From positions 100,843 to 164,842 of the forward strand of contig JABGUJ010000002.1 in the NCBI GenBank assembly GCA_018646625.1: a stretch of 64,000 nt of DNA, in the 5' to 3' direction. How positions within the stretch are numbered: the stretch's first letter is position 1; each line of letters begins with the position of its first letter. This stretch comes from Candidatus Woesearchaeota archaeon. Lineage in GTDB: Archaea > Nanobdellota > Nanobdellia > Woesearchaeales > JABGUJ01. The notes beneath the pieces are model-generated. The model saw only the letters and a program-made list of their open reading frames with translations. It was not told the DNA's origin and made no database searches. This document shows, one piece after another, positions 1 to 64,000 of this stretch. Both the position numbers and the translations under genes were made by a program.

Positions 1-62
1 AACTACACTTTGATGTTCGGAAAGTTATTGAAGAAGAAAAAGATATCATATATATAATATAA

Positions 63-983
63 TTATCTCTTAGATTTCTTAGTAGCCTTAGGTTTTTTAA
101 TATCTTTCTTGTAAACTATAGTTCTGTAAGGGTAAGGTATCTCAATCCTTTCTTTGTCAAATGCTTTCTTAATTGACTCAGTAAGATCGCATTTCATAGA
201 AAACCCTGTTGGTTGATCAGGTGCCCAGAAATAAAGTGTTAACTCAATACCATTATCACTGCATTTTTTAACTCTGACTTTTCCTTTTCTCTCAACATCA
301 ATAACACGTCCTTGAGTATTGTGTTTCGCATAAGAATCAGGATGTTTCTCAACTTCACTCAACATTATGTTCCTTGCCAAGTCAATACTTGAATCATAAC
401 TTATAGTCATATCAATAGTATAAATAACTGTATCATCTTCTAATGAATAATTTGTAATCTTTGTTTCAGTTATTTGAGCATTAGGAACAACTAGTCTTTT
501 GTTATCCCATGTTTTTATTATGGTGTGCCGTAAAGTAATATCTTCGACATCACCTAACTCCCCTTCAAACTCTAATCTATCTCCGACATGAAATGGTTCT
601 GAAGTTGCTATGAATATGCCCGCAATAATATTAGAGAATGCTTTCTGTGTTGCGAAACCTATAACGATGGCAAAAATACCCGCTCCTGCAAATAATGAAT
701 ACGATAATGCTTTTAATCCTGGTATTGAAACAACAACAAAACCAAAACCGACTACATATATCGCAACCATGAAAAGTCTTCTAATAACTGCAAATCGGGT
801 CTTGTCCGCTTTTATTTCACGAGCAGTCTTGTAGTGACGATCGATCATAGCTCTCTGAGCTCTTTCAAATGATTTTCTTAATAAATTATTTAGAATGTGA
901 GCAACAAATACTGTTCCGATAAGAGTCACTACCGGAACTAATATTCTCATAACTAGGTCCCAAGTAATGTTCCACTCCACCAT
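63..983 (-). CDS. Small-conductance mechanosensitive channel (MscS family)
   Basis: N-terminal TM helices followed by the MscS beta-domain pattern (GIFIATSEPFHVGDRLEF, GELGDVEDITLRHTIIKTWDNKRLVVPN). Confidence 0.7.
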   Translation of the reverse strand: MVEWNITWDLVMRILVPVVTLIGTVFVAHILNNLLRKSFERAQRAMIDRHYKTAREIKADKTRFAVIRRLFMVAIYVVGFGFVVVSIPGLKALSYSLFAGAGIFAIVIGFATQKAFSNIIAGIFIATSEPFHVGDRLEFEGELGDVEDITLRHTIIKTWDNKRLVVPNAQITETKITNYSLEDDTVIYTIDMTISYDSSIDLARNIMLSEVEKHPDSYAKHNTQGRVIDVERKGKVRVKKCSDNGIELTLYFWAPDQPTGFSMKCDLTESIKKAFDKERIEIPYPYRTIVYKKDIKKPKATKKSKR

Positions 984-1028
984 GAGAATAGTTCTAGAAA
1001 ACTAGGTATATAAAGAATTATGAGTACT

Positions 1029-2240
1029 TTATAATGGGAATTCGCTTACTCTTAACGGAATCGCATATCGCCTCATAGTAACCAACTGTTCAATATCAAT
1101 ATCTCTTGTACACAATGCAATTTTAGGTCTGGCTTCATCAAGTATCATCCCATCAGGACCGTCATAAGTTAAAATCTCTCTTCTAATCATATGCTGAGGT
1201 AATCCAATCATAGAATCAGGATATCCTCCCCCCTCAATTTCTTTGCACCAATAAGCTACCGAACCAATAGTAGCAAGAGAATGAGCAAGCCTAACAACAC
1301 CCGCATCCGTACAACTATTATCATCCAGTTTTGCTTGGAAAATCCCGTTCATTTCCTCAGTAGAATGATCATATGCACATTCTGTCGCCAAGTTATCAAA
1401 CATAATCATAAATGCATTCCTCAAATTACCCTCTCTCAGTCTACTTTGTCTTCGTCCAGTTGGATCATAATTAATAGAATAAATACCACTATATTTTGAT
1501 CGCAATCCAGCCATTACTTGTCCGGATTCTCTAGATAAATCCCTCATTGTTCTATTCAATAATATTCTAAGTGATGCTATATGAACATGCGAAGTCTCAA
1601 CTCCTTCGCCTTCTCTTAAATTAATTAATTGTTCATGCGCAATAGAATTAACAACATCAGTTGCGATTTTTGCAGTAAGTAATGCCCTTTCTGCACCACC
1701 TTTATATTGCATTTCTTGATGCTCATAATGATTTGCAACCAAAATCCCGATGCTTTGATATACATCATCAAATTTACTACACACTGCTTGTAGAGCCATT
1801 CTTTTTGTTAAAACCTTACACAGATCATCAAGTAATCTTCCTTCGTGATCATCCTCATCAGCTTCAGGAATATCAAATAGTAGCTTCTCATTTCCAATAG
1901 CGAGTAGAAATCTTTCCGCAGTAGTTAGAAATTGAGAAAGATACCTAAACTTAGACCCTCTAACGCCATTTAGTTGATCAAACTCCCTTACAATACCAGT
2001 ACTAGTTGCAAATCTCATTCCATCGACTTGTAGTTCTACAAGTCTATCAAGAGTCTTTTGAGAATCAATAAATGATGAATCAATAACTGCAAAAGTCGGT
2101 CTGCCGTTTACAAGCGCAGAAATCTCACCACCATAAACAACTAATCCTGTATCAATATCTACAGGACTAACTACAGGTAAGTCTCTTGCGTTCCCCAAAA
2201 CTTTTTCAGCATTAAAAGGCATAATACTCACTATCTCCAA
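1029..2240 (-). CDS. Hypothetical protein (403 aa), with a weak actin/HSP70-fold-like N-terminal motif
   Basis: Long ORF with locally higher GC than its surroundings and no family motif I can assign. The N-terminal IDTGLVVYGGE stretch is only vaguely like a sugar-kinase/actin phosphate-1 loop. Confidence 0.3.
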   Translation of the reverse strand: MEIVSIMPFNAEKVLGNARDLPVVSPVDIDTGLVVYGGEISALVNGRPTFAVIDSSFIDSQKTLDRLVELQVDGMRFATSTGIVREFDQLNGVRGSKFRYLSQFLTTAERFLLAIGNEKLLFDIPEADEDDHEGRLLDDLCKVLTKRMALQAVCSKFDDVYQSIGILVANHYEHQEMQYKGGAERALLTAKIATDVVNSIAHEQLINLREGEGVETSHVHIASLRILLNRTMRDLSRESGQVMAGLRSKYSGIYSINYDPTGRRQSRLREGNLRNAFMIMFDNLATECAYDHSTEEMNGIFQAKLDDNSCTDAGVVRLAHSLATIGSVAYWCKEIEGGGYPDSMIGLPQHMIRREILTYDGPDGMILDEARPKIALCTRDIDIEQLVTMRRYAIPLRVSEFPL

Positions 2241-2437
2241 TCTGCGGCTAGCCTCCTGCGCGATAAGTAACGCCGTTATTTAAATATCTTCCTTATATTG
2301 TATTTATTCGGGAGAATTAGAGCTTGAGAGTAATAAAAACATTTAAAAATAGAGAATTAATCCAAAGAAACGGAGATGTGGGTAGTGGCTTACCTGAATC
2401 CAATAAGTAACAAATTATATCGAATGGAGGCCTAAAA

Positions 2438-3010
2438 ATGGGTTATTTGAAATACATTAAGGACCTATGGAAAAAACCGAAGGCAAATATGCCTGAGTTG
2501 ATGAAGGATCGTTTAATCGAATGGAGACAAGATCCGGTAACATTGAGAATTGAAAAGCCTACAAGGCTTGACAGAGCTCGTTCTTTAGGTTATAGAGCAA
2601 AACAAGGTTACATTGTTGTAAGACAAAAAGTAATCAGAGGATCGCATACTAGACCTGACATAAAACATGGTAGAAGATCGAAAAGATCTGGACAAAGAAA
2701 AGATTTGTCTATTAGCTATCAAGTTATTGCAGAACGAAGAGCGAATCTTAAATTTAAAAATTGCGAAGTTCTAAATTCTTACCTTGTTGCAAAGGATGGA
2801 AGATATGCTTGGTATGAAATTATCTTAGTTGATAGAGAGCATCCATCTATTAAAGCAGATAAAAGAATTTCTTGGGTATCTAAGAAGAAAGGTAGAGCTG
2901 TACGTGGTTTGACATCTGCAGGACGAAAGTCTAGAGGCCTTAGAAATAAAGGTAAAGGTGCAGAGAAAATTAGACCAAGTATGAGAGCTAATAAAAGAAC
3001 AGCAAAATAA
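2438..3010 (+). CDS. rpl15e: Ribosomal protein L15e
   Basis: Matches eL15 along its length (YIKDLWKKP...[14 protein letters not shown]...[17 protein letters not shown]). Confidence 0.85.
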
Positions 3011-3029
3011 TTTTGCTTCTTTTTCTTTT

Positions 3030-3287
3030 TTATTCTATTAATTTATAGACAGTATTACCTTCTTTAACTTCTTCTTTCACTTTCATGCCAATATCCTGTC
3101 CAGAACTTGCATTCTTAATCTCATTACGATCAATCTGCATAGAATTAACAGATTGTTCAAAAGTACTACCATCACTTCGTTCAATAAGAATATTATCTCC
3201 AACGTCAAGCGAGCCACTTAACATAACAACTGCGACATTTAGTTTGCTAAAGAAGTGAGTTATTTTTCCTATTTCTTTTTTCTCCAT
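3030..3287 (-). CDS. Small beta-barrel protein, EF-Tu domain-2-like (putative translation-associated factor)
   Basis: 85 aa with a GKITHFFSKLNVAVVMLSGSLDVGDNILI pattern typical of stand-alone EF-Tu domain-2-like proteins; lies next to rpl15e. Confidence 0.35.
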   Translation of the reverse strand: MEKKEIGKITHFFSKLNVAVVMLSGSLDVGDNILIERSDGSTFEQSVNSMQIDRNEIKNASSGQDIGMKVKEEVKEGNTVYKLIE

Positions 3288-3323
3288 TCATACCACCAGT
3301 ATGTAATATGTTCTTGAAGTTTA

Positions 3324-3878
3324 TTAAGATAATGGTTTTATGCCTAATGCTTCAATAATTTCTGAAACCACATCTTCCGGAACTCTTTCAGTTGTATCGA
3401 CCCTCAATACGTGATCAAATCTAGATAAATAATGGTCGTACATATCGCCAATCTTTTTTTGATGTTCAACATTTTCACGTTCAGCACGGCCAGGCCTTTG
3501 CTCAACATATCTTTTTTCAATCTCTTCCCAAGATGCAGTAACATGAATAATACAGTCTGGCTGAACTAGATCAGGAGGCATCTCTAAAACCTGATCTAAC
3601 AAAACAGAGTGCTCAGTCAAAGTAGAATAAACATACCTATCCACTACAACATCTCGTTCTTTAAGCAAGTCAGAAATTTCCGCAGAAGATAAGTGATTTC
3701 CTAACGTGTAGAACCCCAACCTAGATGTAGGTGATGAGAAATCGGCAAACTTGCGTAAAGATCTCATCGATTCGGGAGGGGATGCGTAATATACTGCACC
3801 TATCCTTTCCGCCAAACCTTCGGCCAGCGTAGTCTTTCCAGCACCATCCACGCCTTCAAATAAGTAAAATCGACCCAT
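3324..3878 (-). CDS. tmk: Thymidylate kinase
   Basis: P-loop FEGVDGAGKTT and dTMP kinase layout. The track ORF extends to 3932; the internal Met (MGRFYLFEG) is the likelier start. Confidence 0.75.
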   Translation of the reverse strand: MGRFYLFEGVDGAGKTTLAEGLAERIGAVYYASPPESMRSLRKFADFSSPTSRLGFYTLGNHLSSAEISDLLKERDVVVDRYVYSTLTEHSVLLDQVLEMPPDLVQPDCIIHVTASWEEIEKRYVEQRPGRAERENVEHQKKIGDMYDHYLSRFDHVLRVDTTERVPEDVVSEIIEALGIKPLS

Positions 3879-3918
3879 GGCGGTGTTGCCACTGCACAGT
3901 TTAAAAATCTTTCGAGAA

Positions 3919-4581
3919 TTAAAGCTGACCAATTACCTTGCGTATTGCATCAAACTCATCATCAAATATGTGCGCAGAAGGAGATAATGTAGTTAATTTA
4001 CCAATCTTTACTGCAAGTTTCTTAGCCACATATTTCTGCAGGGTATAAATCTGATAAACATTAGCAGGCCAACCAAAGAACATTTCATTACTTCTTACAA
4101 ATGCAAAAACATTTAGTCGATCATTTCTAAGTTTAAAATCAATTAAACACAAACTGGGGACCAATTTCCGTTCAGGATTAGCATCTTCTTGAGGATCCCA
4201 GAGAATACTCACCGCACGCCTAGATGTAGGATCTTTTTCAAGTACGGGTATAACATAATCATCAATTTGATTGATTTTTTTTCTAAAACTAAATAACGAA
4301 GGACCATAACTATATGTGTACACAGGAGATAATTTCTTAGTTAGTATGATGTTAGCAATCTCATCAAGAGGTGGATAAACCCATTTATTGAATCCATTCA
4401 ACATTTCAATAGGTCTTGTAACGTCAGGTGCCGGACTTCTAATTTCAACTAAAAGATTAAGCAACTCTCTACATTTTCGTTTATTTGTATCTTGAAAGTC
4501 ATCACCATTATCAAGTATGGCTTTAAGTGCAACTTTCCAAGCATCCGTTGTTGTTTCTGAGACTATTTCCATTTTATTCAA
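3919..4581 (-). CDS. thyA: Thymidylate synthase (short archaeal ThyA type)
   Basis: RRAVSILWDP matches ThyA RRIIVSAWNP. VPSLCL...VRSNEMFFGWPANVYQIYTL matches the PCH...QRSxDxxLGxPFNIASY catalytic-Cys region. Confidence 0.65.
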   Translation of the reverse strand: MNKMEIVSETTTDAWKVALKAILDNGDDFQDTNKRKCRELLNLLVEIRSPAPDVTRPIEMLNGFNKWVYPPLDEIANIILTKKLSPVYTYSYGPSLFSFRKKINQIDDYVIPVLEKDPTSRRAVSILWDPQEDANPERKLVPSLCLIDFKLRNDRLNVFAFVRSNEMFFGWPANVYQIYTLQKYVAKKLAVKIGKLTTLSPSAHIFDDEFDAIRKVIGQL

Positions 4582-6190
4582 TAAATGAGGTTAGTTTTAG
4601 ATTTGCACCTCTTATATCTCCAAAGTCATAACAATATAAAGGAATGTTATAGGAGTTTAGTAAAACTCCAAACTCTCTTATAATTTCATCAACTTCAATT
4701 GTACCAGAACGATAGATTCTTAGTCTATCTCCGCCATCAAATATCTGAAATATTTTCTCTTTAGCTTTAAGTGATTCTTTAAACGCAGGAAGATACATAT
4801 CTTCTAGACTTCTAACTTGTATCTTAGTAAATTTTTCTGAACTAAACTCTCGCTCATTAAACTCTTTGAACGCACAAGAAAACAATATTCTAAACCTAAT
4901 AGGCATACCACATGCAAGATAAATTGATTCTTGAGATCTACAGAAGGCATTAATTTCTTCAGAACAACTTTTAATCAAGTTAACAACAAGATCAGGATCT
5001 ACTTTCTCTTGTTTCCAACCATAGTTCCAGAATCTGATATAGTTTTTACTAAGATAGAAGAACTGCCTCTCAAAATCCTTATTCATGGATATAATGTTCT
5101 TGAAATATTCTTCACTCTTATTTCTCTGAAGAGAGTTTGCAAACAATAATGATTTAGCAACAGTTGTAACAAAAGGACGAAACTGATTCATACCAAGCTC
5201 TTTAAGAAACTTATCAACATCAATAGCGATAGTACTCTGAGAACAAGCTATACCTTTTGCCCTATCGCGATAACGCAATTCATAAGATGCCCATTCTTTA
5301 TCTTCAAAAGTATAAGGTCCTGCACGTCCAAGCATATATGGAGATTTATGAAGTTCAGTGTTTTGAATATACATTCTAATCTTTGAACGAGCAAACACTG
5401 CGATAACTTTTGAGAGAACTTTAGAGTTTTCTTGCAGATCTTTAAAATTCATTGCAAAAACGAAACTTATTTGGTCAATAGATATTCTTCTCGTCGACTC
5501 AAGATACTCAAGAACATTTATACTCTTAGGAGGTATTATATTCTTCATGTTAATTATGCAAGTTATTTCTTTTCCATAATCAACACATTCTGATTCAAGT
5601 TTATTGAAGAATGACAAGATATCCTCAGAAGATGAGTTCATTAAGAAAAATTCAAAATCATTCAAACCTACAACATCATTCACATTTGTAAAACAAAGCG
5701 ATATTGCCTGAAATAAATCATCCAGAGAACCATACGCACAACACTCAAGTAAAACTGCGTTAAGCCTATCGATCCAAGTTGCAGGCTCATACTTAAAACT
5801 AATACCTTTTCGTTCATAACCTTCAATGGGCATACCTGGAATAGAAGGTCTACTTATGATGAGTTTTTTTTTGTATTTTCCAATATGGACTTCTTCACCT
5901 TCGGCAATAGTGAGTGTAAAGTACTTTTCGCCCTTAACACCTTCTTTAGTTATACGAAGAACCTTTTCAGCTACAAGTTTGTTTAGATAATAGAGAGTTT
6001 TTCTATGAAGTTGCGCTTTGAGATGTTTAGCATTATTTATTCTATCATTGTCTTGTATGATATTATCAAAATCATCACGAATTTTTTGATATTCTTCAGG
6101 AAATATTGCTTTTACAATCTTAGTAGTAGATAACTCAGAAGAAGGACTTCCTTTAAACAAATTGAGTATGTCATACTCTGTTTTTCTCAT
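4574..6190 (-). CDS. Hypothetical protein (538 aa) with a possible N-terminal winged-helix domain
   Basis: Long ORF with consistent coding bias and no recognisable catalytic motif. Transcribed divergently from the Lrp regulator gene. Confidence 0.4.
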   Translation of the reverse strand: MRKTEYDILNLFKGSPSSELSTTKIVKAIFPEEYQKIRDDFDNIIQDNDRINNAKHLKAQLHRKTLYYLNKLVAEKVLRITKEGVKGEKYFTLTIAEGEEVHIGKYKKKLIISRPSIPGMPIEGYERKGISFKYEPATWIDRLNAVLLECCAYGSLDDLFQAISLCFTNVNDVVGLNDFEFFLMNSSSEDILSFFNKLESECVDYGKEITCIINMKNIIPPKSINVLEYLESTRRISIDQISFVFAMNFKDLQENSKVLSKVIAVFARSKIRMYIQNTELHKSPYMLGRAGPYTFEDKEWASYELRYRDRAKGIACSQSTIAIDVDKFLKELGMNQFRPFVTTVAKSLLFANSLQRNKSEEYFKNIISMNKDFERQFFYLSKNYIRFWNYGWKQEKVDPDLVVNLIKSCSEEINAFCRSQESIYLACGMPIRFRILFSCAFKEFNEREFSSEKFTKIQVRSLEDMYLPAFKESLKAKEKIFQIFDGGDRLRIYRSGTIEVDEIIREFGVLLNSYNIPLYCYDFGDIRGANLKLTSFIE

Positions 6191-6322
6191 GTTTCAGACT
6201 TTTCCGCCCTTTCGCCGGACAAGGCTTTCTTTAGGTTTATAAAGAGTATAAACTATATAAAATTTTCTGTTTCAGAGAATAGGCCGGAAAACCACCCGAA
6301 AATCTTCCAGTATTTAAATGAT

Positions 6323-6339
6323 TCAGAGAAACCCTGAAT
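6323..6339. promoter_or_regulatory. Palindrome TTCAG-N7-CTGAA upstream of the Lrp-family gene
   Basis: ttcagagaaaccctgaa read directly. Further TTTCAGA/TCTGAAA copies sit at 6271-6279 and 6341-6349. Confidence 0.45.
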
Positions 6340-6371
6340 CTTTCAGAAAATATTGCGAAATAAGGTTTATA

Positions 6372-6390
6372 TTTCAGGAAAACTCTGAAA
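6372..6390. promoter_or_regulatory. Palindrome TTTCAG-N7-CTGAAA overlapping a TATA-like box, ~30 nt upstream of the Lrp gene start
   Basis: tttcaggaaaactctgaaa, adjacent to ggtttatattt. A probable autoregulatory operator. Confidence 0.45.
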
Positions 6391-6420
6391 TACGTAAACC
6401 AGTCAGGGGGTGGATTCAAT

Positions 6421-6888
6421 ATGGGCTTTAATCAAAAAGAATTATTGATTATGTCTCATCTTAGGGAGAATTCTAGAAAGAATTTAACTAAGATAAGTAA
6501 AGAAACCAAAATAGCAGTTTCTACAATCTTTGATAAGATTAAGAAATATGAAGGCGGAATAATAAAGAAACATACCTGCATCTTGGATTTTACAAAGCTA
6601 GGATTTGATGTAAGAGTCAAAATGATCCTTAAGTGTCCTAGACCTAATAGAGATGAAATACAAGAATTTCTTGTAAGACATCCAAGAGTTAACTCAGTAT
6701 ACAAAATAAACAATGGCTACGACTTCTTGATTGAAGGGATCTTTAGACATATGAAAGATCTCAGCGAGTTTACTGAAAAATTGGATGGATACAAAGTGAA
6801 AGATAGACACGAGTATTTTGTACTAGAGGATCTAAAAATCGAGTCGTTCCTTAGCGATCCGTCTTATATTGAGATGGTAGGCATTTAG
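6421..6888 (+). CDS. Lrp/AsnC-family transcriptional regulator
   Basis: N-terminal HTH (LTKISKETKIAVSTIFDKIKK) plus a C-terminal RAM-like domain; size is typical of the family. Confidence 0.7.
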   Translation: MGFNQKELLIMSHLRENSRKNLTKISKETKIAVSTIFDKIKKYEGGIIKKHTCILDFTKLGFDVRVKMILKCPRPNRDEIQEFLVRHPRVNSVYKINNGYDFLIEGIFRHMKDLSEFTEKLDGYKVKDRHEYFVLEDLKIESFLSDPSYIEMVGI

Positions 6889-6892
6889 ATAT

Positions 6893-6904
6893 ATCTTCGA
6901 AGAT
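6893..6904. promoter_or_regulatory. Perfect 12 nt palindrome ATCTTCGAAGAT between the two Lrp genes
   Basis: Read directly. A related half-site ATCATCGAAAAGAT lies at about 6990-7003, and ATCTCCGA(T/A)A copies at 6911-6920 and 6931-6940. Confidence 0.35.
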
Positions 6905-7056
6905 AGGAATATCTCCGATAGGAGTTAGAATCTCTCCGAAAATGACCGAGTGAATCGAATAATCTCACAATATGTTCGGATTGCGTTCGAGATCATCGAA
7001 AAGATTTCAGAATTTTTGCAAGAACAGTTATTAAGGATAATGACCTATATGCTCGC

Positions 7057-7491
7057 ATGGGAAAAATAGTAATTGAAAAAAAAGACATCGACATCTTAGA
7101 CATATTAAGAATCAATGCAAGATCTAGTTTATCAGATATAAGCAGAGAGACAAATATTCCATTATCTACAGTATTTGATAGAGTTAGACGTGTGGAATCT
7201 AATCTTATTAAGAAATATACTTCTTTTATCGACTTCGGCAATATAGGTGTAAGAAACAAAAGAGGACTAATAATTACTGGAGAAATGCCCGAATTGAAGA
7301 GTCACAGCATAAACAAAATAATGCGATTAGATGAGGGTAGACTGTTTATTGAGCTTTGTCATAATTCCCAGAACTCAGTTAAAGAATTTGATGAAGAGAT
7401 GAAAAAGAGTAAATGTTCAATTCTGCATGATTTCGAATATGAACCTATTGTTGAAGAAAAAATAATACCCAGTACATTGTTTAATGAATAG
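7057..7491 (+). CDS. Lrp/AsnC-family transcriptional regulator (second tandem paralog)
   Basis: HTH LSDISRETNIPLSTVFDRVRR followed by a RAM-like C-terminus. Confidence 0.65.
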   Translation: MGKIVIEKKDIDILDILRINARSSLSDISRETNIPLSTVFDRVRRVESNLIKKYTSFIDFGNIGVRNKRGLIITGEMPELKSHSINKIMRLDEGRLFIELCHNSQNSVKEFDEEMKKSKCSILHDFEYEPIVEEKIIPSTLFNE

Positions 7492-7553
7492 AAATTCTTT
7501 GAAAACATTTAAATACGCACCCAACAGCAAGTACATTAAAAAGAGGTGTTAGT

Positions 7554-9041
7554 GTGCCAGGCAAGGAGTTAGTCGATTATATAGTAAATGAGCTTAATTC
7601 TGGATATTCTGCACCTCAATTAAGACAATATTTGATTTCTAAAGGTTACAACATAAGAGATGTAGATCAAGCAATTAGAGCTGCAGAATCTTACCTTATC
7701 AGACCACCCACACAACAAGGCCAGGATGCACTTCAGGATGTTGTTCAGCACTACTTAGAACAAGGTCAAGATGTTAATCTAATAAGAAACAGATTACAAT
7801 CACAAGGATACAATTCAGTAGATATTGATAGCGCACTAGGAGTCAAACAAGAAACTAAGAGAAAAATAAACATAATGCCAATTGCAGTTATTGTTATGTT
7901 TATAGCATTCGTTTCATTTGGAGGGTTTGTTTTATTTAAAATCAAGGGGATTGAAGAACCTGATGTTAAACCATGGATGCAGTTAGATGTTGAATCAGAA
8001 TTACTTTCAAAACATCCAGAACCGGGAAAGAAAGCAATATTCACAGTAAAAGCAAGTAACTTAGGTACACTAAAAGGGTATGATATTAGATTTACATATT
8101 TGTTGACAGAAGTTAAGACAAGAAAAGTAATTCTATTTGAAGAAGAAGATAAAGCCATACAAACAACATTGAGTTTTGTGAAAGACTTCGATCTACCTAC
8201 ATATGTAAAACCAGGAAATTATTTATTTGAAGTTAAAGCTACTTATGTTAACACAACTGCAAAATCATCACAAGCATTCAGAATATATTCCGATTCTACA
8301 GAGCAGGATGAACCAGAGTGTACAGTTAATAGTGACTGCGAGAATGATGAGAAATGCGATAAAGGATTATGCATCCTTAGAGAAGATTTTGATTGTAGAG
8401 AAGATAGAGATTGTGAATTAGGGGAAGTGTGTAATGGTGGACAGTGCACAACAACCGAAGACCAACCAGAATGTTTCTTTAATAGTGATTGTGAAGATAA
8501 GGAAGAGTGTAAAAATGGATTGTGCACTTCAGTAATGCCGGATGGTGCGGAATGTTTAGTAAATAATGATTGCGGTACGAATCAAGTTTGTCAGAATCTT
8601 CAATGCATCTCAGTAGAGAACTTAGCTAATGTTTCATTAGAAGATATGACTGCAACCGATGTTAAGCTTTTAATTATAAAGTCTGCAGAAAACGACCCAA
8701 TAAAAGCGAAAGAGATTTGCGATCAATACAAGGGAGATTATATTGGTAATCTGTGCTTTATTTATCTATCGGAAGCCGCAAACAATCCAGAGTATTGTGA
8801 GTTTATTGAAGATGTAGACTCAAAAGAAAGATGCTTTGCTAGTTTCTTATATCACCATAACGACTTTACTGTGTGTGATCGATTAACCAAACCACAGAAC
8901 ATTAATTTTTGTGAAATGGCAAAGAGATTAAGTTTATTGAGTCAGTTTGGTAATTTATCAGGAGAAGTTCCTACTCAAGTTCTTGATTATCAGCAAGAAT
9001 CTGAAGAGGAAGAAGAACCTGTTGTTTATCAAGGAAACTGA
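7554..9041 (+). CDS. Membrane-anchored extracellular protein with tandem Cys-rich (C-x5-C...G-x-C) modules
   Basis: A cytoplasmic N-terminus is followed by a TM helix (IMPIAVIVMFIAFVSFGGFVLF). After it come five or more repeats of the type ECTVNSDCENDEKCDKGLC, FDCREDRDCELGEVCNGGQC, ECFFNSDCEDKEECKNGLC and ECLVNNDCGTNQVCQNLQC. Confidence 0.55.
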   Translation: MPGKELVDYIVNELNSGYSAPQLRQYLISKGYNIRDVDQAIRAAESYLIRPPTQQGQDALQDVVQHYLEQGQDVNLIRNRLQSQGYNSVDIDSALGVKQETKRKINIMPIAVIVMFIAFVSFGGFVLFKIKGIEEPDVKPWMQLDVESELLSKHPEPGKKAIFTVKASNLGTLKGYDIRFTYLLTEVKTRKVILFEEEDKAIQTTLSFVKDFDLPTYVKPGNYLFEVKATYVNTTAKSSQAFRIYSDSTEQDEPECTVNSDCENDEKCDKGLCILREDFDCREDRDCELGEVCNGGQCTTTEDQPECFFNSDCEDKEECKNGLCTSVMPDGAECLVNNDCGTNQVCQNLQCISVENLANVSLEDMTATDVKLLIIKSAENDPIKAKEICDQYKGDYIGNLCFIYLSEAANNPEYCEFIEDVDSKERCFASFLYHHNDFTVCDRLTKPQNINFCEMAKRLSLLSQFGNLSGEVPTQVLDYQQESEEEEEPVVYQGN

Positions 9042-9044
9042 ATT

Positions 9045-11564
9045 CTACGAGAAATAAGGCCTCGAATAATGAGCATATGCACCATAGTTCTCAAACTTGC
9101 CGCGCATATTTAACATATCGATTTCATTATCATTCTCAGGTCTTGGGAAATCTACTATTTTAATAATTAAACCATTCCTGTGTGTGACGAGTGAATTATA
9201 GCTAACATTCCAATATACACTCCTATTTATACCCGTGAAATAAACACCACCAACCTCAGCGTTCGGACCCACATGAGTGAAATTAGCAACATAATCCTGA
9301 ACTACTTCACAATCTGCATAAGCGCTATCACTCCCATTCTCAAAGAACCAGAGTTTAGTATCTTTAACACCATCGCAAATGTCAAGGGCCTCCGAGTCCA
9401 CACTCCCATTAATATGTAAACACCCACACACTTTTACTGCCGCACCATCCTCCATAACAGTATCCACTTTACAATTCTCAGGCACACCTGTACGTAAGGT
9501 TTCCTTTTCACGCTCACAAATATCCATCATTTCATCATCGCTGCCGCAATCACATCTTCTCGTAGCATCAATATAATATCCAGCTTCATCAACTAAACTC
9601 CCTTCAACCTTCCATAAACCTGGAGCAAGAGGTAAACTCAAAATTGGTTGATCATTACGAATAATTAACGAAGTTGCCAAACGATCATCATCAGTATATT
9701 CAGTTACTCGCTGAAACTTAATAGAAATTAATTCATCATCTGCAAGTGCACGTTTTCCAGAAAAGTTCAAAGCAGGAATTATATCAATATCAACAATTTC
9801 AACATTAACAATAGGCGACATCTCAACATATTGAGTAAATGCATCATCAGGATAATCAACATTTACTTTGACTCTGTTTTTCACATATCCTTCCTTTGAA
9901 AAGACCATAAAGGCTTCCCCCCTACACATAGGGAGATTAGTTGTAGTTTCGGCCAAATTAGTAACTAGATCAAGCTCCGTGTTCAAATCATCCCACTTAC
10001 ATGTAACATATCTCCCACAAGTAAATTGAACATCTGCATTAGAGATAGGAGCATTAGTGTATTTATCATACACCACAAAAGTTCTTTCAGGACCAATTCT
10101 TTGCTCTTCATTACAGATAAGAGAGTCTTTTGCTTTATCGGTCATTAATTCAGAATCTAGTTCTTCTAGAAACTCCTCTTCACCGGATAACTCCATTTCA
10201 GTTCGTATCTGCTCTTCAACTAGTTCGGTACCCATTTCAACATCTCCAGGATTCAGAGGAACTCTTCCTTGACCATTCAAATAATCAAACAGATTCAGGT
10301 TTCTCCTTAAGCTAACTTCGTGTGCAAAGTAAAATGAATACGAATCTCGTCCATCTTTGAATGGAATGTCTTCTAATATCACCCTTATAAGAACAGGATA
10401 AGATAGATCATAAAAAAATCTATATTTATAAGTTTCATCACCAGTTATTATATCAAAAAAATCAGGACCTTTAATTGTCTTAGGTACGAGTTTATCGTCA
10501 TCCGCAGGCCAAATATTTGAGTAAACAGGCCAATCCAAATAAATAAATTCCACATTAATGTGATCTAAGATGTCAACATCTTGAAATAAATCAAATAAAA
10601 ATGGTTTTAATAAACCAGGAGAGCCCGGGACATCAATCAACTCAGAGTCTCGTAATCCTTCAACTTGAAACATGTTAACAGACAGCATAAGTACATCTTT
10701 GATCATTTTCTTTGATTTTTCCAGTGACCAAGTAACTTTATCTTCCCCATTAACTGAATCTGCAGAAAACGGAGGTAATTTATCAGAATCTAAACCAGAA
10801 TACAGAACTAAGGCATGCATAGTTGCATCTTCTAGCGATTGTGTTGCAGTAAGAGACTGCGACAATGCAAATGCAACCCCAAATACATCCATGAAATTAA
10901 ATGGCAACTCAGAACTAAATCGATCTATCCGAGTAACAAGCTCACCATCCTTTCCCCATCTTACTTCGAGAGGATAAATGAGATCTAGGAACATGACACT
11001 TTCAGCATAGTCAAATGATATAAATCTTCCAGGCAGCTCAGTAACATTGAAGCCCTGCAATCCAAATGCTTTGTACTGATCTAAGCACTCAGTCATATGA
11101 TTAAGAATATATCCTCGTACTTGGTTATTTACAAGATCAATCTCAGGAATATTCTCATTCGTAATTGTCAATGAACCACTTTCACTAGGTTCGGGGACAT
11201 AATACCAGTAAGGAACGGCATTTCGTTCATCAAATAAAGTAACACCACTACTTTCAACCGGATTGTCTAGATCAAAATAAAATGATCTTCCAGACAATTC
11301 TTCATTTAATGGATCAAGATAACCTCCATGTAAACCTATGTAATCAAATGCCTCATGACTAACTTTCCGTAAACAATCTTCCACAGCCTGCTTCACAGGT
11401 CTAATTTCTAAAGGAATATCCTCCGCAGTTGAATCAGGTTTCAAAGACTCAATCTGAATCTCACGAATATATAACATAAGTCCGACTAATATCAAGATAA
11501 TAAATCCCACCAAGATGTAGATAGATATTTGAGATCTTTGCGATCTATTATCCATTCTTAACAC
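9045..11564 (-). CDS. Large N-terminally anchored extracellular protein (839 aa)
   Basis: N-terminal TM (ISIYILVGFIILILVGLMLYI), a long ectodomain and a Cys-rich C-terminal region. Overlaps the upstream gene by 17 nt, indicating an operon. Confidence 0.5.
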   Translation of the reverse strand: MLRMDNRSQRSQISIYILVGFIILILVGLMLYIREIQIESLKPDSTAEDIPLEIRPVKQAVEDCLRKVSHEAFDYIGLHGGYLDPLNEELSGRSFYFDLDNPVESSGVTLFDERNAVPYWYYVPEPSESGSLTITNENIPEIDLVNNQVRGYILNHMTECLDQYKAFGLQGFNVTELPGRFISFDYAESVMFLDLIYPLEVRWGKDGELVTRIDRFSSELPFNFMDVFGVAFALSQSLTATQSLEDATMHALVLYSGLDSDKLPPFSADSVNGEDKVTWSLEKSKKMIKDVLMLSVNMFQVEGLRDSELIDVPGSPGLLKPFLFDLFQDVDILDHINVEFIYLDWPVYSNIWPADDDKLVPKTIKGPDFFDIITGDETYKYRFFYDLSYPVLIRVILEDIPFKDGRDSYSFYFAHEVSLRRNLNLFDYLNGQGRVPLNPGDVEMGTELVEEQIRTEMELSGEEEFLEELDSELMTDKAKDSLICNEEQRIGPERTFVVYDKYTNAPISNADVQFTCGRYVTCKWDDLNTELDLVTNLAETTTNLPMCRGEAFMVFSKEGYVKNRVKVNVDYPDDAFTQYVEMSPIVNVEIVDIDIIPALNFSGKRALADDELISIKFQRVTEYTDDDRLATSLIIRNDQPILSLPLAPGLWKVEGSLVDEAGYYIDATRRCDCGSDDEMMDICEREKETLRTGVPENCKVDTVMEDGAAVKVCGCLHINGSVDSEALDICDGVKDTKLWFFENGSDSAYADCEVVQDYVANFTHVGPNAEVGGVYFTGINRSVYWNVSYNSLVTHRNGLIIKIVDFPRPENDNEIDMLNMRGKFENYGAYAHYSRPYFS

Positions 11565-12396
11565 CTCTCGATTTAGCCAGGAATAAATAACAAAAGTATC
11601 TCCCCCATGAATGAAATAGCAAGATAACTAAAGTGAATATAAATGCCGCAACATAATTCGAAATATGAGAAATAATAGGCAAAGACAGCAATGATATTAA
11701 CGAAAGTAAAACCACTAAGATTAATGTTAAAACCACAAAAAGAAACATAGTAGTCGGTAGCATTTTCAGAGATAATATAGATAGTTTTCTTAGATTTTTA
11801 AATCGCCCTAATTTGCAGTTATAATATACATTTGATACAAAGATAAAATTAACAAACAAAAGAAGAAGAATTATAACAAACAATGATATATGAAGAACAT
11901 GAACACCTTCATTAGATAATAATATTGCAAATAACACAGAGAAAAATAAGAATATGTAACTTATAATCAAATTTTTTAGTAAGAAACTTAGAAAGAATGA
12001 TAACAATGATACCTTAATCCTTCTAATAGTGCGCCAGATAATTGCAGAGGCGAATGAAAATATAGAGAAAAATAATCCCCAGATTACTAAGAAAGATATT
12101 AAACATAAGCCCATAAAGACGAGTATACTTTTACTAGTATCAGTAGACTCGTTTAACCAACTAGAATAAATTTCTTCAGAATTAGCTAAAGCTTCAGTAC
12201 CATATTGAGAATAGATATTCTCAGATCTCTCCTTAAGATCATACTTATCTGCATAAAACAATACAGACGTGATAAACAAAGAAGACAATAATATAAAGAT
12301 AAGAACTAGTGCAATGTCACACGCTACAAGTTTAAAAAGATTAAATCTAAATGCACGTTTACTCTTACCGACACATTTAACTAACGATCTAATCAT
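11548..12396 (-). CDS. Polytopic membrane protein (about 6-7 TM)
   Basis: Multiple hydrophobic helices. Overlaps both neighbours by 4 nt and 17 nt (translational coupling). Confidence 0.5.
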   Translation of the reverse strand: MIRSLVKCVGKSKRAFRFNLFKLVACDIALVLIFILLSSLFITSVLFYADKYDLKERSENIYSQYGTEALANSEEIYSSWLNESTDTSKSILVFMGLCLISFLVIWGLFFSIFSFASAIIWRTIRRIKVSLLSFFLSFLLKNLIISYIFLFFSVLFAILLSNEGVHVLHISLFVIILLLLFVNFIFVSNVYYNCKLGRFKNLRKLSILSLKMLPTTMFLFVVLTLILVVLLSLISLLSLPIISHISNYVAAFIFTLVILLFHSWGRYFCYLFLAKSRGVKNG

Positions 12397-13052
12397 ATTT
12401 CTTTCTCCACAACTTCAACAGACCACTCATGGTCTTGGTAATTCTTATCTTGATAAGTAACACTAAAGTTCACATATCTTTTATGATCTGTATGATTAAT
12501 ATAAAAAACATCAAATCCAGATGCACCTTCATAATTAGTAATGTAGTTTGTTGCAGACTGATCTTGTATTATATTTATGAGTTGAGGCGTAACACCTGAC
12601 TCGCCAATCAAATACAATTCAAAAGGAATTACAATATCTTCAACAGCACCCTCGCTATCAGGTAATTCAGTAGAATAAGGCGCCTCCACGTACCAACTAG
12701 TTTGATACATATATTGAGACATGTTATCGTCTTGATATATCAAAGTACGGTCAGCCTGTATTGCAACCGTTAATTCAGATAAATAAGATCTATGTGCAGC
12801 CGTTGCTGCACTGCTTGCAGGAATATTGGGTCCACCGGTTAGCAAACAAACAAACTTCTCAGTATCGGTAACATCGTACCAAGGCATAAGTATTGCATCC
12901 ATTGGCTGTCCAAGATAAACCATAGAATCAAAATAACTCGCATCCTCATCAGCTAAAGCCGAAAACGACAATACAAACAAAGCTATAAAAATTATAGAAC
13001 CCAGTCTGTGCATCGCACTAATCATCATACTCAACTCCGTTGCAATTTTCAC
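12393..13052 (-). CDS. Secreted protein (signal peptide)
   Basis: N-terminal signal LGSIIFIALFVLSFSALA. Overlaps the giant upstream gene. Confidence 0.45.
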   Translation of the reverse strand: MKIATELSMMISAMHRLGSIIFIALFVLSFSALADEDASYFDSMVYLGQPMDAILMPWYDVTDTEKFVCLLTGGPNIPASSAATAAHRSYLSELTVAIQADRTLIYQDDNMSQYMYQTSWYVEAPYSTELPDSEGAVEDIVIPFELYLIGESGVTPQLINIIQDQSATNYITNYEGASGFDVFYINHTDHKRYVNFSVTYQDKNYQDHEWSVEVVEKEI

Positions 13053-16000
13053 TCATTGTACCCATAATTTTATCCATATATTCTGAACCTTCCATAGGTG
13101 TAGATAGTTCACCGTAATCATACATAAGCAATGCAGCATATTTCGCATATCCGTCATAAGATGGAACAGTGATCCACTCAGTTAAAGCAGATCCTTTCAT
13201 ATTCTTCAACGCAGGCAATTCCATTATTTTCTGAGTAATCCACTGTAACACTCTAGAAGTTAGATAAGAAGGAGGGAAAAGAAGTTTTAAGGCAGCCGCG
13301 AGTATTGTTTGAATAATTAACCACACAGATGGCAAACCAATCTCAACAATCGCACCATGATAATACAAACACTCCCTTATAGATCTCATTTCTGTACAAA
13401 CATTAGCTGGAAGAGTTCCATATCGTCCAATGTCTTGAAGGCATTTGTATTCTTTACAAAGAATTTGTTTTCGTTTTCTTTCTGCAGCCAACTGACCAGG
13501 GTAACAGAAACAACCTTCCGCCACTTCCCGACTTTTGTACGGATTCATCTCAAGATTATCATCTAGAGATAAGCCTCCTGCAACCATTCCGGCCTGAGCC
13601 CCCGCCATACCTGCAGCTGCCACAGTTCCAGTAGCCGCACCAGCAGCCACACCGGCACCACCGGTCAAAGCAGCAGTTCCTAACATAGCATTGAATCCAG
13701 GTTCAATATTTGTACCTGCATAAGCATCTGATGTTTCAATCGCACCTTGAATTGCAGACGCAATCCCGTTCGAAATAAGACTATCAACAAGAGTATTAGT
13801 ACTAGCAAGTGTATTTACTATTTCATTTGCAGCTTCTTCGCCGACCCAACCGCCGAGATCCATACTATCAGCTACAGATTCAGTCAAATCATAAGTATCA
13901 GCTCCGGCCATTTGTAAACCCGCAGTTAAACTAGCCATTATACCCATTGCTTTAAAGAAACCTTCAGGTTTTGAAGCACCACTACCGTCTCCAATTGAAC
14001 ATAAATGGCAAGTATTTATCAAGCAAGTTGCCCTTGCCAACCAACCAGTAATGTGATACAACTCTTCTTGTTCCGTAGGTAAGTAATTCCAAAGATAGGA
14101 TGAAACTTTTAGTGCTGAAGTAGATACTTCGGTAAATATATCTAAAAGCCCACTCAATGCCGTACCAATAAAAGCACACTGAGATGTTTTAGGACATGCT
14201 TTTATTATTGGACTAAATATTATGAATGCAACAGTTGTTAATATTGTTACAATAGTAGTCATAAGAATTGCATATTGAAGATATTCGCAAGCATATCTTA
14301 TATATTCAGCCCAAATAATTATTTGATCAATCTTCTCATCAACGCCACGTAAATCTGATTTTACTCCATCAACAAGTTCACCAAACGCCTCATCAAAATA
14401 TCCAATAGGTAAATTAGCGAGCGGTGCAGTAAAGTTGACAGTTTCAAGCTCAATCTTTTCATAAAATACTAATCCATCACGAACAACAAAGCCAATGTTA
14501 CAACTTAGTTTTGGTTTTACAGGATTAAAACAACTAGAAGTATCCGTCTCAGAATCCTCACAAGGTGGTAGATCAGAACTATTGACTGCTTCAGCACCCA
14601 TTCCACCAAGCCTGAGCGATAGTATAGGCACATCTGCTTTCCCATTCAGAATCTGTGCTTCAGTTACTGGAAATTCACTATTAAAACAAGAAGTTGTACC
14701 TTTATGTAACTCAACATCCGTTAGAATACCTGAATGCATCAATGAGTGGATTTTTATATCAGTAGCTAAAACAGTTTCATATATTTTACAATTAGGATCC
14801 AAAGATATAGGCATTAACTCAACATAAAGAGGAAATGGCTTAACAGATGCAGCACGCCAATCTACAACACTTGGAGTAACACGGCCCTTATTCAAATATA
14901 CACAATTCGGCACACCAGTATTATTAATACCGCAAATAGTTACTACCTTACGAATTGAATCAAAATTTCCTGCAGCATCATAAGCAGTAAGTTCAATCTC
15001 GGCAGAAGGAACTGGAAATGAAACAATGTTAGACAGATTTACATTGCACTCATATAAGCCATCATAATGCTTATATGGGCGACAAACTCCAACAAATGGT
15101 TCATTAACATCAACAATTCTGTTATGCTCATCAATTGCTCCATTGATCTCGATCTTTGTTACAGGAGAAGTGTCTTCAACAAGAACTCTATAAGTTACAA
15201 CATCATTCGATGTAGGACAATCTCTAAATGAATTAATAGTATAATTGGTTCTTTTAATTACCGGAGGTTCGTTATCAAAAGTGACTCTAAATTGCTGGTT
15301 GCTTATTCTATTCTGCGCATCATCAAAAGAACTATGTAGTCTAATTGTAACCACATCACTTGAAACAATATCAGGGCGATTAACCCAGATTGGTTCCCAA
15401 ATACAACTCCAAGTTGTTGATCCATTTGTTGTTTTACAGCTGTTTGCTTTTGTTTTCTGATGCCCTACACGAATAGAAGACATGTCAAGATAAACATCAC
15501 CATTATTCAATCCAGCACCACTCTCTTCAAGAATTAATTCAAACTTATTTTCTTTACCACCAACAAAGTTTTGAACATATCCGCCTTCAATTACAGGAGA
15601 ATTAGAAAGAAACTTCTTGACAATTGGCTTACTAGAATCCGCTTGAAAATTAACTTCATGAGTTTTGGTTACATAATTACCAGCACCATCACCCACCTTT
15701 ATTTTTGCAATCCTGGTAGAAGACGTTGATACAATCATCGGAAACTGCCAGATACAAGTAGCAGTATTATCACCAGAGAGAGAACAACTTTGCGGTTCTA
15801 AAGATGCAAATCGAGCATGATCACTTGGTGGTAAACCATCTTGAATAAATGAAACAACATCAATGACAGAATCACCTAAATTCACATTAGAAATACTAAG
15901 ATCCGAATAACTAACAGTGAGTTTAGCATTATAAGAATTTCCAGGATTCACAAATAGTTCTTCACCCAACACACCAGCAGTTTCAAAAAGTATATCTTTT

Positions 16001-16719
16001 ATCACAGGTTCTAAGTTATCAAGAGTGACAGTTAATGATGAAGAATCCACATAATTATCTAGCTTGTCAGATACACTAAGAATCGCATCGCCTATAAGTT
16101 CACCAGGAAATGATTTCATATCAAAATATCCAGTAGTAGTACAAGAAGTTTGAGATTTAATTGTAGGGGTTGCAGACACAAATAAATCCCCATAAAATAA
16201 TGATATCTGATTTATTCCCGAACAATATCCATTAACTCTCGAAGTATCTGATACTCTAAAATTCAATCGTTTAGCAGACTCATCCCATGAAAAATCTTCA
16301 ACAAGTGGTGAAACGTCATCAATAGTAATCGAAGCAGAAGCCTGAGCAACTACAGAATAATCCTCATTTTTGTATATTACTTCAAGATTACCTGAAGGAA
16401 TCTTAAATTCTATTTCGCACTTATAACGATCACTTCCAAAAGGATTACAAGAATCGGCAGGATAGCCATTAAAGAGAACTCTGTTTTCATCTAAAGACTG
16501 CTCATTTGTCTTCACTAATGCAGCAACAGAAACTTCATCAGTTGGTTTAGCATAACCATTAACGCCATTCTCGCCAGAAATATGCACAATTTCAACAGCA
16601 TAATCCGCAGGAGGAGAAACAGGTTGAGCAAATGAACGAGCAGAAGCGAACGATAGAGATATCACAAGAAAACACATGAATATAGCTAAGTTTTGCTTGT
16701 ACACCCCTTTTAAGTACAT
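13018..16719 (-). CDS. Giant cell-surface protein (1233 aa): signal peptide, beta-rich ectodomain, C-terminal membrane segments and a Gly/Ala-rich stretch
   Basis: Signal peptide FLVISLSFASARSFAQP. Long Thr/Ser/Asn/Val-rich region typical of Ig-like beta domains. C-terminal hydrophobic helices and the GGAGVAAGAATGTVAAAGMAGAQAGMVAGG tract. Confidence 0.55.
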   Translation of the reverse strand: MYLKGVYKQNLAIFMCFLVISLSFASARSFAQPVSPPADYAVEIVHISGENGVNGYAKPTDEVSVAALVKTNEQSLDENRVLFNGYPADSCNPFGSDRYKCEIEFKIPSGNLEVIYKNEDYSVVAQASASITIDDVSPLVEDFSWDESAKRLNFRVSDTSRVNGYCSGINQISLFYGDLFVSATPTIKSQTSCTTTGYFDMKSFPGELIGDAILSVSDKLDNYVDSSSLTVTLDNLEPVIKDILFETAGVLGEELFVNPGNSYNAKLTVSYSDLSISNVNLGDSVIDVVSFIQDGLPPSDHARFASLEPQSCSLSGDNTATCIWQFPMIVSTSSTRIAKIKVGDGAGNYVTKTHEVNFQADSSKPIVKKFLSNSPVIEGGYVQNFVGGKENKFELILEESGAGLNNGDVYLDMSSIRVGHQKTKANSCKTTNGSTTWSCIWEPIWVNRPDIVSSDVVTIRLHSSFDDAQNRISNQQFRVTFDNEPPVIKRTNYTINSFRDCPTSNDVVTYRVLVEDTSPVTKIEINGAIDEHNRIVDVNEPFVGVCRPYKHYDGLYECNVNLSNIVSFPVPSAEIELTAYDAAGNFDSIRKVVTICGINNTGVPNCVYLNKGRVTPSVVDWRAASVKPFPLYVELMPISLDPNCKIYETVLATDIKIHSLMHSGILTDVELHKGTTSCFNSEFPVTEAQILNGKADVPILSLRLGGMGAEAVNSSDLPPCEDSETDTSSCFNPVKPKLSCNIGFVVRDGLVFYEKIELETVNFTAPLANLPIGYFDEAFGELVDGVKSDLRGVDEKIDQIIIWAEYIRYACEYLQYAILMTTIVTILTTVAFIIFSPIIKACPKTSQCAFIGTALSGLLDIFTEVSTSALKVSSYLWNYLPTEQEELYHITGWLARATCLINTCHLCSIGDGSGASKPEGFFKAMGIMASLTAGLQMAGADTYDLTESVADSMDLGGWVGEEAANEIVNTLASTNTLVDSLISNGIASAIQGAIETSDAYAGTNIEPGFNAMLGTAALTGGAGVAAGAATGTVAAAGMAGAQAGMVAGGLSLDDNLEMNPYKSREVAEGCFCYPGQLAAERKRKQILCKEYKCLQDIGRYGTLPANVCTEMRSIRECLYYHGAIVEIGLPSVWLIIQTILAAALKLLFPPSYLTSRVLQWITQKIMELPALKNMKGSALTEWITVPSYDGYAKYAALLMYDYGELSTPMEGSEYMDKIMGTMSENCNGVEYDD

Positions 16720-16799
16720 AGCTAGATTGTGGATTAGACGCTTTTTAAAGGTTTCTAATCAAGAAGCAGTAAAATAAAGAAATAAAAAAGAAATAGAAC

Positions 16800-19700
16800 T
16801 TATTTCTTGTTGAATGCTACGTTAAAGATTTTACCTTTGACTTTCTCTTCAGATTTGGTTTCACAATCTGGCAGATCTTCAACACCAAGAATAATACTTT
16901 CTGCCCCCACCTTATCTTTAACTTGATCAGTCCAGGGTGCTAACATATCACTCATTTCAGCGTCAACCTTTACAAAGAGTTCAATTGTATTTTCTTTACT
17001 CAGTCCGGAGTTTTTCCTCATCATTTGAATTCTTCTAGTTAATTCTCTTGAGAAACCTTCAGAATCCAGCTCTTTGTTTCTAGTTTTATCTGCAAAAATA
17101 TCACCATGCTTTGATGAAGTCATGTGCAAGTGATCGGGCGCCGTTGTAGTAACTAAAAGATGATCTTTCTTAATTTCATACGTATTATCGTCAACAATCA
17201 CAACATATTTCCCCTCTTTCTCAATTCTATTAAGAATTGTTTCGGCACTAGTAGTTGAAAGATGAGCAATAATCTTTGCAATCCCTTCGGCACCAAATTC
17301 TGGAGCAAGCTTCTTGAAATCAGGTTTTACCGATCTAGTGACACCCTCAACAGAATCTTGTAAATTGATTACTTTCACATTAGTTTGGCTTTTGATTAAT
17401 TCAGCCATTTCTGTTGCATAAGCCCCGTAATCAGGATTCTTTGGTGTGAAGATAACTTGTTTAAGTGGCCATCTAACGCCAATCTGTATCTTTTCCCTCG
17501 CTGCAAGAATTGATTGAATAAGTCCTTGAGCAAAGTCCATCTTTTGCTCTAGCCCAGTATTAATCATAGATTCATCAAAACCAGGCCATGTTCTGTGATG
17601 TACACTTTCTTCTTCAAGATTAAACTCGGTTTTGAAGTTTTGATACATTGCTTCACACACAAAAGGAGTCACAGGTGCTTGAAGTTCAATTAATCTAATA
17701 AGGCAAGTATACAATGTATTAATTACTGTGTTTCTCTCAACCTCATCGCTACTTGAACTCTTGTCTCTTGTTAATTGAATATATGTTCTGCTTAACTCAA
17801 GCATAAACTTAGTTAGCTCAGGAATAGACTCGTCAATTCTATAACTGTCTAAATACTCATTTAGTGTTTTAAGAGTTGAATTTAATCTAGAGAGAATATA
17901 CTTTTCTTCAGTGCCTAAATTATCTTTAAACTTGCTGACATCGTCTGTAGGCGTCACGCTGTGTTGTCTACATAATTGCACGAGATATTTGTGCATATTC
18001 CAGAATACAGTTAAGTATCTCTGCCTCAACTTAGCTTCATCCCAGCTAAAGTTAATATCTTCACCGGCAGTTGTCTCACACATGTAATATCTCAATGCAT
18101 CCGCACCATGTTTATCGATCAATTCATAAGGTGAAATAACATTGCCGAGACTCTTACTCATCTTGACGCCTTCCACATCAGTTAACATGCCGTGCATATA
18201 GCAAGCTTTAAACGGAAAATTGTCATCTAATGCCATAATAGATGTCACCATAAGCATATTGAACCAGCCTCTGACTTGTTCTTTTGCTTCAAGTATAAAA
18301 TCTGCAGGCCAGAGTGATTCATACATATCTTTGTTTTTAGGAAAATCAAGTATGTTCCATGATAAAGTTCCCGCATCTATCCATACATCAAGAATATCAG
18401 GACATCTTTTTTTCATACCACCACAGTCGCAGCTAATTTCAACCTCATCAATCCAAGGTTTATGCAAATCATCAGGAACGTGTCCCGCTTTAGCATTTAG
18501 CTCGTCTGCACTCCCAATAACATCATACTCACCACACTTCTCACACTTCCAGATAGGAACTGGTGTTCCCCAGAATCTTTGTTTGGTTATGGAGTTGTCT
18601 CTTAAATTTTCTAACCAAGATCTAAATGCATTCTTGCCCGCTTCAGGAACCCAATGTATTTTTTCATTACCCTCAACCATTCGTTCTTTCAAATCTTCTA
18701 TTTTGAAGAACCATTGTTTTGTTGTTCTAAATATAACAGGATTACGGCAACGTTCACAATGCGCATACTCGTGTTCAACCGGAGTAACAGCAATAAGAAT
18801 GTCGGATTGTTTCATTTCTTCGATAAACTTTTTATCGTCTGCTTTAGCTATAAATCCTGCAAACTTGCCCATGTCTTCAGGAAATACTCCACTCTCGCTC
18901 AGATTATTAAATGGAGGAATATTGTTTACATGTCCAACTTCATAATCTTCAGGACCACAACCTGGAGCACAGTGTACCAAACCAGAACCTGCACTAAGAG
19001 AAACATACTCATCAGATAACAAAACAGTATGCGTCTTAGGATGCTTTTGTTTAATCTCCGCTAATTGTTTTATCTCACTAGTCCAAGGATGTTCATACTC
19101 TAAACCTTCCAGATCTTTTCCTGGAAACTCATCAAGAATGTTTAATTCTTTGTTTGCAACTGATTGTACAACTGGTGCAGAAAGGCCTTTTGCAAGTATC
19201 CATACTTCGTCATCAACCTTTGCTCTCACGTAATCAAGCTCAGGATGAACCATTATTGCTAAATTGTAACAAATAGTCCAAGGAGTGGTCGTCCAAATTA
19301 TCAAATACTCATTTTCCTTGCCTTTAACTGGGAACTTTACAAATACTGATTCTTCGTCTAGAGTTTTGTACTCGCATTCGTGTTTAGCCATAGCCGTTGC
19401 ACAGTCCGCACACCAACTCATAGTTCTCAATCCTTCATAGAGTCTTCCATTCTTGTGAGCTTGTTTTATTAGAAACCATACACCTTCTATGTAAGAATTA
19501 TCAACGGGAAGTCTGGCATTGTCAAAATCCATCCAGATTCCAACTCTTTTCAGATCTTCGTTCATCTTAAGTGCTTTATCTGTAGCATACTCTTTACACT
19601 CTTTGTTGAACTTTTCTAATCCATACTCCAGTATTTCGTGTTTATATTTGAAATTGTGTTCAGCCATAACTTTTCGTTCAGTTGGCAGTCCATGCATATC

Positions 19701-19982
19701 GTATGCTGCCCGGTCAAATACGTCTTGACCTTTCATTCTTCTATGTCTAAGTACAATATCTTTCAAAGAATTATTCCATGCGTGACCAATATGAATTGCC
19801 CCACTAGTATATGGAGGACCTTGAATAAAAAAGAATTTTTTATTTCCTTTGTTACGCTTAACGCTTTTTGAATAGATGCCCGAGTCTTTCCAAAACTTAA
19901 GTACACCTTCTTCAACTTCCTTATAGTTGTAATTACCAATAGTATTATCGTTGTTTTTGCTCTCTTTCTCGTTTTCAGCCAT
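16800..19982 (-). CDS. ileS: Isoleucyl-tRNA synthetase
   Basis: HIGH motif (GAIHIGHAWN), KMSKS (KMSKSLGN), class I editing-type size of 1060 aa. Confidence 0.9.
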   Translation of the reverse strand: MAENEKESKNNDNTIGNYNYKEVEEGVLKFWKDSGIYSKSVKRNKGNKKFFFIQGPPYTSGAIHIGHAWNNSLKDIVLRHRRMKGQDVFDRAAYDMHGLPTERKVMAEHNFKYKHEILEYGLEKFNKECKEYATDKALKMNEDLKRVGIWMDFDNARLPVDNSYIEGVWFLIKQAHKNGRLYEGLRTMSWCADCATAMAKHECEYKTLDEESVFVKFPVKGKENEYLIIWTTTPWTICYNLAIMVHPELDYVRAKVDDEVWILAKGLSAPVVQSVANKELNILDEFPGKDLEGLEYEHPWTSEIKQLAEIKQKHPKTHTVLLSDEYVSLSAGSGLVHCAPGCGPEDYEVGHVNNIPPFNNLSESGVFPEDMGKFAGFIAKADDKKFIEEMKQSDILIAVTPVEHEYAHCERCRNPVIFRTTKQWFFKIEDLKERMVEGNEKIHWVPEAGKNAFRSWLENLRDNSITKQRFWGTPVPIWKCEKCGEYDVIGSADELNAKAGHVPDDLHKPWIDEVEISCDCGGMKKRCPDILDVWIDAGTLSWNILDFPKNKDMYESLWPADFILEAKEQVRGWFNMLMVTSIMALDDNFPFKACYMHGMLTDVEGVKMSKSLGNVISPYELIDKHGADALRYYMCETTAGEDINFSWDEAKLRQRYLTVFWNMHKYLVQLCRQHSVTPTDDVSKFKDNLGTEEKYILSRLNSTLKTLNEYLDSYRIDESIPELTKFMLELSRTYIQLTRDKSSSSDEVERNTVINTLYTCLIRLIELQAPVTPFVCEAMYQNFKTEFNLEEESVHHRTWPGFDESMINTGLEQKMDFAQGLIQSILAAREKIQIGVRWPLKQVIFTPKNPDYGAYATEMAELIKSQTNVKVINLQDSVEGVTRSVKPDFKKLAPEFGAEGIAKIIAHLSTTSAETILNRIEKEGKYVVIVDDNTYEIKKDHLLVTTTAPDHLHMTSSKHGDIFADKTRNKELDSEGFSRELTRRIQMMRKNSGLSKENTIELFVKVDAEMSDMLAPWTDQVKDKVGAESIILGVEDLPDCETKSEEKVKGKIFNVAFNKK

Positions 19983-20070
19983 TTTAGCCTTTGGGGTGAA
20001 TATGTTATTTAAAAAGCTTTCTCAATAGAATTAAATCTAACTCATTGCATTTTACATATAGAATCAATTA

Positions 20071-20250
20071 ATCTACAGGAACTTTACACTCTTTACAAAC
20101 GTGACCTTCGTGTTTATCGCTCCATTCTGTTGAGACGTCATAAATGACTTTAATTCCACAACCAGGACACCTAGGCTCTAGGTAACTCGTATTATTAAAA
20201 AAGTCTTCTCCCTTCTCGAATGAATTATTGTTCAAAATTTTGGCCACCCT
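20071..20250 (-). CDS. Candidate small zinc-ribbon protein (~58 aa, non-ATG start)
   Basis: My own reverse-strand translation gives ...NNTSYLEPRCPGCGIKVIYDVSTEWSDKHEGHVCKECKVPVD*, a CxxC...CxxC pattern. It would start at GTG or TTG and is absent from the ATG-only track. Confidence 0.3.
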
Positions 20251-20516
20251 TCTTAGCTTATTGACTTACAAATGTTCGCACGTTTTGGAATAATGCATAT
20301 AGCGTTTGTTCTGCGTACACCCCTTTCAAATCAAAGCCCGCATTTTCCCCTTAACGTTGCTCAGAATTTATTACAAATTATATGTCAGGAGAGTATTTAA
20401 ATTTTTCGAAGAATTTGGCGATTTATAACACTTTTATCTCGAAGATATGCGTTGTATCGTTAAGATTCGGAGATATTAGCACAATCTATATAAATAGAGT
20501 ATGATCCACTTTTCTG

Positions 20517-22688
20517 ATGAGTCGATTCAATAAAGATAATGATAAAATTCTGATTACTAGTGCTTTACCTTACGTTAATAATGTTCCACACCTAGGTAAC
20601 ATTATAGGTTGCGTGTTAAGCGCAGATGTCTTTGCCAGGTTTTGTAGACTTAAAGGATTAGATACAATATATGTTTGCGGTACTGATGAACATGGTACTG
20701 CTACCGAAACTAAAGCACTCGAAGAAGGATTAACTCCTAAAGAGATTTGCGATAAATATTTTAAGATTCATAAAAAGATTTACGAATGGTTTGGATGCAG
20801 TTTTGATTGTTTCGGAAGAACATCCACAGAAACTCATAAAGAAATAACTCAAGAATTATTTAAATCGCTAGATGAAAAAGGCTTTGTAACTCAAAACATT
20901 GTTGAACAATTATATTGTAAAAGTTGTGATAAATTCTTAGCGGATAGATTTGTTGAAGGAGATTGTCCTCACTGCGAATATGAAAAAGCAAGAGGAGATC
21001 AATGTGATGAATGCGGGAAACTGTTAAATGCCGTCGATCTTATTAAACCAAAATGTAAAGTATGTGGTGCAAGTCCAAAGATTGTTGAGAGTGAACATTT
21101 ATTTCTAGATCTTCCGAAGATAGGCCCAAAGTTAGAAAAGTGGGTAAATAAACAAAGTGCAGATGGCTACTGGCCACAGAATGCGCGAACTATTACAAAA
21201 GCATGGTTTACTGAAGGATTAAAGAACAGATGCATTTCTAGAGATTTAAAATGGGGAGTACCAATACCTAAAGAAGGATTTACTAACAAAGTATTCTATG
21301 TTTGGTTCGACGCACCCATCGGATATATTTCAATCACAAAACATGCAAGAGAAGATTGGAAAGAATGGTGGTTTAATCAAAAAGGAAAAGTTAAACTGTA
21401 TCAATTCATGGCTAAAGATAATATACCATTCCACACAATAATATTCCCATCAACATTATTAGGCGTAGATGAAGGTCACACTTTATTGCACCACATAAAT
21501 TCTACCGAGTATCTTAATTATGAGAATGGAAAGTTTTCTAAGAGTAATAATCAAGGAGTTTTTGGTGACAACGCAATAGATTCAGGCATACCACCTGATG
21601 TGTGGAGATATTATTTACTAGCTAATCGTCCAGAAAACTCAGACACCGAGTTTAGTTGGAAAGATTTCCAAGAAAAAACTAACAATGAATTAATAGCAAA
21701 TCTAGGTAATTTTGTTAACAGAGCATTATCCTTTACTAAAAAATCTTTTGAGGGATGCGTTCCAGGAAGAAAATTAAATATGTTAGATGAGAAGTTCATT
21801 TCTGATGTTAATGATACACTTGCTAAAATAAATTCCTTAATGGAAGAAGTAAAGATAAGAGAAACTGTTAAACAAATAATGCATTTAACTAAATTAGGAA
21901 ATCAGTACTTCCAAGAAAACGAACCTTGGAAAGCTATTAAAACAGATCATGAAAGAGCTGAAACATGTTTAAACATGTGTCTTAATCTCGTTAATACCTT
22001 ATCAGCAGTGGTTTATCCCATTTTACCATTTAGTTCAGATAAAATCAGAGCACAACTCGGAGTGCAATCTGAGTTGAAATGGATAGAAAAATTCGATTTA
22101 TCATTAGATAAAGGACATATGATCGGATTACCAGAAGTACTATTCAATAAACTAGAAGACGATGAGATTAAAGAATATAGAACGAAATACTCAGGTAAGC
22201 AGGAAATAGTTATAGAAGAAGATGTATTTAGCAAAGTCGATCTTCGCGTTGCAGAAATTATTAGCGTAGAGGATCATCCTGACGCAGATAAACTGTATGT
22301 TTTACAAATAGATTTAGGTAGTGAAAAAAGACAATTAGTTGCAGGACTTAAACCTTACATGACAAAAGAAAGTATGGTTGGCAAAAAAATTGTGGTTGTT
22401 GCAAATCTAAAACCTGCCAAACTAAAAGGAATTGAAAGTAATGGTATGTTGTTGGCTGCAGATAAAAATGACAAAGTAATCTTGTTAGAGGCAAAATCTT
22501 CAGATTTAGGTGAGAGGGTAACTGTTGAAGGCATTGATTCATATACATCCAAACAAATTGATTTCAAAGAGTTCATGAAGATAGAGTTGGTTACAAAAGA
22601 TTCAAAAGTATTATATAACGATAAAACTCTTAAAACACAAAAAGAGGAGATTTGTGCATCAATTGAAGATGGTGCGAAAGTCAGATAA
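20517..22688 (+). CDS. metG: Methionyl-tRNA synthetase with a C-terminal tRNA-binding (Trbp111/EMAP-like) domain
   Basis: PYVNNVPHLGNIIG (HIGH-like), KFSKSNN (KMSKS), zinc knuckle CPHCEYEKARGDQCDECGK, C-terminal OB-fold region VAEIISVEDHPDADKLYVLQIDLG. Confidence 0.9.
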   Translation: MSRFNKDNDKILITSALPYVNNVPHLGNIIGCVLSADVFARFCRLKGLDTIYVCGTDEHGTATETKALEEGLTPKEICDKYFKIHKKIYEWFGCSFDCFGRTSTETHKEITQELFKSLDEKGFVTQNIVEQLYCKSCDKFLADRFVEGDCPHCEYEKARGDQCDECGKLLNAVDLIKPKCKVCGASPKIVESEHLFLDLPKIGPKLEKWVNKQSADGYWPQNARTITKAWFTEGLKNRCISRDLKWGVPIPKEGFTNKVFYVWFDAPIGYISITKHAREDWKEWWFNQKGKVKLYQFMAKDNIPFHTIIFPSTLLGVDEGHTLLHHINSTEYLNYENGKFSKSNNQGVFGDNAIDSGIPPDVWRYYLLANRPENSDTEFSWKDFQEKTNNELIANLGNFVNRALSFTKKSFEGCVPGRKLNMLDEKFISDVNDTLAKINSLMEEVKIRETVKQIMHLTKLGNQYFQENEPWKAIKTDHERAETCLNMCLNLVNTLSAVVYPILPFSSDKIRAQLGVQSELKWIEKFDLSLDKGHMIGLPEVLFNKLEDDEIKEYRTKYSGKQEIVIEEDVFSKVDLRVAEIISVEDHPDADKLYVLQIDLGSEKRQLVAGLKPYMTKESMVGKKIVVVANLKPAKLKGIESNGMLLAADKNDKVILLEAKSSDLGERVTVEGIDSYTSKQIDFKEFMKIELVTKDSKVLYNDKTLKTQKEEICASIEDGAKVR

Positions 22689-22689
22689 A

Positions 22690-23121
22690 ATGCGAAGTAA
22701 ATTTATTGGACTGTTTGTTGTTTTCTTATTCATCATTAGTATTTGTTCTTCATTTGCTTTCGCGGAAAATGATAATGAAACAAAATCAAGTTTTCAAGAT
22801 TACGTATCAGGATTCTTTGATAAAATAAAAAGTATTTTTGCAAAGAATGTAGAAAAGAACACTAAAGAAGCAGTCGATGAAACTGTGGACGAAGTCGTCG
22901 ATGAACAAACATCGTCTACCGAAGAATCATCTAAAACGTCATTATTAGATAAAGTAATGAATCTGGTAAAAGGCGGTAGCTTTATTTATATCATAATAGG
23001 GATTGCAATATTCATCATATTGGCGAAGTTAATATCGACAGCATCAGAAATGTTTGGAAAATTATTATTAGTTGTATTAATTATTTTACTAATACTCGCA
23101 TTATATAGATATTTATTCTAA
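22690..23121 (+). CDS. Small membrane protein (N- and C-terminal TM helices)
   Basis: Hydrophobic FIGLFVVFLFIISICSSFAFA and FIYIIIGIAIFIILAKL...LLVVLIILLILALY. The start is placed at the in-frame ATG just after the metG stop. Confidence 0.4.
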   Translation: MRSKFIGLFVVFLFIISICSSFAFAENDNETKSSFQDYVSGFFDKIKSIFAKNVEKNTKEAVDETVDEVVDEQTSSTEESSKTSLLDKVMNLVKGGSFIYIIIGIAIFIILAKLISTASEMFGKLLLVVLIILLILALYRYLF

Positions 23122-24092
23122 AGATTTTTTCTACAAATTTTAAGAAGTTCTTTTTGAAGATCTTCAATCTCCAAATAAACAGGAATCTTTCTTCTTGAAT
23201 CTAAGAAGTGGTCAACAGCCTCTTCTTTAGCAATATCTGTTTTACTAACATAAATTAGAATATCTTTACCTAATTTCTTTATTGTTTCAAGAAGTTTTAC
23301 TTGATCTTTGTAAGAATAAGTTTCAGTAGGATCAAAAACATAAACAATCAAATCAGCACAATACTTTAGCGCCAAATCAGCTTGCACCTCAACTACATTC
23401 ATTTTATCAGCCCTATTCAACGTTCCAGGTGTATCAATAAATTGAATTTTCAAGTATGCTTTTTTCAAGTAACCAGTGTTTAAACCTTTAGTTGTAAATG
23501 CATAATTTTTTATCTCAGGTTTAGCGGAAGTCATTTTTGCAAGCAATGTAGATTTACCCACATTAGGAAAACCTGCAATGCACACTGTAAACATCGACTT
23601 AATGGAAGGAAACTGCCTCATAGTTTTTCTAGCTTCTTCCAAAAACTTAAGATCAGATTCAATTCTGTGTATTAACGATGATGCTCGCCCATAGTATTCT
23701 TTTCTATATCTATTAATGGCAGGCAAATCTTCGCATCGTCTTATCTTTTTAATATAATCATTACCGAACAAAACTATTTTTTCTCTTAACCAATTTAATC
23801 CACCAAGAGATAGTTTCATTTGTTTCATATCAATAAATACTCTAAATAATTTTTTGTAGAACTCAGTCATTCCATCTAAATCAGGATATGATTGTATTAG
23901 CTTCATCATTGCCGAAGATATGGTATCAGAAATAGCCATTATCTTTGTGATTTCAATTTTTTTGGATTTTTCTTCTCTCGTACCTTTAAGTTTGGCAGAA
24001 CGAACATCATTAGCTTCTTTTGTTGCATGTCTAAAAGCCAAGTCTATGTAAAAGTCGGCCGATTCGATCTTCTTTACACCGTCTAAGTCCAT
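23118..24092 (-). CDS. Nog1-type GTPase (Obg/HflX-related, archaeal NOG1 homolog)
   Basis: G1 GFPNVGKSTL and a NOG1-like N-terminal helical domain; ~320 aa as in archaeal Nog1. Confidence 0.7.
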   Translation of the reverse strand: MDLDGVKKIESADFYIDLAFRHATKEANDVRSAKLKGTREEKSKKIEITKIMAISDTISSAMMKLIQSYPDLDGMTEFYKKLFRVFIDMKQMKLSLGGLNWLREKIVLFGNDYIKKIRRCEDLPAINRYRKEYYGRASSLIHRIESDLKFLEEARKTMRQFPSIKSMFTVCIAGFPNVGKSTLLAKMTSAKPEIKNYAFTTKGLNTGYLKKAYLKIQFIDTPGTLNRADKMNVVEVQADLALKYCADLIVYVFDPTETYSYKDQVKLLETIKKLGKDILIYVSKTDIAKEEAVDHFLDSRRKIPVYLEIEDLQKELLKICRKNL

Positions 24093-24179
24093 ATTATCTC
24101 CAATTAAGTATCTGTTTAACTAATTTTTGAATAAAGATGCAGCTACATCTATTGTTTATGCAAGAAATAATATCAAGAA

Positions 24180-24368
24180 TCAGAAAGTAACACGAAATTT
24201 ACCTGTTTTGGATTCAGGAGATTTTAGATTTAAGATTGTGTAACTATCAGTATCTTGCTTCTTAGCCCACGCCTCAGCAGCATCCTTTGTAATAAAGGTC
24301 TTAGGCCTAGCTTGTCTATTTCTGCCGTTTTTTATTACTCGTTCCCTTTTCTTAATGTGTACGCTCAT
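24180..24368 (-). CDS. Small basic hypothetical protein (~62 aa)
   Basis: Internal Met MSVHIKKRERVIKNGRNRQARPK...; the track's longer N-terminal extension looks like non-coding read-through. Confidence 0.3.
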   Translation of the reverse strand: MSVHIKKRERVIKNGRNRQARPKTFITKDAAEAWAKKQDTDSYTILNLKSPESKTGKFRVTF

Positions 24369-24470
24369 TGTTGTGTATCCAAAATCTATGGGTCCTATAT
24401 AAAGATTTTGGGAGAATGGCCAAGCATAACATTTAAATACTAGATTACTTCGTTTTTTTAGGTAGGTGAT

Positions 24471-25931
24471 TTGATGAATAGGTGGGTATGTACAAAGAAA
24501 GGACATTTAAAGCTCTTTGCACTGTTTTTTATGGTGGTTATGTTATCTGTTTCTGCAAGTGCTTTCAAGCTGTATGTTAACGATATGGACAAGAAAGTTA
24601 GCGTAGATGAAGTAGCAACCTATAATTTATCCTTATTCAATGATGATGTATATACCGAACACTACACATTCTCAGTACCAGATATTAGATGGAGCGCATA
24701 CACTGACCCAGTTGTATACATGCACCACGGATTAACATTATTACCAGATGGACAGCAATACATTCCATTTTACGTTAAAGCACGGAAAGATACGCCAGTA
24801 GGCAAATATCAATTCTTATTGGAAATTGAATCAGATAGAGGTCAAAAAGAAAGCAGAGTGATTGGAATAGATATTATCCCTACACCTCCTGTGATTATTG
24901 AAAAGATCTACGACGTAGATGTTGATGTAGGGGTAATTATTCCCTCCAAAGTCGATCCTAGAGATGTTCTAAATATTCAAGTTGTTTTGACTAATAAGAA
25001 TCCGAGATCTTATAAAAATGTTGAAATTGTGTTAGAAAGTGAATTGTTTGAAAGATCACTGAAGACAGATTTAGAAGGTAATAGAACAAAGAAAACAGAT
25101 TTCTCCGTTAACTTAGATCAACAACAAGATCCGGGCAAACATAAAGTTACAGTTACCGTTTTACTGAATGATAAAGAACATTCTGGAGCATACAAAGACT
25201 TTGAAGTTGTAGAATACCTACCACCATTTACACAAACAGAAACTATAAGCGAAATGTTTCTGAAAACTGTTAGAAGATTGAATCTTAGAAACGATGCTAA
25301 TGTTGTAAAGAACAGAAGCGTACAATCAAAAGTTGTAGGTTGGAAATCCCTATTCGTCAAGTCAGATCCAAAATACTATGTAGAGAATATTGACGGAGAC
25401 AAGTATCTATCCTGGGACATTCATTTAGAACCTGGAGACGAGACTGCGATATTAATTACTTATGATTATAGACCACTCTTTATTGCACTAGTTGTTTTAA
25501 TAATTGGAATTGTATTGTATCAACTATTGAAAAGTCCGGTTGTTGTTAGTAAACAAATATCTCAGATTGAGACTAAAGAAGGTTCTCTATCAGAAATGAA
25601 AGTAGTTTTAACAATCAAGAACCGACGAGATAAGAGTGCAAAACATATTAGAATTATAGAAAAGATACCTAAGTTTGTCCAAATTGTTAATGATTTTAAT
25701 CACACATTATCTCCAACTAAAAAATACAATTACAATAACGGATCAGTAATACAATGGGAATTAGAAAACTTCGATCCAAGAGAAGAGAGAATTATCAGTT
25801 ACAGAATCAGAACAAAGCTTAGCTTTGTTGGTAGCTTTAAACTTCTACCAACTATTGTTGAGTATACGACAGAGGGATCTAAGAATAAGATGATTTCCAT
25901 TTCTAACAGCTTAGATGTTGTTAGCGAATAA
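24471..25931 (+). CDS. Secreted/surface protein with a C-proximal TM anchor
   Basis: Signal peptide LFALFFMVVMLSVSASA, a beta-rich body, a late TM helix (LFIALVVLIIGIVLYQLL), then ~130 aa. Confidence 0.45.
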   Translation: MMNRWVCTKKGHLKLFALFFMVVMLSVSASAFKLYVNDMDKKVSVDEVATYNLSLFNDDVYTEHYTFSVPDIRWSAYTDPVVYMHHGLTLLPDGQQYIPFYVKARKDTPVGKYQFLLEIESDRGQKESRVIGIDIIPTPPVIIEKIYDVDVDVGVIIPSKVDPRDVLNIQVVLTNKNPRSYKNVEIVLESELFERSLKTDLEGNRTKKTDFSVNLDQQQDPGKHKVTVTVLLNDKEHSGAYKDFEVVEYLPPFTQTETISEMFLKTVRRLNLRNDANVVKNRSVQSKVVGWKSLFVKSDPKYYVENIDGDKYLSWDIHLEPGDETAILITYDYRPLFIALVVLIIGIVLYQLLKSPVVVSKQISQIETKEGSLSEMKVVLTIKNRRDKSAKHIRIIEKIPKFVQIVNDFNHTLSPTKKYNYNNGSVIQWELENFDPREERIISYRIRTKLSFVGSFKLLPTIVEYTTEGSKNKMISISNSLDVVSE

Positions 25932-25983
25932 TACAATCATTTAGAAAAGATTTATAAATCACTTATTTTTGCTCTTCTCATAT

Positions 25984-26105
25984 CCCTACCTAGCTCAATG
26001 GCTAGAGCGTTCGGCTGTAGATGTTGCATGACTTTGCATTAAGCTTGGAATGAAGTGCAACCAGCTGTTACCGAAAGGTTCCTGGTTCAAATCCGGGGGT
26101 GGGGA
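25984..26105 (+). tRNA. tRNA-Tyr(GTA) with a ~49 nt intron at the canonical 37/38 position
   Basis: Hand-folded. Acceptor ccctacc/ggtgggg with a C1-G72 pair (archaeal Tyr identity element), D stem gctc/gagc, anticodon stem ttcgg/ccgaa with loop ctgtag|a, T arm cctgg-ttcaaat-ccggg. Exon order matches M. jannaschii tRNA-Tyr. Confidence 0.6.
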
Positions 26106-26166
26106 TTTGGATTTTTTTAATTTCTGTTTCGCATTACTAAAAAAATGAAATAGGGGGTGCTATAAG

Positions 26167-28119
26167 ATGGAATTAACCTTGGCTCTAATAGCGAGCGTGG
26201 TTGCACTTCTATTCGCTTTATTCGTGTCTTGGCGAATAGTTAGGATTAAAGTTAAAGACAAAAAGGTGTTGGAGATTTCTGATGCTATACACAAAGGTGC
26301 TATGGCGTTCTTGAAAACAGAATATAAGATATTGTTTGTATTTGTTATTGTTGTAGCAATACTTTTGACATTGTTTATTGATTGGCAAACAGGTTTTTCA
26401 TTTGTATTTGGGGCAGTTTGTTCTGCAATTGCAGGCTATGTTGGTATGAAAGTTGCGACAAAAGCTAATGCAAGAACTACAATGGCTGCACAAAAGAATT
26501 TGTGTACTGCACTAAGAGTAGCGTTCTCTTCAGGAGCAGTCATGGGTTTATGTGTTGTTGGCCTGGGATTGATGGGAGTTACTGTTCTCATTTGGTTCTT
26601 TAAAGTTCCAGAATTAATATATGGATTTAGTTTTGGAGCATCGTCGATTGCATTATTTGCAAGAGTTGGCGGAGGAATCTTTACTAAAGCAGCAGATGTT
26701 GGTGCTGACTTGGTAGGAAAAGTAGAAAAGAACATACCTGAAGATGATCCTAGGAATCCTGCAGTTATCGCAGACAATGTTGGAGACAACGTTGGAGATG
26801 TAGCTGGAATGGGTGCAGACTTATTCGAAAGTTATGTTGGTAGTTTAATTGCAGCAATGGCTTTAGGATTTGCAGTGTTTGGAACAAAAGGTATCTTTAC
26901 ACCTTTGTTAATTGCAGCACTAGGAATTATCGCATCAATTATAGGTACTTTCTTCGTTAGAACAAACAATGAAAAGAAACTACATAGTGCATTAAGAAAT
27001 GGACTACTGGTTGCATCAGGTTTAGTGATTATCGGATCATTCTTTATAACCACATTATATCTCGGAAATATCAATGTATTCTGGGCAATAATTGTTGGAC
27101 TTGTTGCTGGTGTGTTGATTGGTTTAATAACAGAGTACTATACATCATATGACTATGGCCCTGTTAAAAAAATAGCCAAATCATCATTGACTGGATCGGC
27201 GACCAACCTAATATCAGGACTTGCGATTGGCATGAGATCTACAACTTTACCAGTATTGGTTATTGTTGTAAGTATTTTCTTGGCTTATTGGTTTGCAGGT
27301 TTGTACGGTATAGCCATAGCAGCAGTAGGTATGTTAAGTACATTAGGTATATCTTTAGCAATAGATGCGTATGGCCCTGTTGCAGATAATGCGGGCGGCA
27401 TAGCGGAAATGGCAGCGTTAGGTAAAAAGATAAGAAGTAAAACAGATGCACTTGATTCTGTGGGTAATACTACAGCAGCAATGGGCAAAGGTTTTGCTAT
27501 TGGTTCTGCAGCACTAACTGCACTCGGTTTATTTTCAGCTTATGCGATTGCGGCAAAACTCGAGTCAATATCTATACTTAATCCACTAGTTTTGATAGGA
27601 TTGTTCTTAGGCGGAATATTGCCATTCTTGTTTTCATCTATGACTATGAATGCGGTTGGAGAAGCTGCGTTCGCCATGATAGAAGAAGTAAGAAGACAAT
27701 TCAAATCAATTAAAGGATTAATGCAAGGTAAAGCTAAACCTAACTACGAAAGATGTGTTGAGATCTCAACCAAATCTGCGCTTAAGATGATGATCATGCC
27801 AGGTTTGATTGCAATACTATCTCCAATAGTTGTTGGACTGTTATTAGGTCCAGAAGCACTTGGAGGTATGTTGGCAGGATCGCTAGTCACTGGCGTATTG
27901 TTAGCTATTACAATGGCTAATGCAGGCGGTGCATGGGATAACGCCAAAAAGTACATAGAAATGGGTAAACATGGTGGAAAAGGCTCTGATGCTCACAAGG
28001 CAGCAATAGTAGGCGATACCGTAGGTGATCCATTCAAAGACACATCCGGTCCAAGCTTAAACATTTTAATTAAGCTCATGACCATTGTAGCGTTAGTTTG
28101 TGTTCCTCTATTGGTTTAG
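26167..28119 (+). CDS. hppA: Membrane-bound H+/Na+-translocating pyrophosphatase
   Basis: Diagnostic [24 protein letters not shown] and DNAGGIAEM motifs; polytopic, 650 aa. Confidence 0.9.
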
Positions 28120-28125
28120 AGGGCT

Positions 28126-28150
28126 ATTTTTTCTTTTTTTTCTTGATTTT
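28126..28150 (+). terminator. Oligo-T tract after the hppA stop (archaeal intrinsic terminator candidate)
   Basis: ctattttttcttttttttcttgatttt immediately after the stop. Confidence 0.4.
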
Positions 28151-28305
28151 GAGTATATTTCTGTGTTTAAGGGGCCCTAAAGAGAAAGCTTTATAAAGGG
28201 ATTAAATTTCTTGCCTGCATGGCGAGTTCACCCTTCTATGCCTAAAAAGAGCGATAAAATCGTAGCTATGGCTCTGAAAAGGCGGCAGAGAGGGCTGTTG
28301 ATCTT

Positions 28306-28380
28306 GCCCTGGTAGTGTAGCCTGGTCTATCATGATGGACTGTCGCTCCGTCGACTCGGGTTCGAATCCCGACCAGGGCG
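28306..28380 (+). tRNA. tRNA-Asp(GTC)
   Basis: Acceptor gccctgg/ccagggc, anticodon stem atgga/tccgt with loop ctGTCgc, T arm tcggg-ttcgaat-cccga. Aligns base for base with M. jannaschii tRNA-Asp. Confidence 0.8.
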
Positions 28381-28429
28381 TTTAATTCAAGCCATATGGC
28401 GGTCAAAAAAGGGTTTGATTGCGATTCAA

Positions 28430-28520
28430 AGGCCGGTAGCTCAGCCTGGAGTTTAATTACGGGCAATAGAGCACTCGACTTTTAATCGAGTGGTCGCGGG
28501 TTCGAATCCCGTCCGGCCTA
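28430..28520 (+). tRNA. tRNA-Lys(TTT) with a ~17 nt insertion (non-canonical intron) in the D-loop
   Basis: Acceptor aggccgg/ccggcct, D stem gctc/gagc, D-loop agcctgg[agtttaattacgggcaa]ta, anticodon stem ctcga/tcgag with loop ctTTTaa, T arm gcggg-ttcgaat-cccgt. Confidence 0.6.
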
Positions 28521-28560
28521 TCATAATCAATAAGTAGGGCCATCCTACGGAGGGAAAAAA

Positions 28561-28818
28561 TTGGCAAAGGAAGCAAAACTATCGAAATTTGATGTATCCA
28601 AACACACCCTCGTTCCGAAGCACACAAAACTAAGCGAGTCGGAGAAGAAAACACTTCTTAAAAAATACAATATAACAGTAAAAGAATTACCTAAAATCTT
28701 GATCAATGATCCTGCGATCATTCGTTTCGACCCAAAGGTAAATGACGTTATTAAAATCGAAAGAGGAAGCCACACAGCACGTAGCTCAGTCTTTTACAGA
28801 GGTGTTGTAAATGCGTAA
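28561..28818 (+). CDS. rpoH: DNA-directed RNA polymerase subunit H (Rpb5 homolog)
   Basis: HTLVPKHTKLSESEKKTLLKKYNITVKELPKILINDPAI...GDVIKIERGSHTA matches RpoH; first gene of the rpo operon. Confidence 0.85.
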   Translation: MAKEAKLSKFDVSKHTLVPKHTKLSESEKKTLLKKYNITVKELPKILINDPAIIRFDPKVNDVIKIERGSHTARSSVFYRGVVNA

Positions 28819-30295
28819 AAGTAACTTGCTTGTTAAAAAGTTCTTCGAAGATAACTCTTTTGTTGAGTCCGACATAAAATCATTTAACAATTTTATCGAT
28901 AATGGACTACAAATTATTATTGACGAGAATAAATACGTTGAACCTACAATCATACCTCATAATGTTGATGAGTTTAAGATCAGGTTAGATAAAATTTGGG
29001 TTGAAAAACCTATGATTACTGAAGCTGACGGTTCTAAAAGAAAAGTATTCCCGATCGAAGCAAGATTGAGAAAGATTTCATATTCTGCTCCAGTGTTTAT
29101 AGAGATTAGTGCACACATTAACGGCGTGCAAAGAGAATCCTTCGTTACTCAAATAGGGGACATTCCAATTATGCTTCATTCTAAGTATTGTCATCTATAC
29201 AAGATGTCAAGAGACCAGTTGATTGAACAAGGAGAAGATCCAGATGATCCTGGTAACTATTTCATAATCAACGGAACTGAAAAAGTTCTAATTAACATTG
29301 AAGATCTTGGAGCTGACAAAATGTTGATCTCCAAAAACACAACAGGTGTTAGTGCATACTCAGGACAATTGTTCAGTGAGCACGGATCATACAAGATTCT
29401 TCATAATATCGAACGACTTAAAGATGGAATATTTTATTTCTCATTTACAAGAGTAAAAAGAATTCCATTAGTTGTATTGATCAAAGCCTTAGGCATAACT
29501 AAAGACGAAGATATAATGAGATTAGTTTCATCAGATAAGCAATATGATGAGATTATAATCAACTTATACGAGTTTGTTAACATCAAAACAGCAGAAGATG
29601 CTCAAGATTATCTTGCAAAGAAATCAGGTATAACTCAATCTAAAGAACAAAGAGTTGAAAGAATGCAAGAAATAATGGATAAGTATCTTTTACCTCACAT
29701 TGGAACTACTACAGAAGATAGATCAATGAAGGCATATAACTTATGCAAATTCATAAAGAAATTCATACAAGTTTCCACTGGCGAGATACCGATAGATGAT
29801 AAAGACCATTATGCAAACAAGAGACTAAAATTGTCAGGCGACCTATTGGCCGACTTGTTTAGAGTAAACATAAAGGTTTTGATAGGGGATCTTCTTTACA
29901 ATTTCCAAAGAATTGTTAAGAGAGGTAAATTACCTTCAATCAAAGTTATAATCAGAGAGAAACTCTTAACTTCCAGAATATACAGTTCAATGGCCACAGG
30001 TAATTGGGTTGGCGGAAGAAAAGGTATTAGTCAGAGAATTCAAAGACTAAATTTCTTAGACACTATGAGTCATTTGCAAAGAGTTGTTAGTCCTCTTAGC
30101 GCAAGTCAAGAGAACTTCGAAGCAAGAGCTTTGCACAGCACTCACCTAGGAAGACTTTGTCCTAACGAAACTCCGGAAGGTACTAATATCGGATTAAGAA
30201 AGAACTTAGCTTTAATGGCGACAATCTCAGAGAATTCTGATTCAGAGGATGTCATGAAACAACTAAAAAGCTATGGCCTTAAGGAGGTTAGGTGA
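28811..30295 (+). CDS. rpoB2: RNA polymerase subunit B'' (N-terminal half of the Rpb2 homolog)
   Basis: Rpb2 N-terminal protrusion/lobe/fork regions. Overlaps rpoH and rpoB' by 8 nt and 4 nt. Confidence 0.85.
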   Translation: MRKSNLLVKKFFEDNSFVESDIKSFNNFIDNGLQIIIDENKYVEPTIIPHNVDEFKIRLDKIWVEKPMITEADGSKRKVFPIEARLRKISYSAPVFIEISAHINGVQRESFVTQIGDIPIMLHSKYCHLYKMSRDQLIEQGEDPDDPGNYFIINGTEKVLINIEDLGADKMLISKNTTGVSAYSGQLFSEHGSYKILHNIERLKDGIFYFSFTRVKRIPLVVLIKALGITKDEDIMRLVSSDKQYDEIIINLYEFVNIKTAEDAQDYLAKKSGITQSKEQRVERMQEIMDKYLLPHIGTTTEDRSMKAYNLCKFIKKFIQVSTGEIPIDDKDHYANKRLKLSGDLLADLFRVNIKVLIGDLLYNFQRIVKRGKLPSIKVIIREKLLTSRIYSSMATGNWVGGRKGISQRIQRLNFLDTMSHLQRVVSPLSASQENFEARALHSTHLGRLCPNETPEGTNIGLRKNLALMATISENSDSEDVMKQLKSYGLKEVR

Positions 30296-32103
30296 TTACA
30301 ATGACTGACTTATACTTAAATTCAAAATTTGTTGGAACTGTTCCCGAAGGTAAGGATTTTGTTTCAAAAATAATTGATGACAGAAGAAAGGGTAATGTTT
30401 CAGGTAATCTAAACCTATCATTCAATAAAGATTTAGATGAAATTCATGTAGAGATTGGAAAAGGTAGAGTAAGAAGACCTTTGATTATAGTAAAGAATGG
30501 AAAATCTCTTTTCACTGATGACCTATCTAAACAATTGGAGAAAGGCGAAATCAAATGGTCTGACTTGGTTAAACAAGGAGTCATTGAATATCTTGATACT
30601 CTTGAAGAAGAAAATGCATTCGTTGCATTCTTTGAAGAAGACATTACTCATAAACATACACATTTGGAAGTAAATCCAATAGACATGTTTGGTTTGTGTA
30701 CTTCACTAGTACCATTCGCTAACTTCAGCCCCGGTGCAAGAGTTAGTATGGGTTCTAAAAATCAAAAACAAGCTATTGGTATGTACATTGCAAACTATGC
30801 ATTGAGAATGGATATGGATGTAAACATCTTACATTCACCTCAAGTTCCAATTGTACAAACAATCATGGCAGATGTTTCTAAGTTTGATAAACACCCTCTA
30901 GGACAAAATATCGTTGTAGCTGTAATGAGTTACAAAGGATATAACATGGAGGACGCAATCATAATTAACAAAGGTTCTATAGACAGAGGCTTTGGAAGAA
31001 GTACTTACTATCGTCCTGCAATTGCAGAAGAGTTGAGATATTCTGGTGGTTTGACTGACGAAATTTGTGTACCCGATAAAGAAGTTAAAGGATACAAGTC
31101 AGAAAGAGATTACAGATTGCTAGACGAAGAAGGAATCATACATCCAGAAGCAAATGTTGCTGAAGGAGATGTTATAATTGGAAAAACTTCACCTCCAAGA
31201 TTCTTAAGTAGCATGGACGAGTATAATCTTGCAACTAATGTAAGAAGAGAAAGTTCTGTCGATCTTAAACATGGAGAAGAAGGTGTTGTTGACTTCGTAC
31301 TTGTTACAGAGAACGGAGAAGGTAACAAACTAGTTCAAGTTAGATTAAGAGATCAAAGAATTCCAGAAATTGGTGATAAGTTCACTTCAAGATTTGGTCA
31401 GAAAGGTGTAATTGGTTTAATTGTACCTAGTACAGACATGCCATTCAGCACAGCAGGCATTGTACCAGATTTGATTTTCTCATCGCATGGTATTCCGTCG
31501 AGAATGACCATTTCTCATTTAATTGAGTTAATTGGTGGTAAGGTTGGTGCTTTATCAGGAAGATATATCGACGGTACAACATTCTTATCAGAAAAGGAAT
31601 ATGATCTTAGAGATGAATTAAATTCTCTTGGTTTTAGAGAGGATGGAACTGAAACATTCTATGATGGTATGAATGGAACACAAATGGAAGCTAAGATATT
31701 TGTTGGAAATATGTACTATTTGAAACTTAAGCACATGGTTGCGAATAAAATTCATTCAAGAGCACGTGGTCCTATCCAATTGCTAACTAGACAACCTACT
31801 GAAGGTAGAGCTAAAGAAGGTGGTCTGAGATTAGGAGAGATGGAGAAGGATACATTCATTGCTCATGGAGCATCTCTATTATTGAAAGAGAGATTTGATT
31901 CCGATAAAACATTAATTCCAGTTTGTGAAGAGTGTGGACATATGGGATTCCATCACGCATTAAGAGACAACTATGTTTGTCCAGTGTGTGAGTCTGCAGC
32001 ACAGATGAGTGATGTAGAAATGTCTTACGCGTTCAAACTTATGTTAGACGAGTTTAAGTCATTAGGCGTTATTCCTAAACTAGCTTTAGAGAATAAGTAC
32101 TAA
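30292..32103 (+). CDS. rpoB1: RNA polymerase subunit B' (C-terminal half of the Rpb2 homolog)
   Basis: GDKFTSRFGQKGVIG, the hybrid-binding region and a C-terminal Zn ribbon CEECGHMG...CPVCES. Confidence 0.9.
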   Translation: MITMTDLYLNSKFVGTVPEGKDFVSKIIDDRRKGNVSGNLNLSFNKDLDEIHVEIGKGRVRRPLIIVKNGKSLFTDDLSKQLEKGEIKWSDLVKQGVIEYLDTLEEENAFVAFFEEDITHKHTHLEVNPIDMFGLCTSLVPFANFSPGARVSMGSKNQKQAIGMYIANYALRMDMDVNILHSPQVPIVQTIMADVSKFDKHPLGQNIVVAVMSYKGYNMEDAIIINKGSIDRGFGRSTYYRPAIAEELRYSGGLTDEICVPDKEVKGYKSERDYRLLDEEGIIHPEANVAEGDVIIGKTSPPRFLSSMDEYNLATNVRRESSVDLKHGEEGVVDFVLVTENGEGNKLVQVRLRDQRIPEIGDKFTSRFGQKGVIGLIVPSTDMPFSTAGIVPDLIFSSHGIPSRMTISHLIELIGGKVGALSGRYIDGTTFLSEKEYDLRDELNSLGFREDGTETFYDGMNGTQMEAKIFVGNMYYLKLKHMVANKIHSRARGPIQLLTRQPTEGRAKEGGLRLGEMEKDTFIAHGASLLLKERFDSDKTLIPVCEECGHMGFHHALRDNYVCPVCESAAQMSDVEMSYAFKLMLDEFKSLGVIPKLALENKY

Positions 32104-32123
32104 AAGGTCGTGGTGAAAAGAAG

Positions 32124-34706
32124 ATGCAAGATTCCGTATTCAAGCAAATAAAAAGCATTCAATTTGGAGTTTTATCTCCTAAAGAAATCAAAAAGGTAGC
32201 TGCTGCTAAAGTAGTTACTCCTGAACTATATGATAAAGAAGGTTATCCGGTAGACGGAGGACTGATGGACATTAGGTTAGGTGTTATTGATCCCGGACTA
32301 AGATGTAAAACTTGTGGTTACAAGTTGAAAGAATGTCCTGGTCACTTTGGATACATCGAACTTGCAAGACCCATCATCCACATTCATTTTGTAGCTATGG
32401 TTCTCAATATATTGAGATGTAGTTGTAGAGAATGCGGCAGAATACTTCTTTCTCAAGACAAGATTGACTTGTATAAAGAACAACTAGATGCACTTGAAGA
32501 AGAGAATGGTATTGAAGCACGAAGAGATTACATTAAAAGCATATTATCTTCATTGAAAACCACAATGAAATGCCCTCACTGTACTGCAAGGCAACAAAAA
32601 ATCGCATTAGAAAAACCAACTACTTACATGGAGAATGAAAAAAGAATATCTCCTATTGAGATTAGAACAAGATTGGAAAAGATCAATGATGATGATTGTA
32701 TCGTCTTTGGAATTAATCCAAAAGTAATGAGACCTGAATGGATTGTTCTTACATTATTATCAATTCCTCCAGTAACTATGAGACCTTCCATCACTTTAGA
32801 AAGTGGTGAAAGAAGTGAAGATGACTTGACTCATAAGTTAGGGGATATTGTTAGAATTAATCAAAGATTATTTGAAAATATTAACGCAGGTGCACCTGAA
32901 ATTATTATTGAAGACTTGTGGGATTTGTTACAGTACCACGTTACAACTTTCTTCGATAATGCAGTAGCACAGCTTCCACCAGCAAGGCACAGAAGTGGTC
33001 AACCTCTTAAAACAATCTCTGAAAGAATCAAGAGTAAAGAGGGTAGAATCCGACACAATCTTGCAGGTAAGAGAACTAACTTTAGTGCGAGAACAGTAAT
33101 TAGCCCAGATCCTATGATTGAGCTAAATGAAGTTGGCGTCCCTAAAGAGATTGCAATGAAACTTACAGTTCCTGAAAGAGTAACTGAATGGAACATGGAA
33201 TACTTGAAAAAGTTTGTTGAGAAAGGAGCTAAAGAATATCCTGGAGCAAACTACATTATTAGACCTGACGGTAAAAAGAAAAAGATAACTGAGGAAACTC
33301 AAGAGCAATTATTAGAAGAAGTTCAACCAGGTTATTTAGTTGAAAGACATTTGCTTGACGGCGACGTTGCTTTGTTTAACAGACAACCTAGTTTGCACAG
33401 AATGTCTATGATGTGTCACAAAGTCAGAGTTCTTCCTGGCAGGACTTTTAGAATAAGTCCCGCAGTATGTCACCCTTATAACGCAGACTTTGATGGAGAT
33501 GAGATGAACTTGCACATACCTCAAACAGAGGAAGCAAGATCTGAAGCTGAGATCCTTATGCAGGTTCAAACACAGTTAATTTCTCCAAGATATGGTTTAA
33601 GCGTAATGGGTTGTATGCAGGATTCCATTGGTGGATTGTACATATTAACAAAAGAGATTGAGTCCTTGACTAAAGGAGAAGCAATCGATTTATTGTACGG
33701 TGCAGAAATTACTGATACTTCAAGAGTTCCTGATAAAAAAGTTCTAACTGGTAAAGATGTATTTTCAGCAATCTTACCTGCAGACTTTAATTACGAAGGT
33801 TCTGCAAAATCAGGAGCTGAAGAAGATCACGTTATCATTAAAAATGGCATATTAGAGCAAGGTGTTATTGACTCTGCAAACATGGGTTCTGGGAAAGGTT
33901 TCTTGTTAAGAAACATTAGAAAGAAATACGGTGCAGATTATACTTTAGGATTCTTAGGTAATTCATTGAGATTAGGTATCCAAGTTCTTTTGAAAAAAGG
34001 ATTCTCAGCTAAATCAGCAGATGAAGATATGCCAAAAGAAGCTAATGATCAAATTAAAAAGATTATTGACGAATCATACGTAAAAGCAGATGAGTTAATT
34101 GCAGTGTTTAGAGAAAACAAACTTGAAACTTTCCCTGGAAAGACTCAAGCTGAAACAATGGAGCTTAAAATGCTTGAGCTACTAAACAAGGCAAGAAATG
34201 AAACTGGTAAGATTGTAAGTCAGTACGCTAACAAAAAAACCGCTACAATGAAAATGGTATTGAGCGGAGCAAGAGGTAACTTAATCAACCTAGCTCAGAT
34301 GGCGGCGTGTGTAGGACAGCAAGCTTTGCGTGGTAGTCGAATCAATAAAGGTTACAAAGATAGAACACTATCATGTTTTGATAAAGATGATATTAGACCT
34401 GATGCAAGAGGATTTATTGCTAACAGCTTCAAGTCAGGAATGAAACCTCACGAATTGTTTTTTATGTCAATGACAGGTAGAGATTCTCTGATGGATACTG
34501 CTCTTAGAACACCTAAATCGGGTTATCTATACAGAAGACTTGCAAATGCATTGCAAGATGTAAAAGTAGAATATGACGGAACTGTAAGAGAAGCGTCTGG
34601 AAAGATTATTCAGTTTGAATATGGAGAAGACGGAATTGATGTATCCAGAAGTGAAGGTGGTCGTATCGATGTTAAAAGAATTGTCAATAAGGTAATCGGT
34701 GAATAA
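32124..34706 (+). CDS. rpoA1: RNA polymerase subunit A' (Rpb1 N-terminal part)
   Basis: Zn-binding [16 protein letters not shown] and the catalytic [12 protein letters not shown] motif. Confidence 0.9.
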
Positions 34707-34708
34707 AA

Positions 34709-35842
34709 ATGGAAGAACTATTCAAAGAATTCGCAAGTAAATTTCCTGCATACCTAGTCGAAGAAGTTAAAGAAAACCTTCCTCCAAAGGTAACTAAAGC
34801 TCAAGTTAAGAAAATACTTGAGACAGTTGAAGAGAATTATATTTATGCAAAAGTAGATGCTGGCGAGTCAGTTGGCCTAGTTGCAGCAGAATCTATAGGT
34901 GAGCCAGGTACTCAGATGACTCTAAACACATTCCACTTTGCAGGCGTAGCAGAGATGAATGTTACTGTTGGTCTTCCGAGAATCATCGAGATCTTAGATG
35001 CTAGACTTACAATTAAAACTCCTATGATGGAAGTTTATCTTGTTCCTCCATATAACAAAGGTAAGGACATTAGAAGTATTGCAATGAAGATTAAAGAAAC
35101 TAAATTGTTCGAATTAGCATCAGAGTTTCAGATTGATATTGTAGAATCTCAAATAAGAGTTGTTCTTAATATGAAAAAGCTTGAAGAAATTGGATTAACT
35201 TCTAAAGATGTTTCAAAAGTAATAGCTAAAGGAGCAAAGACTTCATCTGTTAAGAACGATGGAGATGACATTATTGTTAAGTTAAACTCGAAAGATGAAG
35301 GACTTAATGAAGTATACAAACTTAAAGAAAAAATCAGAGTTATGTATATATCAGGTGTGAAGGGTGTGTCCCAAGTTCTTCCAGTTAAGAGAGGAGAAGA
35401 GTTTTTAATTGTAACCGCAGGAACAAACTTGAAAGAAATGCTCAACTTAGACTATGTTGATCCAACAAGAACAACTTCGAACGACATTAGAGAAATGGGT
35501 AAGTTACTAGGTGTTGAAGCAGCTAGATCAACCGTCATTAATGAAGTTTTCAAAGTTATTGAGAACCAAGGTTTGAATGTTGACGTTAGACATATCATGT
35601 TAGTAGCAGATACTATGTGTAATGGTGGATCTGTGAAAGGAATCACAAGATATGGTATTGTTAGTGAGAAATCGTCAGTGCTTGCAAGAGCATCTTTCGA
35701 AACTCCAATCAAACACATTATCAATGCAGCAGTAATTGGTGAAGAAGATTTACTAAACTCAGTTGTTGAAAATGTTATGATCAATCAACCAGTTCCAACA
35801 GGTACTGGTCTTGCAAAACTTAAAACAAAGGTTATAGATTAG
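34709..35842 (+). CDS. rpoA2: RNA polymerase subunit A'' (Rpb1 C-terminal part)
   Basis: Trigger-loop/jaw region [28 protein letters not shown]. Confidence 0.9.
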
Positions 35843-36112
35843 GTGAAGATAATGAGTGTTACAGAAGAAATTAAAAAATTGTCAAGAGAAGATGGGTTTT
35901 TTATCGGTACTGATCAAACTGCTAAATACTTAAGAGTTGGTAAGGTTAAGAAGGTTTACGTTGCATCTAACTGCAAAGAAGAAACTAAAGTTGACCTAGA
36001 GCATTATGCTAAGTTAGCCAATGTTGAGTTAATTCAGTTAGATGAGAATAACGAAGAACTAGGTGTTCTTTGTAAAAAACCATTTAGAATCTCAGTCTTG
36101 GGTCTTAAATAA
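35843..36112 (+). CDS. rpl30e: Ribosomal protein L30e
   Basis: 89 aa eL30 fold (TDQTAKYLRVGKVKKVYVASNC...VELIQLDENNEELG), in the conserved position after rpoA''. Confidence 0.85.
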   Translation: MKIMSVTEEIKKLSREDGFFIGTDQTAKYLRVGKVKKVYVASNCKEETKVDLEHYAKLANVELIQLDENNEELGVLCKKPFRISVLGLK

Positions 36113-36537
36113 TGGCTAAGATAGTATACGACATTACTCTAATGAAGTACATGAGCTTGTTTGAGAAAATAACTCGAGCAAGACTCAAAGACTGCTTCTC
36201 TGATTCAGTTACTAATCAGTTAGTTTTTGTTGTATCGCCTGGCGAACTAGGTAAAGCTGTTGGTAAAAAAGCAGTAAATGTAAAAAAGCTTGAAAACCTT
36301 TTCAAGAAAAATATCAAAATCATCGAGTATGCTGATGATCTTATGATCTTCATCACTAAAGCAATATATCCTTTGAAGCTTGCCGACATTAAAGAAGAAG
36401 ATGGCATTGTTACAATGGAAGGTCCTGACACAAAGACTAAAGGACTCTTGATTGGCAGAAACGCTGCAAATCTTAGAAATTTAGAGACTGTCGTTAAACG
36501 ATATTATCCTCAATTAAAGGAGATAAAGGTTATTTGA
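36112..36537 (+). CDS. nusA: Archaeal NusA-like transcription termination factor (KH domains)
   Basis: Two KH-type GxxG regions (GELGKAVGKKAVNVKKL; KGLLIGRNAANLRNL); canonical rpo-operon position. Confidence 0.8.
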   Translation: MAKIVYDITLMKYMSLFEKITRARLKDCFSDSVTNQLVFVVSPGELGKAVGKKAVNVKKLENLFKKNIKIIEYADDLMIFITKAIYPLKLADIKEEDGIVTMEGPDTKTKGLLIGRNAANLRNLETVVKRYYPQLKEIKVI

Positions 36538-36566
36538 GAGTTTAAATAAAAACAAAATGTTTATAA

Positions 36567-36590
36567 ATGAACCCCAAATTTTGGGTTCTA
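36567..36590 (+). other. Near-perfect inverted repeat (hairpin) between nusA and rps12
   Basis: gaaccccaaattttgggttc, preceded by the TATA-like tttataaatg. A possible processing site or internal promoter element. Confidence 0.3.
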
Positions 36591-36600
36591 TTGGTATAAA

Positions 36601-37038
36601 ATGGGAAAAAAAGCATCAGGAATAAACGCAGGAACTAAGCTAATTAAAAGGAGAATTAAATCTCTTTGGCAAAGTACTAAGTACAAGAAAAGAGTTCTAG
36701 GTTTGAGAAAGAAGGCAGATCCTTTAGGAGGCGCATCTCAGGCTAAAGGAATTGTTCTAGAAAAAGTTCAGTTAGAAGCTAAACAGCCTAACTCCGCAAT
36801 GAGAAAATGTGTTAGAGTGCAACTTGTTAAGAATGGAAAACAAATCACTGCATTTTTACCAGGAGATGGTGCAACAAAGCTTGTAGATGAGCATGATGAA
36901 GTAATGATCGAATGTATCGGTGGTAAAATGGGAAGATCTAAAGGAGATATTCCTGGAGTCCGATGGGTTGTTATGAAAGTTAATGATCAATGTATTCACG
37001 CACTAAGAAGTGGAAAAGCAGAGAAGGCAAGAAAATAA
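36601..37038 (+). CDS. rps12: Ribosomal protein S12 (uS12)
   Basis: [13 protein letters not shown] and [16 protein letters not shown] motifs. Confidence 0.9.
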
Positions 37039-37039
37039 A

Positions 37040-37639
37040 ATGGCAGAAATACTAGCATTCAATAGATGGACAACAAAAGACATTATCGTAACTGATATGG
37101 GTCTTAAAAACTATATAACTTTAGAACCAAGAGTTGTTCCGAAGACTGGTGCAAGGTATGCAGGTAACAGATTCCACAAATCAAGAACATTTATTGTTGA
37201 AAGATTGATCAATAAGTTGATGAATCCAGGTCATAAATCTAAGAAACACTTCAAGACCAGCGGTCACTGTACCGGTAAAGGTCAAACAGCTTACAAGCTT
37301 GTTGAAGATGCTTTAGAAATAGTAGAAAAGAAAACAAACGAGAATCCAGTTGCTGTATTTGTTAAAGCAGTAGAAAATGCAGCACCAAGAGAAGAAATAA
37401 TCACAATTGAATATGGTGGAGCAAGATACCCAAAAGCGGTTGAATGTGCGCCTCAAAGAAGAATCGATATTGCTTTAAGGTTACTTTCTCAAGGAACGTA
37501 CCATAAAAGCTTTAATTCTGCTAAAAATGCGTCAGGTATCCTAGCACAGGGCATAATTGATGCATATAATGCAAGTTCTAACAGTTTGGCTATCTCCAAG
37601 AAGCACGAAATGGAGAGACAGGCAGATAGTAGTAGATAA
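37040..37639 (+). CDS. rps7: Ribosomal protein S7 (uS7)
   Basis: uS7 fold. The start is placed at MAEILAF, directly after the S12 stop; the track's 37010 start overlaps S12 in another frame. Confidence 0.85.
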   Translation: MAEILAFNRWTTKDIIVTDMGLKNYITLEPRVVPKTGARYAGNRFHKSRTFIVERLINKLMNPGHKSKKHFKTSGHCTGKGQTAYKLVEDALEIVEKKTNENPVAVFVKAVENAAPREEIITIEYGGARYPKAVECAPQRRIDIALRLLSQGTYHKSFNSAKNASGILAQGIIDAYNASSNSLAISKKHEMERQADSSR

Positions 37640-37716
37640 AACTACTAGGGAACATTTAAATAGACGCTCTGCTTATAGCTTCTAAGAGGTGATTTGGGGA
37701 AGGTAGAAATTATAAG

Positions 37717-37842
37717 ATGGTACCAAAATTTTTAAAATTAGTAGATGATCCTTGTTTCGGTGAAGAGCACGAAGAAAGAGATCAATGTTCGTTCTGTTGG
37801 ATAAAAGAAGCATGTTTAGTGAGATTTAGAAACCGGAAGTGA
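37717..37842 (+). CDS. Candidate 41 aa Cys-containing small ORF
   Basis: My translation is MVPKFLKLVDDPCFGEEHEERDQCSFCWIKEACLVRFRNRK* (C-x10-C-x2-C-x5-C). It is below the track's size cutoff. Confidence 0.2.
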   Translation: MVPKFLKLVDDPCFGEEHEERDQCSFCWIKEACLVRFRNRK

Positions 37843-37854
37843 ATGTCACCGGCT

Positions 37855-37885
37855 AGTAGTAATATATACAAACCTTTATATACTA
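37855..37885 (+). promoter_or_regulatory. Conserved ~31 nt promoter/operator element (copy 1), upstream of the LysM-M15 gene
   Basis: agtagtaatatatacaaacctttatatacta includes a TATA-like tttatata. It is 28/31 identical to copy 2 at 39935-39965. Confidence 0.55.
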
Positions 37886-37922
37886 TCTCCACACTACATT
37901 ATTACGTATTCTAAGAGTACAT

Positions 37923-39062
37923 TTGGAGGAAAGTAGAGTGTATCAACCAAGAAGGTCATTGTTCTATGCTTTAGCGGCAGCTTACTTATTATTAGCACCT
38001 GCAACGGCTTCTGCTCAACGATATCATAGAGTGAAAGGAGGCCAGAGCGTTAGCGCAATCGCAGAGAAAACAGGCGTACCCTTAGATGAAATTCTATCAT
38101 GCAATCCAAGCATAAGAGAAGATCCTCAGCATAGAATCTATGTGGGTCAGAAACTAAGATTGTATGAGACTTACAGAGTAAAGAAAGGAGATACTCTTTC
38201 AGAGATTGCAGAAAGCTATTGGACAACTGTTGAAGAGCTTATGTCTTATAATGGAATTAGAGATCAGAACAAGATTCATGTAAGACAAAAACTAAGAATA
38301 CCTTGTAGAGAACAACATGTTGTTGAAAGTGGCGAAAGTCTAGAAGAAATTGCAAAAAGAGAAGGACTTAGTGTTGAAGATCTACTAAAAAGAAATCCCG
38401 AACTAAAAAGAAATCCCGGTCTTATTTATCCAGGTCAAAGAATTTATGTTGATGAAAGAGAACCTGAACCGACAGCTGATGAGATGCGAAAAACTCGAGC
38501 TAAAGCAGAGACTAGAAAGAAGGGAAGAACAGTAAGATTTCAATCTGGATTAGAGTTAAGAGTAAGTTCGGATAAGCGATTAATTGGAAGAGGAAAACAC
38601 TTCTGGGATTCGGTCGGTAGCGGATTACCTTTACTTAAAGTTGAAGCAAGAGATTTGTATAGAGAAGTATCACCCCATTTCAATCTAGAAGAGTTTGCAA
38701 GAGTTGAACCTAATGAAGAAAGATTTGCAGATTCACGTTACACCTTTAGACATGGCGGGCACATGTATCATAGTTATGTTAGAATAGATAAGTTACTACT
38801 TAGAAAACTAGAGAGAGTTAGAGGAAGATATGGTGAACCTATAAAGATCGACTGCGCCTACAGACCATATAAACATAATATGAAAGTTACGTCAGCCAGG
38901 AAGAGTAGACATATTTCAGGACAAGCAGTTGATATAGTTGCACACAAACGTGGGAAATTGCGAAGACTACTTAGAAGAGAGTTTCGTTCTGGCGGAATAG
39001 GTGAAGGTCCAACTACAATTCATGTAGATGTACGTCCACAAAGAAAGCGTTGGGGATATTAG
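37923..39062 (+). CDS. Secreted peptidoglycan hydrolase: signal peptide + 3 LysM domains + C-terminal M15 (YcbK/MepK-like, DUF882) zinc peptidase domain
   Basis: Signal peptide LFYALAAAYLLLAPATASAQ. LysM repeats: YHRVKGGQSVSAIAEKTGVPLDEILSCNP, YRVKKGDTLSEIAESYWTTVEELMSYNGI and HVVESGESLEEIAKREGLSVEDLLKRNPEL. C-terminal IDCAYRPYKHNMKVTSARKSRHISGQAVDI...GGIGEGPTTIHVDV matches the SGYRxxxxN...SxHxxGxAxD...HVD zinc-binding pattern of peptidase M15A/DUF882. Confidence 0.7.
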   Translation: MEESRVYQPRRSLFYALAAAYLLLAPATASAQRYHRVKGGQSVSAIAEKTGVPLDEILSCNPSIREDPQHRIYVGQKLRLYETYRVKKGDTLSEIAESYWTTVEELMSYNGIRDQNKIHVRQKLRIPCREQHVVESGESLEEIAKREGLSVEDLLKRNPELKRNPGLIYPGQRIYVDEREPEPTADEMRKTRAKAETRKKGRTVRFQSGLELRVSSDKRLIGRGKHFWDSVGSGLPLLKVEARDLYREVSPHFNLEEFARVEPNEERFADSRYTFRHGGHMYHSYVRIDKLLLRKLERVRGRYGEPIKIDCAYRPYKHNMKVTSARKSRHISGQAVDIVAHKRGKLRRLLRREFRSGGIGEGPTTIHVDVRPQRKRWGY

Positions 39063-39097
39063 TTAAACTTAAATAGTTTCTAAAAGTAATTGATAAT

Positions 39098-39631
39098 ATG
39101 AAACATACTTTTTGGTATATTGACCATTTGATGGAAGTGTTAAGTGAACGAGTCTTAGATTTTACTGATGGAAAAGCTTGGGGACCAGGTGAAGATAGAT
39201 CAAGAGGAACACTACGATCTGATTCTGAAAAAAGAAAAGCAAGAAAACTGCTTGACAAGATAAAAGAGTATGATAAAAAGCTTAGAAAACTAATTGATAA
39301 TCATAGAAACGAAGAACACTTGAGAACTCTCCACAACTGTCATGTTGATAGCATACCCAACTGGGCAGACAGAGTTAAGGCAATGTTTAAGAAATTTGAT
39401 GCGCTTCTAAAAGTACTAGAAGAAGACATTCCAAAACTAGAAGCCGCAATTGAATCGGAGCACCACATGTGGGGTGACAGACATCAGGATATGGTTATGG
39501 GTTTTCTTATGGCGGGGTTTCATGATGCTGAGCAAGACATGGAAGAGTTTCGTAAGGCATCCATATTCGAAAGAAAGCACTTGCAAGAAATTCTTGGCGA
39601 TTTAAAAGATCTTGAAGAAGTTCTAGAGTAG
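39098..39631 (+). CDS. Hypothetical cytoplasmic alpha-helical protein (177 aa)
   Basis: Charged helical protein with consistent coding bias and no recognisable motif. Confidence 0.35.
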   Translation: MKHTFWYIDHLMEVLSERVLDFTDGKAWGPGEDRSRGTLRSDSEKRKARKLLDKIKEYDKKLRKLIDNHRNEEHLRTLHNCHVDSIPNWADRVKAMFKKFDALLKVLEEDIPKLEAAIESEHHMWGDRHQDMVMGFLMAGFHDAEQDMEEFRKASIFERKHLQEILGDLKDLEEVLE

Positions 39632-39680
39632 ATGATCACCACACAAATAATTATAAACCTTACCAACTAATATCAATCAG

Positions 39681-39932
39681 ATGTATAAAAAAATAAAAGA
39701 ATATTTTGAGAAAAAATATACTCTCAGATATTTTGAAATTAAGAGTATGATTATCATCACATTGCTTTCTACGCTGTTTTTAGTAAACGTTTGGCCAAGA
39801 TTCAGAAATGATGTGCTTGAATTCCCGTGGTATGGATATGTTATACTGATAGCTATCCTTGCGATCATATGGATAATATGGAGAAATCATGCATCAAATA
39901 AGCAAGTCTCCAAGGAACAACATCGTCACTAA
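39681..39932 (+). CDS. Small two-TM membrane protein
   Basis: Hydrophobic segments MIIITLLSTLFLVNVW and YVILIAILAIIWIIW. Confidence 0.35.
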   Translation: MYKKIKEYFEKKYTLRYFEIKSMIIITLLSTLFLVNVWPRFRNDVLEFPWYGYVILIAILAIIWIIWRNHASNKQVSKEQHRH

Positions 39933-39934
39933 CA

Positions 39935-39965
39935 AGTAGTAATATATACATACATTTATATACTA
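39935..39965 (+). promoter_or_regulatory. Conserved ~31 nt promoter/operator element (copy 2), upstream of the SPOR/beta-lactamase-fold gene
   Basis: agtagtaatatatacatacatttatatacta, ~54 nt upstream of the ATG at 40019. Confidence 0.55.
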
Positions 39966-40018
39966 GTTCTGCCTTATACAATATCTAATTCTAGGCATAA
40001 TGCCTCAGAAATACAAAA

Positions 40019-41626
40019 ATGAGCGATAGAGACCTTGATGGAATAGTAGGAGCAGATCTTAGTAGAAGAGATTTTCTCAAATTTGGAAGAAATCTAACAG
40101 GTGGTGCAGTAGCTGCAGATGTAGCTATGAAAACAGGTATTGCTACAGCTGTTTTAAAATGGCTTTTTTCACCTAGAGAAGCTCATGCTCAAACAGGTTC
40201 TGGAAGATATGATGTATCTTACATTTGGCATCCTAAATTAGATGCAGCTCTAGATTATATGGATCAAGTAGAAAAAGTTCTTGGAAAAACATTAGGTAAA
40301 GAGTTAAGAGTTGTAAGAGGTAGGAGTGGAAACTTCGGTATAGTTTATGATAGAGATGCTTCTACAAGAGAAAAAGCAGAGAAGACTGCAAGAAGTCATA
40401 CTAACACGCTAAAAAAGGCAGACCTAGATGATGCGGGAGTTGTTAAAGATGAAGGTTATGGTTTAGTTTACAACATAAGTTACGGAAGAGGTCCAAATTT
40501 AGGTGCTTTGAAAAAAGCTTTTGATATTGTATACAAACAACTAGGTAGCGGGCTAGGTAAAAGATTAGTTATTGAAGAAAAAGATAATGGAGATTATGCA
40601 TTAGTTTACAAAAGATATGGTGATAAAGAATTAGGTAGAGTTTCTGCTGCAAGACATCACGATGTTCTGAAAAGAACGGATCTTAGAAAAGTTCTAGGTA
40701 TGCGTAGAGGTGCAGAGCTTGCTTCAGTTATTGAAGAAAGAAATGATAATGCAATATTTGGTGAAGGTAGTCATTTAGATGATGTCGTAGAAACACCAAA
40801 ACCTGAAAAGATTGTCAAACCCAGAAAACCTAAACCAGAAATAACCACAGATTTAGAGGCAGCAATCGAAAGACATGTTGGTCAACTAAGAAGAAGAGGA
40901 CTTATCTCTGGCGACGAGAGAACAGCATGGTCTGTGTATGATTTCGATACAGGTGATAAGGTAGTTAGCATAAATGAAGATGTGCCTATGCAAGCTGCAA
41001 GTATGATTAAACCATTTATAGCATTAGCATATTTCCACGAAGTAAAGCAGGGAAGAAAAGTTTATGGTCCCAAATCAAAAAGAAATATGCAAAGAATGAT
41101 TCAAAAAAGTAGCAACAGCGCTACTAACTGGTTCATTAAAACACTAGGAGGACCATCAAAGGTTCAAGAAATATTAAGAAGGAATTATAGCGAAATCTGC
41201 AAACAAGTTAGAATTAGAGAATATATTCCATCCGGCGGAAGAACATACAGAAACTTAGCTTCAGCTCACGATTATAGTAGATTATTATATTCTTTATGGA
41301 AAGGTCAGTTACCAAGTTCTAGAGAACTAAGAAGAGTTATGGCTTTACCAGGAAGAGATAGAATTTATAACGGAGTTCCAGAAATACCGAACGGAACTTT
41401 AGTTTACAACAAAACTGGAACTACTGCAAGATGTGTTGGTGACTTTGGTATTTTGTATGCTAAAGACAAAAGAGGTAAAAGACATGCATACACAATGGTT
41501 GGAATTGTAGATAAGCCAAGAAGAACAAGTCATTATGGTAGTTGGGCATCAAGAAGAGCTAGCGCAATAAGAAGCGTCTCTGGAGAAGTCTATAAACATA
41601 TGAAAAGGCGCCACAATTTAGTGTAG
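40019..41626 (+). CDS. Tat-secreted protein: 2 SPOR-like repeats + serine beta-lactamase/DD-peptidase (class A-like) domain
   Basis: Twin-arginine motif SRRDFLKFG. Two ~70 aa repeats (…LRVVRGRSGNFGIVYDRDASTREKAEKTARSH…; …KRLVIEEKDNGDYALVYKRYGDKELGRVSAARHH…) resemble SPOR domains. The C-terminal domain has SxxK (ASMIKP), SxN (SSNSATN) and KTG (NKTGTT) active-site motifs in the correct order and spacing. Confidence 0.6.
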   Translation: MSDRDLDGIVGADLSRRDFLKFGRNLTGGAVAADVAMKTGIATAVLKWLFSPREAHAQTGSGRYDVSYIWHPKLDAALDYMDQVEKVLGKTLGKELRVVRGRSGNFGIVYDRDASTREKAEKTARSHTNTLKKADLDDAGVVKDEGYGLVYNISYGRGPNLGALKKAFDIVYKQLGSGLGKRLVIEEKDNGDYALVYKRYGDKELGRVSAARHHDVLKRTDLRKVLGMRRGAELASVIEERNDNAIFGEGSHLDDVVETPKPEKIVKPRKPKPEITTDLEAAIERHVGQLRRRGLISGDERTAWSVYDFDTGDKVVSINEDVPMQAASMIKPFIALAYFHEVKQGRKVYGPKSKRNMQRMIQKSSNSATNWFIKTLGGPSKVQEILRRNYSEICKQVRIREYIPSGGRTYRNLASAHDYSRLLYSLWKGQLPSSRELRRVMALPGRDRIYNGVPEIPNGTLVYNKTGTTARCVGDFGILYAKDKRGKRHAYTMVGIVDKPRRTSHYGSWASRRASAIRSVSGEVYKHMKRRHNLV

Positions 41627-41715
41627 GTCAATATACTATTCTCTATACTACATAAGTAACCTATTTATAGTCTCATACCATATATAGTGTTAAGTAGGTG
41701 GGGGAGGCGCAACAT

Positions 41716-42075
41716 ATGCCAAAGAAAGTTTTATTGGTGGATGATGAAGAGAATATTCTTAGATTGTTAGAGATGAGTGTGCAGGGTTCTTACAAACCTA
41801 TTCTAGCACGCAATGGTATAGAAGCTGTGAAGAGAGCAAAAGAAGATAATCCAGATACAATTGTATTGGATTTAATGATGCCAGGCATGGATGGTTTTGA
41901 AGTTATTAAAGAACTAAAGAAACTGAAAGAAACAAAAGACATACCTATTATTGTCTTGAGTGCCTTGCATAGCAGAGAAGTTAGAGAAAGAGTGATGAAT
42001 GAAGGAGTTTGCGATTACATGATCAAACCATTTGCTCCAGACGACTTGAGATTTAAGTTACAATTATTCAGTTAG
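41716..42075 (+). CDS. Stand-alone response-regulator receiver domain (CheY-like)
   Basis: VLLVDDEENILRLL...DLMMPGMDGFEVIKELK...PIIVLSA. It has the phospho-acceptor Asp context and no output domain. Confidence 0.7.
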   Translation: MPKKVLLVDDEENILRLLEMSVQGSYKPILARNGIEAVKRAKEDNPDTIVLDLMMPGMDGFEVIKELKKLKETKDIPIIVLSALHSREVRERVMNEGVCDYMIKPFAPDDLRFKLQLFS

Positions 42076-42154
42076 AGTGTTTCTTTGTTTTATTCTTTGA
42101 TTTAATTAGATTATCTAAGAAAGTTTTAAAAAGCCAGGTTATAGATTTTAGAGT

Positions 42155-42787
42155 ATGAAGCAATTATTTTTACATGCAAAAGTTGATGTTGATTTAATCA
42201 AAATTGTAGAAAAAGTAGTATCCAGATTAAAAGGAAAAGTAGCAGTTTATACCACAATACAACATCTGGGCATGATTAAACCAGTTCTAGAATATCTTAA
42301 AAAAGAGAAAGTTAATGTAGTAAGTAGCGGACAGATTCTGGGTTGTATTGTTCCTAAAGATAAAGTTGATACATTCTTATATTTAGGACAAGGTAAATTC
42401 CACCCTATAGCAATATTGCTCAAACATGATACTAAAGTTATATGTGCAGACCCAATAAGTTGCAAAGTAACAGAAATAAGCAAATCAGATGTTGAAAGAG
42501 TTGTAAAGAAACAAAAAGGCGCAATGTTAAAATTTCTAACATCAAATAAAATCGGTGTTCTGGTTAGCATGAAGAAAGGTCAAGAACACTATAACGAAGC
42601 TAAAAAACTTGAGAAAAAATATCCCGATAAAACATTTTATTATTTTGTGATGGATACTCTAGACTTCAATGAGATCGAGAATTTCCCTAAAGTCGAATGT
42701 TATGTTAATAGTATGTGTCCAAGAATAGGTTTTGACGATACAATCAGAGTAGGTAAAAGTATAATCAACTTGGAGGAAGTACTATGA
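42155..42787 (+). CDS. dph2: Dph2-like protein lacking the first of Dph2's three domains
   Basis: Aligns to P. horikoshii Dph2 residues ~110-320. QILGCIVPKD aligns to QVLGCNYS, FLYLGQGKFHPIAILL to ILFIGSGIFHPLGLAV, and NKIGVLVSMKKGQ...ECYVNSMCPRIGFDD to KKFGVIVSIKKGQ...VVVACPRVPLDD. There is an in-frame stop 3 codons upstream, so no domain-1 equivalent. Confidence 0.55.
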   Translation: MKQLFLHAKVDVDLIKIVEKVVSRLKGKVAVYTTIQHLGMIKPVLEYLKKEKVNVVSSGQILGCIVPKDKVDTFLYLGQGKFHPIAILLKHDTKVICADPISCKVTEISKSDVERVVKKQKGAMLKFLTSNKIGVLVSMKKGQEHYNEAKKLEKKYPDKTFYYFVMDTLDFNEIENFPKVECYVNSMCPRIGFDDTIRVGKSIINLEEVL

Positions 42788-43251
42788 GCATAGAAAAAGG
42801 CGCAGTATTTGATTTATCTCTCACATTAGTTTTAATGGTATTAGTACTTAGTTCTTGTACAGCAATAACTGGAAACTATGTAGTGGTTGATACGGGAGAA
42901 GAAGAACACACTTTTCAAGTTGAAATTGCAGATGAAGATCGTGAAAGATATCAAGGATTAAAATACAGAACTCAGATATCAGAACAAGGGGGAATGTTTT
43001 TTGTATTTCCTGATAAAAGCACAAAATCATTCTGGATGAAAGACACATACGTACCTTTAGATATTATCTTCATAAACGAAGAATTAAAGGTAGTTAACAT
43101 AGAAAATGCAGAACCCTGCGAAGTTAAAGATTGCCCATCATATGAGTCTAAAAGGCCTGTAAAGTATGTTTTAGAGATCAAAGGCGGCTTGGCCGAAGAG
43201 TTAGGTATTGAGAAGAACGATAAGATAACAGTCTCTGGAATAGATATTTAA
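42784..43251 (+). CDS. DUF192 (COG1430) family protein with an N-terminal membrane anchor/signal
   Basis: GGMFFVFPD...FWMKDTYVPLDIIFINEE matches the DUF192 core. Confidence 0.6.
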   Translation: MSIEKGAVFDLSLTLVLMVLVLSSCTAITGNYVVVDTGEEEHTFQVEIADEDRERYQGLKYRTQISEQGGMFFVFPDKSTKSFWMKDTYVPLDIIFINEELKVVNIENAEPCEVKDCPSYESKRPVKYVLEIKGGLAEELGIEKNDKITVSGIDI

Positions 43252-43275
43252 ATCATTAACTTCATTTCTTCTGGT

Positions 43276-44475
43276 ATGAACAAGCCAGAACTATTAAGCC
43301 CAGTAGCAGATTTTACTATGTTAGAGGCAGCCATAGAAGGTGGATGCGATGCAGTTTATTTTGGTGCTAAAACTTTGAATATGCGAGCTGCTGCTAAGAA
43401 TTTCGAATTATCGGAATTAAAAAAAGTTGTTGAAAGATGTCATTCTGCAAATGTTAGAGCATTCCTTACAATCAATACAATTGTCTATGAAGATGAATTA
43501 GAGAAAGTTAATCAGGTATTAGAATATGCAAAAGATGCAAAGATAGATGCAATAATTGCTTGGGATATGGCGGTTGTATCATTAGCATTAGAGATGGGTC
43601 TTGAAACACATCTAAGCACACAAGCATCTGTGTCTAACTCAACCGCTGCAGAATATTATGCAAAGTTGGGAATCAAAAGAGTAATTCTTGCAAGAGAATG
43701 TACTTTAGATCAAGTTAAAGATATTGTCGCAAACAGCAAAGTAGAAGTTGAAATGTTTGTTCATGGAGCTCGTTGCATCTCAGTATCTGGAAGATGTTAC
43801 ATTAGTCAAGATTTATTTAACAAATCAGCCAATAGAGGAGAATGCATACAACCATGTAGAAGACAGTACCAAGTAAAAGATATTGAAACGGGCGATGAAC
43901 TGAAAGTTGATAATAAGTTCATACTATCTCCTAAAGATTTGTGTTCTTTACCGTTTTTAGAGAAGATGATTGAAACAGGCATATGTTGTCTTAAGATCGA
44001 AGGTCGCAATAGAAGTCCAGAATATGTTAAAGTAGTTACCTCAGTCTATCGACGTGCAATTGATGCAATATCCAAAAGAACGTTTGATGATTCACTTCGC
44101 GATTCATTGTTAAAAGAATTAAAAACAGTATACAATCGAGATCTTTCGCCTGGATTTTATCTAGGCATCCCTACATCCGATGATCATACGGATGCATACG
44201 GCAGTAAAGCAACAGAAACAAAGATATATGTAGGATTTGTGAAAAACTTTTATCAAAAGGTAGACGCAGCAGAAATAAAATTAGAAAGCTCAAATTTAAC
44301 TATTGGGGATAATATGATGATACAAGGTCCAACTACAGGAGTGTATAAACAGAAAGTAGAGTCAATGCAAATTAATAAAGAAAAAGTCAAGACTGCTGAA
44401 AAAGGTAAAAGTGTAGCAGTTAAAGTCGAGCGTACAGTAAGACCTAATGATAAAGTATTTATTTTGAAAGAATGA
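43276..44475 (+). CDS. Peptidase U32 family protein (collagenase-like, RlhA/TrhP-like)
   Basis: The PELLSPVADFTMLEAAIEGGCDAVYFG...NMRA N-terminus and a Cys-rich CISVSGRCYISQ...CIQPCRR region typical of U32. Confidence 0.7.
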   Translation: MNKPELLSPVADFTMLEAAIEGGCDAVYFGAKTLNMRAAAKNFELSELKKVVERCHSANVRAFLTINTIVYEDELEKVNQVLEYAKDAKIDAIIAWDMAVVSLALEMGLETHLSTQASVSNSTAAEYYAKLGIKRVILARECTLDQVKDIVANSKVEVEMFVHGARCISVSGRCYISQDLFNKSANRGECIQPCRRQYQVKDIETGDELKVDNKFILSPKDLCSLPFLEKMIETGICCLKIEGRNRSPEYVKVVTSVYRRAIDAISKRTFDDSLRDSLLKELKTVYNRDLSPGFYLGIPTSDDHTDAYGSKATETKIYVGFVKNFYQKVDAAEIKLESSNLTIGDNMMIQGPTTGVYKQKVESMQINKEKVKTAEKGKSVAVKVERTVRPNDKVFILKE

Positions 44476-44906
44476 AAAAAGTAATGGTATTCGGCACATT
44501 TGATCTTCTCCACAAAGGACATAAAAGTTTTCTAAAGCAAGCTAGAAAGAATGGAGATTATCTTGTCGCATTAGTTGCTCGAGATGTAAATGTTATTAAA
44601 CTAAAAAAAAGAGAGTTACATGAAAGTGAAAGCATTCGATTAGAAAAGGTTTCTAAATTAAGTTATGTTGATGAAGCAACATTAGGTAATAAACGTATTA
44701 ACATGGGTCCGATTAAAAGAATTAATCCCAACATTATTTGTCTAGGTTATGATCAAACATACTTTCTAGATAAATTAAAAAAATTTCTTGAGGAGAGTAA
44801 ATTAGATATCAAAGTGATAAGATTAAAGCCACACAAGCCATATAAGTATAAATCTCAAATTAAACGAGCCAAGAAGAAAGTTATTAATTCTCAAAGAAAG
44901 ATTTAA
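44472..44906 (+). CDS. ribL: Cytidylyltransferase-like nucleotidyltransferase (archaeal FAD synthase RibL-like)
   Basis: The GTFDLLHKGH (HxGH) motif and ~145 aa length are typical of RibL/CTP-transferase-like proteins. Confidence 0.55.
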   Translation: MKKVMVFGTFDLLHKGHKSFLKQARKNGDYLVALVARDVNVIKLKKRELHESESIRLEKVSKLSYVDEATLGNKRINMGPIKRINPNIICLGYDQTYFLDKLKKFLEESKLDIKVIRLKPHKPYKYKSQIKRAKKKVINSQRKI

Positions 44907-44977
44907 ATATATTATACACTTAACATTATGTAGTAAGAGCGTAGTTCTATAGAGCAAAAGTAGTTAGCTTGCGGTAG

Positions 44978-45280
44978 GTGATTAAACTTAAGCTATCCAA
45001 ACATGACCGATACTTAATGAAACTCTATGAAGAGATAAAACATCGGTACGATGACATTATTCTAAATTATCGAATCAAAGGTAGAAAGTGTAGTCTAGGA
45101 GAAATTGATTTACTCGCAAGAAAAGGTGAAGTACTAGACTTGTATGAAGTGAAATGTTCGCACAGAATTGTTAAAGCGAGAAAACAACTTTACAAAGCTA
45201 GAAAAAATATGAAATTAAACTCCAGTAATTCTAACTTATTCTTTTACTGCGGTAGTTCTGATTCTATTATGAGTATCTAG
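44978..45280 (+). CDS. YraN/UPF0102-like small PD-(D/E)xK endonuclease-fold protein
   Basis: GEIDLLARKGEVLDLYEVK matches the D...E-x-K core, as in YraN (GEIDLI...VFVEVK). Confidence 0.45.
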   Translation: MIKLKLSKHDRYLMKLYEEIKHRYDDIILNYRIKGRKCSLGEIDLLARKGEVLDLYEVKCSHRIVKARKQLYKARKNMKLNSSNSNLFFYCGSSDSIMSI

Positions 45281-45290
45281 AAATAAATAT

Positions 45291-45704
45291 TTATTTTAGA
45301 AGTGGAAGATCTCCACAAAATTTCTGTACGGCATTATCATCACCTAAAACACCAATACCAATAACACCAACATCCTCAATTGCTTTTCCTTTAACACGTT
45401 CAACATATTCATCATAACTTGTTGTGGACTGTCCTTCTCGTGTAAATACCATGTACTTCATATCATTCTTTTTCGCGCGCTTTAGTAACTCCCTCCAATC
45501 TTTATTGTGTTTCTTAACAATAAGAATGGGAATTTTTGTAATCGGAATGTATGTAAAATAATCAGCATCTATACCAGGCCCAAGAATATCTTTTTCCTGA
45601 TTAAAGAGACCTGAAGCAATACAAGCAGAAGCATTCGCTAAAAAGCCAGGCCCAATAGTCTCATCCAAAGCCATTGCAATTCTCATAAGATGATTACATT
45701 GCAA
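45291..45704 (-). CDS. Hypothetical protein (137 aa)
   Basis: ORF with consistent bias and no motif assignable. Confidence 0.3.
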   Translation of the reverse strand: MQCNHLMRIAMALDETIGPGFLANASACIASGLFNQEKDILGPGIDADYFTYIPITKIPILIVKKHNKDWRELLKRAKKNDMKYMVFTREGQSTTSYDEYVERVKGKAIEDVGVIGIGVLGDDNAVQKFCGDLPLLK

Positions 45705-45782
45705 AAAGATATATTAACTTAATGTTAAATATTTAACAAATATTTAGAAAATTATTTAAATGATCCAATTATTAGTTTAGCC

Positions 45783-46448
45783 ATGGTTACCGTTCAGCAT
45801 CTGATAAAAAAGGAAATGGAGAATAATCCCATTTTAGTCGATATTCTTCAACAAGAGCTGGTAAACATATCTGCCCTTGCTTTAAAGCTTCAGCCAGCAA
45901 TTACGAAAGAAATGGGCAAAGATGTGAAAGCTTCCGCGATAGGTATGGCCTTGAGGCGTTATGCATCCGAAACATCAGGAAATCCAATCTATCAATGGAA
46001 ATTCCCAAAAAATCTTGAGATCTCAACTAAATCACAAATATACGAAGTTGCGATTGAGAAATCATTAGGAATAAAGAAGATTCTTGACCACTTATTCGAT
46101 TCAATTAAAAGACAGAAAGGCGAATTCATATCATTTGTTGAAGGTACATATGAGATTGTTATATTTACAAATCAAAGAAACAAAAAACATGTTAGAGAAG
46201 CTATAAAAGAATATACAATAACATCTGAATGCGATAATCTAGCATACGTTACTGTTAATTGGGCAAAAATAACTAAAGATATTCCAGGAATATATTATAG
46301 ACTTACAAGAGCACTCGCGTTCAAGAATATTTCTATTCAATCCTTTCACACCGTCGGCGCAGAAATGATTATTCTATTCAAAGAAGAAGTTCTGGTTGAT
46401 GCGTACCAAGTTTTGGGTAATTTATTGCACAACAAAACAGAACTCTAA
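45783..46448 (+). CDS. Hypothetical protein with a possible C-terminal ACT-like ligand-binding domain
   Basis: C-terminal ...IPGIYYRLTRALAFKNISIQSFHTVGAEMIILFKEE resembles an ACT beta-alpha-beta-beta-alpha-beta unit. Confidence 0.3.
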   Translation: MVTVQHLIKKEMENNPILVDILQQELVNISALALKLQPAITKEMGKDVKASAIGMALRRYASETSGNPIYQWKFPKNLEISTKSQIYEVAIEKSLGIKKILDHLFDSIKRQKGEFISFVEGTYEIVIFTNQRNKKHVREAIKEYTITSECDNLAYVTVNWAKITKDIPGIYYRLTRALAFKNISIQSFHTVGAEMIILFKEEVLVDAYQVLGNLLHNKTEL

Positions 46449-47227
46449 AAGTCGCAAAGCTCAGCAATAATCTTAGCACCCAACATGGAAGTAATATCCT
46501 TAACATCTTTGTCTGGATTAATTTCAACAACATCACACATAGCTATTTTTCCTGTTAATTTTAATTGTTGTAAGGCATATAATAATTCTCTAGACGATAA
46601 TCCGCCGTGTTCAGTATACCCCGTACCAATTGCCTCAACGGGATCCACACAATCAATATCAATTGAAAGATAGATTGGTTTATCACACTCTACAACAATC
46701 TCCGACATGACACTCTTAATGCCTTTTTCAAATATTTGTTTGCAAGTAAAATGTTTGATTTTCTTTTCCTCTAAATATGTAATCTCTTTTTCATCCCAGT
46801 TTCTAACTCCAACAATAATTACATCTTCAGCAGCCACAATCTCCTCTTCAATCAGAACTCTCAAGTAATCTTCCTGAGAAGGTGGCACAAAATTATCCAT
46901 CAGATCTGGATGTGCATCGAAAACAATTAATTTAAAATCTTTAACGTTCTTAGAGAAACCTTTTACAGCAGGATAAGTAATAGAGTGATCTCCACCAATA
47001 ATAATTGCCTTTTCAGAATGTGATCTGAGTTTATCAAAGATCTTATTGTGACTTTCTTCAATATTTGCCTCATCAAGAACAAGATCCTCAACTTCAAACT
47101 TACATTCAACTTTGTCTTCATTAGAGAATATATCTTTAAGTTTATCGACTACAACATCAGGCGCTTTGTTCGCACCATTACCATGTCCAAGCCCACCACC
47201 GCTAAACGGTGCTTTAATTATATTCAT
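46445..47227 (-). CDS. speB: Agmatinase/arginase-family ureohydrolase
   Basis: Mn-binding motifs GGDHSITYP, VFDAHPDL, SIDIDCVDP. Context: PLP decarboxylase and DHS. Confidence 0.75.
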   Translation of the reverse strand: MNIIKAPFSGGGLGHGNGANKAPDVVVDKLKDIFSNEDKVECKFEVEDLVLDEANIEESHNKIFDKLRSHSEKAIIIGGDHSITYPAVKGFSKNVKDFKLIVFDAHPDLMDNFVPPSQEDYLRVLIEEEIVAAEDVIIVGVRNWDEKEITYLEEKKIKHFTCKQIFEKGIKSVMSEIVVECDKPIYLSIDIDCVDPVEAIGTGYTEHGGLSSRELLYALQQLKLTGKIAMCDVVEINPDKDVKDITSMLGAKIIAELCDF

Positions 47228-48258
47228 TCTACAATCTCCGTTTCAATTCTTTCTAAATCACAAAAATCAGATCCAAAGTTATACGCACCTGCGTTCAAAA
47301 AGACAAGCTCTTGACCAACCTTAACTTCATTCAGATAAACTCGGTATCTAAATAGATCCATAGAGCAAGGAGTGCATCCTTTTACAACATAAGGTTGACC
47401 TTCACCTCTGGGCAACTCACCATCAATTAAAAGTTTTACAGGAACGAGTATTGCATCCATATCAGAATTATAAACTGACGCATTAACAATAACATTATTC
47501 TCATAAACCGCAGTCACAAAAGTAACCAACTTGCCCGCAGGAGCAGAAATAAATCTGCCTGGTTCAACCATCAAGTTAATATTTTTATCATTTAACCAAG
47601 TTTTCAATTCATTTATGCGTTTAATAATCGAAGGCATAACATCTAGATTGGTGTTAGCATATTCCGAAGGCAAACCACCGCCAATGTTTAATGTACCAAT
47701 GGATTCTAACGTGGATTCATTAAGCATATTAGATACTTCATATACAAGATTCCACTCAGCCATATTCTGAGTTTTACGATGAAAATGCACCCCTAGAGAG
47801 GAAATATTATCAATATTCTTCAGTTCAGAAATTCTCGCATTTACAGTTTCAGAAGACATACCAAAAACAAAGTAACGCTCAGTTCTTAATGTATTTTCCT
47901 TTAACTTTATTCTCAACATTAATTCTATTATTTTATCAGAATTTTTAAGATAATTAAGCAAAGTATCTAGATCCGCTTCATTATCAACAGCAAATCTAAA
48001 GATCCCTTTTTGCAACAAGTCTTCAATAAGAGTATTGTCCCAACCTTGCGCTAAGAAAAGTACTCGCGACAAATCATCAATATGTTGAAGTTCATTACAC
48101 ATATGAATACTGAATAAACAATCAGTATTCTTCTCCAACATCCCAGTTACAAGAGAATTAGTTTTAGAACTGTATGAAACAACATCTGCAACTTCTTCAA
48201 CAATCTTGTACTGTTCAAGTACTTTACTTTTCGATAATAAAAATCTAGGAGTTTTCAT
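47224..48258 (-). CDS. PLP-dependent Orn/Arg/DAP decarboxylase (alanine-racemase-fold family)
   Basis: The YSSKTN (PLP Lys) and GGG loop NIGGGLPSEY of group IV decarboxylases. Overlaps both neighbours by 4 nt and 14 nt. Confidence 0.65.
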   Translation of the reverse strand: MKTPRFLLSKSKVLEQYKIVEEVADVVSYSSKTNSLVTGMLEKNTDCLFSIHMCNELQHIDDLSRVLFLAQGWDNTLIEDLLQKGIFRFAVDNEADLDTLLNYLKNSDKIIELMLRIKLKENTLRTERYFVFGMSSETVNARISELKNIDNISSLGVHFHRKTQNMAEWNLVYEVSNMLNESTLESIGTLNIGGGLPSEYANTNLDVMPSIIKRINELKTWLNDKNINLMVEPGRFISAPAGKLVTFVTAVYENNVIVNASVYNSDMDAILVPVKLLIDGELPRGEGQPYVVKGCTPCSMDLFRYRVYLNEVKVGQELVFLNAGAYNFGSDFCDLERIETEIVE

Positions 48259-49213
48259 TTTTCAATAACCCATCTGCATGCAATTCTTCCATCGCCTTCA
48301 TCATTGCTAAAGGAAACATAATAGTTACATCGCCATTCACAGTAGCAATATCACTATCATCCTTAACTTTACCCCAAGACTTGGCTTCATTAGTTGTTGC
48401 ACCAGACATAGAACCAGATGTTTTGTGAGCAGTTGTCATATAAACTGCATATTCAGCGCCGCCGTTTAACAAAGTACAAAGTATGGCGTGATGTTTAGAT
48501 ATACTACCGCCAAGAGCAATAACACCTTTCTTATCGTCGTGAGACGTAGTGAATAATATGTTCCCGAAATCTTTTACAACATCAACAATGAAGTCAGGAT
48601 GTTTCTGTTGGAATAAGTAAAGGTGAAATCCAAATGCACCATCTGTAATTGCAGGACAAAATATAGGGATTTTATTCTTTGCAGCTTGACAAAGTATAGA
48701 ATTATTATCATCAAGCATCAAACCTATTTCGCGCAACATCTCAGATACAGCCCAACGTTTTTGTTTCTCGTAAAGCTTCGCAAGTATAGGAAGAATTCTG
48801 TCTTCAAAATTCATGTAACTCTCATTCTTTATTAACAAATTACCTACGCGGTTGATACCTTGTTCGTGAAGTTCAACATCATCTGATTCAAACTTCCCAA
48901 TCGCAAACTTTTCACCCTTTGCTTTCATTATATCTTCTTCCAAACCGCCTACAGTGGTTACAATAATGTCAGCAATACCTAATTTGATAATTTGTGCAAA
49001 AAAACCTCTCAAACCGGATGTGACCATATTAGAAGTAAAAGTTAGAAAGATTTTTGCTCCTTCTTTTTTCATCTTAACAATAACATTACTTGCTTTGCTA
49101 AGCTCTACACTTTGATAGCCAATTGTCTTAAAATTATCAACTAACTCTTTCACAGTTATTCCAGGCTTCCATATTAAATCCGTGACATATTCCATTATAG
49201 GTCCTCCAAGCAA
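48245..49213 (-). CDS. dys: Deoxyhypusine synthase
   Basis: DHS NAD/spermidine-binding pattern (TFTSNMVTSGLRG...VTTVGGLEEDI...GGSISKHH). Confidence 0.75.
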   Translation of the reverse strand: MLGGPIMEYVTDLIWKPGITVKELVDNFKTIGYQSVELSKASNVIVKMKKEGAKIFLTFTSNMVTSGLRGFFAQIIKLGIADIIVTTVGGLEEDIMKAKGEKFAIGKFESDDVELHEQGINRVGNLLIKNESYMNFEDRILPILAKLYEKQKRWAVSEMLREIGLMLDDNNSILCQAAKNKIPIFCPAITDGAFGFHLYLFQQKHPDFIVDVVKDFGNILFTTSHDDKKGVIALGGSISKHHAILCTLLNGGAEYAVYMTTAHKTSGSMSGATTNEAKSWGKVKDDSDIATVNGDVTIMFPLAMMKAMEELHADGLLKNENS

Positions 49214-49364
49214 GGTAAATGAATCTAAGTAGAACTAATTTAGCTATGTTGTTTTATGTAGTTGTGATAGCTAATACTCATAATATCAATAGAATCGAAG
49301 TTATTTATAAAGCTTATTAATAAACAAAAACACAAGAAAAAAGAAGAAAGAGGCGCTATAACGC

Positions 49365-50531
49365 CTAATTTCCTACAGATTGCTTAAGCACATCCACTTT
49401 GTCAGTCGCTTCCCAAGTAAAGTCAGGATCGTCTCTTCCAAAGTGACCAAATGCTGCAGTTTTTTTGTAGATCGGTCTTTTAAGTTTCAGATGAGAAATT
49501 ATATCCGCAGGTCTTAGTGGAAAATTATCTCTAACTAATTGTTCAATCTTTTCTTCAGGAATTTTATTAGTGCCAAAAGTATTAACTAAAATACTAACAG
49601 GTTCCGCAACACCAATACAATATGCAAGTTGTACTTCACATCTCTCTGCAATTTCTGCAGCAACAATGTTTTTTGCAATATATCTTGAAATGTATGCACC
49701 ACTTCTGTCAACTTTAGATGGATCTTTACCAGAAAAGCAGCCACCACCATGAGCACCATGTCCACCATATGTGTCTACAATAATTTTTCGCCCAGTAAGT
49801 CCAGCATCAGCAACAGGACCGCCTAAAACAAATTTACCAGTCCCATTAATGAACAATCTTGTTTCATCATCAAGATAATCTCCGCAAACAGGTTTGATAA
49901 CTTTTTCTTTTATCTCTGCTCGAAGTTGTTCAAGATCTGCATCTTCGTCATGCTGTGCAGCAATGACAACAGTATGTGCTCTGACAGGTTTACCATCTTC
50001 ATATTCAACAGTCACTTGACTTTTTGCGTCAGGTCGAAGCTTTTGTATCTCTTTAGTTCTTCGAACGTCATCATATTTAGCCATCAACTTGTGCGCCAAA
50101 TCAATTGGTAAAGGCATCAAGTTCTTTGTTTCATTTGTTGCATACCCGAACATTAAACCTTGGTCTCCTGCACCTTGTTCTTTAAAGTCCCCTTCACCCT
50201 CTGTAACTCCTTGACTAATATCAGGACTCTGCTCAGATAAAGCTACGAGCACTCCACAAGTATTACCATCAAATCCATAATGTGGATTATCAAAACCAAT
50301 TTCTTTTATTGTTTCTCTCGTTACATTTTGAATATCAACATAAGTAGATGTTGTTAATTCTCCACCTACAACTACAAATCCAGTTTTAGTAAAACACTCA
50401 ACCGCAACTCTAGCATCAGGATCTTCTTTAAACACGGCATCAAGAATTGCATCGCTGATCTTATCACACATTTTATCAGGATGTCCTGGACTTACACTTT
50501 CACTACTAAACAAATATTTTCCTTTTTTCAT
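49365..50531 (-). CDS. metK: S-adenosylmethionine synthetase, bacterial/eukaryotic type (MetK)
   Basis: Hallmark [17 protein letters not shown] and [19 protein letters not shown] motifs of the bacterial-type enzyme, not the archaeal-type fold. Confidence 0.9.
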
Positions 50532-50665
50532 GCTATTACACCTCTAAACTTTAGTAAGTTTGATAGTCTCAAGTCAAGGCTAGAAGTATATAAGTATTCT
50601 TGAGATAATTATTCCAATAGGAATAAAACAAAAGATATTTAAGCTTAAACGGCGTTAACAGCGGC

Positions 50666-51157
50666 ATGTCTGAAGTTGAATTAAGATTACAAAGGCTGTC
50701 AGATGCCAAACGATTCTTCAAAATACTGAGCAACCCTAACTTTGTATTTTTTGGGGCAAAACCTAAGAGTATAGAAGCAGAAAAAGAATGGTTGAAGAAA
50801 GGTTTTGAAAAACGTAAAAAAAATCTAGAACACAATTATGCAATAACTTATGATGGAAAATTAATTGGCGGATGTGGAATTAAAATTAATCAACATAGAA
50901 CATTCATTGGAGAAATCGGATACTTTGTTGATGAAGAATATTGGGGTAAAGGGGTTGCAACAAAAGCAACAAAACTACTCGAGAAAATTGCATTCAAAAT
51001 GGGTATAATACGAATAGAAATAGTAATGCAACCAGCAAACAAAGGAAGCGTTAAAGTCGCAAAGAAGTGTGGTTATGTCAAAGAAGGTAAACTACGCAAA
51101 GCCATATCTCACTTAGGCAAGTATGAAGATGTATATCTTTATTCTAAAGTAAAGTAA
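50666..51157 (+). CDS. GNAT-family N-acetyltransferase (RimL-like)
   Basis: GCGIKINQHRTFIGEIGYFVDEEYWGKGVATKA is an acetyl-CoA-binding Q/RxxGxG/A motif. Confidence 0.7.
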   Translation: MSEVELRLQRLSDAKRFFKILSNPNFVFFGAKPKSIEAEKEWLKKGFEKRKKNLEHNYAITYDGKLIGGCGIKINQHRTFIGEIGYFVDEEYWGKGVATKATKLLEKIAFKMGIIRIEIVMQPANKGSVKVAKKCGYVKEGKLRKAISHLGKYEDVYLYSKVK

Positions 51158-51178
51158 AAAGAAAAAATAAATCAGATA

Positions 51179-52666
51179 TTATAATCTGATCTTAGTTCTA
51201 GCAGGTCTAAATGCTAAGATTGCGGCGACTACTAGCGGTATGACAACAGTTAACCAACCAATTCCAATAGCCCAAGTTGGGTATCCTTCATAGTTTGCTC
51301 CGATCTCTTTAATGAACTGAACTACTACAAGGATTGTTAGAATTATTGGAATTACATACTTAATAGCAACACTCCACCAAGGTCCAACCTTCCACTCACT
51401 TACTTTGTTGATGTAAGTTCTTAGCCTCTCTGCACCATATATCCAACCTATTGCAAGGCATTCGAATATTCCCGCAAGTACAAGTCCAAAGTTCGTGATG
51501 AAGTGATCAACTACATCAAGAAAATACAGACCAGCATTTGTGGTGAATATTATACCCAACAAAAAGGATACAAGACAGACTACAAATGCAATCTTGTGCT
51601 TCACTGCGTTTTTGGCCTTATCCGCAATAACAGTATTTACAGACTCTACTAGAGAGAATGCACTGTCTATTCCTAACATAAGCAATGTTAAGAAGAATAG
51701 TGACGCAAAGAACCATGCCCAAGGCATTAATGCTAATGCTTGAGGAAACACAACAAAAACTAAGCCAGGTCCAGAAGCAACAACATCAGGAACACCAACA
51801 CCAGTTGAGAATGCCATGTAACCTAGAACCGCAAATACAACAAATCCTGAAAAAATACTTATAGCAGAATTCGCAAATGCAGTAACGTATGCATCTTTGG
51901 CAATATCTTGTGTTTCTTTCTTGTAGCTAGAATAGGCAATCATAATCCCAAACCCTAAACTAAGAGTAAAGAATATCTGTGATGCCGCAGCCAACCAGAT
52001 CTCAGTACTTAACAATGCAGCAAAGTTAGGTTTTAGATAATAGAAAATACCCGTTAGTGCACCGTCGAGTGTTATACCTCTAATGAATAAAGCTATAAGA
52101 AGTATAATAGGTAGAGGCATAGTTATCATAACAACTTTACCCGCACTTTTCACTCCTTTCCATACACAGAAGTAAATTAATATCCAAACAACTGCTAAAG
52201 CCGCAAGTAACATCCAGTTTATCCCACCAACTTGACCTATTCCATCAGATAACTGTAAAACATTTCCAAAGAAATATCCTTTAGCATCTTCTGCCCAAGG
52301 CAACCTAGCAGAGAATGATCTCAAAAAATAAACTAATGCCCACGCCATTACAGCAGCATAGTATATTACAACCATGAAGCCAGAAGCAATTGCCATAAAG
52401 CCAACTCCTCTGAGTCTACCATGAACTGATTTGAAAGCATCAATAGCCCCCTTCTGAAGTTTTTGACCAATAGCAAACTCCAAAATGAGCAAAGGGATTC
52501 CTAATACAAATAATGCAATTAAATAAGGAATTAAGAAAGCCCCACCACCAAATTCATACGTTAGATATGGAAAACGCCAAACGTTTCCAAGACCAACAGC
52601 AGAACCAATCGCTGCAAACAAAAACATCGTTCTTGTTGCCCATCTGTCACGCATTTGTGCATGCAC
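51179..52666 (-). CDS. Sodium:neurotransmitter symporter (NSS/SNF) family transporter
   Basis: N-terminal AAIGSAVGLGNVWRFPYL and a 12-TM architecture. Confidence 0.85.
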   Translation of the reverse strand: MHAQMRDRWATRTMFLFAAIGSAVGLGNVWRFPYLTYEFGGGAFLIPYLIALFVLGIPLLILEFAIGQKLQKGAIDAFKSVHGRLRGVGFMAIASGFMVVIYYAAVMAWALVYFLRSFSARLPWAEDAKGYFFGNVLQLSDGIGQVGGINWMLLAALAVVWILIYFCVWKGVKSAGKVVMITMPLPIILLIALFIRGITLDGALTGIFYYLKPNFAALLSTEIWLAAASQIFFTLSLGFGIMIAYSSYKKETQDIAKDAYVTAFANSAISIFSGFVVFAVLGYMAFSTGVGVPDVVASGPGLVFVVFPQALALMPWAWFFASLFFLTLLMLGIDSAFSLVESVNTVIADKAKNAVKHKIAFVVCLVSFLLGIIFTTNAGLYFLDVVDHFITNFGLVLAGIFECLAIGWIYGAERLRTYINKVSEWKVGPWWSVAIKYVIPIILTILVVVQFIKEIGANYEGYPTWAIGIGWLTVVIPLVVAAILAFRPARTKIRL

Positions 52667-52789
52667 CTCCGTTTTGTGAAAATTAAAATAATCCCCAATT
52701 GATGTTCTGTATTTAGATATTATAAATATATTTTGATTCTTGAGTTTCTGATCAACAACTATAAATACTAAAAATTTAGATTTAGTGTC

Positions 52790-52993
52790 ATGGTAAAAAA
52801 GAGGGCTAAGAAGAAAGAAATGGGTGCTATGAAAATCTTCACAGGAGTAATTATTGCAGCAACAATTGTAGCACTAGCTTATGCACTATATAGGCTGTTT
52901 AGAAGCCCTAAAGCCCGTGATTTTCTAAAAACACAATTTGAAGAGAATAAAGAGTTGATTTCTGAGCTAATAGCCAATGCATCCTTTAAATAG
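52790..52993 (+). CDS. Small single-TM protein
   Basis: IFTGVIIAATIVALAYALY helix. Confidence 0.25.
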   Translation: MVKKRAKKKEMGAMKIFTGVIIAATIVALAYALYRLFRSPKARDFLKTQFEENKELISELIANASFK

Positions 52994-53079
52994 ATATATC
53001 TGGAGCCTTGAAGTGTTGTTTTACACAGTAGAAACCTTTATATACCCCCAATATTAGATTGGTTCGTAGGGGATTAACT

Positions 53080-53274
53080 ATGGGAAGAATAAAAACTAAG
53101 ATGACAAAGAGAATCAGCAATCAGCTGATTACAGATCACGGTAGAGAATTTACTGACAAGTTTGACGAAAACAAAACCAAAGTTACAGAGTTGACCGATT
53201 TGGAATCGAAGAAGCTTAGAAACATTATTGCAGGTTATGTTACTAGACTTGTTAAAGGTAAAGAAGAGCTTTAA
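53080..53274 (+). CDS. rps17e: Ribosomal protein S17e
   Basis: MGRIKTKMTKRISNQLI...KKLRNIIAGYVTRLVK matches eS17 (MGRVRTKTVKKAAR...KKLRNKIAGYVTHLMK). The start is at the internal Met of the track ORF. Confidence 0.8.
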   Translation: MGRIKTKMTKRISNQLITDHGREFTDKFDENKTKVTELTDLESKKLRNIIAGYVTRLVKGKEEL

Positions 53275-53308
53275 GTTGTTTTAACCTTTCAAGTCGGGGG
53301 GTAAAGAA

Positions 53309-53593
53309 ATGACAGCTGACAACTCGATGTTTATTGGTGGTAAGCCGTTTATGAACTACGTTACAGGCGTGGTTATGCAGTTTACAACTAAGGGGGCAGA
53401 TGAGGTTATTGTGAAAGCCAGAGGGAAGTTTATCTCTAGGGCAGTAGACGTCGTCGAAGTGGTAAGAAAAAGATTCCTGAAAGATTCTGTTGAAATAAAA
53501 ACAATCAACATCGATTCCGAGGAATTTAAAAATAAAGAAGGTAAAGACGTAAGAGTCTCGACCGTCGAAATTACTCTTTCAAAAATAAAGTAA
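53309..53593 (+). CDS. albA: Alba (Sac10b) DNA/RNA-binding protein
   Basis: FIGGKPFMNYVTGVVMQF...EVIVKARGKFISRAVDVVEVVRKRF matches the Alba core. Confidence 0.85.
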   Translation: MTADNSMFIGGKPFMNYVTGVVMQFTTKGADEVIVKARGKFISRAVDVVEVVRKRFLKDSVEIKTINIDSEEFKNKEGKDVRVSTVEITLSKIK

Positions 53594-53609
53594 GAGGGGG
53601 ATTGAATAT

Positions 53610-53885
53610 ATGTATGAAGCGATAGTTTTTTTAGGAATTATAGGCTCACTTTATTGGGTTTATAGAAAAATAAGTGACTATCAAGAAACTTCTTCTGAAC
53701 CAATTGAATTTATTTGGATGGGTAAAGGTCCCGCTCCTCGCGTATATGATTATGAAAACGAAGAAGATGAAGAGTTGTTAGAAGCGTTTTCCGATTTTCC
53801 TCCTGAGAAAGAAGAAGAGAAATCTTCAGAGGAAGAAGAACCCTACGATATGGATTACATCGCAGAAGATGATGAAGAAGAGTAA
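53610..53885 (+). CDS. Small membrane protein with an acidic C-terminal tail
   Basis: One TM helix (AIVFLGIIGSLYWVY), then an E/D-rich tail. Confidence 0.3.
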   Translation: MYEAIVFLGIIGSLYWVYRKISDYQETSSEPIEFIWMGKGPAPRVYDYENEEDEELLEAFSDFPPEKEEEKSSEEEEPYDMDYIAEDDEEE

Positions 53886-54034
53886 ATTTATTTCATTCTA
53901 TGTTTAGTTCTTGCGATTTTTATTGGATAAGACTTATTAAAAATTAATTCTTGTTGTCTTTTATGAAATCTAAGCAATCTCTAGTTATTGGAAAACACAA
54001 ATATTTATATAATATAGCGAGTTATATACCTGCT

Positions 54035-54256
54035 ATGGCTACTACGACTATTCAAATTAGCAAGAATTTACTCGAAGAGTTAAAGTCTCGTAAAATGTAT
54101 GATAAAGAAAGTTATGAGGATATAATACGAGATTTACTGGAGGATTCTATGGAACTATCTAAGGAGACTCTCAATAATATAAAGAAATCCGAAGCAGATA
54201 TCAAAGCTGGAAAGATTAAGACTTTAGCAGAAGTTGAGGCAAGACTGAAAAGATGA
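54035..54256 (+). CDS. relB: Type II antitoxin (RelB/RHH-like)
   Basis: Small acidic protein directly upstream of RelE-like toxin, overlapping it by 4 nt. The start is at the internal Met MATTTIQISKNLLEELK. Confidence 0.5.
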   Translation: MATTTIQISKNLLEELKSRKMYDKESYEDIIRDLLEDSMELSKETLNNIKKSEADIKAGKIKTLAEVEARLKR

Positions 54257-54513
54257 GCTATAAAGTGATCTTTTCAGATCTGGCAGATAAACAGCTCAAT
54301 AAGCTTTCTTCAGATGTTCAGAGAAGAATAATTTCCACCTTGAAAAGATGTCGAATCAGGCCCCATACACACGTGAAGAAATTAGTTGGCTCAGAATATT
54401 ATAGATTGAGAGTTGGAGATTATAGGGTGATTATGAATATAGTTGATAATAGACTGGTTATTCATGTAATAGAAATGGGTCATAGGAAGAACATTTACAA
54501 AAAAGCAGCGTAG
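54253..54513 (+). CDS. relE: RelE/ParE-family type II toxin
   Basis: YRLRVGDYRVIMNIVDNRLVIHVIEMGHRKNIY matches the RelE/ParE C-terminal core. Confidence 0.75.
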   Translation: MSYKVIFSDLADKQLNKLSSDVQRRIISTLKRCRIRPHTHVKKLVGSEYYRLRVGDYRVIMNIVDNRLVIHVIEMGHRKNIYKKAA

Positions 54514-54562
54514 ATTCTGTTTAAGATATATTTAAATAATACTTCTAAGACAATTGTGTTAT

Positions 54563-54655
54563 GGGCCTATAGCATAGCCTGGATAGTGCGTCCGGCTTCG
54601 GAAGACTTATGTCTGTAGATACCGGTTGACGGGGGTTCGAATCCTCCTAGGCTCA
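54563..54655 (+). tRNA. tRNA-Arg(TCG) with a 19 nt intron at the canonical 37/38 position
   Basis: Acceptor gggccta/taggctc, D stem gcat/gtgc, anticodon stem tccgg/ccggt with loop ctTCGg|[aagacttatgtctgtagat]|a, variable tgac, T arm ggggg-ttcgaat-cctcc. An Arg anticodon is the most parsimonious reading; Pro(CGG) is the alternative. Confidence 0.55.
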
Positions 54656-55507
54656 TCCAATTCTTTTAATTCTGTTGATAGAAGTTCTTATTCTAAAGAT
54701 GATGAAAATAAACAGAGTTTTGATACATACTTTTACTTCTCAGAGACCGAAGAATTCCTTGAATGGATTAAGTTGAAGGTAGGTTCTGAACATTTTATCC
54801 ACATGAAGTGTTATTTTATGAAACATCTTGCAGGTAAGAAGTTCAAAGGACCATTAGAGTTGTATAAGTATATTTCAGAACAGAAAGGCATCAATAATCT
54901 AGTCAAAGCAGCAAGAGGTTATTTGAACTATTGTGAAGCCACAGATAAACTTTCAGCTGAGACTATCGACAAATATAGAAAGATACTGAAACTTAAGAGA
55001 ACTAAGATAGACTATCATGTTCCAGATGATAAAGAGATCGTTAAGAATTATAATCTGATTAAAGGTAACAAAAACCTTGAGTTGGTTTATTTGGTCCTAG
55101 CTTGCTCAGGTCTTAGGTATATAGAAGTTCTTCGCTTTCTGAAGAACTATGATAAGACCAAGTTTGTTGATCACGGAACCTTTGTCTCGTATAATATATC
55201 CGAGATTCGTGGTTCGAAAAGTGTTAACAATCTCTACCTACCCCGGTTTGTTTATGATAAACTAAACCATGTAGACAATACTTATAATTCTCTTAGACAA
55301 AGATTCAAAGAGAAAGGATGTACATTTACTTTGAAATACTTACGTAAATGGAATTACAATTTCTTAATCTACAACGGAGTTCCTGAGTCTGTAGCAGATT
55401 TTATTCAAGGAAGATCAAGTAATTCAGTTAGTGCTAATCATTATTTAGCTAAGAGTCAGCAGGCTAATCATTGGTATGGGATGATTACTCAAAAATTAAT
55501 ATTATAG
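54626..55507 (+). mobile_element. int: Tyrosine recombinase/integrase abutting the tRNA-Arg 3' end (true start uncertain, probably 54660-54803)
   Basis: C-terminal catalytic region LACSGLRYIEVLRF (Arg) ... LRKWNYNFL ... GRSSNSVSANHYLA (R/H...Y nucleophile region). The reading frame runs into the tRNA 3' end, as in pNOB8-type tRNA-targeting archaeal integrases. Confidence 0.6.
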
Positions 55508-55923
55508 TGTCTTAAAACGCGTGCAATCAATTCAATGAATAGAAAAAAACAAAGCATAAAGGGGATCGCTATATTTGCACCAAGACACACTATTGCCAAT
55601 AAATATGTTGATTCTAATAATAAATAAGGGTGCATTACACACGTTATAAACAACGCACTCAAAAAGGTGTTAAAAACCATTATGTGAGTATATGTGGATA
55701 TGTGCCAGGCTTCAATATGATCTTTAGTGAAATAAAACAGAACATATAGCAAGATTAAGAAAATAATAGATGAACCATAATATTCTGAGAACATCGAAGA
55801 CAAAATGTTTGCGATCTGTGCATTATCCTGATTTGTATTCATTATATAAGATGTTGCTGTCGTGAGTAGAATACTTATTGTAGCACAAAATGTTACGGTG
55901 TTTTCAAAGCTCTGAGATGTCAT
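55489..55923 (-). CDS. Polytopic membrane protein (4 TM)
   Basis: Hydrophobic helices throughout; convergent with the integrase gene. Confidence 0.35.
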   Translation of the reverse strand: MTSQSFENTVTFCATISILLTTATSYIMNTNQDNAQIANILSSMFSEYYGSSIIFLILLYVLFYFTKDHIEAWHISTYTHIMVFNTFLSALFITCVMHPYLLLESTYLLAIVCLGANIAIPFMLCFFLFIELIARVLRHYNINF

Positions 55924-56059
55924 AGTATTAACTAGTCCGTGCTAATTTATATTTTTATCTTATTCAACCACTAATAGACTATATAGTCTGTTATAGAGGT
56001 ATATGTAGTTGATTACGGGTAGAAAAAGAGAATGTTTGGCTTGATTACTCTGAATTAGT

Positions 56060-57025
56060 TTAGTAATCCCACTCATATTGAATAGTTCCAGTATTATCAG
56101 TATTATGGCCCCAATCATAATACTCATCAGGCAGATATTCAGCGTATTGGCATACTTCACTCGTATATTTACTTAGTTTTTCTTCAATCTCACTCGGCTT
56201 TAAAGTAGATAGTTTACCTCCACCCGAGTCATGAAAAATCTCACCTTTAGATTCCAGTTCTTTTTTAAGTTCCAAATATGATGTACAGCGTTTAGAGTTA
56301 TCTAGTGCTTTTAATCGACTATGTGTTTTTTGTGTTACTAAATCAAACTCTTTTAAGATTTGTCTATTTTTTATAAGGCTAATACGATCTAGAATAAATC
56401 TCATTTCTTGAGGTGAATCTTTTAATTCTTTCCAAATCTTAGAGAACTTGTCTTGTAATTTATGTATATCTTTTATAATCAAGAGAGTTGTATGCCATAT
56501 TTCGTCTCTGTAAAGCCGACATTTAATTCCTTTTACAGAATTCAAATGTGTTTCAATCTCTCTTTTAAGATCAATTAGCGATTGCGGTGGCCTTACGGCA
56601 AATGCCAAAACTCTACCTCCTGTCTGCGTAGGAAAAGTAATATATTTTCCACTACCAATTAAATTTCCAGGTTCATGAAACAAAGGTGCGTTCTTAAAAA
56701 TCACTTTTTCAAGTTCTTTAATGAGCTTTCGTTCATTAGAAGCAATCATAGGTCCTGCAATGGTTATGTGAGGAACGTAATGATATTTGGGATGCCCCAA
56801 ACCATACGATCTCTGTAAATCATCATAACGATCCTTAATATATTTTCTTGGATATCCTGAATAACGATATTCTAGAATAATAGAGTCAGAGACTTCTTTT
56901 ATCTTATCTTCAGGTTCATCATCATAATCATCTTCTATTTCATCTTCAGGTTCATCATCAGACTCATCACTCGATAAGTCTTCATCTGAATCAAAATATG
57001 CCAAGAACCTTTCAAACAAACCCAT
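56060..57025 (-). CDS. 2H phosphoesterase superfamily protein (LigT/CPDase-like) with a poly-acidic N-terminal extension
   Basis: Two H-x-T/S-x motifs, VPHITIAGP and WHTTLLII, correctly spaced. Acidic N-terminal tract DSDEDLSSDESDDEPEDEIEDDYDDEPED. Confidence 0.6.
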   Translation of the reverse strand: MGLFERFLAYFDSDEDLSSDESDDEPEDEIEDDYDDEPEDKIKEVSDSIILEYRYSGYPRKYIKDRYDDLQRSYGLGHPKYHYVPHITIAGPMIASNERKLIKELEKVIFKNAPLFHEPGNLIGSGKYITFPTQTGGRVLAFAVRPPQSLIDLKREIETHLNSVKGIKCRLYRDEIWHTTLLIIKDIHKLQDKFSKIWKELKDSPQEMRFILDRISLIKNRQILKEFDLVTQKTHSRLKALDNSKRCTSYLELKKELESKGEIFHDSGGGKLSTLKPSEIEEKLSKYTSEVCQYAEYLPDEYYDWGHNTDNTGTIQYEWDY

Positions 57026-57120
57026 TTTAGAGTGATTTAGAGCTAATTACTATAATAAATTATTGGCTTGAAAGGTGCGGATCCGCTCAAGCCATTACCA
57101 GTTCAAGTTATGGAATCAAC

Positions 57121-57306
57121 TCAATGATCGGTTTTTAAGAAATATGCTCCAGCCAATGCACTAACTAATGCTATTAAACCTAGTATAATATAGGTTATTT
57201 TGTTCAGTGATCCCATTGATAGACTCATTACAGCCACAGTAGAGAATGCAAAAAGTAGAAGACCCAGAGATAACAATCGATGCGTGATAAAACTTATTAC
57301 TCCCAT
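57121..57306 (-). CDS. Small two-TM membrane protein
   Basis: 61 aa, almost entirely hydrophobic. Confidence 0.25.
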   Translation of the reverse strand: MGVISFITHRLLSLGLLLFAFSTVAVMSLSMGSLNKITYIILGLIALVSALAGAYFLKTDH

Positions 57307-57370
57307 ACCCTTGCTAGAATTAAGCTAAATATATATAATTTGCGAATTTAGCAGAAAATCACTAAAACCA

Positions 57371-57589
57371 TTATCGAAATAAACACTTTTTCTTTTTATG
57401 CCTATAATACTCTTCCTTCAACTGTGTACAATATTCAAAGATCCACCTATCGGGCAAATGCATAGGGTAATGATCAGAACTATAGTTCACTCTAGGACCT
57501 AGATAATCTTCCATTTGTTTAATCTTGGTTTTCAACTGTGTAAGAGATTGAACCTTCTTCTTCTTTGGAAATAGTTTATGCCAGATCAT
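57371..57589 (-). CDS. Small basic hypothetical protein
   Basis: 72 aa. Overlaps the upstream gene by 4 nt. Confidence 0.25.
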   Translation of the reverse strand: MIWHKLFPKKKKVQSLTQLKTKIKQMEDYLGPRVNYSSDHYPMHLPDRWIFEYCTQLKEEYYRHKKKKCLFR

Positions 57590-58086
57590 TTATGTTTAGT
57601 AAGCAGTTTCTTCTTACGCAAATACTCTTTCTCAGTTATTTTGCCTTCGGCTAATTTAACATCGAGTATCTTAAGGGGATCTGAGGAGCTCTTATCTGAT
57701 GTTGGGGTTTTATAGAAAGATAACTTATGTTTTAGATCTGTTATTCTATTCTTTCTTGATCTTCCAACTAACGCCGCAATAGCAAACAAAACTAATCCAG
57801 GAATAATATAATAGAATAAACCAATGACTCCTGCTATTATCAATACTATCTCGGCACCACTACATGAATCGAGTTCACTAATTTCATCATGAATGGCTTT
57901 ATCTACAGAAGAAATACTACCTAAATCTGAACCGTCAATTTGAATCTCGTTGTTGCACTCAAGACAGTAAACTAAAATAGTCTCTCCAGACTTTAGTTGC
58001 GTAACTTCTTCAGAACTTAGTTCGGATTCATGACTTGCAGAACATTTGGGGCAGATTATGTCTATAGTTTTGGTTGATTTAGTCAT
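57586..58086 (-). CDS. Zinc-ribbon + TM + SHOCT-domain protein
   Basis: N-terminal CPKCSAS...CLECNN zinc ribbon, a TM helix (VLIIAGVIGLFYYIIPGLVLFAIAALV) and C-terminal KLAEGKITEKEYLRKKKLL matching the SHOCT consensus. Confidence 0.5.
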   Translation of the reverse strand: MTKSTKTIDIICPKCSASHESELSSEEVTQLKSGETILVYCLECNNEIQIDGSDLGSISSVDKAIHDEISELDSCSGAEIVLIIAGVIGLFYYIIPGLVLFAIAALVGRSRKNRITDLKHKLSFYKTPTSDKSSSDPLKILDVKLAEGKITEKEYLRKKKLLTKHK

Positions 58087-58326
58087 ACAGGGCTGATATG
58101 TAATTAGCTATATAAATTTTGGCTTAAAAGATGCGAGCTCGCTAAGCCTTGCTGTCAGGTTGTGGGTCCCCTCAAAATGCGCAGTGATTATAGAGCTTTA
58201 TTCCTTTATTTATCTTGCGGGGTAGAAATGCGCCTTATTCCGGCCAGACAAAGATAATCTACGGAATTCTCGAAAACATTATATACCGTTAAGATAATCT
58301 GTAGACATGAACGGGGGTTTTAAACT

Positions 58327-59610
58327 ATGATTAAGCAAGTATTAATTTTACTAGTATTCACATTTCTAATAGCAGGCTGCGGAGCTCCGGACCAAGAGAT
58401 TCTTGATGATTCCGTTGAGCCCACAGCCATGATAGCTGATGAGCCTATTCAAGACATACCAATTGAAGAGCCAGATCCTGTTGCTGAAGTAATAGAAAAA
58501 AGCTGCCCCGACAGTTGTGAAGATGATAATGAATGTACTGAAGATGTATGTTCCGATGAAACTAACTTTGAATGCGTTCACACTGAAATTGTTCCTTGTT
58601 GTGGTGATGGCGTTTGTGATGAAGAAGAAGAGTGCGAAGAAGATTGTAAAACTGAAATAGATACAGAACTAATTTTTGTTAATATATCTAATCTGTTTGG
58701 CGATATAGATTATTACGAGTTAGGTGGAGTATTCAAGAAGCTGTTCTTTGAAATTGAGAATACAAATGATGTGCCCGTAGTGATTGAACAAATAAATCTT
58801 AAAGTCCAGAATGTCAAAGGAGATCAATACGATAAAAAGCAAGAGATCTACTCACATACAATCACTGAAAAAATAAATGTTAACTCTCATGCACTTATTT
58901 ACTTTGAAAGTGAAATTGAGCCTATGGTTTTAGAGCTAAAGAGTCCAAAGAATGTATTGGAGAAATTTGACATAGAAATTGAGCTAGAGTTGCAAAGTGG
59001 AGATGTTATAAAGAAAACTGAAACATTGCTCCTTGATGATTTTTACTTCTATACTCACCTGTTCCATGGTGGAAGTGGTACCACATACTATAATGACCTT
59101 AGTTTTTGGCCACTAAGTCACGAGTATAGAGGATATTTACAAGGCAGTTCATTAGTTGCAAGTCAAATAAATCAAGACAACTGGATAACGGGTCTTGGCA
59201 TTCCCGTCTCTACAGGAAGCCTCATACTTGAGTTCAAAGAAGATTGGGTAGAAACTGAAAAGGAAGTTGACGGTAAAACTAGAACATACATCACTTCGTT
59301 CCCTTTAGAGTTCAGAACGAATAACTTAGAGTCATTACCTAGCTTTGATAATTTGGTGCTTGATCTGTTCTTATTTTCGCACGATAACAGATACTTTTAC
59401 AGTTTTTCAAGTGAAGATCTGGCTACGCTCGAGTTCAAAACAGAAGGCCTAACCTCCAGGGCCACTTTAAATTTAACTACTGATTTCAAGAAGACCTTTA
59501 CTACATATACAAATATTTTGGTATCATATGCTGAACTTAGAGAAAAGAATCATCTTGAGAAAGTGGCGACTGCATATCGAAGAGAGGTTATGAGAGATAC
59601 TGATGATTAA
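58327..59610 (+). CDS. Secreted lipoprotein with an acidic Cys-rich N-terminal module
   Basis: Lipobox-like LIAGCGA, then CPDSCEDDNECTEDVCSDETNFECVHTEIVPCCGDGVCDEEEECEEDCK. Confidence 0.45.
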   Translation: MIKQVLILLVFTFLIAGCGAPDQEILDDSVEPTAMIADEPIQDIPIEEPDPVAEVIEKSCPDSCEDDNECTEDVCSDETNFECVHTEIVPCCGDGVCDEEEECEEDCKTEIDTELIFVNISNLFGDIDYYELGGVFKKLFFEIENTNDVPVVIEQINLKVQNVKGDQYDKKQEIYSHTITEKINVNSHALIYFESEIEPMVLELKSPKNVLEKFDIEIELELQSGDVIKKTETLLLDDFYFYTHLFHGGSGTTYYNDLSFWPLSHEYRGYLQGSSLVASQINQDNWITGLGIPVSTGSLILEFKEDWVETEKEVDGKTRTYITSFPLEFRTNNLESLPSFDNLVLDLFLFSHDNRYFYSFSSEDLATLEFKTEGLTSRATLNLTTDFKKTFTTYTNILVSYAELREKNHLEKVATAYRREVMRDTDD

Positions 59611-59637
59611 TTCCAATATTTGGCAGGGGTTTAAAAG

Positions 59638-60789
59638 ATGAAAAAACTATACTTTTTATTGCTTATAACAATCATAGCCGCTATTGGCTGTTCTACCGTT
59701 GAAGAACCTAAACAATTATGCAATGCACCATATATTGAGTTTATGGCTGGTGAGTGTTGTTTGGATGCAGACAATAATTCTATTTGCGATTCGGATGAGA
59801 TATCTGAAGATTTAAGTACCTCTCAACCTATCGAGGTATTAGTGGAAGAAACAGATAATTTGTTAATTGAAGAATCACTATTAATAGTTCCTGCGGACGA
59901 CTTAATATCATTTATTGACTCTGTTATTAATATCGCCTTAGAGTTTAGGGAGAATGATTGGGGATTTAGACTAAACAAATTCGGTCTTCATAATTATGAT
60001 GTTCCAGTCGAGTCAAAGTATGATTTCTATGACAGTCCCTATGCAACTATATTCATCTTTGATCATAATATTACTGACAAAGCGATAACAAGTGCAGTTA
60101 ATGCCAGGTACGCTGATTTTAAATTGTTTATGGAATACAAATATAACACAAGTCAGTATAAAATTAAGTTTGGCCGTTATCCGGAATATACTACTTCAGA
60201 CTTTAAGATAGAATTTGTTTTCGAGACCGAAGACCTTCTCGAGGATAACAACTTATTTACGTTCAAGAGAGGCGCTATAGTTACCAATGTAGTTCAAGGA
60301 GACCAGTTTGATGGAGATGACTTTTATGGCGCTTGGGGACTTACAAGATTTTATGTTCCATGCGGAGCAAATGCATTTGTTGAAATATATCCTAGTGCTT
60401 ATGCAGATTCGGGTGAATGGGACTGGTCGATGGATGAACTAAAAGAAGCATTAGAAAATGATGATGTTAATAACAGAGATGTTGCTTTGCAAATATCAAA
60501 TTACTGTTCACAGGTAGATCTAGTTGAATATAACTCGAAAAGGGCGACGGTAAAAGACTCCCCCACTTTGGAAATTCTCAAGGGGATAACGTCAGTTAGT
60601 TGCGAAGGAAGACAACTAACATTTGTATGCGATAAGAAATCTATGAAATGTTATGGCGGTGGTTGTACAAATACTTTCAAGAAATGGCGTGATGAAGAGA
60701 AAGAATGTTTCGATAATGAAGATTATGCCCTCTTCAAACATTATCGCGTAACCAAAGGTTGTCAAGATCTTCCCAATTGGTTAGGTTAA
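59638..60789 (+). CDS. Secreted lipoprotein (hypothetical)
   Basis: Lipobox-like AAIGCST; Cys-containing N-terminal region. Confidence 0.4.
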   Translation: MKKLYFLLLITIIAAIGCSTVEEPKQLCNAPYIEFMAGECCLDADNNSICDSDEISEDLSTSQPIEVLVEETDNLLIEESLLIVPADDLISFIDSVINIALEFRENDWGFRLNKFGLHNYDVPVESKYDFYDSPYATIFIFDHNITDKAITSAVNARYADFKLFMEYKYNTSQYKIKFGRYPEYTTSDFKIEFVFETEDLLEDNNLFTFKRGAIVTNVVQGDQFDGDDFYGAWGLTRFYVPCGANAFVEIYPSAYADSGEWDWSMDELKEALENDDVNNRDVALQISNYCSQVDLVEYNSKRATVKDSPTLEILKGITSVSCEGRQLTFVCDKKSMKCYGGGCTNTFKKWRDEEKECFDNEDYALFKHYRVTKGCQDLPNWLG

Positions 60790-60794
60790 CGAAA

Positions 60795-61415
60795 ATGGTA
60801 ACGAAGAAACCAACTACTAAACATATTACTCGCTCTGCAACAGTTGTTACAGCCATCTTCATAGTAATTCTGGCAGTTCTTACTGTTCTAATTTTCAAAA
60901 CATACACATTAACTTCAGAGTGCGGTGAACAGACTGAACTGCAGGCCCAGATTGAAGAGATGAATGAAGCAAATGAGAAATTGAATACGCGGGTTATCAA
61001 GCTTGAGAAAGAGATTACAGATGCTGTTAAAGATGAATATGATCTTAGACAAGAGAAAGAAAGTCTAGAATCAACTAAAATATCTTTGGAAAAGCAGTTA
61101 AGAAATACCCGAGAAGAATTGACAAGAGCTATGAAGACACTACAAGATATATATTCACAAAGCGATGCTGAGTTCAGCGCATATGTACGACAATATTCTG
61201 GAAATTTGGTAGTCATAAGTAAAAGTGCTCCTGATGTTCATGAGTGCGTATTCACATTGAATGGAAACCGTAAGATGGGTGGAATCTACGATCTTGAAAT
61301 GGGGCAAGAAGTTGAGTTTGAAAAAGGTAAGAATTTCCCTGACGATATCAATGTAATGAGAGTAGATATTGCTTGCGTAGAAGGAGCTTACTCTTTGACT
61401 TTCGATCTAAAATAA
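60795..61415 (+). CDS. N-terminally anchored coiled-coil membrane protein
   Basis: TM helix VVTAIFIVILAVLTVLIF, then a heptad-rich segment (QAQIEEMNEANEKLNTRVIKLEKEI...). The start is placed at the ATG just after the upstream stop. Confidence 0.4.
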   Translation: MVTKKPTTKHITRSATVVTAIFIVILAVLTVLIFKTYTLTSECGEQTELQAQIEEMNEANEKLNTRVIKLEKEITDAVKDEYDLRQEKESLESTKISLEKQLRNTREELTRAMKTLQDIYSQSDAEFSAYVRQYSGNLVVISKSAPDVHECVFTLNGNRKMGGIYDLEMGQEVEFEKGKNFPDDINVMRVDIACVEGAYSLTFDLK

Positions 61416-61416
61416 A

Positions 61417-62700
61417 ATGACATCATACCTTATTGAATTCAGATTTCAGTCAGTACGGACAAAGCAATACTTAAAGCGAATGGTCTATGAAGTTAATAAA
61501 CGATTCAATGTTGGTAAAGGAAAACACGTACCACATATTTCTTTGGCAGGACCGTTGACTACAAATAACGAGAGAAAACTTATTTCTGATTTTGCAAAAG
61601 TATGTTCTAAAACTAAAGTTATGAAGTTTAAAATGCAAGGATTTGGGACCTTCAGTAATAGTGATGGCAAGAATGTTGTTCATGTGAAGATCGGTGCCAA
61701 TGAACGTCTAAATGACTTCAGGGTTAATATCAGAGATGCCATAAAGACATACTGCACTCTAAAATCTCATGATGAAAAAGACCATAAGGATCATTTCGGG
61801 TATCATAGCACAATTGCAATGAAGTTGAGCGATCATAAATTTCAGCAGATTAAAAGATATATCAATAGCAAACCAAGACCTGACTATTCACAAATTGTTA
61901 TGCGTATGACTCTCATCAAAGGTGGAAAGATTCTGAGAGAGTACGACTTTATGCAAAGAAGACTGCTAACACGAGGTCAAGCTTTGCACAGGAATGAACT
62001 TAGAAAGAGTAAAGAGTTGCTTAGAAGGTTTATGGAGGGCACTTATAATCCTAACAAGGGATTATCTGGAGAATCTAAAACAAAAGTTGAACCCGCAAAA
62101 GTGACAGATTGGGTAGAATGTCCCACCACATCCGATAATTTAACCCAGTGTGATTCTGTACCAAAGACTGGTTTGATCAAACGCTTCACTAATTTATTCT
62201 CAGGTCCCAAAACATATCTTACTTCAGACTTACATCTAGATCACGCAAATATAATCAGATACTGTAATCGCCCTTTTAAGGATAAACGTGAAATGAACAA
62301 AGTTCTAGTAAAGAATTGGAATAATACCATCAGACCTAAAGATAAAGTATACTTTCTAGGAGATTTAGCTTATGGTAGAGGCAGTCATAAAACAGATTGG
62401 TGGTTAAAAAAACTAAACGGAGATATAACGTTTATTGATGGAAATCACGATAATCTTAAGAGAACTCGCGTGCATAAGAAGCTGATAATTCAATACAAGA
62501 GTAAGCAGTTTATGTTGGTACACAATCCTAGAGATATTCCCTCTGACTGGAAAGGGTGGGTGATCTGTGGACACCATCATAACAATCACCCTAATACATT
62601 CCCGTTAGTGAATATGAAAGATAAGATAATCAATGTTTCAACTGAGTTAACTGACTATAAACCAATACTATTTGATGAAATACTAGAGATGATGGAATAA
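61417..62700 (+). CDS. Fusion protein: N-terminal 2H phosphoesterase domain + C-terminal calcineurin-like metallophosphoesterase domain
   Basis: 2H motifs VPHISLAGP and YHSTIAM, paralogous to 56060-57025. Metallophosphoesterase motifs in order: SDLHLDH, GDLAYG, GNHD, LVHNP, GHHH. Confidence 0.6.
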   Translation: MTSYLIEFRFQSVRTKQYLKRMVYEVNKRFNVGKGKHVPHISLAGPLTTNNERKLISDFAKVCSKTKVMKFKMQGFGTFSNSDGKNVVHVKIGANERLNDFRVNIRDAIKTYCTLKSHDEKDHKDHFGYHSTIAMKLSDHKFQQIKRYINSKPRPDYSQIVMRMTLIKGGKILREYDFMQRRLLTRGQALHRNELRKSKELLRRFMEGTYNPNKGLSGESKTKVEPAKVTDWVECPTTSDNLTQCDSVPKTGLIKRFTNLFSGPKTYLTSDLHLDHANIIRYCNRPFKDKREMNKVLVKNWNNTIRPKDKVYFLGDLAYGRGSHKTDWWLKKLNGDITFIDGNHDNLKRTRVHKKLIIQYKSKQFMLVHNPRDIPSDWKGWVICGHHHNNHPNTFPLVNMKDKIINVSTELTDYKPILFDEILEMME

Positions 62701-64000
62701 TGGCGAAAGTTGTAATTCAAACAGGAGGATCGATGGAGTTTCATCCCGTAGATAGTAGTGAACTGGAAGATACTGCATCTACCCTTGCATTCAAAGAGGC
62801 ATTGAGAAAAGAGAGAGAGAGAACTAAACGATTAAGAAAGAGAAGACGAACCCTGTTTACTTCGTTTATAGTTGTAATTGTCGCAGTCATTCTGTTATTG
62901 AATTATTATGGATTAGAAGATAATGAAGATGTTTCTGAAGTTGCGGTTGTTTTGGATAGTCCTGTTATGAATGAAGAAAATGATAATGTTGTGCTGCAGA
63001 ATGAAATGAGAGCAAATCCGCAATCTGAATTTGTGCCTGAAGAGATTAGTTACAAAGAGCAATTTGTGTATCCTGAAGCCTATCACAATAAGTTGGTTGA
63101 GCTAAAAGGTTATGCGACTACAAGATCGGCTACGAGAGTGGGCAAAACATATGTTGATACCTATATTCTAGATGATTTTGGTCGAGAATTAAGATTAGTA
63201 GGGGCAGAAGGTAATGAGATTGTTAATGATCAGTTATATTTAGCTAAAGGCACATTCAAGAATTGGAATACAGGTTTAGGCATAGATGTGAAAACAATTA
63301 AGACAGCTGAGCGTGAACAAATTGAGAAAGTAAAAGAGTTAGAGAATATTATTCCCGAGCTGGATCCCGAGACATATGAGAATACTAGCGAGACTTGGAG
63401 TGCAATCTATTGGTTACGGCAGAAAGCATGTTCAATAACTGACTTAATAACTACCAAATACAATGATATCAAAGAAGTTGCTGCGCAGAAAGTAGAAGAC
63501 GCAAAAGCTAAAGCTGAGCTTGAACTTGAGAAAGCTGAAGCTAAAGCCGAGTGGGAAGAAAAGAAGCGTAAAGAGAAAGAAGTGAAGATCAATGAAGAGC
63601 TAACAAGACGTCAGAGTACTTCTCAAGATAGTAGTGATGGATCAGGAATGAATACAAATCTGATTGAAGCCGAAATCCTAAGATTGGTCAATGAAGAACG
63701 AAGTAGGAATAAGGTATTCTCCTTGAGGGCATCTTCTCATCTAGATGATTTCTCAAAACGTTGGTCAAACAAAATGCTTACAGGAAATTTCTTAGAGCAC
63801 AGCAATTTAGGATTCCCTTATAGTTCCCAAGCGGCAGAGAATATTGCTTATACACCAATCCACTATTCAGTTATTGGTTGTGGTTCGACCTATGGTGAAG
63901 AAAACATGGCTGATTGCTTTGTTAGCGGCTGGATCGAAAGCTCGGGTCATCACACAAATATGATAAATTCGCGTTACTCCAGTACAGGCATTGGTGTTGC
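62700..64000 (+). CDS. Membrane-anchored CAP/SCP/PR-1-domain protein, 3' end truncated by the window
   Basis: My translation from the ATG at 62700 gives an N-terminal TM (LFTSFIVVIVAVILLLNYY) and a coiled-coil KAKAELELEKAEAKAEWEEKKRKEKE. The C-terminal region ...LRASSHLDDFSKRWSNKML...AENIAYT...GHHTNMINSRYSSTGIGV matches CAP-domain motifs. No stop codon falls before position 64000. Confidence 0.45.
   Translation, partial: MAKVVIQTGGSMEFHPVDSSELEDTASTLAFKEALRKERERTKRLRKRRRTLFTSFIVVIVAVILLLNYYGLEDNEDVSEVAVVLDSPVMNEENDNVVLQNEMRANPQSEFVPEEISYKEQFVYPEAYHNKLVELKGYATTRSATRVGKTYVDTYILDDFGRELRLVGAEGNEIVNDQLYLAKGTFKNWNTGLGIDVKTIKTAEREQIEKVKELENIIPELDPETYENTSETWSAIYWLRQKACSITDLITTKYNDIKEVAAQKVEDAKAKAELELEKAEAKAEWEEKKRKEKEVKINEELTRRQSTSQDSSDGSGMNTNLIEAEILRLVNEERSRNKVFSLRASSHLDDFSKRWSNKMLTGNFLEHSNLGFPYSSQAAENIAYTPIHYSVIGCGSTYGEENMADCFVSGWIESSGHHTNMINSRYSSTGIGV

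What the first reader, a model, noticed from the sequence alone, without database searches (positions are those of the whole stretch)
7554..16719. Cluster of giant secreted and membrane proteins (translationally coupled operon) plus a Cys-rich module protein
Four minus-strand genes (1233 aa, 219 aa, 282 aa polytopic, 839 aa) overlap each other by 4-35 nt. A plus-strand membrane-anchored protein with five or more C-x5-C-x5-C-x-G-x-C modules sits next to them. The modules are reminiscent of eukaryotic EB/Dickkopf-like cysteine knots. The 1233 aa protein combines a signal peptide, a long beta-rich ectodomain, C-terminal membrane helices and a Gly/Ala-rich tract. A surface complex like this is what one would expect for attachment to a host or partner cell, and it has no obvious named homologs.
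Basis: inference. Interest (0 to 1): 0.6.

Follow-up and report, generated by a model that had tools for sequence, protein, structure and literature searches.

The report
Swappable surface-protein gene cassette in Woesearchaeota
Four overlapping genes in a tiny symbiotic-type archaeon (Woesearchaeota) encode an uncharacterised cell-surface module: an Ig-repeat giant, a small secreted protein, a multi-pass membrane protein and a giant protein with a pilin-type signal. The module is conserved across the order, has been exchanged wholesale between near-identical strains, and is a good candidate for partner or virus recognition.

Summary
Four co-directional, overlapping minus-strand genes (A 1233 aa, B 219, C 282, D 839) lie tail-to-tail with a plus-strand Cys-rich membrane protein (E 495). 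The genome is a Ca. Woesearchaeota MAG.

A to D match no Pfam, NCBIfam, PHROG, PADLOC or PDB family, but they are not orphans. D-like genes occur in 73 species-level DPANN genomes. A-like genes lie within 6 kb in 23 of 30 well-flanked loci. E-like genes abut D in 24 loci. The A C-terminal domain has 1275 cluster representatives in metagenomes.

D-family proteins carry a near-invariant prepilin-type (class III) N-terminus, KK-G|Q-ITIFIIIG. A is a Sec-secreted array of about five Ig-like domains on a conserved Cys-rich helical base.

Against a sister strain, flanking genes are 90-98% identical but A to D only 42-65%, with saturated synonymous divergence. The cassette is therefore an old allele swapped in by recombination. 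Variation sits in the membrane-distal parts.

Best reading: a lineage-specific, antigenically variable envelope complex (adhesin or receptor, possibly envelope lattice). Function is inferred, not shown. An S-layer role is the main rival. The E modules number four, not five or more, and are a lineage-specific insert.

The parts
16742..16749 (-). TATA-like box (TTTAAAAA) 23-30 nt upstream of the A start codon. It is preceded by a T-rich run (about 16771-16799) just after the IleRS stop codon.
   Evidence: Read directly from the sequence. It suggests that A to D is a separate transcription unit with a short leader or none. The inference rests on general knowledge of archaeal promoters.
13018..16719 (-). 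Gene A, 1233 aa. It has a Sec-type signal peptide, about five Ig-like domains, a further beta-rich region and a conserved Cys-rich helical C-terminal domain.
   Evidence: The family-wide consensus shows repeated D-x3-P-x-I domain boundaries with paired Cys. Relatives hit Big_13, DUF7743 and Big_3_3.
16627..16719 (-). Signal peptide of A (aa 1-31, ...SLSFASARSFA|QP). The first 55 aa or so are 100% identical to the sister allele, which marks the left recombination boundary.
   Evidence: In codon columns 1-100 pS is 0.27, against 0.54-0.78 in the rest of the gene.
14920..16617 (-). Variable Ig-like array of A (about aa 35-600). This is the most divergent part between the two alleles.
   Evidence: (pN 0.28-0.44).
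13021..14517 (-). Conserved C-terminal 'base' domain of A (aa 735-1233). It is Cys-rich and predicted helical, with hydrophobic segments at aa 817-835 and 1123-1147.
   Evidence: Exhaustive HMMER search found 1275 representatives at E<=1e-3. There is no PDB or Pfam match. The AlphaFold model was unusable, with pLDDT 36.
13570..13899 (-). Gly/Ala-rich tract of A (about aa 941-1050), an apparently lineage-specific insertion.
   Evidence: Among the family members aligned it is present only in the window protein and its 59%-identical relative.
13354..13548 (-). Signature motif of the A family (aa 1058-1122): dPyKS-x7-C-x-C-x-PG-x6-K-x-RQI-x-C-x4-C-x7-G-x6-C-x8-C-x-Y-x2-G.
   Evidence: Consensus of 127 family members. 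The cysteines are invariant.
12393..13052 (-). Gene B, 219 aa by the longest ORF (more likely 210-211 aa from an ATG at 13028 or 13025). It is a small acidic secreted protein.
   Evidence: The B family occurs in 12 loci at the same position after A.
11548..12396 (-). Gene C, 282 aa, a polytopic membrane protein with about 6 transmembrane helices. No catalytic-looking motif is conserved.
   Evidence: It belongs to a roughly 276-aa family found in 30 loci (profile E=3.6e-10).
9045..11564 (-). Gene D, 839 aa (836 aa from the ATG at 11555). It has a class III (prepilin-like) signal and anchor, a conserved novel alpha/beta domain and variable beta-sandwich domains.
11472..11540 (-). Prepilin-like N-terminus of D: QRS|QISIYILVGFIILILVGLML.
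   Evidence: The family motif K-[KR]-[G/A/S]|Q-[IVL]-T-[IVL]-F-I-I-I-G is found in 87 of 96 members, with Q at +1 invariant. The window has Ser at -1, a variant seen in 6 of 87.
10155..11417 (-). Conserved membrane-proximal domain of D (about aa 50-470), with motifs HGGY, VPYW, KLPP, YDLSYPV and E-x-N-L-R-x-N.
   Evidence: A 71-sequence profile finds nothing credible in the PDB. AlphaFold pLDDT is about 65-75 in this region.
9048..10097 (-). Variable membrane-distal part of D (about aa 490-839). It contains CnaB/transthyretin-like beta-sandwich domains and a Cys-rich insert (aa 671-752) that is absent from distant relatives.
7554..9041 (+). Gene E, 495 aa, the conserved neighbour. From N to C terminus it has two cytoplasmic 'GY' three-helix repeats (7554-7853), a transmembrane helix (7881-7937), a CARDB-like Ig domain (about 7971-8288), four Cys modules (8319-8606) and a conserved Cys helical-repeat C-terminus (about 8676-8948).
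   Evidence: The E family is adjacent to D in 24 loci. E is not part of the swapped cassette, being 92.5% identical.

Best explanation
A to D encode a cell-envelope complex specific to Woesearchaeota and related Nanoarchaeia, whose exposed parts vary between strains.

Proposed working, with the basis for each step:
1. The operon is transcribed from its own TATA-like box, and the overlapping frames couple translation so that the four proteins are made together. The sequence features are shown; the coupling is inferred.
2. A and B are exported by Sec. This rests on signal peptides seen across the family.
3. D is made with a prepilin-type (class III) signal. It is probably cut after the small residue at -1 by the cell's prepilin peptidase. 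It then stays held by its N-terminal hydrophobic helix, either in the membrane or in a short pilus-like stem. The motif is shown; processing is inferred.
4. C is the multi-pass membrane platform (inferred).
5. The conserved parts, namely the Cys-rich C-terminal base of A and the membrane-proximal domain of D, dock to each other and to C. The Ig array of A and the beta-sandwich end of D point outward (inferred from the conservation pattern).
6. The outward parts are the target of diversifying or balancing selection by whatever touches them: partner or host cells, or viruses. Whole cassettes are exchanged between strains by homologous recombination (shown).
7. E is a conserved bitopic neighbour with a cytoplasmic three-helix domain and is a candidate accessory or anchor (inferred).
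For: Genes and transcription unit. The genes are real and form one unit.

No named family. A to D have no Pfam, NCBIfam, PHROG or PADLOC hit. Profile searches of the PDB found nothing.

Organism. The window is from a Ca. Woesearchaeota MAG, GCA_018648045.1.

Distribution and synteny.
- The D family is present in 73 species-level genomes, essentially all DPANN.
- Two module layouts recur. Type 1 is A-B-C-D with a convergent E. Type 2 is D-A-X-C-D'. Both sit side by side in some genomes.
- Among 30 loci with at least 6 kb on both sides of D, A lies within 6 kb in 23, B or X in 21, and E in 13.

Protein features.
- The prepilin-like motif is present in 87 of 96 D-family members, with Q at +1 invariant.
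- A-family proteins have Sec signal peptides and Ig-like domains.
- The A family has 1275 representatives with a uniform architecture.

Allele exchange.
- Flanking genes are 90-98% identical at the protein level, against 59%, 63%, 42% and 65% for A, B, C and D.
- Flank dS is 0.27-0.72, whereas dS across the operon is saturated even in its conserved domains. The breakpoints lie inside the first 60 codons or so of A and at the D/E boundary.
- Divergence is concentrated in the N-terminal Ig array of A and the C-terminal beta-sandwich part of D.
- The identical A protein was found on 22 contigs, including one NCBI assembly and two JGI samples, so alleles are discrete and stable rather than hypermutating.

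Fold. The C-terminal domains of D resemble CnaB/transthyretin-like domains of Gram-positive pilins, adhesins and SlaB.
Against: - There is no experimental or expression evidence.
- No physical interaction has been shown.
- Structure prediction failed for the base domain of A (pLDDT 36) and was only moderate for D (pLDDT 57).
- The window's D has Ser instead of Gly or Ala at -1, so cleavage is uncertain. Pfam's class III signal model does not score any D-family member.
- No prepilin peptidase, pilus ATPase or platform gene lies in the window or recurs within 10 kb of the 73 loci.
- Membrane insertion of the A C-terminus is not a family-wide feature.
- The B-to-X relationship is unproven (hhalign probability 26%).
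Confidence: 0.5

Rival explanations
1. The module encodes the S-layer, or an S-layer plus its anchor, of Woesearchaeota. A would be the Ig-domain canopy protein and D the membrane-anchored stalk, analogous to SlaA/SlaB. Strain-level hypervariability would be driven by viruses.
For: - A has the generic architecture of archaeal S-layer proteins: a signal peptide, an array of Ig-like domains and a C-terminal hydrophobic region.
- The module is order-wide and sits in a housekeeping neighbourhood next to MetRS and IleRS.
- D shows a Foldseek hit to SlaB, 8qox_B.
- DPANN S-layer proteins are still unidentified and lack homology to known ones (bioRxiv 10.1101/2023.10.27.564410).
- The surface-antigen type of allele swap is also compatible with an S-layer.
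Against: - A has fewer N-glycosylation sequons than expected by chance, 6 against about 11.
- The codon adaptation of A to D (0.63-0.67) is at the low end for the window, below RNA polymerase and ribosomal proteins (0.67-0.78). This is a weak test in such a genome.
- Many genomes carry two or three paralogous modules side by side.
- The SlaB match is a generic beta-sandwich match with TM-score about 0.1-0.17.
- Four or five dedicated components, including a polytopic protein and a prepilin-type subunit, are not typical of S-layers.
Confidence: 0.2
2. D is a giant minor or tip pilin of a type IV pilus-like fibre assembled by machinery encoded elsewhere. A, B and C would be fibre-associated adhesin and assembly factors.
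For: - The near-invariant class III signal motif has Q at +1, as in EppA-type archaeal pilins. That comparison rests on my own knowledge; the motif itself comes.
- Small canonical pilin genes lie a few kb upstream of the module in L047, at 3030-3656 and 5511-6116.
- The C-terminal domains of D resemble pilin and adhesin domains.
Against: - No PilB/FlaI-type ATPase, PilC/FlaJ-type platform or peptidase recurs near any of the 73 loci or occurs in the window.
- No other class III-type ORF is in the window.
- Type 2 modules carry two 650-750-aa D paralogues, which is hard to fit into a thin fibre.
- Class III signals are also used by non-pilus surface proteins, for example the Sulfolobus sugar-binding proteins (own knowledge).
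Confidence: 0.12
3. The module is a contact-dependent conduit or fusion apparatus: a cytoplasmic bridge, a secretion device or a fusogen that links the DPANN cell to its partner.
For: - All components are membrane or extracellular proteins.
- The base domain of A is large and has hydrophobic helices.
- E and G have cytoplasmic domains that could couple to the inside of the cell.
- The module is restricted to DPANN.
- Bridges between DPANN cells and their hosts have been imaged, but no genes have been assigned to them (PMC11329633).
Against: - There is no ATPase or other energy source in the module.
- There is no sequence similarity to fusexin/HAP2 or to secretion-system proteins in Pfam or the PDB.
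- The hydrophobic helices of A are not conserved family-wide.
- The idea is purely circumstantial.
Confidence: 0.1
4. The cluster is a remnant of an integrated virus or mobile element that encodes structural or entry proteins.
For: - The divergent allele sits in an otherwise conserved backbone.
- Codon adaptation is lowish, close to that of the integrase region.
- BFVD hits to phage baseplate and tail proteins share the same beta-sandwich domains.
Against: - There are no PHROG hits.
- No integrase, att site or replication gene lies next to the cluster.
- The chromosomal position next to MetRS and IleRS is the same across distant genomes.
- The module is order-wide and vertical-looking.
- The BFVD hits are generic domains.
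Confidence: 0.03

Closest known systems
Archaeal class III (type IV prepilin-like) signal-peptide proteins: pilins, archaellins and the Sulfolobus 'bindosome' sugar-binding proteins
   Same: D-family proteins start with a short basic stretch, then [G/A/S]|Q, then a hydrophobic helix of about 20 residues. This motif is present in 87 of 96 members.
   Different: - The mature part is 600-900 aa and matches no pilin, archaellin or binding-protein family.
- No assembly ATPase or platform gene is nearby.
- The window's copy has Ser at -1.
- The Pfam class III signal model does not score it.
Two-component archaeal S-layers (SlaA/SlaB of Sulfolobales) and candidate DPANN S-layer proteins (NEQ300, MJ1_0160)
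   Same: - A large secreted protein rich in Ig-like domains is paired with a membrane-anchored partner.
- Sequence divergence is extreme.
- There is a generic beta-sandwich similarity to SlaB.
   Different: - No sequence homology was detected.
- Glycosylation sequons are few.
- There is no codon-bias signature of high expression.
- The module has extra dedicated components (B/X, C, E, G) and multiple paralogous copies per genome.
- Homology to NEQ300 or MJ1_0160 could not be tested here.
Variable surface-antigen cassettes exchanged by recombination, such as bacterial O-antigen or capsule loci, pilin and S-layer variants, and metagenomic 'hypervariable islands'
   Same: The flanks are conserved, the cassette is deeply divergent with saturated dS, the breakpoints are sharp, and the variation is in the exposed parts.
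   Different: The content is a set of protein families with no known relatives. Only two alleles were recovered here.
Gram-positive sortase pili and MSCRAMM adhesins (CnaB-type domains)
   Same: The beta-sandwich domains of D (aa 490-670) match CnaB and transthyretin-like folds of BcpA, SpaA and ancillary pilins.
   Different: - The match is at fold level only, with 8-16% identity and low TM-scores.
- There is no sortase motif.
- The host is an archaeon.
Pfam DUF7107 and the Dumpy DPY module (E495 Cys modules)
   Same: The four C-x5-C-x5-C-x4-C modules score 37 bits against the DUF7107 cut-off of 24.6.
   Different: - The Dumpy DPY match (24.7 bits) is below its cut-off of 27.
- There is no hit to EB or Dickkopf families.
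- The modules are a variable linker. Other E-family members carry Dicty_CTDC-type modules or none.

Membership tests
Archaeal class III signal-peptide (prepilin-like) proteins | A short charged N-region followed by [K/R]-[G/A] and a hydrophobic stretch of about 20 residues (FlaFind-type rule, from my own knowledge) | tested here: met
   In the family, K at -3, K/R at -2, G(66)/A(15)/S(6) at -1, Q at +1 (87 of 87), then ITIFIIIG.... The window copy reads R-S|Q-ISIYILVG, with Ser at -1, so it fails the strict G/A rule but matches a minority variant of the family.
Archaeal class III signal-peptide (prepilin-like) proteins | Match to a curated class III signal or pilin model | tested here: not met
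   No Pfam or NCBIfam hit for D839 or four relatives, even at E<=1. The curated model is very short, so this is weak negative evidence.
Archaeal class III signal-peptide (prepilin-like) proteins | Cleavage by a prepilin peptidase (PibD/FlaK/EppA) encoded in the genome | not testable with these tools
   Only 64 kb of the 843-kb contig is available. No peptidase was found in the window ORFs scanned.
Type IV pilus-like gene cluster | A PilB/FlaI-type ATPase and a PilC/FlaJ-type platform encoded with the pilin genes | tested here: not met
   No such family recurs within 10 kb of D in the 77 loci clustered, and none is in the window.
Archaeal S-layer proteins | Sequence or profile similarity to a known S-layer family | tested here: not met
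   No Pfam, NCBIfam or PDB sequence match. There is only a generic Foldseek beta-sandwich hit of D to SlaB.
Archaeal S-layer proteins | Signal peptide, Ig-like domain array and C-terminal anchor | tested here: met
   This architecture is shared by many non-S-layer surface proteins, so it is not discriminating.
Archaeal S-layer proteins | Dense N-glycosylation sequons and very high expression | tested here: inconclusive
   A has 6 sequons against about 11 expected, and D has 8 against about 5. CAI is 0.63-0.67 against 0.67-0.78 for RNA polymerase and ribosomal proteins. Both are proxies only, and no expression data were available.
Fusexin / HAP2 class II fusogens | Sequence or profile or fold similarity of the ectodomain | tested here: not met
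   A full-length A-family profile finds no fusexin or HAP2 chain in the PDB at E<=10, and there is no Pfam hit. The ectodomain fold was not modelled, so remote structural similarity is untested.
Pfam DUF7107 (E495 Cys modules) | Score above the Pfam gathering cut-off | tested here: met
   37.0 bits against a cut-off of 24.6, with four stretches. The four modules were confirmed by pattern.
   Neither appears among the Pfam hits at E<=1. The nearest named module is Dumpy DPY, at 24.7 bits and below its cut-off of 27.
Phage or virus structural proteins, and defence systems | Match to PHROGs or PADLOC models | tested here: not met
   No hits for A to E or four relatives.

The most novel reading that the evidence does not exclude
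The A-B-C-D(-E) module is the dedicated partner-contact apparatus of Woesearchaeota. It would be a previously unrecognised type of archaeal surface machine, built from a giant prepilin-anchored subunit and an Ig-array protein on a Cys-rich base. It would recognise and hold, or bridge to, the host cell, and its swappable alleles would set host range.
Probability: 0.15. Interest if true: 0.85.

Novelty: new variant of a known kind. Interest (0 to 1): 0.6.

Why it matters
Woesearchaeota and other DPANN archaea are abundant, uncultured and thought to live attached to other cells. No gene has yet been tied to their envelope or to partner recognition.

This work defines a concrete, order-wide gene module. 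It comprises five to seven protein families. One has more than a thousand cluster representatives in metagenomes. Another has a diagnostic prepilin-type N-terminus.

The module behaves in populations like a surface-antigen cassette. That gives a testable candidate for the S-layer or adhesin of this group. It gives a marker for strain-level host or virus specificity in metagenomes. It also adds several large protein families with no structural relatives that are worth solving.

Tried and rejected
1. Family scans of A to D (Pfam, NCBIfam, PHROGs, PADLOC) gave nothing.
2. Profile searches against PDB sequences were run for D (9 and 71 sequences), the A C-terminus, full-length A and E. The only informative result was that the N-terminal repeat of E resembles a designed three-helix miniprotein.
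3. The AlphaFold model of D839 had mean pLDDT 57. Foldseek against the PDB and BFVD matched only generic CnaB/transthyretin-like beta-sandwiches. The conserved N-terminal domain found no partner.
4. The AlphaFold model of the A C-terminal domain, built with 8 sequences, had pLDDT 36 and is unusable.
6. The first related-locus scan failed for lack of a conserved stretch. It was repeated with a narrower alignment.
7. The first whole-protein homologue search for A found only itself and one relative. The Gly/Ala tract may have filled the capped candidate list with unrelated proteins, though this was not tested. Searches with that tract left out, and the exhaustive HMMER search, recovered the family.
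8. hhalign of B against X gave 26% probability, which is inconclusive.
9. The idea that C is an archaeosortase-like or other enzyme was dropped, because no conserved Cys/His/Arg or acidic motif is present.
10. The idea of in-place hypermutation or phase variation was rejected. The identical A protein is on 22 contigs, and dS is saturated rather than dN alone being raised.
11. A viral or mobile origin was rejected.
12. Literature searches found no description of this module. The nearest are general notes on DPANN dark-matter secreted proteins and S-layer-like proteins (PMC6393860, PMC5898192).

Full report
WHAT IS THERE

ORF listing confirms five genes: A (13018-16719, minus strand, 1233 aa), B (12393-13052, minus, 219 aa), C (11548-12396, minus, 282 aa), D (9045-11564, minus, 839 aa) and E (7554-9041, plus strand, 495 aa). 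A to D overlap by 4-35 nt with the longest-ORF starts. With the ATG starts used in public gene calls they overlap by 4-11 nt. E is convergent with D, and their stop codons are 3 nt apart.

A T-rich run follows the stop codon of the upstream IleRS gene. A TTTAAAAA box lies 23-30 nt before the ATG of A. A to D therefore looks like a separate transcription unit.

The window comes from a Ca. Woesearchaeota MAG, GCA_018648045.1, on an 843-kb contig. Its intron-containing tRNAs and archaeal RNA polymerase and ribosomal operon fit this assignment.

PROTEIN ANATOMY

Hydropathy analysis gives the following picture.
- A has a Sec-type signal peptide and two strongly hydrophobic segments near its C-terminus (aa 817-835 and 1123-1147).
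- B has a signal peptide and is acidic.
- C has about six membrane helices.
- D has one N-terminal hydrophobic helix.
- E has a cytoplasmic N-terminus, one membrane helix and a large outside part.

A to D have no Pfam or NCBIfam match. E matches DUF7107 above its cut-off and the Dumpy DPY module just below its cut-off. E contains four C-x5-C-x5-C-x4-C modules, not five or more.

THE GENES ARE NOT ORPHANS

A sister strain carries the same locus in the same neighbourhood.

Profile searches with D found relatives at 21-28% identity. A scan of one genome per species then found 73 loci.
- By my count, about 35 are labelled Woesearchaeota.
- Another 14 are labelled Nanoarchaeia or Nanoarchaeota.
- About 19 carry the depositor's label 'uncultured Methanosarcinales archaeon', and one is labelled as a Binatia bacterium. 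Contigs with these labels share gene order, and nearly gene sizes, with Nanoarchaeia-labelled contigs (for example L047 against L072). I take these labels to be placeholders or mis-binning.

I called ORFs in all loci, built profiles and clustered the proteins. Two layouts recur.
- Type 1, as in the window, is A (about 1070-1450 aa), then B (about 190), then C (about 255-325, polytopic), then D (about 735-890), with an E-like gene convergent just after D.
- Type 2 is D (about 715 aa), then A (about 1050), then X (470-1300, secreted), then C' (about 290), then D' (about 650).
- Some genomes carry both types side by side (L017, L041, L059, L062).

The families that co-occur are D (73 loci), A (45), C (30), E (24), X (23), a bitopic 228-aa protein G (21) and B (12). 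In the 30 loci with at least 6 kb on both sides of D, an A gene lies within 6 kb in 23, B or X in 21, and E in 13. No ATPase or other cytoplasmic enzyme recurs. MetRS is a frequent neighbour, as it is in the window.

THE D FAMILY

In 87 of 96 members the N-terminus reads K, K/R, G (66), A (15) or S (6), then Q (invariant), I/V/L, T, I/V/L, F, I, I, I, G, followed by more hydrophobic residues. From my knowledge of archaeal prepilin-like proteins, this is the shape of a class III signal peptide. Q at +1 is typical of EppA-type pilins.

The window's D has R-S|Q-ISIYILVG, the minority Ser variant.

The next 420 residues or so form a conserved domain with motifs HGGY, VPYW, KLPP, YDLSYPV and E-x-N-L-R-x-N. 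This domain matches nothing credible in the PDB, even as a 71-sequence profile.

An AlphaFold model had mean pLDDT 57. Its confident beta-sandwich domains at aa 490-670 resemble CnaB and transthyretin-like domains of Gram-positive pilins, adhesins and SlaB, and phage baseplate or tail decorations. These are generic matches.

THE A FAMILY

All full-length members start with a Sec signal peptide. The consensus shows four to five D-x3-P-x-I domain boundaries with paired cysteines. A minority hit Ig-like Pfam models: Big_13 in 6 of 39, DUF7743 in 5 and Big_3_3 in 3.

The C-terminal 400 residues or so form a Cys-rich, predicted helical domain. Its signature is dPyKS...C-x-C-x-PG...K-x-RQI-x-C-x4-C...G...C...C-x-Y-x2-G.

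An exhaustive HMMER search with this domain found 1275 representatives at E<=1e-3 and 856 at E<=1e-10. The full-length proteins among the 150 best hits listed are mostly about 1000-1500 aa, with the domain at the C-terminus. Every member that carries a source name is called 'hypothetical protein' and comes from Woesearchaeota or Nanoarchaeota.

Among the family members aligned, the Gly/Ala tract is present only in the window protein and its close relative. Only the first hydrophobic helix is hydrophobic family-wide, and only moderately, with mean Kyte-Doolittle 1.3. Membrane insertion of this domain is therefore uncertain.

AlphaFold failed on this domain (pLDDT 36).

THE E FAMILY

From N to C terminus, E-family proteins have:
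- one or two copies of a cytoplasmic 40-residue 'GY' three-helix motif, which matches a designed HHH miniprotein (E=4e-6);
- a membrane helix;
- a CARDB/MG2-like Ig domain;
- a variable linker;
- a conserved C-terminal Cys helical repeat.

The four Cys modules of the window's E lie in the variable linker. Other members carry Dicty_CTDC-type modules there, or none.

POPULATION SIGNAL

Against the sister strain, twelve flanking genes are 73-99% identical in protein, and most are 90-98%. A, B, C and D are 59%, 63%, 42% and 65% identical. E is 92.5% identical.

Synonymous divergence is 0.27-0.72 in the flanks. It is saturated (1.3 to undefined) across A to D, including their conserved domains. The two cassettes are therefore much older than the genomes that carry them. 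This points to allele replacement by recombination, or long-maintained alleles, rather than to faster protein evolution alone.

One boundary lies in the first 60 codons or so of A, where the first 55 residues are identical. The other lies at the D/E junction.

Within the cassette, the N-terminal Ig array of A and the C-terminal part of D are the most divergent. The C-terminal base of A and the N-terminal domain of D are the most conserved. In each protein the conserved part is the end that carries the hydrophobic segment (the N-terminal helix of D, the C-terminal base of A), and the variable part is the opposite end; if those segments anchor the proteins, the variable parts point outward.

The identical A protein is found on 22 contigs, including one NCBI assembly and two JGI samples. 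Alleles are therefore discrete and stable.

INTERPRETATION

The best-supported reading is a lineage-specific envelope complex. A and B are secreted, C is a membrane platform, and D is held by a prepilin-type helix. The conserved bases dock together and the variable tips face outward. Those tips are under selection from whatever contacts the cell.

Which role this serves remains inference. It could be partner adhesion, a virus receptor or decoy, or a structural lattice.

I tested two S-layer proxies, and neither supports an S-layer role for A.
- A has fewer N-glycosylation sequons than chance, 6 against about 11.
- The codon adaptation of A to D is at the low end of the window.
Both are weak tests.

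A pilus operon is not supported, because no assembly genes are nearby. A viral or defence origin is not supported. The conserved chromosomal position also argues against it.

LITERATURE

I found no description of this module. Reviews of archaeal dark matter note DPANN-specific secreted proteins next to S-layer-like proteins (PMC6393860; PMC5898192). A study of Nanobdella states that no DPANN S-layer protein has been determined (bioRxiv 10.1101/2023.10.27.564410). I could not compare A or D with NEQ300, NEQ255 or MJ1_0160.

VERDICT

Host attachment is plausible but unproven.

The module is built from protein families with no known relatives. Its likely kind, a variable surface complex with a pilin-type subunit, is a known one. 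Interest is moderate to high.

Noticed in passing
window 37923-39062 (+) and 40019-41626 (+): This archaeon encodes a protein with three LysM domains plus a Peptidase_M15 domain (LysM E=1.7e-35), and a 535-aa protein with a Beta-lactamase2 domain (E=1.7e-23). Both sit just after the RNA polymerase, NusA, S12 and S7 operon. These are peptidoglycan-binding and peptidoglycan-processing types of enzyme, which is odd for an archaeon and hints at dealings with bacteria.
   Followed up: no
window 54562-62700: An archaeal phage-type integrase (54626-55507) overlaps or abuts an intron-containing tRNA-Glu (54562-54659). It is followed by genes of low codon adaptation. These include a protein with a Dicty_CTDC-type Cys repeat (58327-59610), two proteins related to 2'-5' RNA ligase (56060-57025, 61417-62700) and a coiled-coil membrane protein (60759-61415). 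This is probably an integrated element.
   Followed up: no
window 4574-6190 (-): A 538-aa protein with no family match and no hydrophobic segment is 97.8% identical between the two strains. It sits between thymidylate synthase and two Lrp/AsnC-type regulators (6421-6888, 7057-7491) that separate it from gene E. Its function is unknown.
   Followed up: partly
window 3324-3932 (-): The thymidylate kinase gene is only 73% identical to the sister strain, while its neighbours are 98% identical. This is a second, small divergence hotspot.
   Followed up: no
L047 9452-9736 (-), L047 3030-3656 and 5511-6116 (+): In a type 2 locus, the cytoplasmic 'GY' three-helix motif of the E family occurs as a stand-alone 94-aa protein directly upstream of D. 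Two small canonical pilin-like genes (KKG|ALELS..., KKG|LELP...) lie 4-7 kb upstream.
   Followed up: no
L059 4129-4767, L047 8742-9428 (family G, 21 loci): A conserved protein of about 212-228 aa often precedes the module but is absent from the window. It has an N-terminal helical region, a central stretch that gave a weak hit to a membrane-protein family and probably spans the membrane, and a Big_9 Ig domain.
   Followed up: partly
L064 and L065 (gene after D, 1776-1819 aa); L071, L077 and L079 (A-like genes of 1719-2508 aa): Some relatives carry much larger proteins, up to 2508 aa, in the A position. The module therefore tolerates large expansions of the ectodomain.
   Followed up: no
window 25984-26105, 28430-28520, 54562-54659: Three of the four tRNA genes in the window are longer than a standard tRNA and probably contain introns.
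   Followed up: no

Follow-up and report, generated by a model that had tools for sequence, protein, structure and literature searches.

What use would an archaeon have for two exported proteins that carry the domains of bacterial wall enzymes? The question is raised by two genes, here gene A and gene B, in a 64,000-nt stretch of a Candidatus Woesearchaeota chromosome (the window). Both lie directly 3′ of the rpoB/A–L30e–NusA–S12–S7 block, as a preliminary description of this DNA had placed them.

Organization of the locus

The locus is on a genuine archaeal chromosome and is reproducible across assemblies: the order S7, gene A, gene B, receiver recurs in independent NCBI, ENA and JGI assemblies, and in GCA_018648045.1 the locus is on an 843-kb contig, adjoining rpo and ribosomal genes. 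The two genes had been called consecutive, which is incorrect, as two ORFs lie between them (Table 1). The 177-aa ORF has no signal peptide and is a member of a small uncharacterised protein family; it is part of a cassette that varies between strains, and its membership in a wall-enzyme module is at most putative. The 83-aa ORF is AT-rich (GC 0.31) and gave only sub-threshold matches in family searches. It is missing from the sister strain, which has a different cassette between gene A and gene B. The stand-alone receiver noted before is present downstream and would have 125 aa if GTG 41698 were used instead of ATG 41716; adjacency is the only relation to the two enzymes that is seen.

Table 1. 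Positions of the features in the window
Feature	Position	Strand	Remarks
31-nt element copy 1, AGTAGTAATATATACAAACCTTTATATACTA	37855..37885	+	upstream of gene A
Gene A	37938..39062	+	374 aa from GTG 37938
Gene A LysM domains	~38022-38162, 38172-38303, 38319-38450	+	
Gene A Peptidase_M15_3 (M15A-type zinc peptidase) domain	~38667-39059	+	
Intervening ORF	39098..39631	+	177 aa; helical
Intervening ORF	39681..39932	+	83 aa; two predicted transmembrane helices
31-nt element copy 2, AGTAGTAATATATACATACATTTATATACTA	39935..39965	+	upstream of gene B
Gene B	40019..41626	+	535 aa
Gene B twin-arginine signal	40019-40189	+	SRRDFLK, residues 15-21; AHA/Q at ~residue 57
Gene B tandem beta-alpha-beta-beta-alpha-beta (SPOR-like fold) modules	~40202-40456, 40457-40738	+	
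Gene B class A beta-lactamase-fold (PBP-A-like) domain	~40901-41623	+	
Stand-alone CheY-like receiver domain	41716..42075	+	119 aa; ATG 41716 behind GGGGGAGG

Gene A combines three LysM domains with a zinc peptidase

Gene A likely starts at GTG 37938, behind GGAGG, rather than at TTG 37923, which would give 379 aa. A Sec-type signal peptide (~37938-38015) has the N-terminus MYQPRRSLFYALAAAYLLLAPATASA/Q. Three LysM stretches (Pfam E=1.7e-35, 121 bits, cut-off 20.9) are followed by a charged linker and the Peptidase_M15_3 domain (Pfam E=1.6e-14, 54.3 bits, cut-off 23.2). Hence the proposed union of three LysM domains and an M15 zinc peptidase in one protein is borne out. A further match of the C-terminal part is phrog_894, a family of phage endolysins (E=4.6e-19). 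The zinc ligands are H325, D332, and H362(-x-D364) in the 374-aa numbering, and this H-x6-D...H-x-D pattern is alignable with phage M15 endolysins and the Streptomyces albus Zn DD-peptidase. A dN/dS of 0.09 against the sister strain indicates purifying selection. Outside its own cluster, no full-length relative was found in any other genome, and gene A is an orphan architecture.

Gene B joins a tandem module to a PBP-A-like domain

The catalytic domain of gene B matches Beta-lactamase2 (Pfam E=1.7e-23, 83.5 bits, cut-off 22). Its S328-x-x-K331, S364-x-N366, and K465-T-G467 motifs are invariant across 42 homologues, in agreement with the beta-lactamase or DD-peptidase fold first proposed. The family has no conserved counterpart of class A Glu166/Asn170: in the alignment with TEM, E166 falls on the variable Q396, and E171-x-I-P on the invariant E401-Y-I-P. 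As all alignments put E401 only a few residues away from the place of Glu166, a deacylating role is conceivable. The predicted model of the whole protein (pLDDT 86, pTM 0.81) has LRA-5 and PBP-A as its top PDB matches, both with probability 1.00. The family profile likewise matches PBP-A at 1.1e-10 and true beta-lactamases at 3e-4 or worse. Gene B is also under purifying selection (dN/dS 0.20 against the sister strain).

The N-terminal part contains two beta-alpha-beta-beta-alpha-beta units, seen in the AlphaFold model with pLDDT 95, and a Lys/Pro-rich linker connects them to the catalytic domain. The two repeats align with each other in hhalign (probability 98.9%, E=2e-17), so the duplication reported earlier is real. 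The SPOR assignment narrows, in contrast, to a likeness of predicted fold only: the modules have no Pfam SPOR match, Foldseek gave no significant match and did not single out SPOR, and a family profile found no SPOR match among PDB sequences. The twin-arginine signal has a weakly hydrophobic h-region and scores 13.5 with the TIGR01409 Tat model, below the cut-off of 16.7; its RR motif is present in all archaeal homologues. One Sec-type and one Tat-type signal are found, as first described.

Distribution and origin

Gene B is a member of a conserved, uncharacterised family, mainly of Desulfobulbales, in which it has 523 relatives at species level, nearly all of them bacterial. As the gene B relatives are nearly all bacterial and the catalytic domain of gene A is similar to phage endolysins, a bacterial or phage origin of both genes is the parsimonious reading of the sequences. 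None of 80 other loci that carry a gene B homologue has a LysM-M15 gene close by. The pairing is therefore not conserved, and the term module would rest on proximity and a shared promoter in one lineage.

Proposed role and its alternatives

With a probability of about 0.6, we read the locus as encoding two horizontally acquired, exported murein peptidases, each transcribed from one copy of a duplicated promoter, which most likely act extracellularly on bacterial peptidoglycan. Gene A would be exported by the Sec route and dock on glycan strands with its three LysM domains, and its M15A-type domain would cleave stem peptides or cross-links in the manner of phage M15 endolysins, MepK, and the Streptomyces Zn DD-peptidase. 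Chitin and other polymers of GlcNAc can also serve as LysM ligands (PMC12352652). Gene B would be exported by the Tat route, probably in a folded state, and may dock via its pair of SPOR-like modules; its penicillin-binding, PBP-A-like serine site would trim or cleave D-Ala-containing peptides as a DD-carboxypeptidase or DD-endopeptidase. Acting together, the two could loosen the sacculi of bacteria, be these partners, prey, or debris. If this is true, an archaeon with a reduced genome would gain access to a cell surface or to peptides.

The same enzymes might, as a possible though clearly less probable role, serve nutrition, turning free peptidoglycan fragments or necromass into peptides and D-Ala for uptake and leaving living cells alone. 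Such a role fits a reduced, scavenging-type genome with SNF-family transporters, a U32 peptidase, and polyamine genes near the locus, the recycling of cell components proposed for DPANN (PMC9723730), and a window in which neither a pore-forming toxin nor a lytic transglycosylase was seen. However, the wall-binding modules (three LysM, two SPOR-like) favour polymeric sacculi over soluble fragments, and peptidases alone free little from intact murein. The nutritional and wall-attack roles are not mutually exclusive.

The shared promoter in our preferred reading concerns a 31-nt element before each gene. Its two copies, described as identical at 28 of 31 positions, are in fact identical at 29, and shuffles gave an expectation of zero for such a pair; there is no third copy within the window. 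Each copy contains an archaeal TATA-like box, TTTATATA, at 37874-37881 in copy 1 (56 nt upstream of the gene A GTG) and at 39954-39961 in copy 2 (57 nt upstream of the gene B ATG). Similarity continues beyond the 31-mer, for ~10 nt on its upstream side and ~30 nt on its downstream side, and reaches the 5′ leader (ATTCTARG). Boxes at the same distance and similarity into the leader are what a duplicated promoter with its leader is expected to give, and the co-regulation of gene A and gene B put forward earlier is plausible on this sequence pattern. The copies could instead be mainly recombination scars, marking the boundaries of an insertion of gene A and the cassette upstream of gene B, and no sign of shared regulation. 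They form direct repeats on either side of a 2.08-kb segment, and in the sister strain the DNA from the gene A stop to copy 2 is replaced, with homology restarting precisely with the first base of copy 2. The orphan architecture of gene A also suits an insertion, as do the gene B homologues of other Woesearchaeota, which are in other contexts and lack the element. We regard this explanation as unlikely, as the locus has no integrase or transposase, each copy has its TATA box at an equal distance from the start codon with similarity into the leader, and both copies are conserved between strains, apart from a single change in copy 1 of sister strain L095. The two explanations are compatible, because the promoter could have been copied in the course of an insertion.

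Remodelling of the cell's own envelope, be it a murein-like or pseudomurein-like polymer or a LysM-bound GlcNAc-containing glycan, is improbable. In its favour, both genes are under purifying selection, and the gene B homologues of Desulfobulbales are single-copy, Sec-exported, and encoded in ordinary chromosomal surroundings, as would suit housekeeping wall enzymes of those bacteria. Pseudomurein peptides, however, have no D-amino acids for DD-peptidases, a matter of established chemistry. This, and the position of Woesearchaeota outside the pseudomurein-making classes, from which only two of the surveyed archaeal hydrolase homologues come (PMC12352652), disfavours pseudomurein remodelling. 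Furthermore, the ~66 kb inspected around the locus showed no gene for wall synthesis, and gene A, unlike a housekeeping enzyme, has no full-length relative elsewhere. A role of gene B in resistance, for which it would have been acquired as a beta-lactamase or a beta-lactam sensor, is very improbable, although resistance was also floated in the preliminary description, despite its Beta-lactamase2 match, its three motifs, and the JGI label 'beta-lactamase class A' on homologues, because Glu166/Asn170 are not conserved, the NCBIfam class A score of 39.8 is far under the cut-off of 200, and the closest structures, PBP-A and LRA-5, are inactive as lactamases without an engineered Glu166; moreover, the domain is fused to wall-binding-type modules, and archaea are not known to have a beta-lactam target.

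Comparison with known systems

Secreted modular peptidoglycan hydrolases of Woesearchaeales are an already catalogued class. About 5% of archaeal genomes encode such enzymes, which are prominent among Nanoarchaeota (Strock et al. 2025, PLoS Biol, PMC12352652), the GTDB lineage that includes Woesearchaeota. Like our pair, they are secreted by Sec or Tat signals, join wall-binding to murein-cleaving domains, and have a patchy distribution and an inferred bacterial origin. In the part of the S2 table examined, Woesearchaeales entries combine LysM+Peptidase_M15 (Sec), LysM+SLT, and SPOR+SLT (Tat); gene A differs in its Peptidase_M15_3 subfamily, and that part holds no archaeal LysM+Peptidase_M15_3 entry. 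Gene B appears to be outside the survey's reach, because Beta-lactamase2 (PF13354) does not occur in the domain list as far as seen and the SPOR HMM misses gene B. Nor does the survey describe a pair of such genes preceded by duplicated promoters.

The M15A comparators of gene A are phage M15 endolysins (Vibrio phages, phiR1-37 gp084, microvirus peptidases), the Streptomyces albus G Zn DD-peptidase (1LBU), and E. coli MepK. Their HF..EF, R, S-x-H-x6-D, and H-x-D-x-R motifs are all alignable with gene A, with identities of 29-38% at most. Gene A, in contrast, is fused to three LysM domains, has a 19-residue insertion in place of the CxxC-type segment of the phage enzymes, and scores 23.2 with the MepK equivalog model, far under the cut-off of 185.

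For gene B, the best sequence and structure matches are PBP-A (Tll2115, Thermosynechococcus elongatus) and the metagenomic 'pre-beta-lactamase' LRA-5, which share the class A fold, SxxK, SxN, KTG, and the lack of Glu166, with identity of only ~20%. Gene B has a shorter SxxK-SxN helical region (36 vs 60 residues) and omega loop, and both its N-terminal tandem wall-binding-type module and its Tat signal are missing from the two. LRA-5 is not an active lactamase unless V166E is introduced, and PBP-A has DD-carboxy/endopeptidase activity and, placed in a foreign periplasm, causes damage to the sacculus (PMC11189452). With the SPOR domains of RlpA, CwlC, DamX, and FtsN, gene B shares a ~75-85-residue beta-alpha-beta-beta-alpha-beta module fused to a murein enzyme; its modules differ in being N-terminal and tandem, and are putative denuded-glycan binders. 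Fusion of a serine DD-peptidase to SPOR is already an existing bacterial architecture, that of Peptidase_S11+SPOR DD-carboxypeptidases.

The large murein-like lytic transglycosylases of Woese- and Pacearchaeota share with our pair the lineage and a proposed extracellular binding or degradation of bacterial walls, and have been read as tools against them (Castelle et al. 2021, PMC8204110; Vigneron et al. 2022, PMC9723730). Those enzymes cut the glycan backbone (GH23), whereas gene A and gene B would be peptidases acting on the peptide part, and the two would add further examples to the reported borrowing of bacterial wall-degrading enzymes by such small-genome archaea.

The locus in its archaeal setting

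Two genes for putative secreted, wall-directed enzymes lie in the window. Gene A encodes a protein with three LysM modules and an M15-type zinc peptidase domain, and gene B a protein with tandem N-terminal modules and a class A beta-lactamase-fold domain. The preliminary description had reported this pair, and with minor corrections the observation holds. The exact gene B protein is also encoded on the 843-kb contig JABGRW010000006.1 of GCA_018648045.1, and two independent ENA assemblies have a gene order identical to that of the window. Gene A is labelled by NCBI as a protein of Candidatus Woesearchaeota archaeon. A sister strain, represented by a JGI metagenome contig with 95% DNA identity, keeps both the junction of S7, 31-nt element and gene A and the junction of element and gene B, the element being a near-identical repeat located 5' of each gene. 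Because these junctions recur in independent assemblies and in the sister strain, with archaeal informational genes on both sides, and the protein recurs on the 843-kb contig, misassembly and contamination are ruled out. The G+C content of the window is flat (0.33-0.39), and neither gene A (0.39) nor gene B (0.37) stands out.

Between the window strain and the sister strain, dN/dS is 0.09 for gene A, 0.20 for gene B, and 0.00-0.06 for S7, S12, and rpoA''. In the same two-strain comparison, the dS of gene A is 0.43, above the 0.11-0.20 of its neighbours. Judged from these sequences, both genes are maintained as coding genes.

Coordinates and composition of the features discussed (window positions unless a fetched locus is named)
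Feature	Position	Strand	Description
31-nt element, copies 1 and 2	37855-37885 and 39935-39965		AGTAGTAATATATACA[A/T]AC[C/A]TTTATATACTA
Gene A	37938-39062	+	374 aa
Stretch between the genes	39065-39934	+	orf177 (39098-39631) and orf83 (39681-39932)
Gene B	40019-41626	+	535 aa
Replaced stretch, sister strain	L095 6273-7342	-	ORFs of 147 aa and 159 aa
Upstream flank			split rpoB, rpoA', rpoA'', L7Ae/L30e-family protein, NusA-KH, S12, S7; archaeal informational genes
Downstream flank			diphthamide-synthesis protein, DUF192, deoxyhypusine synthase
Farther flanks			MetRS, IleRS, NOG1, Alba, S17e
Cys-rich ORF	37717-37842	+	41 aa, MVPKFLKLVDDPCFGEEHEERDQCSFCWIKEACLVRFRNRK
Large proteins	13018-16719	-	1233 aa
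	9045-11564	-	839 aa
	4574-6190	-	538 aa
	7554-9041	+	495 aa
S-adenosylmethionine synthetase	49365-50531	-	PF00438/02772/02773
ParE-toxin gene	~54253-54513		
tRNA-Glu	54562-54659		98 nt
Phage_integr_3 integrase	~54818-55507		
Response-regulator-domain gene by gene B homologue	L010/L011 5274-5651; L087 8713-9702	-	

Several other features of the window were recorded. The short Cys-rich ORF between S7 and the first element copy is absent from public annotations; the sister strain conserves its region to 95%. The tRNA-Glu gene, probably intron-containing, is preceded by the ParE-toxin gene and followed by the integrase and several ORFs lacking Pfam matches; this region (54253-55507) may be an integrated element. 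Four large proteins have no or only faint Pfam matches and are candidates for the surface or interaction proteins that typify DPANN. The S-adenosylmethionine synthetase is of the bacterial/eukaryotic type, its gene adjoins those for arginase, ornithine/arginine decarboxylase, and deoxyhypusine synthase, and in an archaeal genome it is likely another inter-domain transfer.

Gene A combines LysM modules with an M15 zinc peptidase

The reading frame of gene A opens at a TTG at 37923. The GTG at 37938 sits 8 nt behind a GGAGG, and public gene calls start the gene there. The N-terminus, MYQPRRSLFYALAAAYLLLAPATASA followed by Q, shows an n-region that is short and charged, then a hydrophobic core of 16 residues and an AxA site. 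Its RR pair is replaced by GR in the sister strain, hence the signal is of Sec type, not Tat type. Three stretches match LysM (PF01476) in Pfam with 121.1 bits against a gathering threshold of 20.9 (E=1.7e-35), and LysM proteins in the PDB match as well (best 7.5e-15). Peptidase_M15_3 scores 54.3 bits against 23.2 (E=1.6e-14), with a weaker DUF882/M15_2 match overlapping it. Both assignments bear out the earlier ones.

Within the C-terminal 130 residues lie a match to phrog_894, a PHROG endolysin family (E=4.6e-19), and remote matches to 236 phage records that carry a peptidase M15 or endolysin annotation; tblastn against phages returned remote M15 peptidases only (29-35% identity). When gene A is aligned with three of the phage M15 proteins, the motifs HF..EF, R, S-x-H-x6-D, and H-x-D-x-R are all invariant, and gene A carries a 19-residue insertion. 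Its zinc-ligand segments read S-R-H-ISGQAV-D and I-H-V-D-V-R, so that the M15A ligand pattern and the conserved Arg are present, and these H and D residues have their counterparts in SRH...D of 1LBU, the Zn DD-peptidase of Streptomyces albus. On the NCBIfam equivalog NF053624 for MepK, gene A scores 23.2 bits, far below the cut-off of 185; it is a relative of MepK and not MepK itself. A search of 5.8 billion proteins found no full-length relative outside its own cluster, the other matches covering the LysM part alone; the C-terminal domain alone as query gave zero matches in a word-index search of proteins, and a scan of viral contigs for relatives returned nothing. As neither the full-length nor the catalytic-half searches found an outside relative, the architecture of gene A is an orphan one made from common parts.

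In the sense of a 2025 survey, archaeal modular secreted peptidoglycan hydrolases are proteins encoded in archaeal genomes that join a signal peptide to one or more catalytic Pfam domains cleaving murein and one or more Pfam domains binding the wall (PMC12352652). Gene A falls within this definition: it lies on a Woesearchaeota contig and has a Sec-type signal, three copies of LysM, and Peptidase_M15_3.

Gene B carries a putative Tat signal and two units of SPOR-like fold

The gene B signal consists of S15-R-R-D-F-L-K21, a long, weakly hydrophobic h-region (mean hydropathy about 1), and AHA followed by Q, which fits the Tat pattern of S/T-R-R-x-F-L-K, weakly hydrophobic h-region, and AxA site. 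The TIGR01409 Tat model gives 13.5, just below its cut-off of 16.7. No Tat components were found among the annotated genes in about 66 kb around the locus. One Sec and one Tat signal had been proposed for the pair, in agreement with these features.

Residues ~62-240 form two mutually homologous units (hhalign 98.9%, E=2e-17, 35% identity), each adopting a beta-alpha-beta-beta-alpha-beta arrangement in the predicted structure (pLDDT 95). The two repeats claimed earlier are therefore there, but a SPOR domain could not be assigned by sequence: Pfam gave no match to SPOR (PF05036) at E<=0.1, and the family profile of the module matched no chain at E<=10 among PDB sequences. Foldseek with the module returned only generic tandem ferredoxin/ACT-like matches (E>=1e-3). 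Given the predicted model, "SPOR-like fold" is a fair description, and only if it is accepted would gene B fall within the survey's definition.

The catalytic domain of gene B resembles PBP-A

The C-terminal 240 residues match Beta-lactamase2 in Pfam (E=1.7e-23). S328xxK331, S364xN366, and K465TG467, aligned to TEM-1, are invariant in 42 gene B family sequences. In the whole-protein model (pLDDT 86, pTM 0.81), the C-terminal domain superposes on class A enzymes. Foldseek ranks LRA-5 first and PBP-A fifth, but beta-lactamase variants of GES-5 and TEM-1 are interleaved with them, and the E-values are nearly the same (about 4e-12 to 1e-11). Taken alone, this search does not separate PBP-A-like from lactamase structures. 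The profile of 42 family members matches PBP-A at 1.1e-10, LRA-5 at 2.5e-7, and true lactamases at 3e-4 or worse.

In the hhalign alignment with TEM-1, the place of E166 in the omega loop is taken by the variable Q396 and that of N170 by R400, and the invariant E401-Y-I-P of gene B aligns to E171-A-I-P of TEM; relative to TEM-1, gene B has a 4-residue deletion before the omega loop. The phmmer alignments to LRA-5 and PBP-A place position 166 on I399 or I403. Hence the Glu166/Asn170 pair of true class A beta-lactamases has no conserved counterpart in the gene B alignments. LRA-5 needs the engineered change V166E (plus Y69Q) to act as a lactamase (PMC12777564), and PBP-A is a DD-carboxy/endopeptidase whose expression in the periplasm of E. 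coli damages the sacculus there (PMC11189452). Since PBP-A and LRA-5 are nearest by profile, Glu166 is not conserved, and the biochemistry of both is known, the gene B product is best read as a putative penicillin-binding DD-peptidase, not a resistance enzyme. Of the two folds offered previously, beta-lactamase or DD-peptidase, the motifs and the Beta-lactamase2 match stand, but a true lactamase is unlikely. A role in beta-lactam resistance, which had been raised as an alternative, is unlikely in view of the lack of a conserved Glu166/Asn170 and an NCBIfam bla_class_A score of 39.8 bits against a cut-off of 200. Remodelling of pseudomurein is likewise unlikely.

A duplicated 31-nt element and a strain-variable spacer

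The two copies of the element are identical at 29 of 31 positions, one more than the 28/31 first reported, with 0 expected in shuffles. The predicted archaeal TATA box (TTTAWATA type) TTTATATA within it lies 56 nt before the start of gene A and 57 nt before that of gene B. Similarity extends beyond the element to a GTCAC about 10 nt upstream and an ATTCTARG about 30 nt downstream. The sister strain keeps both copies, with the blocks AGTAGTAATATATAC and TTTATATACTA unchanged and only the 5 bases between them varying. A search for further copies, proposed in the preliminary description, found no third one in the window and none in 96 fetched loci except the window lineage's own; the element was found in one JGI metagenome contig, that of the sister strain. 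A candidate copy before the receiver gene, a stand-alone CheY-like gene 3' of gene B, was rejected for poor alignment. By its sequence the element fits a duplicated promoter plus leader, which argues that gene A and gene B would be similarly regulated.

The genes are not consecutive, as had been stated, since orf177 and orf83 separate them. The former has 32 representative homologues with unrelated neighbours elsewhere and no family assignment in Pfam, NCBIfam, or PHROG, and was not retained as part of a system. The latter has two hydrophobic helices and sub-threshold family matches only; a holin was rejected, the sole match being Phage_holin_2 at E=0.026. In the sister strain, both are replaced by two minus-strand ORFs, the longer of which is a distant orf177 homologue (28% identity). 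The replaced DNA begins 2 nt past the stop codon of gene A and extends to base 1 of element 2. Hence the spacer is a strain-variable cassette bounded on its right by the element, and the repeat may mark a recombination boundary as well.

The gene B family and its origin

Full-length relatives of gene B at 40-53% identity number 1,225 among the scored candidates, and a genome scan gave at least 523 at species level. Desulfobulbales, with cultured Desulfopila, Desulfosediminicola, and Desulfogranum among them, account for almost all of the best 80 of these 523. The remainder consists of six MAGs, from Woesearchaeota or unclassified archaea, and of a high-G+C bacterial group that carries the label Eisenbacteria or "bacterium". 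One member of that group lies on a bacterial contig, on which a sigma-54 activator and a Por secretion tail are encoded. All archaeal and high-G+C "Eisenbacteria" homologues have RR signals, and the Desulfobulbales members have Sec-type ones. Signal-peptide type thus tracks clade (L007, L009, L014, L050, L059, L065, L008, and L010-L013 versus the Desulfobulbales loci).

In a midpoint-rooted neighbour-joining tree, the window gene B groups with other Woesearchaeota, and the archaeal and Tat-bearing high-GC bacterial sequences lie outside the Desulfobulbales clade, leaving the direction of transfer ambiguous. The phylogeny suggested earlier as a check on bacterial origin thus places gene B, but does not settle direction. 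We infer a bacterial origin of gene B from its presumed substrate and from where the diversity lies, and the proposal that these putative secreted murein-directed peptidases are of foreign origin, acquired by horizontal transfer, is supported. Overall, the earlier interpretation is borne out in part.

No LysM-M15 gene, orf177, or orf83 was found near gene B homologues in 80 genomes, where contexts differ; a conserved operon of gene A and gene B was accordingly rejected. The closest bacterial relatives have a gene with a response-regulator domain immediately upstream of their gene B homologue, in divergent orientation. It echoes the receiver downstream of gene B, which may be coincidence.

The family, with its tandem SPOR-like module and class A-fold PBP, is widespread in bacteria, uncharacterised, and at the boundary of PBPs and beta-lactamases, and is routinely mis-annotated as "beta-lactamase class A".

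Interpretation and comparison with known archaeal wall enzymes

Some DPANN archaea may live on bacteria; genomes give few clues to the hosts and lifestyles of DPANN, and secreted enzymes specific for murein are one of them. As a tentative reading, with a probability of about 0.15, gene A and gene B might make up a co-regulated "wall-breaching" module of two enzymes with which an episymbiotic or predatory Woesearchaeon targets bacteria. The gene B family is otherwise almost confined to Desulfobulbales, which would point to sulfate-reducing or cable-bacteria relatives as the donor and perhaps as the host or prey, and the orf177-family cassette would be accessory or regulatory. The family in common with Desulfobulbales is concrete enough to look for partners with, and both the family and this link merit bench testing.

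About 5% of archaeal genomes encode modular peptidoglycan hydrolases, often secreted by Sec or Tat. Their distribution is patchy, with Nanoarchaeota prominent; they have been interpreted as antibacterial weapons, and two haloarchaeal ones were shown to kill bacteria (PMC12352652). Entries in the survey's table include LysM+Peptidase_M15 (Sec), LysM+SLT, and SPOR+SLT (Tat) from Woesearchaeales, as well as a bacterial Peptidase_S11+SPOR (PMC12352652). Murein transglycosylases of Woese- and Pacearchaeota have been proposed to serve attachment to or attack on bacteria (PMC8204110; PMC9723730). Because the survey and these earlier genomic papers already describe such enzymes, the locus belongs to a known class and would not surprise a specialist. 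The reported transglycosylases cut glycan, whereas gene A and gene B would cut peptide, so that the locus adds a pair of a zinc M15A peptidase and a serine PBP-A-like peptidase. New in detail are the M15_3 variant with orphan architecture, the occurrence in archaea of a PBP-A-like serine peptidase that bears a tandem SPOR-like module, the putative duplicated promoter, and the variable cassette.

Follow-up and report, generated by a model that had tools for sequence, protein, structure and literature searches.

Results

Two predicted wall-hydrolase genes share an upstream element

The window, by which we mean the whole 64,000-nt stretch of DNA analysed here, comes from a Woesearchaeota MAG and carries rpoB/A'/A'', L30e, NusA, S12 and S7, so its host is archaeal. 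The features under study are listed in Table 1. Gene 1 starts with the GTG at 37938, as in the NCBI record, which names the product a LysM protein of Candidatus Woesearchaeota, and its translation contains the catalytic motif SxHxxGxAxD and the C-terminal H. Its orthologues in the protein database are confined to the same species, which leaves no orthologous promoter for comparison. It is followed by two small genes that are probably co-transcribed with it, a cassette replaced in strain L011 by two minus-strand ORFs. Gene 2 encodes a protein with a twin-arginine signal (SRRDFLK) and the motifs SMIK, SSN and KTG, whose distant relatives in the PDB are LRA-5 and Tll2115. Full-length homologues of this protein occur in Woesearchaeota and in bacteria, the bacterial ones being 43-52% identical. 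The first-pass annotation of this DNA, made from the sequence alone, had called the two genes functionally related, and the Pfam assignments agree with this: three LysM domains with Peptidase_M15_3 in one and a Beta-lactamase2 serine hydrolase in the other, both predicted wall hydrolases.

Table 1. Features of the two promoters and their genes (window coordinates).
Feature	Position	Strand	Remarks
Upstream box, copy 1, AGTAGTAATATATAC	37855..37869	+	AGTAGT and A/T-rich run; unchanged in strain L011
Spacer, copy 1, AAACC	37870..37874	+	BRE position
TATA box, copy 1, TTTATATA (37875-37882), with CTA	37875..37885	+	CTA kept within the source species only
Predicted leader, copy 1, ~32 nt, Shine-Dalgarno GGAGG at 37926-37930	37905..37937	+	Predicted start site
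Gene 1: Sec signal, three LysM domains, Peptidase_M15_3 zinc peptidase	37938..39062	+	Pfam; motifs from translation
Two small genes: 177 aa (no family), 83 aa (membrane)	39098..39932	+	Varies between strains
Upstream box, copy 2, AGTAGTAATATATAC	39935..39949	+	Unchanged in L005 and L011
Spacer, copy 2, ATACA	39950..39954	+	BRE position; GAACA in L005/L011
TATA box, copy 2, TTTATATA (39955-39962), with CTA	39955..39965	+	
Predicted leader, copy 2, ~32-34 nt	39985..40018	+	Start site predicted in the same way
Gene 2: 535-aa class-A beta-lactamase-related serine hydrolase	40019..41626	+	Pfam PF13354 (Beta-lactamase2)

A near-identical 31-nt element on the + strand precedes each gene, as had been reported. 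Copy 1 is AGTAGTAATATATACAAACCTTTATATACTA (37855-37885) and copy 2 is AGTAGTAATATATACATACATTTATATACTA (39935-39965); they agree at 29 of 31 positions and differ solely at element positions 17 and 20. The element has three parts: a 15-nt box, AGTAGTAATATATAC, a variable 5-nt spacer at the position of the BRE, and a TATA box, TTTATATA. Box and TATA box are separated by exactly 5 nt in both copies, and what stays invariant in the box is the hexamer AGTAGT, together with the 14 nt between it and the TATA box. The box shows neither dyad nor clean direct-repeat symmetry, the kinds of symmetry typical of sites for dimeric regulators. Copy 2 begins 2 nt past the stop codon of the 83-aa ORF.

The distance to the start codons, put earlier at about 40-55 nt, is 52 nt from the element end to the GTG at 37938 and 53 nt to the ATG at 40019. 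Judged by the TATA-to-ATG distance of leaderless genes, transcription from copy 1 would start at about 37905/37906, which places its box at about -51 to -37. The predicted leader of copy 2 contains a small hairpin, GGCA-TAA-TGCC, at 39994-40004, with a loop base changed from A to T in L005. Beyond the element, identity between the promoters is about 54%. A weak in-register similarity can be followed over 69 nt (72% identity); it includes a GTCAC lying 10 nt upstream and an ATTCTA lying 22 nt downstream.

The 3' part is a TATA box

The 3' part had been described as TATA-like. In the window, leaderless genes have TTTAWATA 30-31 nt ahead of their ATG, and TTTATATA is either the same as these 8-mers or one base away from them, so we regard the 3' half as a genuine TATA box. 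The six nucleotides before it read CAAACC and CATACA in the window and CGAACA, CATAAG, CATAGA and GAAAGC in relatives, with a single A invariant in 9/9 aligned promoters. The BRE consensus in the window is (A/G)GAAA(R)N, and both copies have a purine/A-rich segment at this position. Because the CAAACC of copy 1 (spacer plus the preceding C) is close to this local consensus, a weak BRE in need of help is not evident.

Copy number and chance expectation

When both strands of the 64 kb were searched with up to 3 mismatches, these two sites alone were returned, consistent with the earlier statement that there is no third copy; none of 100 dinucleotide shuffles gave any match in the same search. 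The 16-nt 5' part by itself is not distinctive when 3 mismatches are allowed (1.6 matches expected), so the significance lies in the exact, long match. Against two observed occurrences of the loose form AGTAGT-N14-TTTATA, a Markov model built from DPANN loci predicts 0.024 per 64 kb, counting both strands; for the strict pattern the prediction is 0.005-0.009 per Gb of DPANN-like sequence.

On the first-pass annotation's own terms, its reading would be refuted if the element proved to belong to a longer dispersed repeat or an IS terminus. We looked for this and found instead a 31-nt unit in 2 copies per 64 kb. Of the features of a MITE or IS terminus, flanking inverted or direct repeats are absent, and copies in the window and related loci always lie in sense orientation upstream of a gene. 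An Rfam scan of 37000-42500 gave no match at E<=1, and as a DNA hairpin or cruciform the element folds no better than shuffled sequence (z = +0.4 to +0.9; -1.5 for the related locus L009).

Strain changes fall in the spacer

We compared the window with strain L011 for both copies and with strain L005 for copy 2, counting 26 core positions per copy. Between the window and these strains, 4-fold sites differ by 9-31%. The core nevertheless shows 0/52 changes, compared with 3/10 in the spacer (Fisher p=0.003) and 9/105 in the leader (Fisher p=0.019). All substitutions within the element are confined to the spacer: one in copy 1 of L011 (C to A at element position 20) and two in copy 2 of L005 and L011 (ATACA to GAACA). 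The predicted leader region of copy 1 has 2/52 changes relative to L011. The sequence to the left of the element is far less stable. In L011 the 12 nt directly upstream of copy 1 are scrambled up to the A of AGTAGT, and in both strains the left flank of copy 2 is an entirely different sequence beside an unchanged box. The core of the element is thus conserved beyond the neutral rate, as a regulator site would be.

The box recurs in other DPANN lineages

Three further DPANN lineages have the box, one of them as a variant, with the same spacing to a TATA box. Because the search that retrieved L009 and L012 from genome and metagenome collections used the exact box, their match to it carries no information on how much change is tolerated. 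In L009, the groundwater Woesearchaeote RIFCSPHIGHO2_02_FULL_29_10, box-N5-TTTATA precedes a gene for a trypsin-like protease, with the ATG 29 nt after the TATA start as in a leaderless gene. In L012 the same 15-mer lies 5 nt before a TATA box, ahead of a gene for a 300-aa protein whose structure model is of low confidence (pLDDT 61) and gives only weak matches to the proteasome fold. An 89% orthologue of this gene on an archaeal contig, L138, has the variant box AGTAGTAATAAATAG at the same TATA distance; in the promoter of a 51% orthologue the box is absent. The trailing CTA after the TATA box is not kept in L009 or L012. The metagenome-collection search returned L011 and L012 only and missed the pattern-bearing L005, so that collection is incomplete. 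Two bacterial matches from the genome-collection search, L008 and L010, were set aside as chance, the latter lying inside a coding region.

The promoter of L006 is independent of any motif search, since the locus was fetched as a 48%-identical orthologue of gene 2; it reads AGTAGTTAATAATAG-N5-TTTATAAA. Among the other archaeal orthologues of gene 2, L004 and L146 have only degenerate versions of the box, and L016, L143 and L144 have no clear box in their promoters. L013 and L014, which are also among the best matches to gene 2, are bacterial. That the box is missing or degenerate at several orthologues suggests that the regulon is evolutionarily fluid. The natural variants AATATATA, AATAAATA and TAATAATA differ by A/T swaps in the run and leave AGTAGT invariant. 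The nine promoters in the alignment can be written as AGTAGT-W8-S-N5-TTTAWA.

A shared sequence at a fixed position, as expected of a regulator site, is therefore present twice in the window and in L009 and L012, with variants in L138 and L006. The distance from box to TATA box is fixed and the leader ranges from about 0 to about 32 nt, which argues for a role of the DNA at initiation and not for one in RNA. Functionally, the genes downstream of the box have only a loose connection: two encode wall hydrolases, one a protease and one, judging from the low-confidence model, possibly a protein with the proteasome fold.

Viral contigs

The 15-mer alone has more than 120 matches in viral contigs, which we attribute to chance; none is accompanied by a correctly placed TATA box in a relevant context. 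The degenerate pattern occurs in 18 stretches from about five families, compared with 8-11 stretches for three control hexamers, and we take these matches as background with a methanogen-virus family set apart. A family of human-gut viral contigs encoding a pseudomurein-binding protein has AGTAGTAATAAATAG-AAACC-TTTATATAGTA, 28/31 identical to copy 1 of the window, and its 15-mer is identical to that of L138. The Methanobrevibacter-virus promoter lies at L150:13224-13254.

Discussion

A composite promoter with a putative regulator box

With a probability of roughly 0.6, we interpret the element as a composite archaeal promoter in which a putative regulator-binding box upstream of BRE/TATA co-ordinates two hydrolase operons, probably by activation. 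An ordinary TATA box, TTTATATA, and a 5-6-nt A-rich segment at the BRE position that is free to vary would be preceded by a 15-bp box, AGTAGTAATATATAC, most likely bound by a sequence-specific, putative transcription regulator. With the box located directly upstream of BRE/TATA (about -51 to -37), a factor bound there would more likely recruit TFB/TBP than block them. The outcome would be co-ordinated expression of two exported peptidoglycan-hydrolase operons, one with the M15 gene and the two small genes and the other with the serine hydrolase. From the sequence we infer the binding of a protein, the sign of regulation, the transcription starts and a biological trigger. The first-pass annotation had seen a dedicated transcription-factor site in the 5' part. 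The parts of this reading that could be checked all hold, as the 5' part extends beyond the BRE, its core is constrained (0/52 against 3/10 in the spacer) and it recurs at 5 nt from the TATA box. The idea that the site is dedicated to this gene pair needs widening, since the box is also present ahead of unrelated hydrolase genes elsewhere.

The arrangement resembles EarA boxes (Methanococcus fla), the Sulfolobus ara-box, the TFB-RF1 site (Pyrococcus pf1089) and the Ptr2 UAS (M. jannaschii), in each of which a short sequence common to co-regulated promoters abuts the BRE on its upstream side at a fixed TATA distance. The activators EarA, ara-box factor, TFB-RF1 and Ptr2 bind just upstream of the BRE; the mechanism expected of such sites is recruitment of TFB or TBP (PMC5512572). 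Our case differs from these in that the box sequence is unrelated, the host is an uncultivated DPANN archaeon, the BRE is not obviously weak and activation is a prediction.

The box also bears some likeness to the operators of the TrmB family, which read TACT-N3-AGTA, TACT-N7-8-GAGTA or two repeats of ATAATACT (PMC4158304). TrmB-family regulators activate from sites upstream of BRE/TATA and repress from downstream, and the box has an AGTA core like the AGTA/TACT cores of the activating sites (PMC4158304). Unlike those operators, it has overlapping AGTAGTA in one orientation with no conserved inverted partner at N3 or N7-8, and the TACTA that lies 20 nt downstream is conserved within the species only. 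Two of the DPANN loci contain TrmB-family genes (L004:18226-18978 and L138:13458-14216), and no TrmB homologue was found in the window. Upstream of the TrmB gene in L004 there is a sequence resembling the box; its spacing is wrong, and it does not exceed what chance would give. We treat the resemblance as a lead to a possible regulator.

Sites for Lrp/AsnC (FFRP) proteins, the family to which Ptr2 belongs, are imperfect palindromes of 13-15 bp with an A/T-rich centre. At 15 bp and with an A/T-rich interior the box is similar, and two Lrp/AsnC-type genes lie in the window (6421-6888 and 7057-7491). The box differs from such sites in having no dyad symmetry. Only its outer GTA and TAC pair, and the last base changes from C to G in L138, L006 and L150, which breaks this sole pairing.

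Alternative explanations

The box could instead be a repressor site (AGTAGT...TATAC, possibly reaching TATACTA) that occludes TFB/TBP. We consider this unlikely. Conservation within the source species does run through the TATA box into CTA, the element forms a loose inverted repeat (TAGTAATATA ... TATATACTA), and TrmB represses from a site on BRE/TATA (PMC4158304). The trailing TACTA, however, is not kept in L009, L012, L138 or L006, and the box lies wholly upstream of the BRE position, from where characterised archaeal regulators usually activate (PMC5512572, PMC4158304).

It is also conceivable, if distinctly unlikely, that the 15-mer is a second, specialised core promoter, in which AGTAGT(A) serves as an alternative BRE and the 8-nt A/T run as a TATA-like sequence, read by TBP and a paralogous TFB, so that initiation complexes would form in tandem or as alternatives. 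The lengths agree (6-7 nt plus 8 nt make 15 nt), and the variants differ by A/T swaps in the run with AGTAGT fixed, much as TATA boxes vary. L004 offers what could be a single promoter of this type, AGTAGT-TAA-TTTTAAAT, 30 nt before a leaderless ATG, but this is the one such example in 222 kb. Moreover, AGTAGT is unlike the window's BRE consensus, (A/G)GAAA(R), no TFB paralogue was seen in the sequence examined, and the first TATA would overlap the second BRE, making simultaneous occupancy impossible.

In view of the viral family, a wider reading would see in AGTAGT-N14-TATA, instead of a site private to one species, a widespread archaeal promoter module marking hydrolase or 'attack' genes and used also by methanogen viruses, whether as a pan-DPANN (or wider) regulator site or as an alternative BRE read by a specialised TFB. 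We rate this generalisation as quite improbable.

That the element has no dedicated function, being the remnant of a local promoter duplication or gene conversion with all other occurrences due to chance in A/T-rich promoters, seems very improbable to us. The 69-nt in-register similarity would fit a shared origin of both promoters, chance often yields the bare 15-mer in large databases, as the viral contigs show, and its degenerate form stays at background against the three control hexamers. Yet no core position changes between strains, in contrast to spacer, leader and flanks, and identity outside the element is low. A strict pattern expected at most 0.01 times per Gb is nonetheless found in other DPANN lineages, where it has the position of a promoter element and the right orientation, and the variant at L006 came from an orthologue fetched without reference to the motif.

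Finally, a mobile-element end, dispersed repeat or transcribed RNA element (a terminator of the upstream gene, or a leader/riboswitch) is scarcely credible: each window box does follow a stop codon by 2-12 nt, and the cassette that varies between strains stops right at copy 2, but the element is only ~31 nt long with no flanking repeats and with constant orientation and TATA spacing, it has no significant hairpin, G+C stem, T-run or Rfam match, and by the TATA rule it lies upstream of the transcript.

Implications for DPANN regulation

Our preferred reading, a composite promoter with an upstream regulator box, bears on genes of a recognised kind. Horizontally acquired, secreted archaeal wall hydrolases have been described, with hints of them in Woesearchaeota (PMC12352652), and genes 1 and 2 belong to this archaeal class of bacterially acquired, secreted peptidoglycan hydrolases. 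That study differs from ours in dealing with the enzymes only; it describes no shared promoter element or regulon, and the word 'promoter' occurs 0 times in its text (PMC12352652).

Our literature search found no paper on this motif or on DPANN promoter elements. To our knowledge, gene regulation in DPANN archaea, which cannot be grown alone, is almost entirely uncharted. The regulon could be enumerated by scanning MAGs and checked in metatranscriptomes, and the box could be used as bait for its regulator; should it fail such tests, it would be merely one more candidate binding site. A conserved box linking two exported peptidoglycan hydrolases of bacterial origin, and found also before protease-type genes in other Woesearchaeota, would offer an entry point, at the sequence level, to a putative 'host-interaction' or antibacterial regulon.

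Two copies of a 31-nt element

The first-pass annotation had claimed two near-identical 31-nt sites, each before one of two functionally related genes, with no third copy noticed in the window. These claims were borne out: the copies lie at the stated coordinates, one before a LysM-peptidase gene (gene 1) and the other before a beta-lactamase-like serine hydrolase gene (gene 2), they agree at 29 of 31 positions (table), and a search of both strands of the window allowing up to three mismatches found no third. None of 100 dinucleotide shuffles contained a match. Even the less strict AGTAGT-N14-TTTATA, present twice, has an expected count of 0.024 per 64 kb when a third-order Markov model is fitted to ~220 kb of DPANN sequence in which the known instances are masked. 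With a repeat finder the pair grows, in register, to 69 nt (72% identity) and takes in GTCAC, 10 nt upstream of the element, and ATTCTA, 22 nt downstream of it; outside the element, the two promoters are ~54% identical.

Most of the window's genes appear to be leaderless: an 8-mer, TTTAWATA, begins 30-31 nt before their ATG and is preceded by an A-rich stretch, roughly (A/G)GAAA(R)N, which is the BRE. This rule divides the 31-mer into an upstream box, bases at the BRE position and a TATA box. The predicted transcription start sites would give leaders of ~32 nt, unusual for this genome, and would put the box at about -51 to -37 relative to the start. A small hairpin lies in the gene 2 leader; in L005, a contig of a diverged strain, its one change is in the loop (TAA to TAT).

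Positions of the promoter parts, genes and other features in the window
Feature	Position	Strand	Remark
Element, copies 1 and 2	37855-37885; 39935-39965	+	31 nt
Upstream box AGTAGTAATATATAC	37855-37869; 39935-39949	+	15 nt
Variable BRE-position bases		+	5 nt; AAACC in copy 1, ATACA in copy 2
TATA box TTTATATA	37875-37882; 39955-39962	+	followed by CTA
Predicted transcription start sites	~37905/6; 39985-7
Gene 1	37938-39062		GTG start, GGAGG before start
Gene 2	40019-41626		twin-arginine signal (SRRDFLK)
Hairpin in gene 2 leader	39994-40004		GGCA-TAA-TGCC
Small ORF	37717-37842	+	41 aa
Strain-variable cassette	39063-39934		L011 6272-7342 in the diverged strain
Invariant block	41435-42135		~700 nt
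TATACTA direct repeats	41632; 41644
Lrp/AsnC-type regulator genes	6421-6888; 7057-7491	+	adjacent, small
Four-ORF block	9045-16719	-	839, 282, 219, 1233 aa
tRNA-Pro	28430-28520		91 nt, predicted
Antitoxin-like ORF and ParE toxin gene	53951-54513
tRNA-Glu	54562-54659		98 nt, predicted
Integrase gene	54626-55507		archaeal phage type

Conservation between strains

Two metagenomic contigs, L011 and L005, cover both promoters in the diverged strain. Divergence of the strains at 4-fold degenerate sites is 9-13% for housekeeping genes and amounts to 31% for gene 1. The core of the element (15 + 11 nt, two copies) carries no changes in 52 positions, the spacer 3 in 10 and the leaders 9 in 105 (Fisher's exact test: core versus spacer, p=0.003; core versus spacer plus leader, p=0.019). 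Strain differences in the spacer fall at the very positions where the two window copies disagree.

The 5' edge of the element is sharp. The 12 nt that precede AGTAGT at copy 1 are scrambled between strains; at copy 2, the entire upstream region differs, because the strain has two minus-strand ORFs (147 and 159 aa, L011/L005) in place of the plus-strand 177-aa and 83-aa (membrane) genes of the window. The segment from gene 1 to copy 2 is a strain-variable cassette that stops exactly at the A of AGTAGT, and none of its four ORFs (177, 83, 147 and 159 aa) matched a Pfam family.

Around the 3' end of gene 2, an invariant block shows zero differences between the window and L005, versus 1-18 in the flanking 100-nt bins. 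This block, which also spans an intergenic region and a complete receiver-only response-regulator gene, could reflect recent recombination or very strong constraint. Two direct TATACTA repeats in its intergenic region recall the same heptamer at the element's 3' end.

Recurrence in other lineages

A scan of species-representative genomes for GTAGTAATATATAC-N5-TTTATA returned three matches, two of which we rejected as chance occurrences in A/T-rich bacteria, one of them within a coding region. The third, L009, belongs to the Woesearchaeote RIFCSPHIGHO2_02_FULL_29_10, which also encodes a 52% homologue of gene 2 on a different contig (L004). The gene downstream of the L009 box encodes a 301-aa trypsin-like protease, and the TATA box is 29 nt ahead of its ATG; the box itself begins 6 nt past an upstream stop codon. 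From the metagenome scan came the strain variant and one further stretch, a 1.3-kb contig (L012) with the box and TTTATAAA upstream of a gene for a 300-aa protein without known family. An 89% orthologue of this protein lies on a 246-kb archaeal contig (L138) together with diphthamide synthase, RNA polymerase subunit L and TFS, and its promoter reads AGTAGTAATAAATAG-ATAGA-TTTATAAA. Under the Markov model the strict pattern is expected 0.005-0.009 times per Gb at DPANN-like composition. Having been retrieved by the motif itself, L009 and L012 do not reveal how far its bases tolerate change.

The promoter of L006, AGTAGTTAATAATAG-AAAGC-TTTATAAA, has the same register as the window element and counts as independent sequence evidence for the box, since this locus was fetched solely for encoding a 48% orthologue of gene 2. 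An alignment of nine promoters shows no variation in AGTAGT, in four A/T-run positions, in one A of the BRE segment or in TTTATA; box variants are A/T swaps and C/G at box position 15. The box is absent from the archaeal gene 2 orthologues L016, L143 and L144 and from a 51% orthologue of the L012 gene, and is degenerate at best in the gene 2 orthologues L004 and L146.

A degenerate scan of viral contigs found ~5 independent families versus 8-11 stretches for three control hexamers, which is background frequency. One family, made up of L150 and 13 related contigs in IMG/VR, comes from the human gut; a pseudomurein-binding-repeat protein is encoded in it, so its members are presumably viruses of Methanobrevibacter. 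These carry AGTAGTAATAAATAG-AAACC-TTTATATAGTA (L150:13224-13254) in an intergenic, promoter-like position, after a T-run and ~50 nt before a tiny membrane-peptide ORF; this sequence matches window copy 1 at 28 of 31 positions, and its 15-mer is that of L138. The archaeal BRE/TATA consensus accounts for part of the match, which may be coincidence or may hint at a wider distribution of the module.

A candidate regulator site

Leader length ranges from ~0 nt in L009 to ~32 nt in the window while the box-to-TATA distance is constant, which assigns the function to promoter DNA, not to the transcript. In archaea, the sites of the activators EarA, ara-box factor, TFB-RF1 and Ptr2 adjoin the BRE on its upstream side, and repressors usually bind on or downstream of BRE/TATA (PMC5512572, PMC4158304). 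We give the reading of the box as a regulator-binding site a probability of roughly 0.6; because it lies upstream of the BRE, where activators bind, an activator site seems most likely, and activation is the likelier sign of regulation. A candidate activator at the box would couple expression of the two hydrolase operons.

The main rival is that AGTAGT and the A/T run form an alternative BRE/TATA for a specialised TFB. The A/T swaps among box variants are compatible with this, as is a single promoter of the Rifle Woesearchaeote with AGTAGT in a BRE-like position (L004:13880-13930, minus strand), where the hexamer shares bases with the stop codon of a trypsin-family gene and TAA-TTTTAAAT comes after it, 30 nt ahead of the ATG that opens a leaderless 93-aa ORF. 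AGTAGT is, however, unlike the local BRE consensus. A dispersed repeat or IS terminus, which the first-pass annotation had named as contrary to its reading, is rejected for the sequence covered: the element is short, it has no terminal repeats, and both its sense orientation and its distance from the TATA box hold throughout. Hairpin and known-RNA-family readings were rejected after a negative fold test and a negative RNA-family search.

As to the regulator, TrmB-family proteins recognise TACT/AGTA cores (PMC4158304), and two of the examined DPANN loci have genes for them. The box shares this core but lacks the family's defining symmetry; it likewise lacks that of Lrp/AsnC-type sites, so both families are leads only. 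The window's Lrp/AsnC-type pair, one member matching the ligand-binding domain and the other HTH_24/AsnC HTH, contains its sole recognisable DNA-binding regulators.

Genes and surroundings

The window is archaeal, with rpoH, rpoB (split), rpoA', rpoA'', L30e, NusA, S12 and S7 directly upstream of the element region; the same sequence is found within contig JABGRW010000006.1 (843 kb, MAG GCA_018648045.1), and NCBI labels the gene 1 product a Candidatus Woesearchaeota protein. Gene 1 encodes a Sec-type signal ending ASA|Q, three LysM repeats and Peptidase_M15_3; its translation shows SRHISGQAVD as zinc-peptidase motif, and also a C-terminal HVD. The C-terminal domain of gene 2 is Beta-lactamase2, with readable SMIK, SSN and KTG motifs, and class-A beta-lactamase-like proteins are the nearest solved relatives of its product. 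From export signals, domains and motifs, both products are predicted to be exported enzymes of bacterial-type cell-wall chemistry, which makes the earlier description of the genes as functionally related a fair one.

Full-length homologues of gene 2 (43-52% identity) occur in Woesearchaeota and in bacteria. Loci L013 and L014 are clearly bacterial, with sigma-54 activators and Por secretion tails (the sources name Desulfobacterota), and the L014 homologue has an M15 peptidase and a YkuD L,D-transpeptidase in its vicinity. These findings indicate that a wall-remodelling enzyme moved horizontally into Woesearchaeota, in line with published work on peptidoglycan hydrolases that archaea gained by horizontal transfer (PMC12352652).

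Between the S7 gene and box copy 1 lies an unannotated 41-aa ORF (MVPKFLKLVDDPCFGEEHEERDQCSFCWIKEACLVRFRNRK) with a C-x11-C-x2-C-x5-C pattern and a GAGGTG Shine-Dalgarno. In L011 its protein is 100% identical, with two synonymous changes and the stop changed from TGA to TAG; it is probably a real small gene missed by the NCBI gene calls. Elsewhere, four consecutive ORFs without a Pfam match at E<=0.001 form a large lineage-specific protein block adjoining the isoleucyl-tRNA synthetase gene. An integrated element probably begins in region 53951-55507, where tRNA-Glu follows the toxin gene and overlaps the 5' end of the integrase gene. The predicted tRNA-Glu and tRNA-Pro are long enough for introns.

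As far as sequence analysis reaches, the first-pass interpretation of a TATA-like 3' part joined to a factor site is upheld, and the evidence supports an archaeal upstream promoter element of an already known type and a candidate regulator site. We found no published description of the element in the literature. It would be a new example of an archaeal upstream promoter element, in a lineage for which, to our knowledge, no regulation has been described so far.
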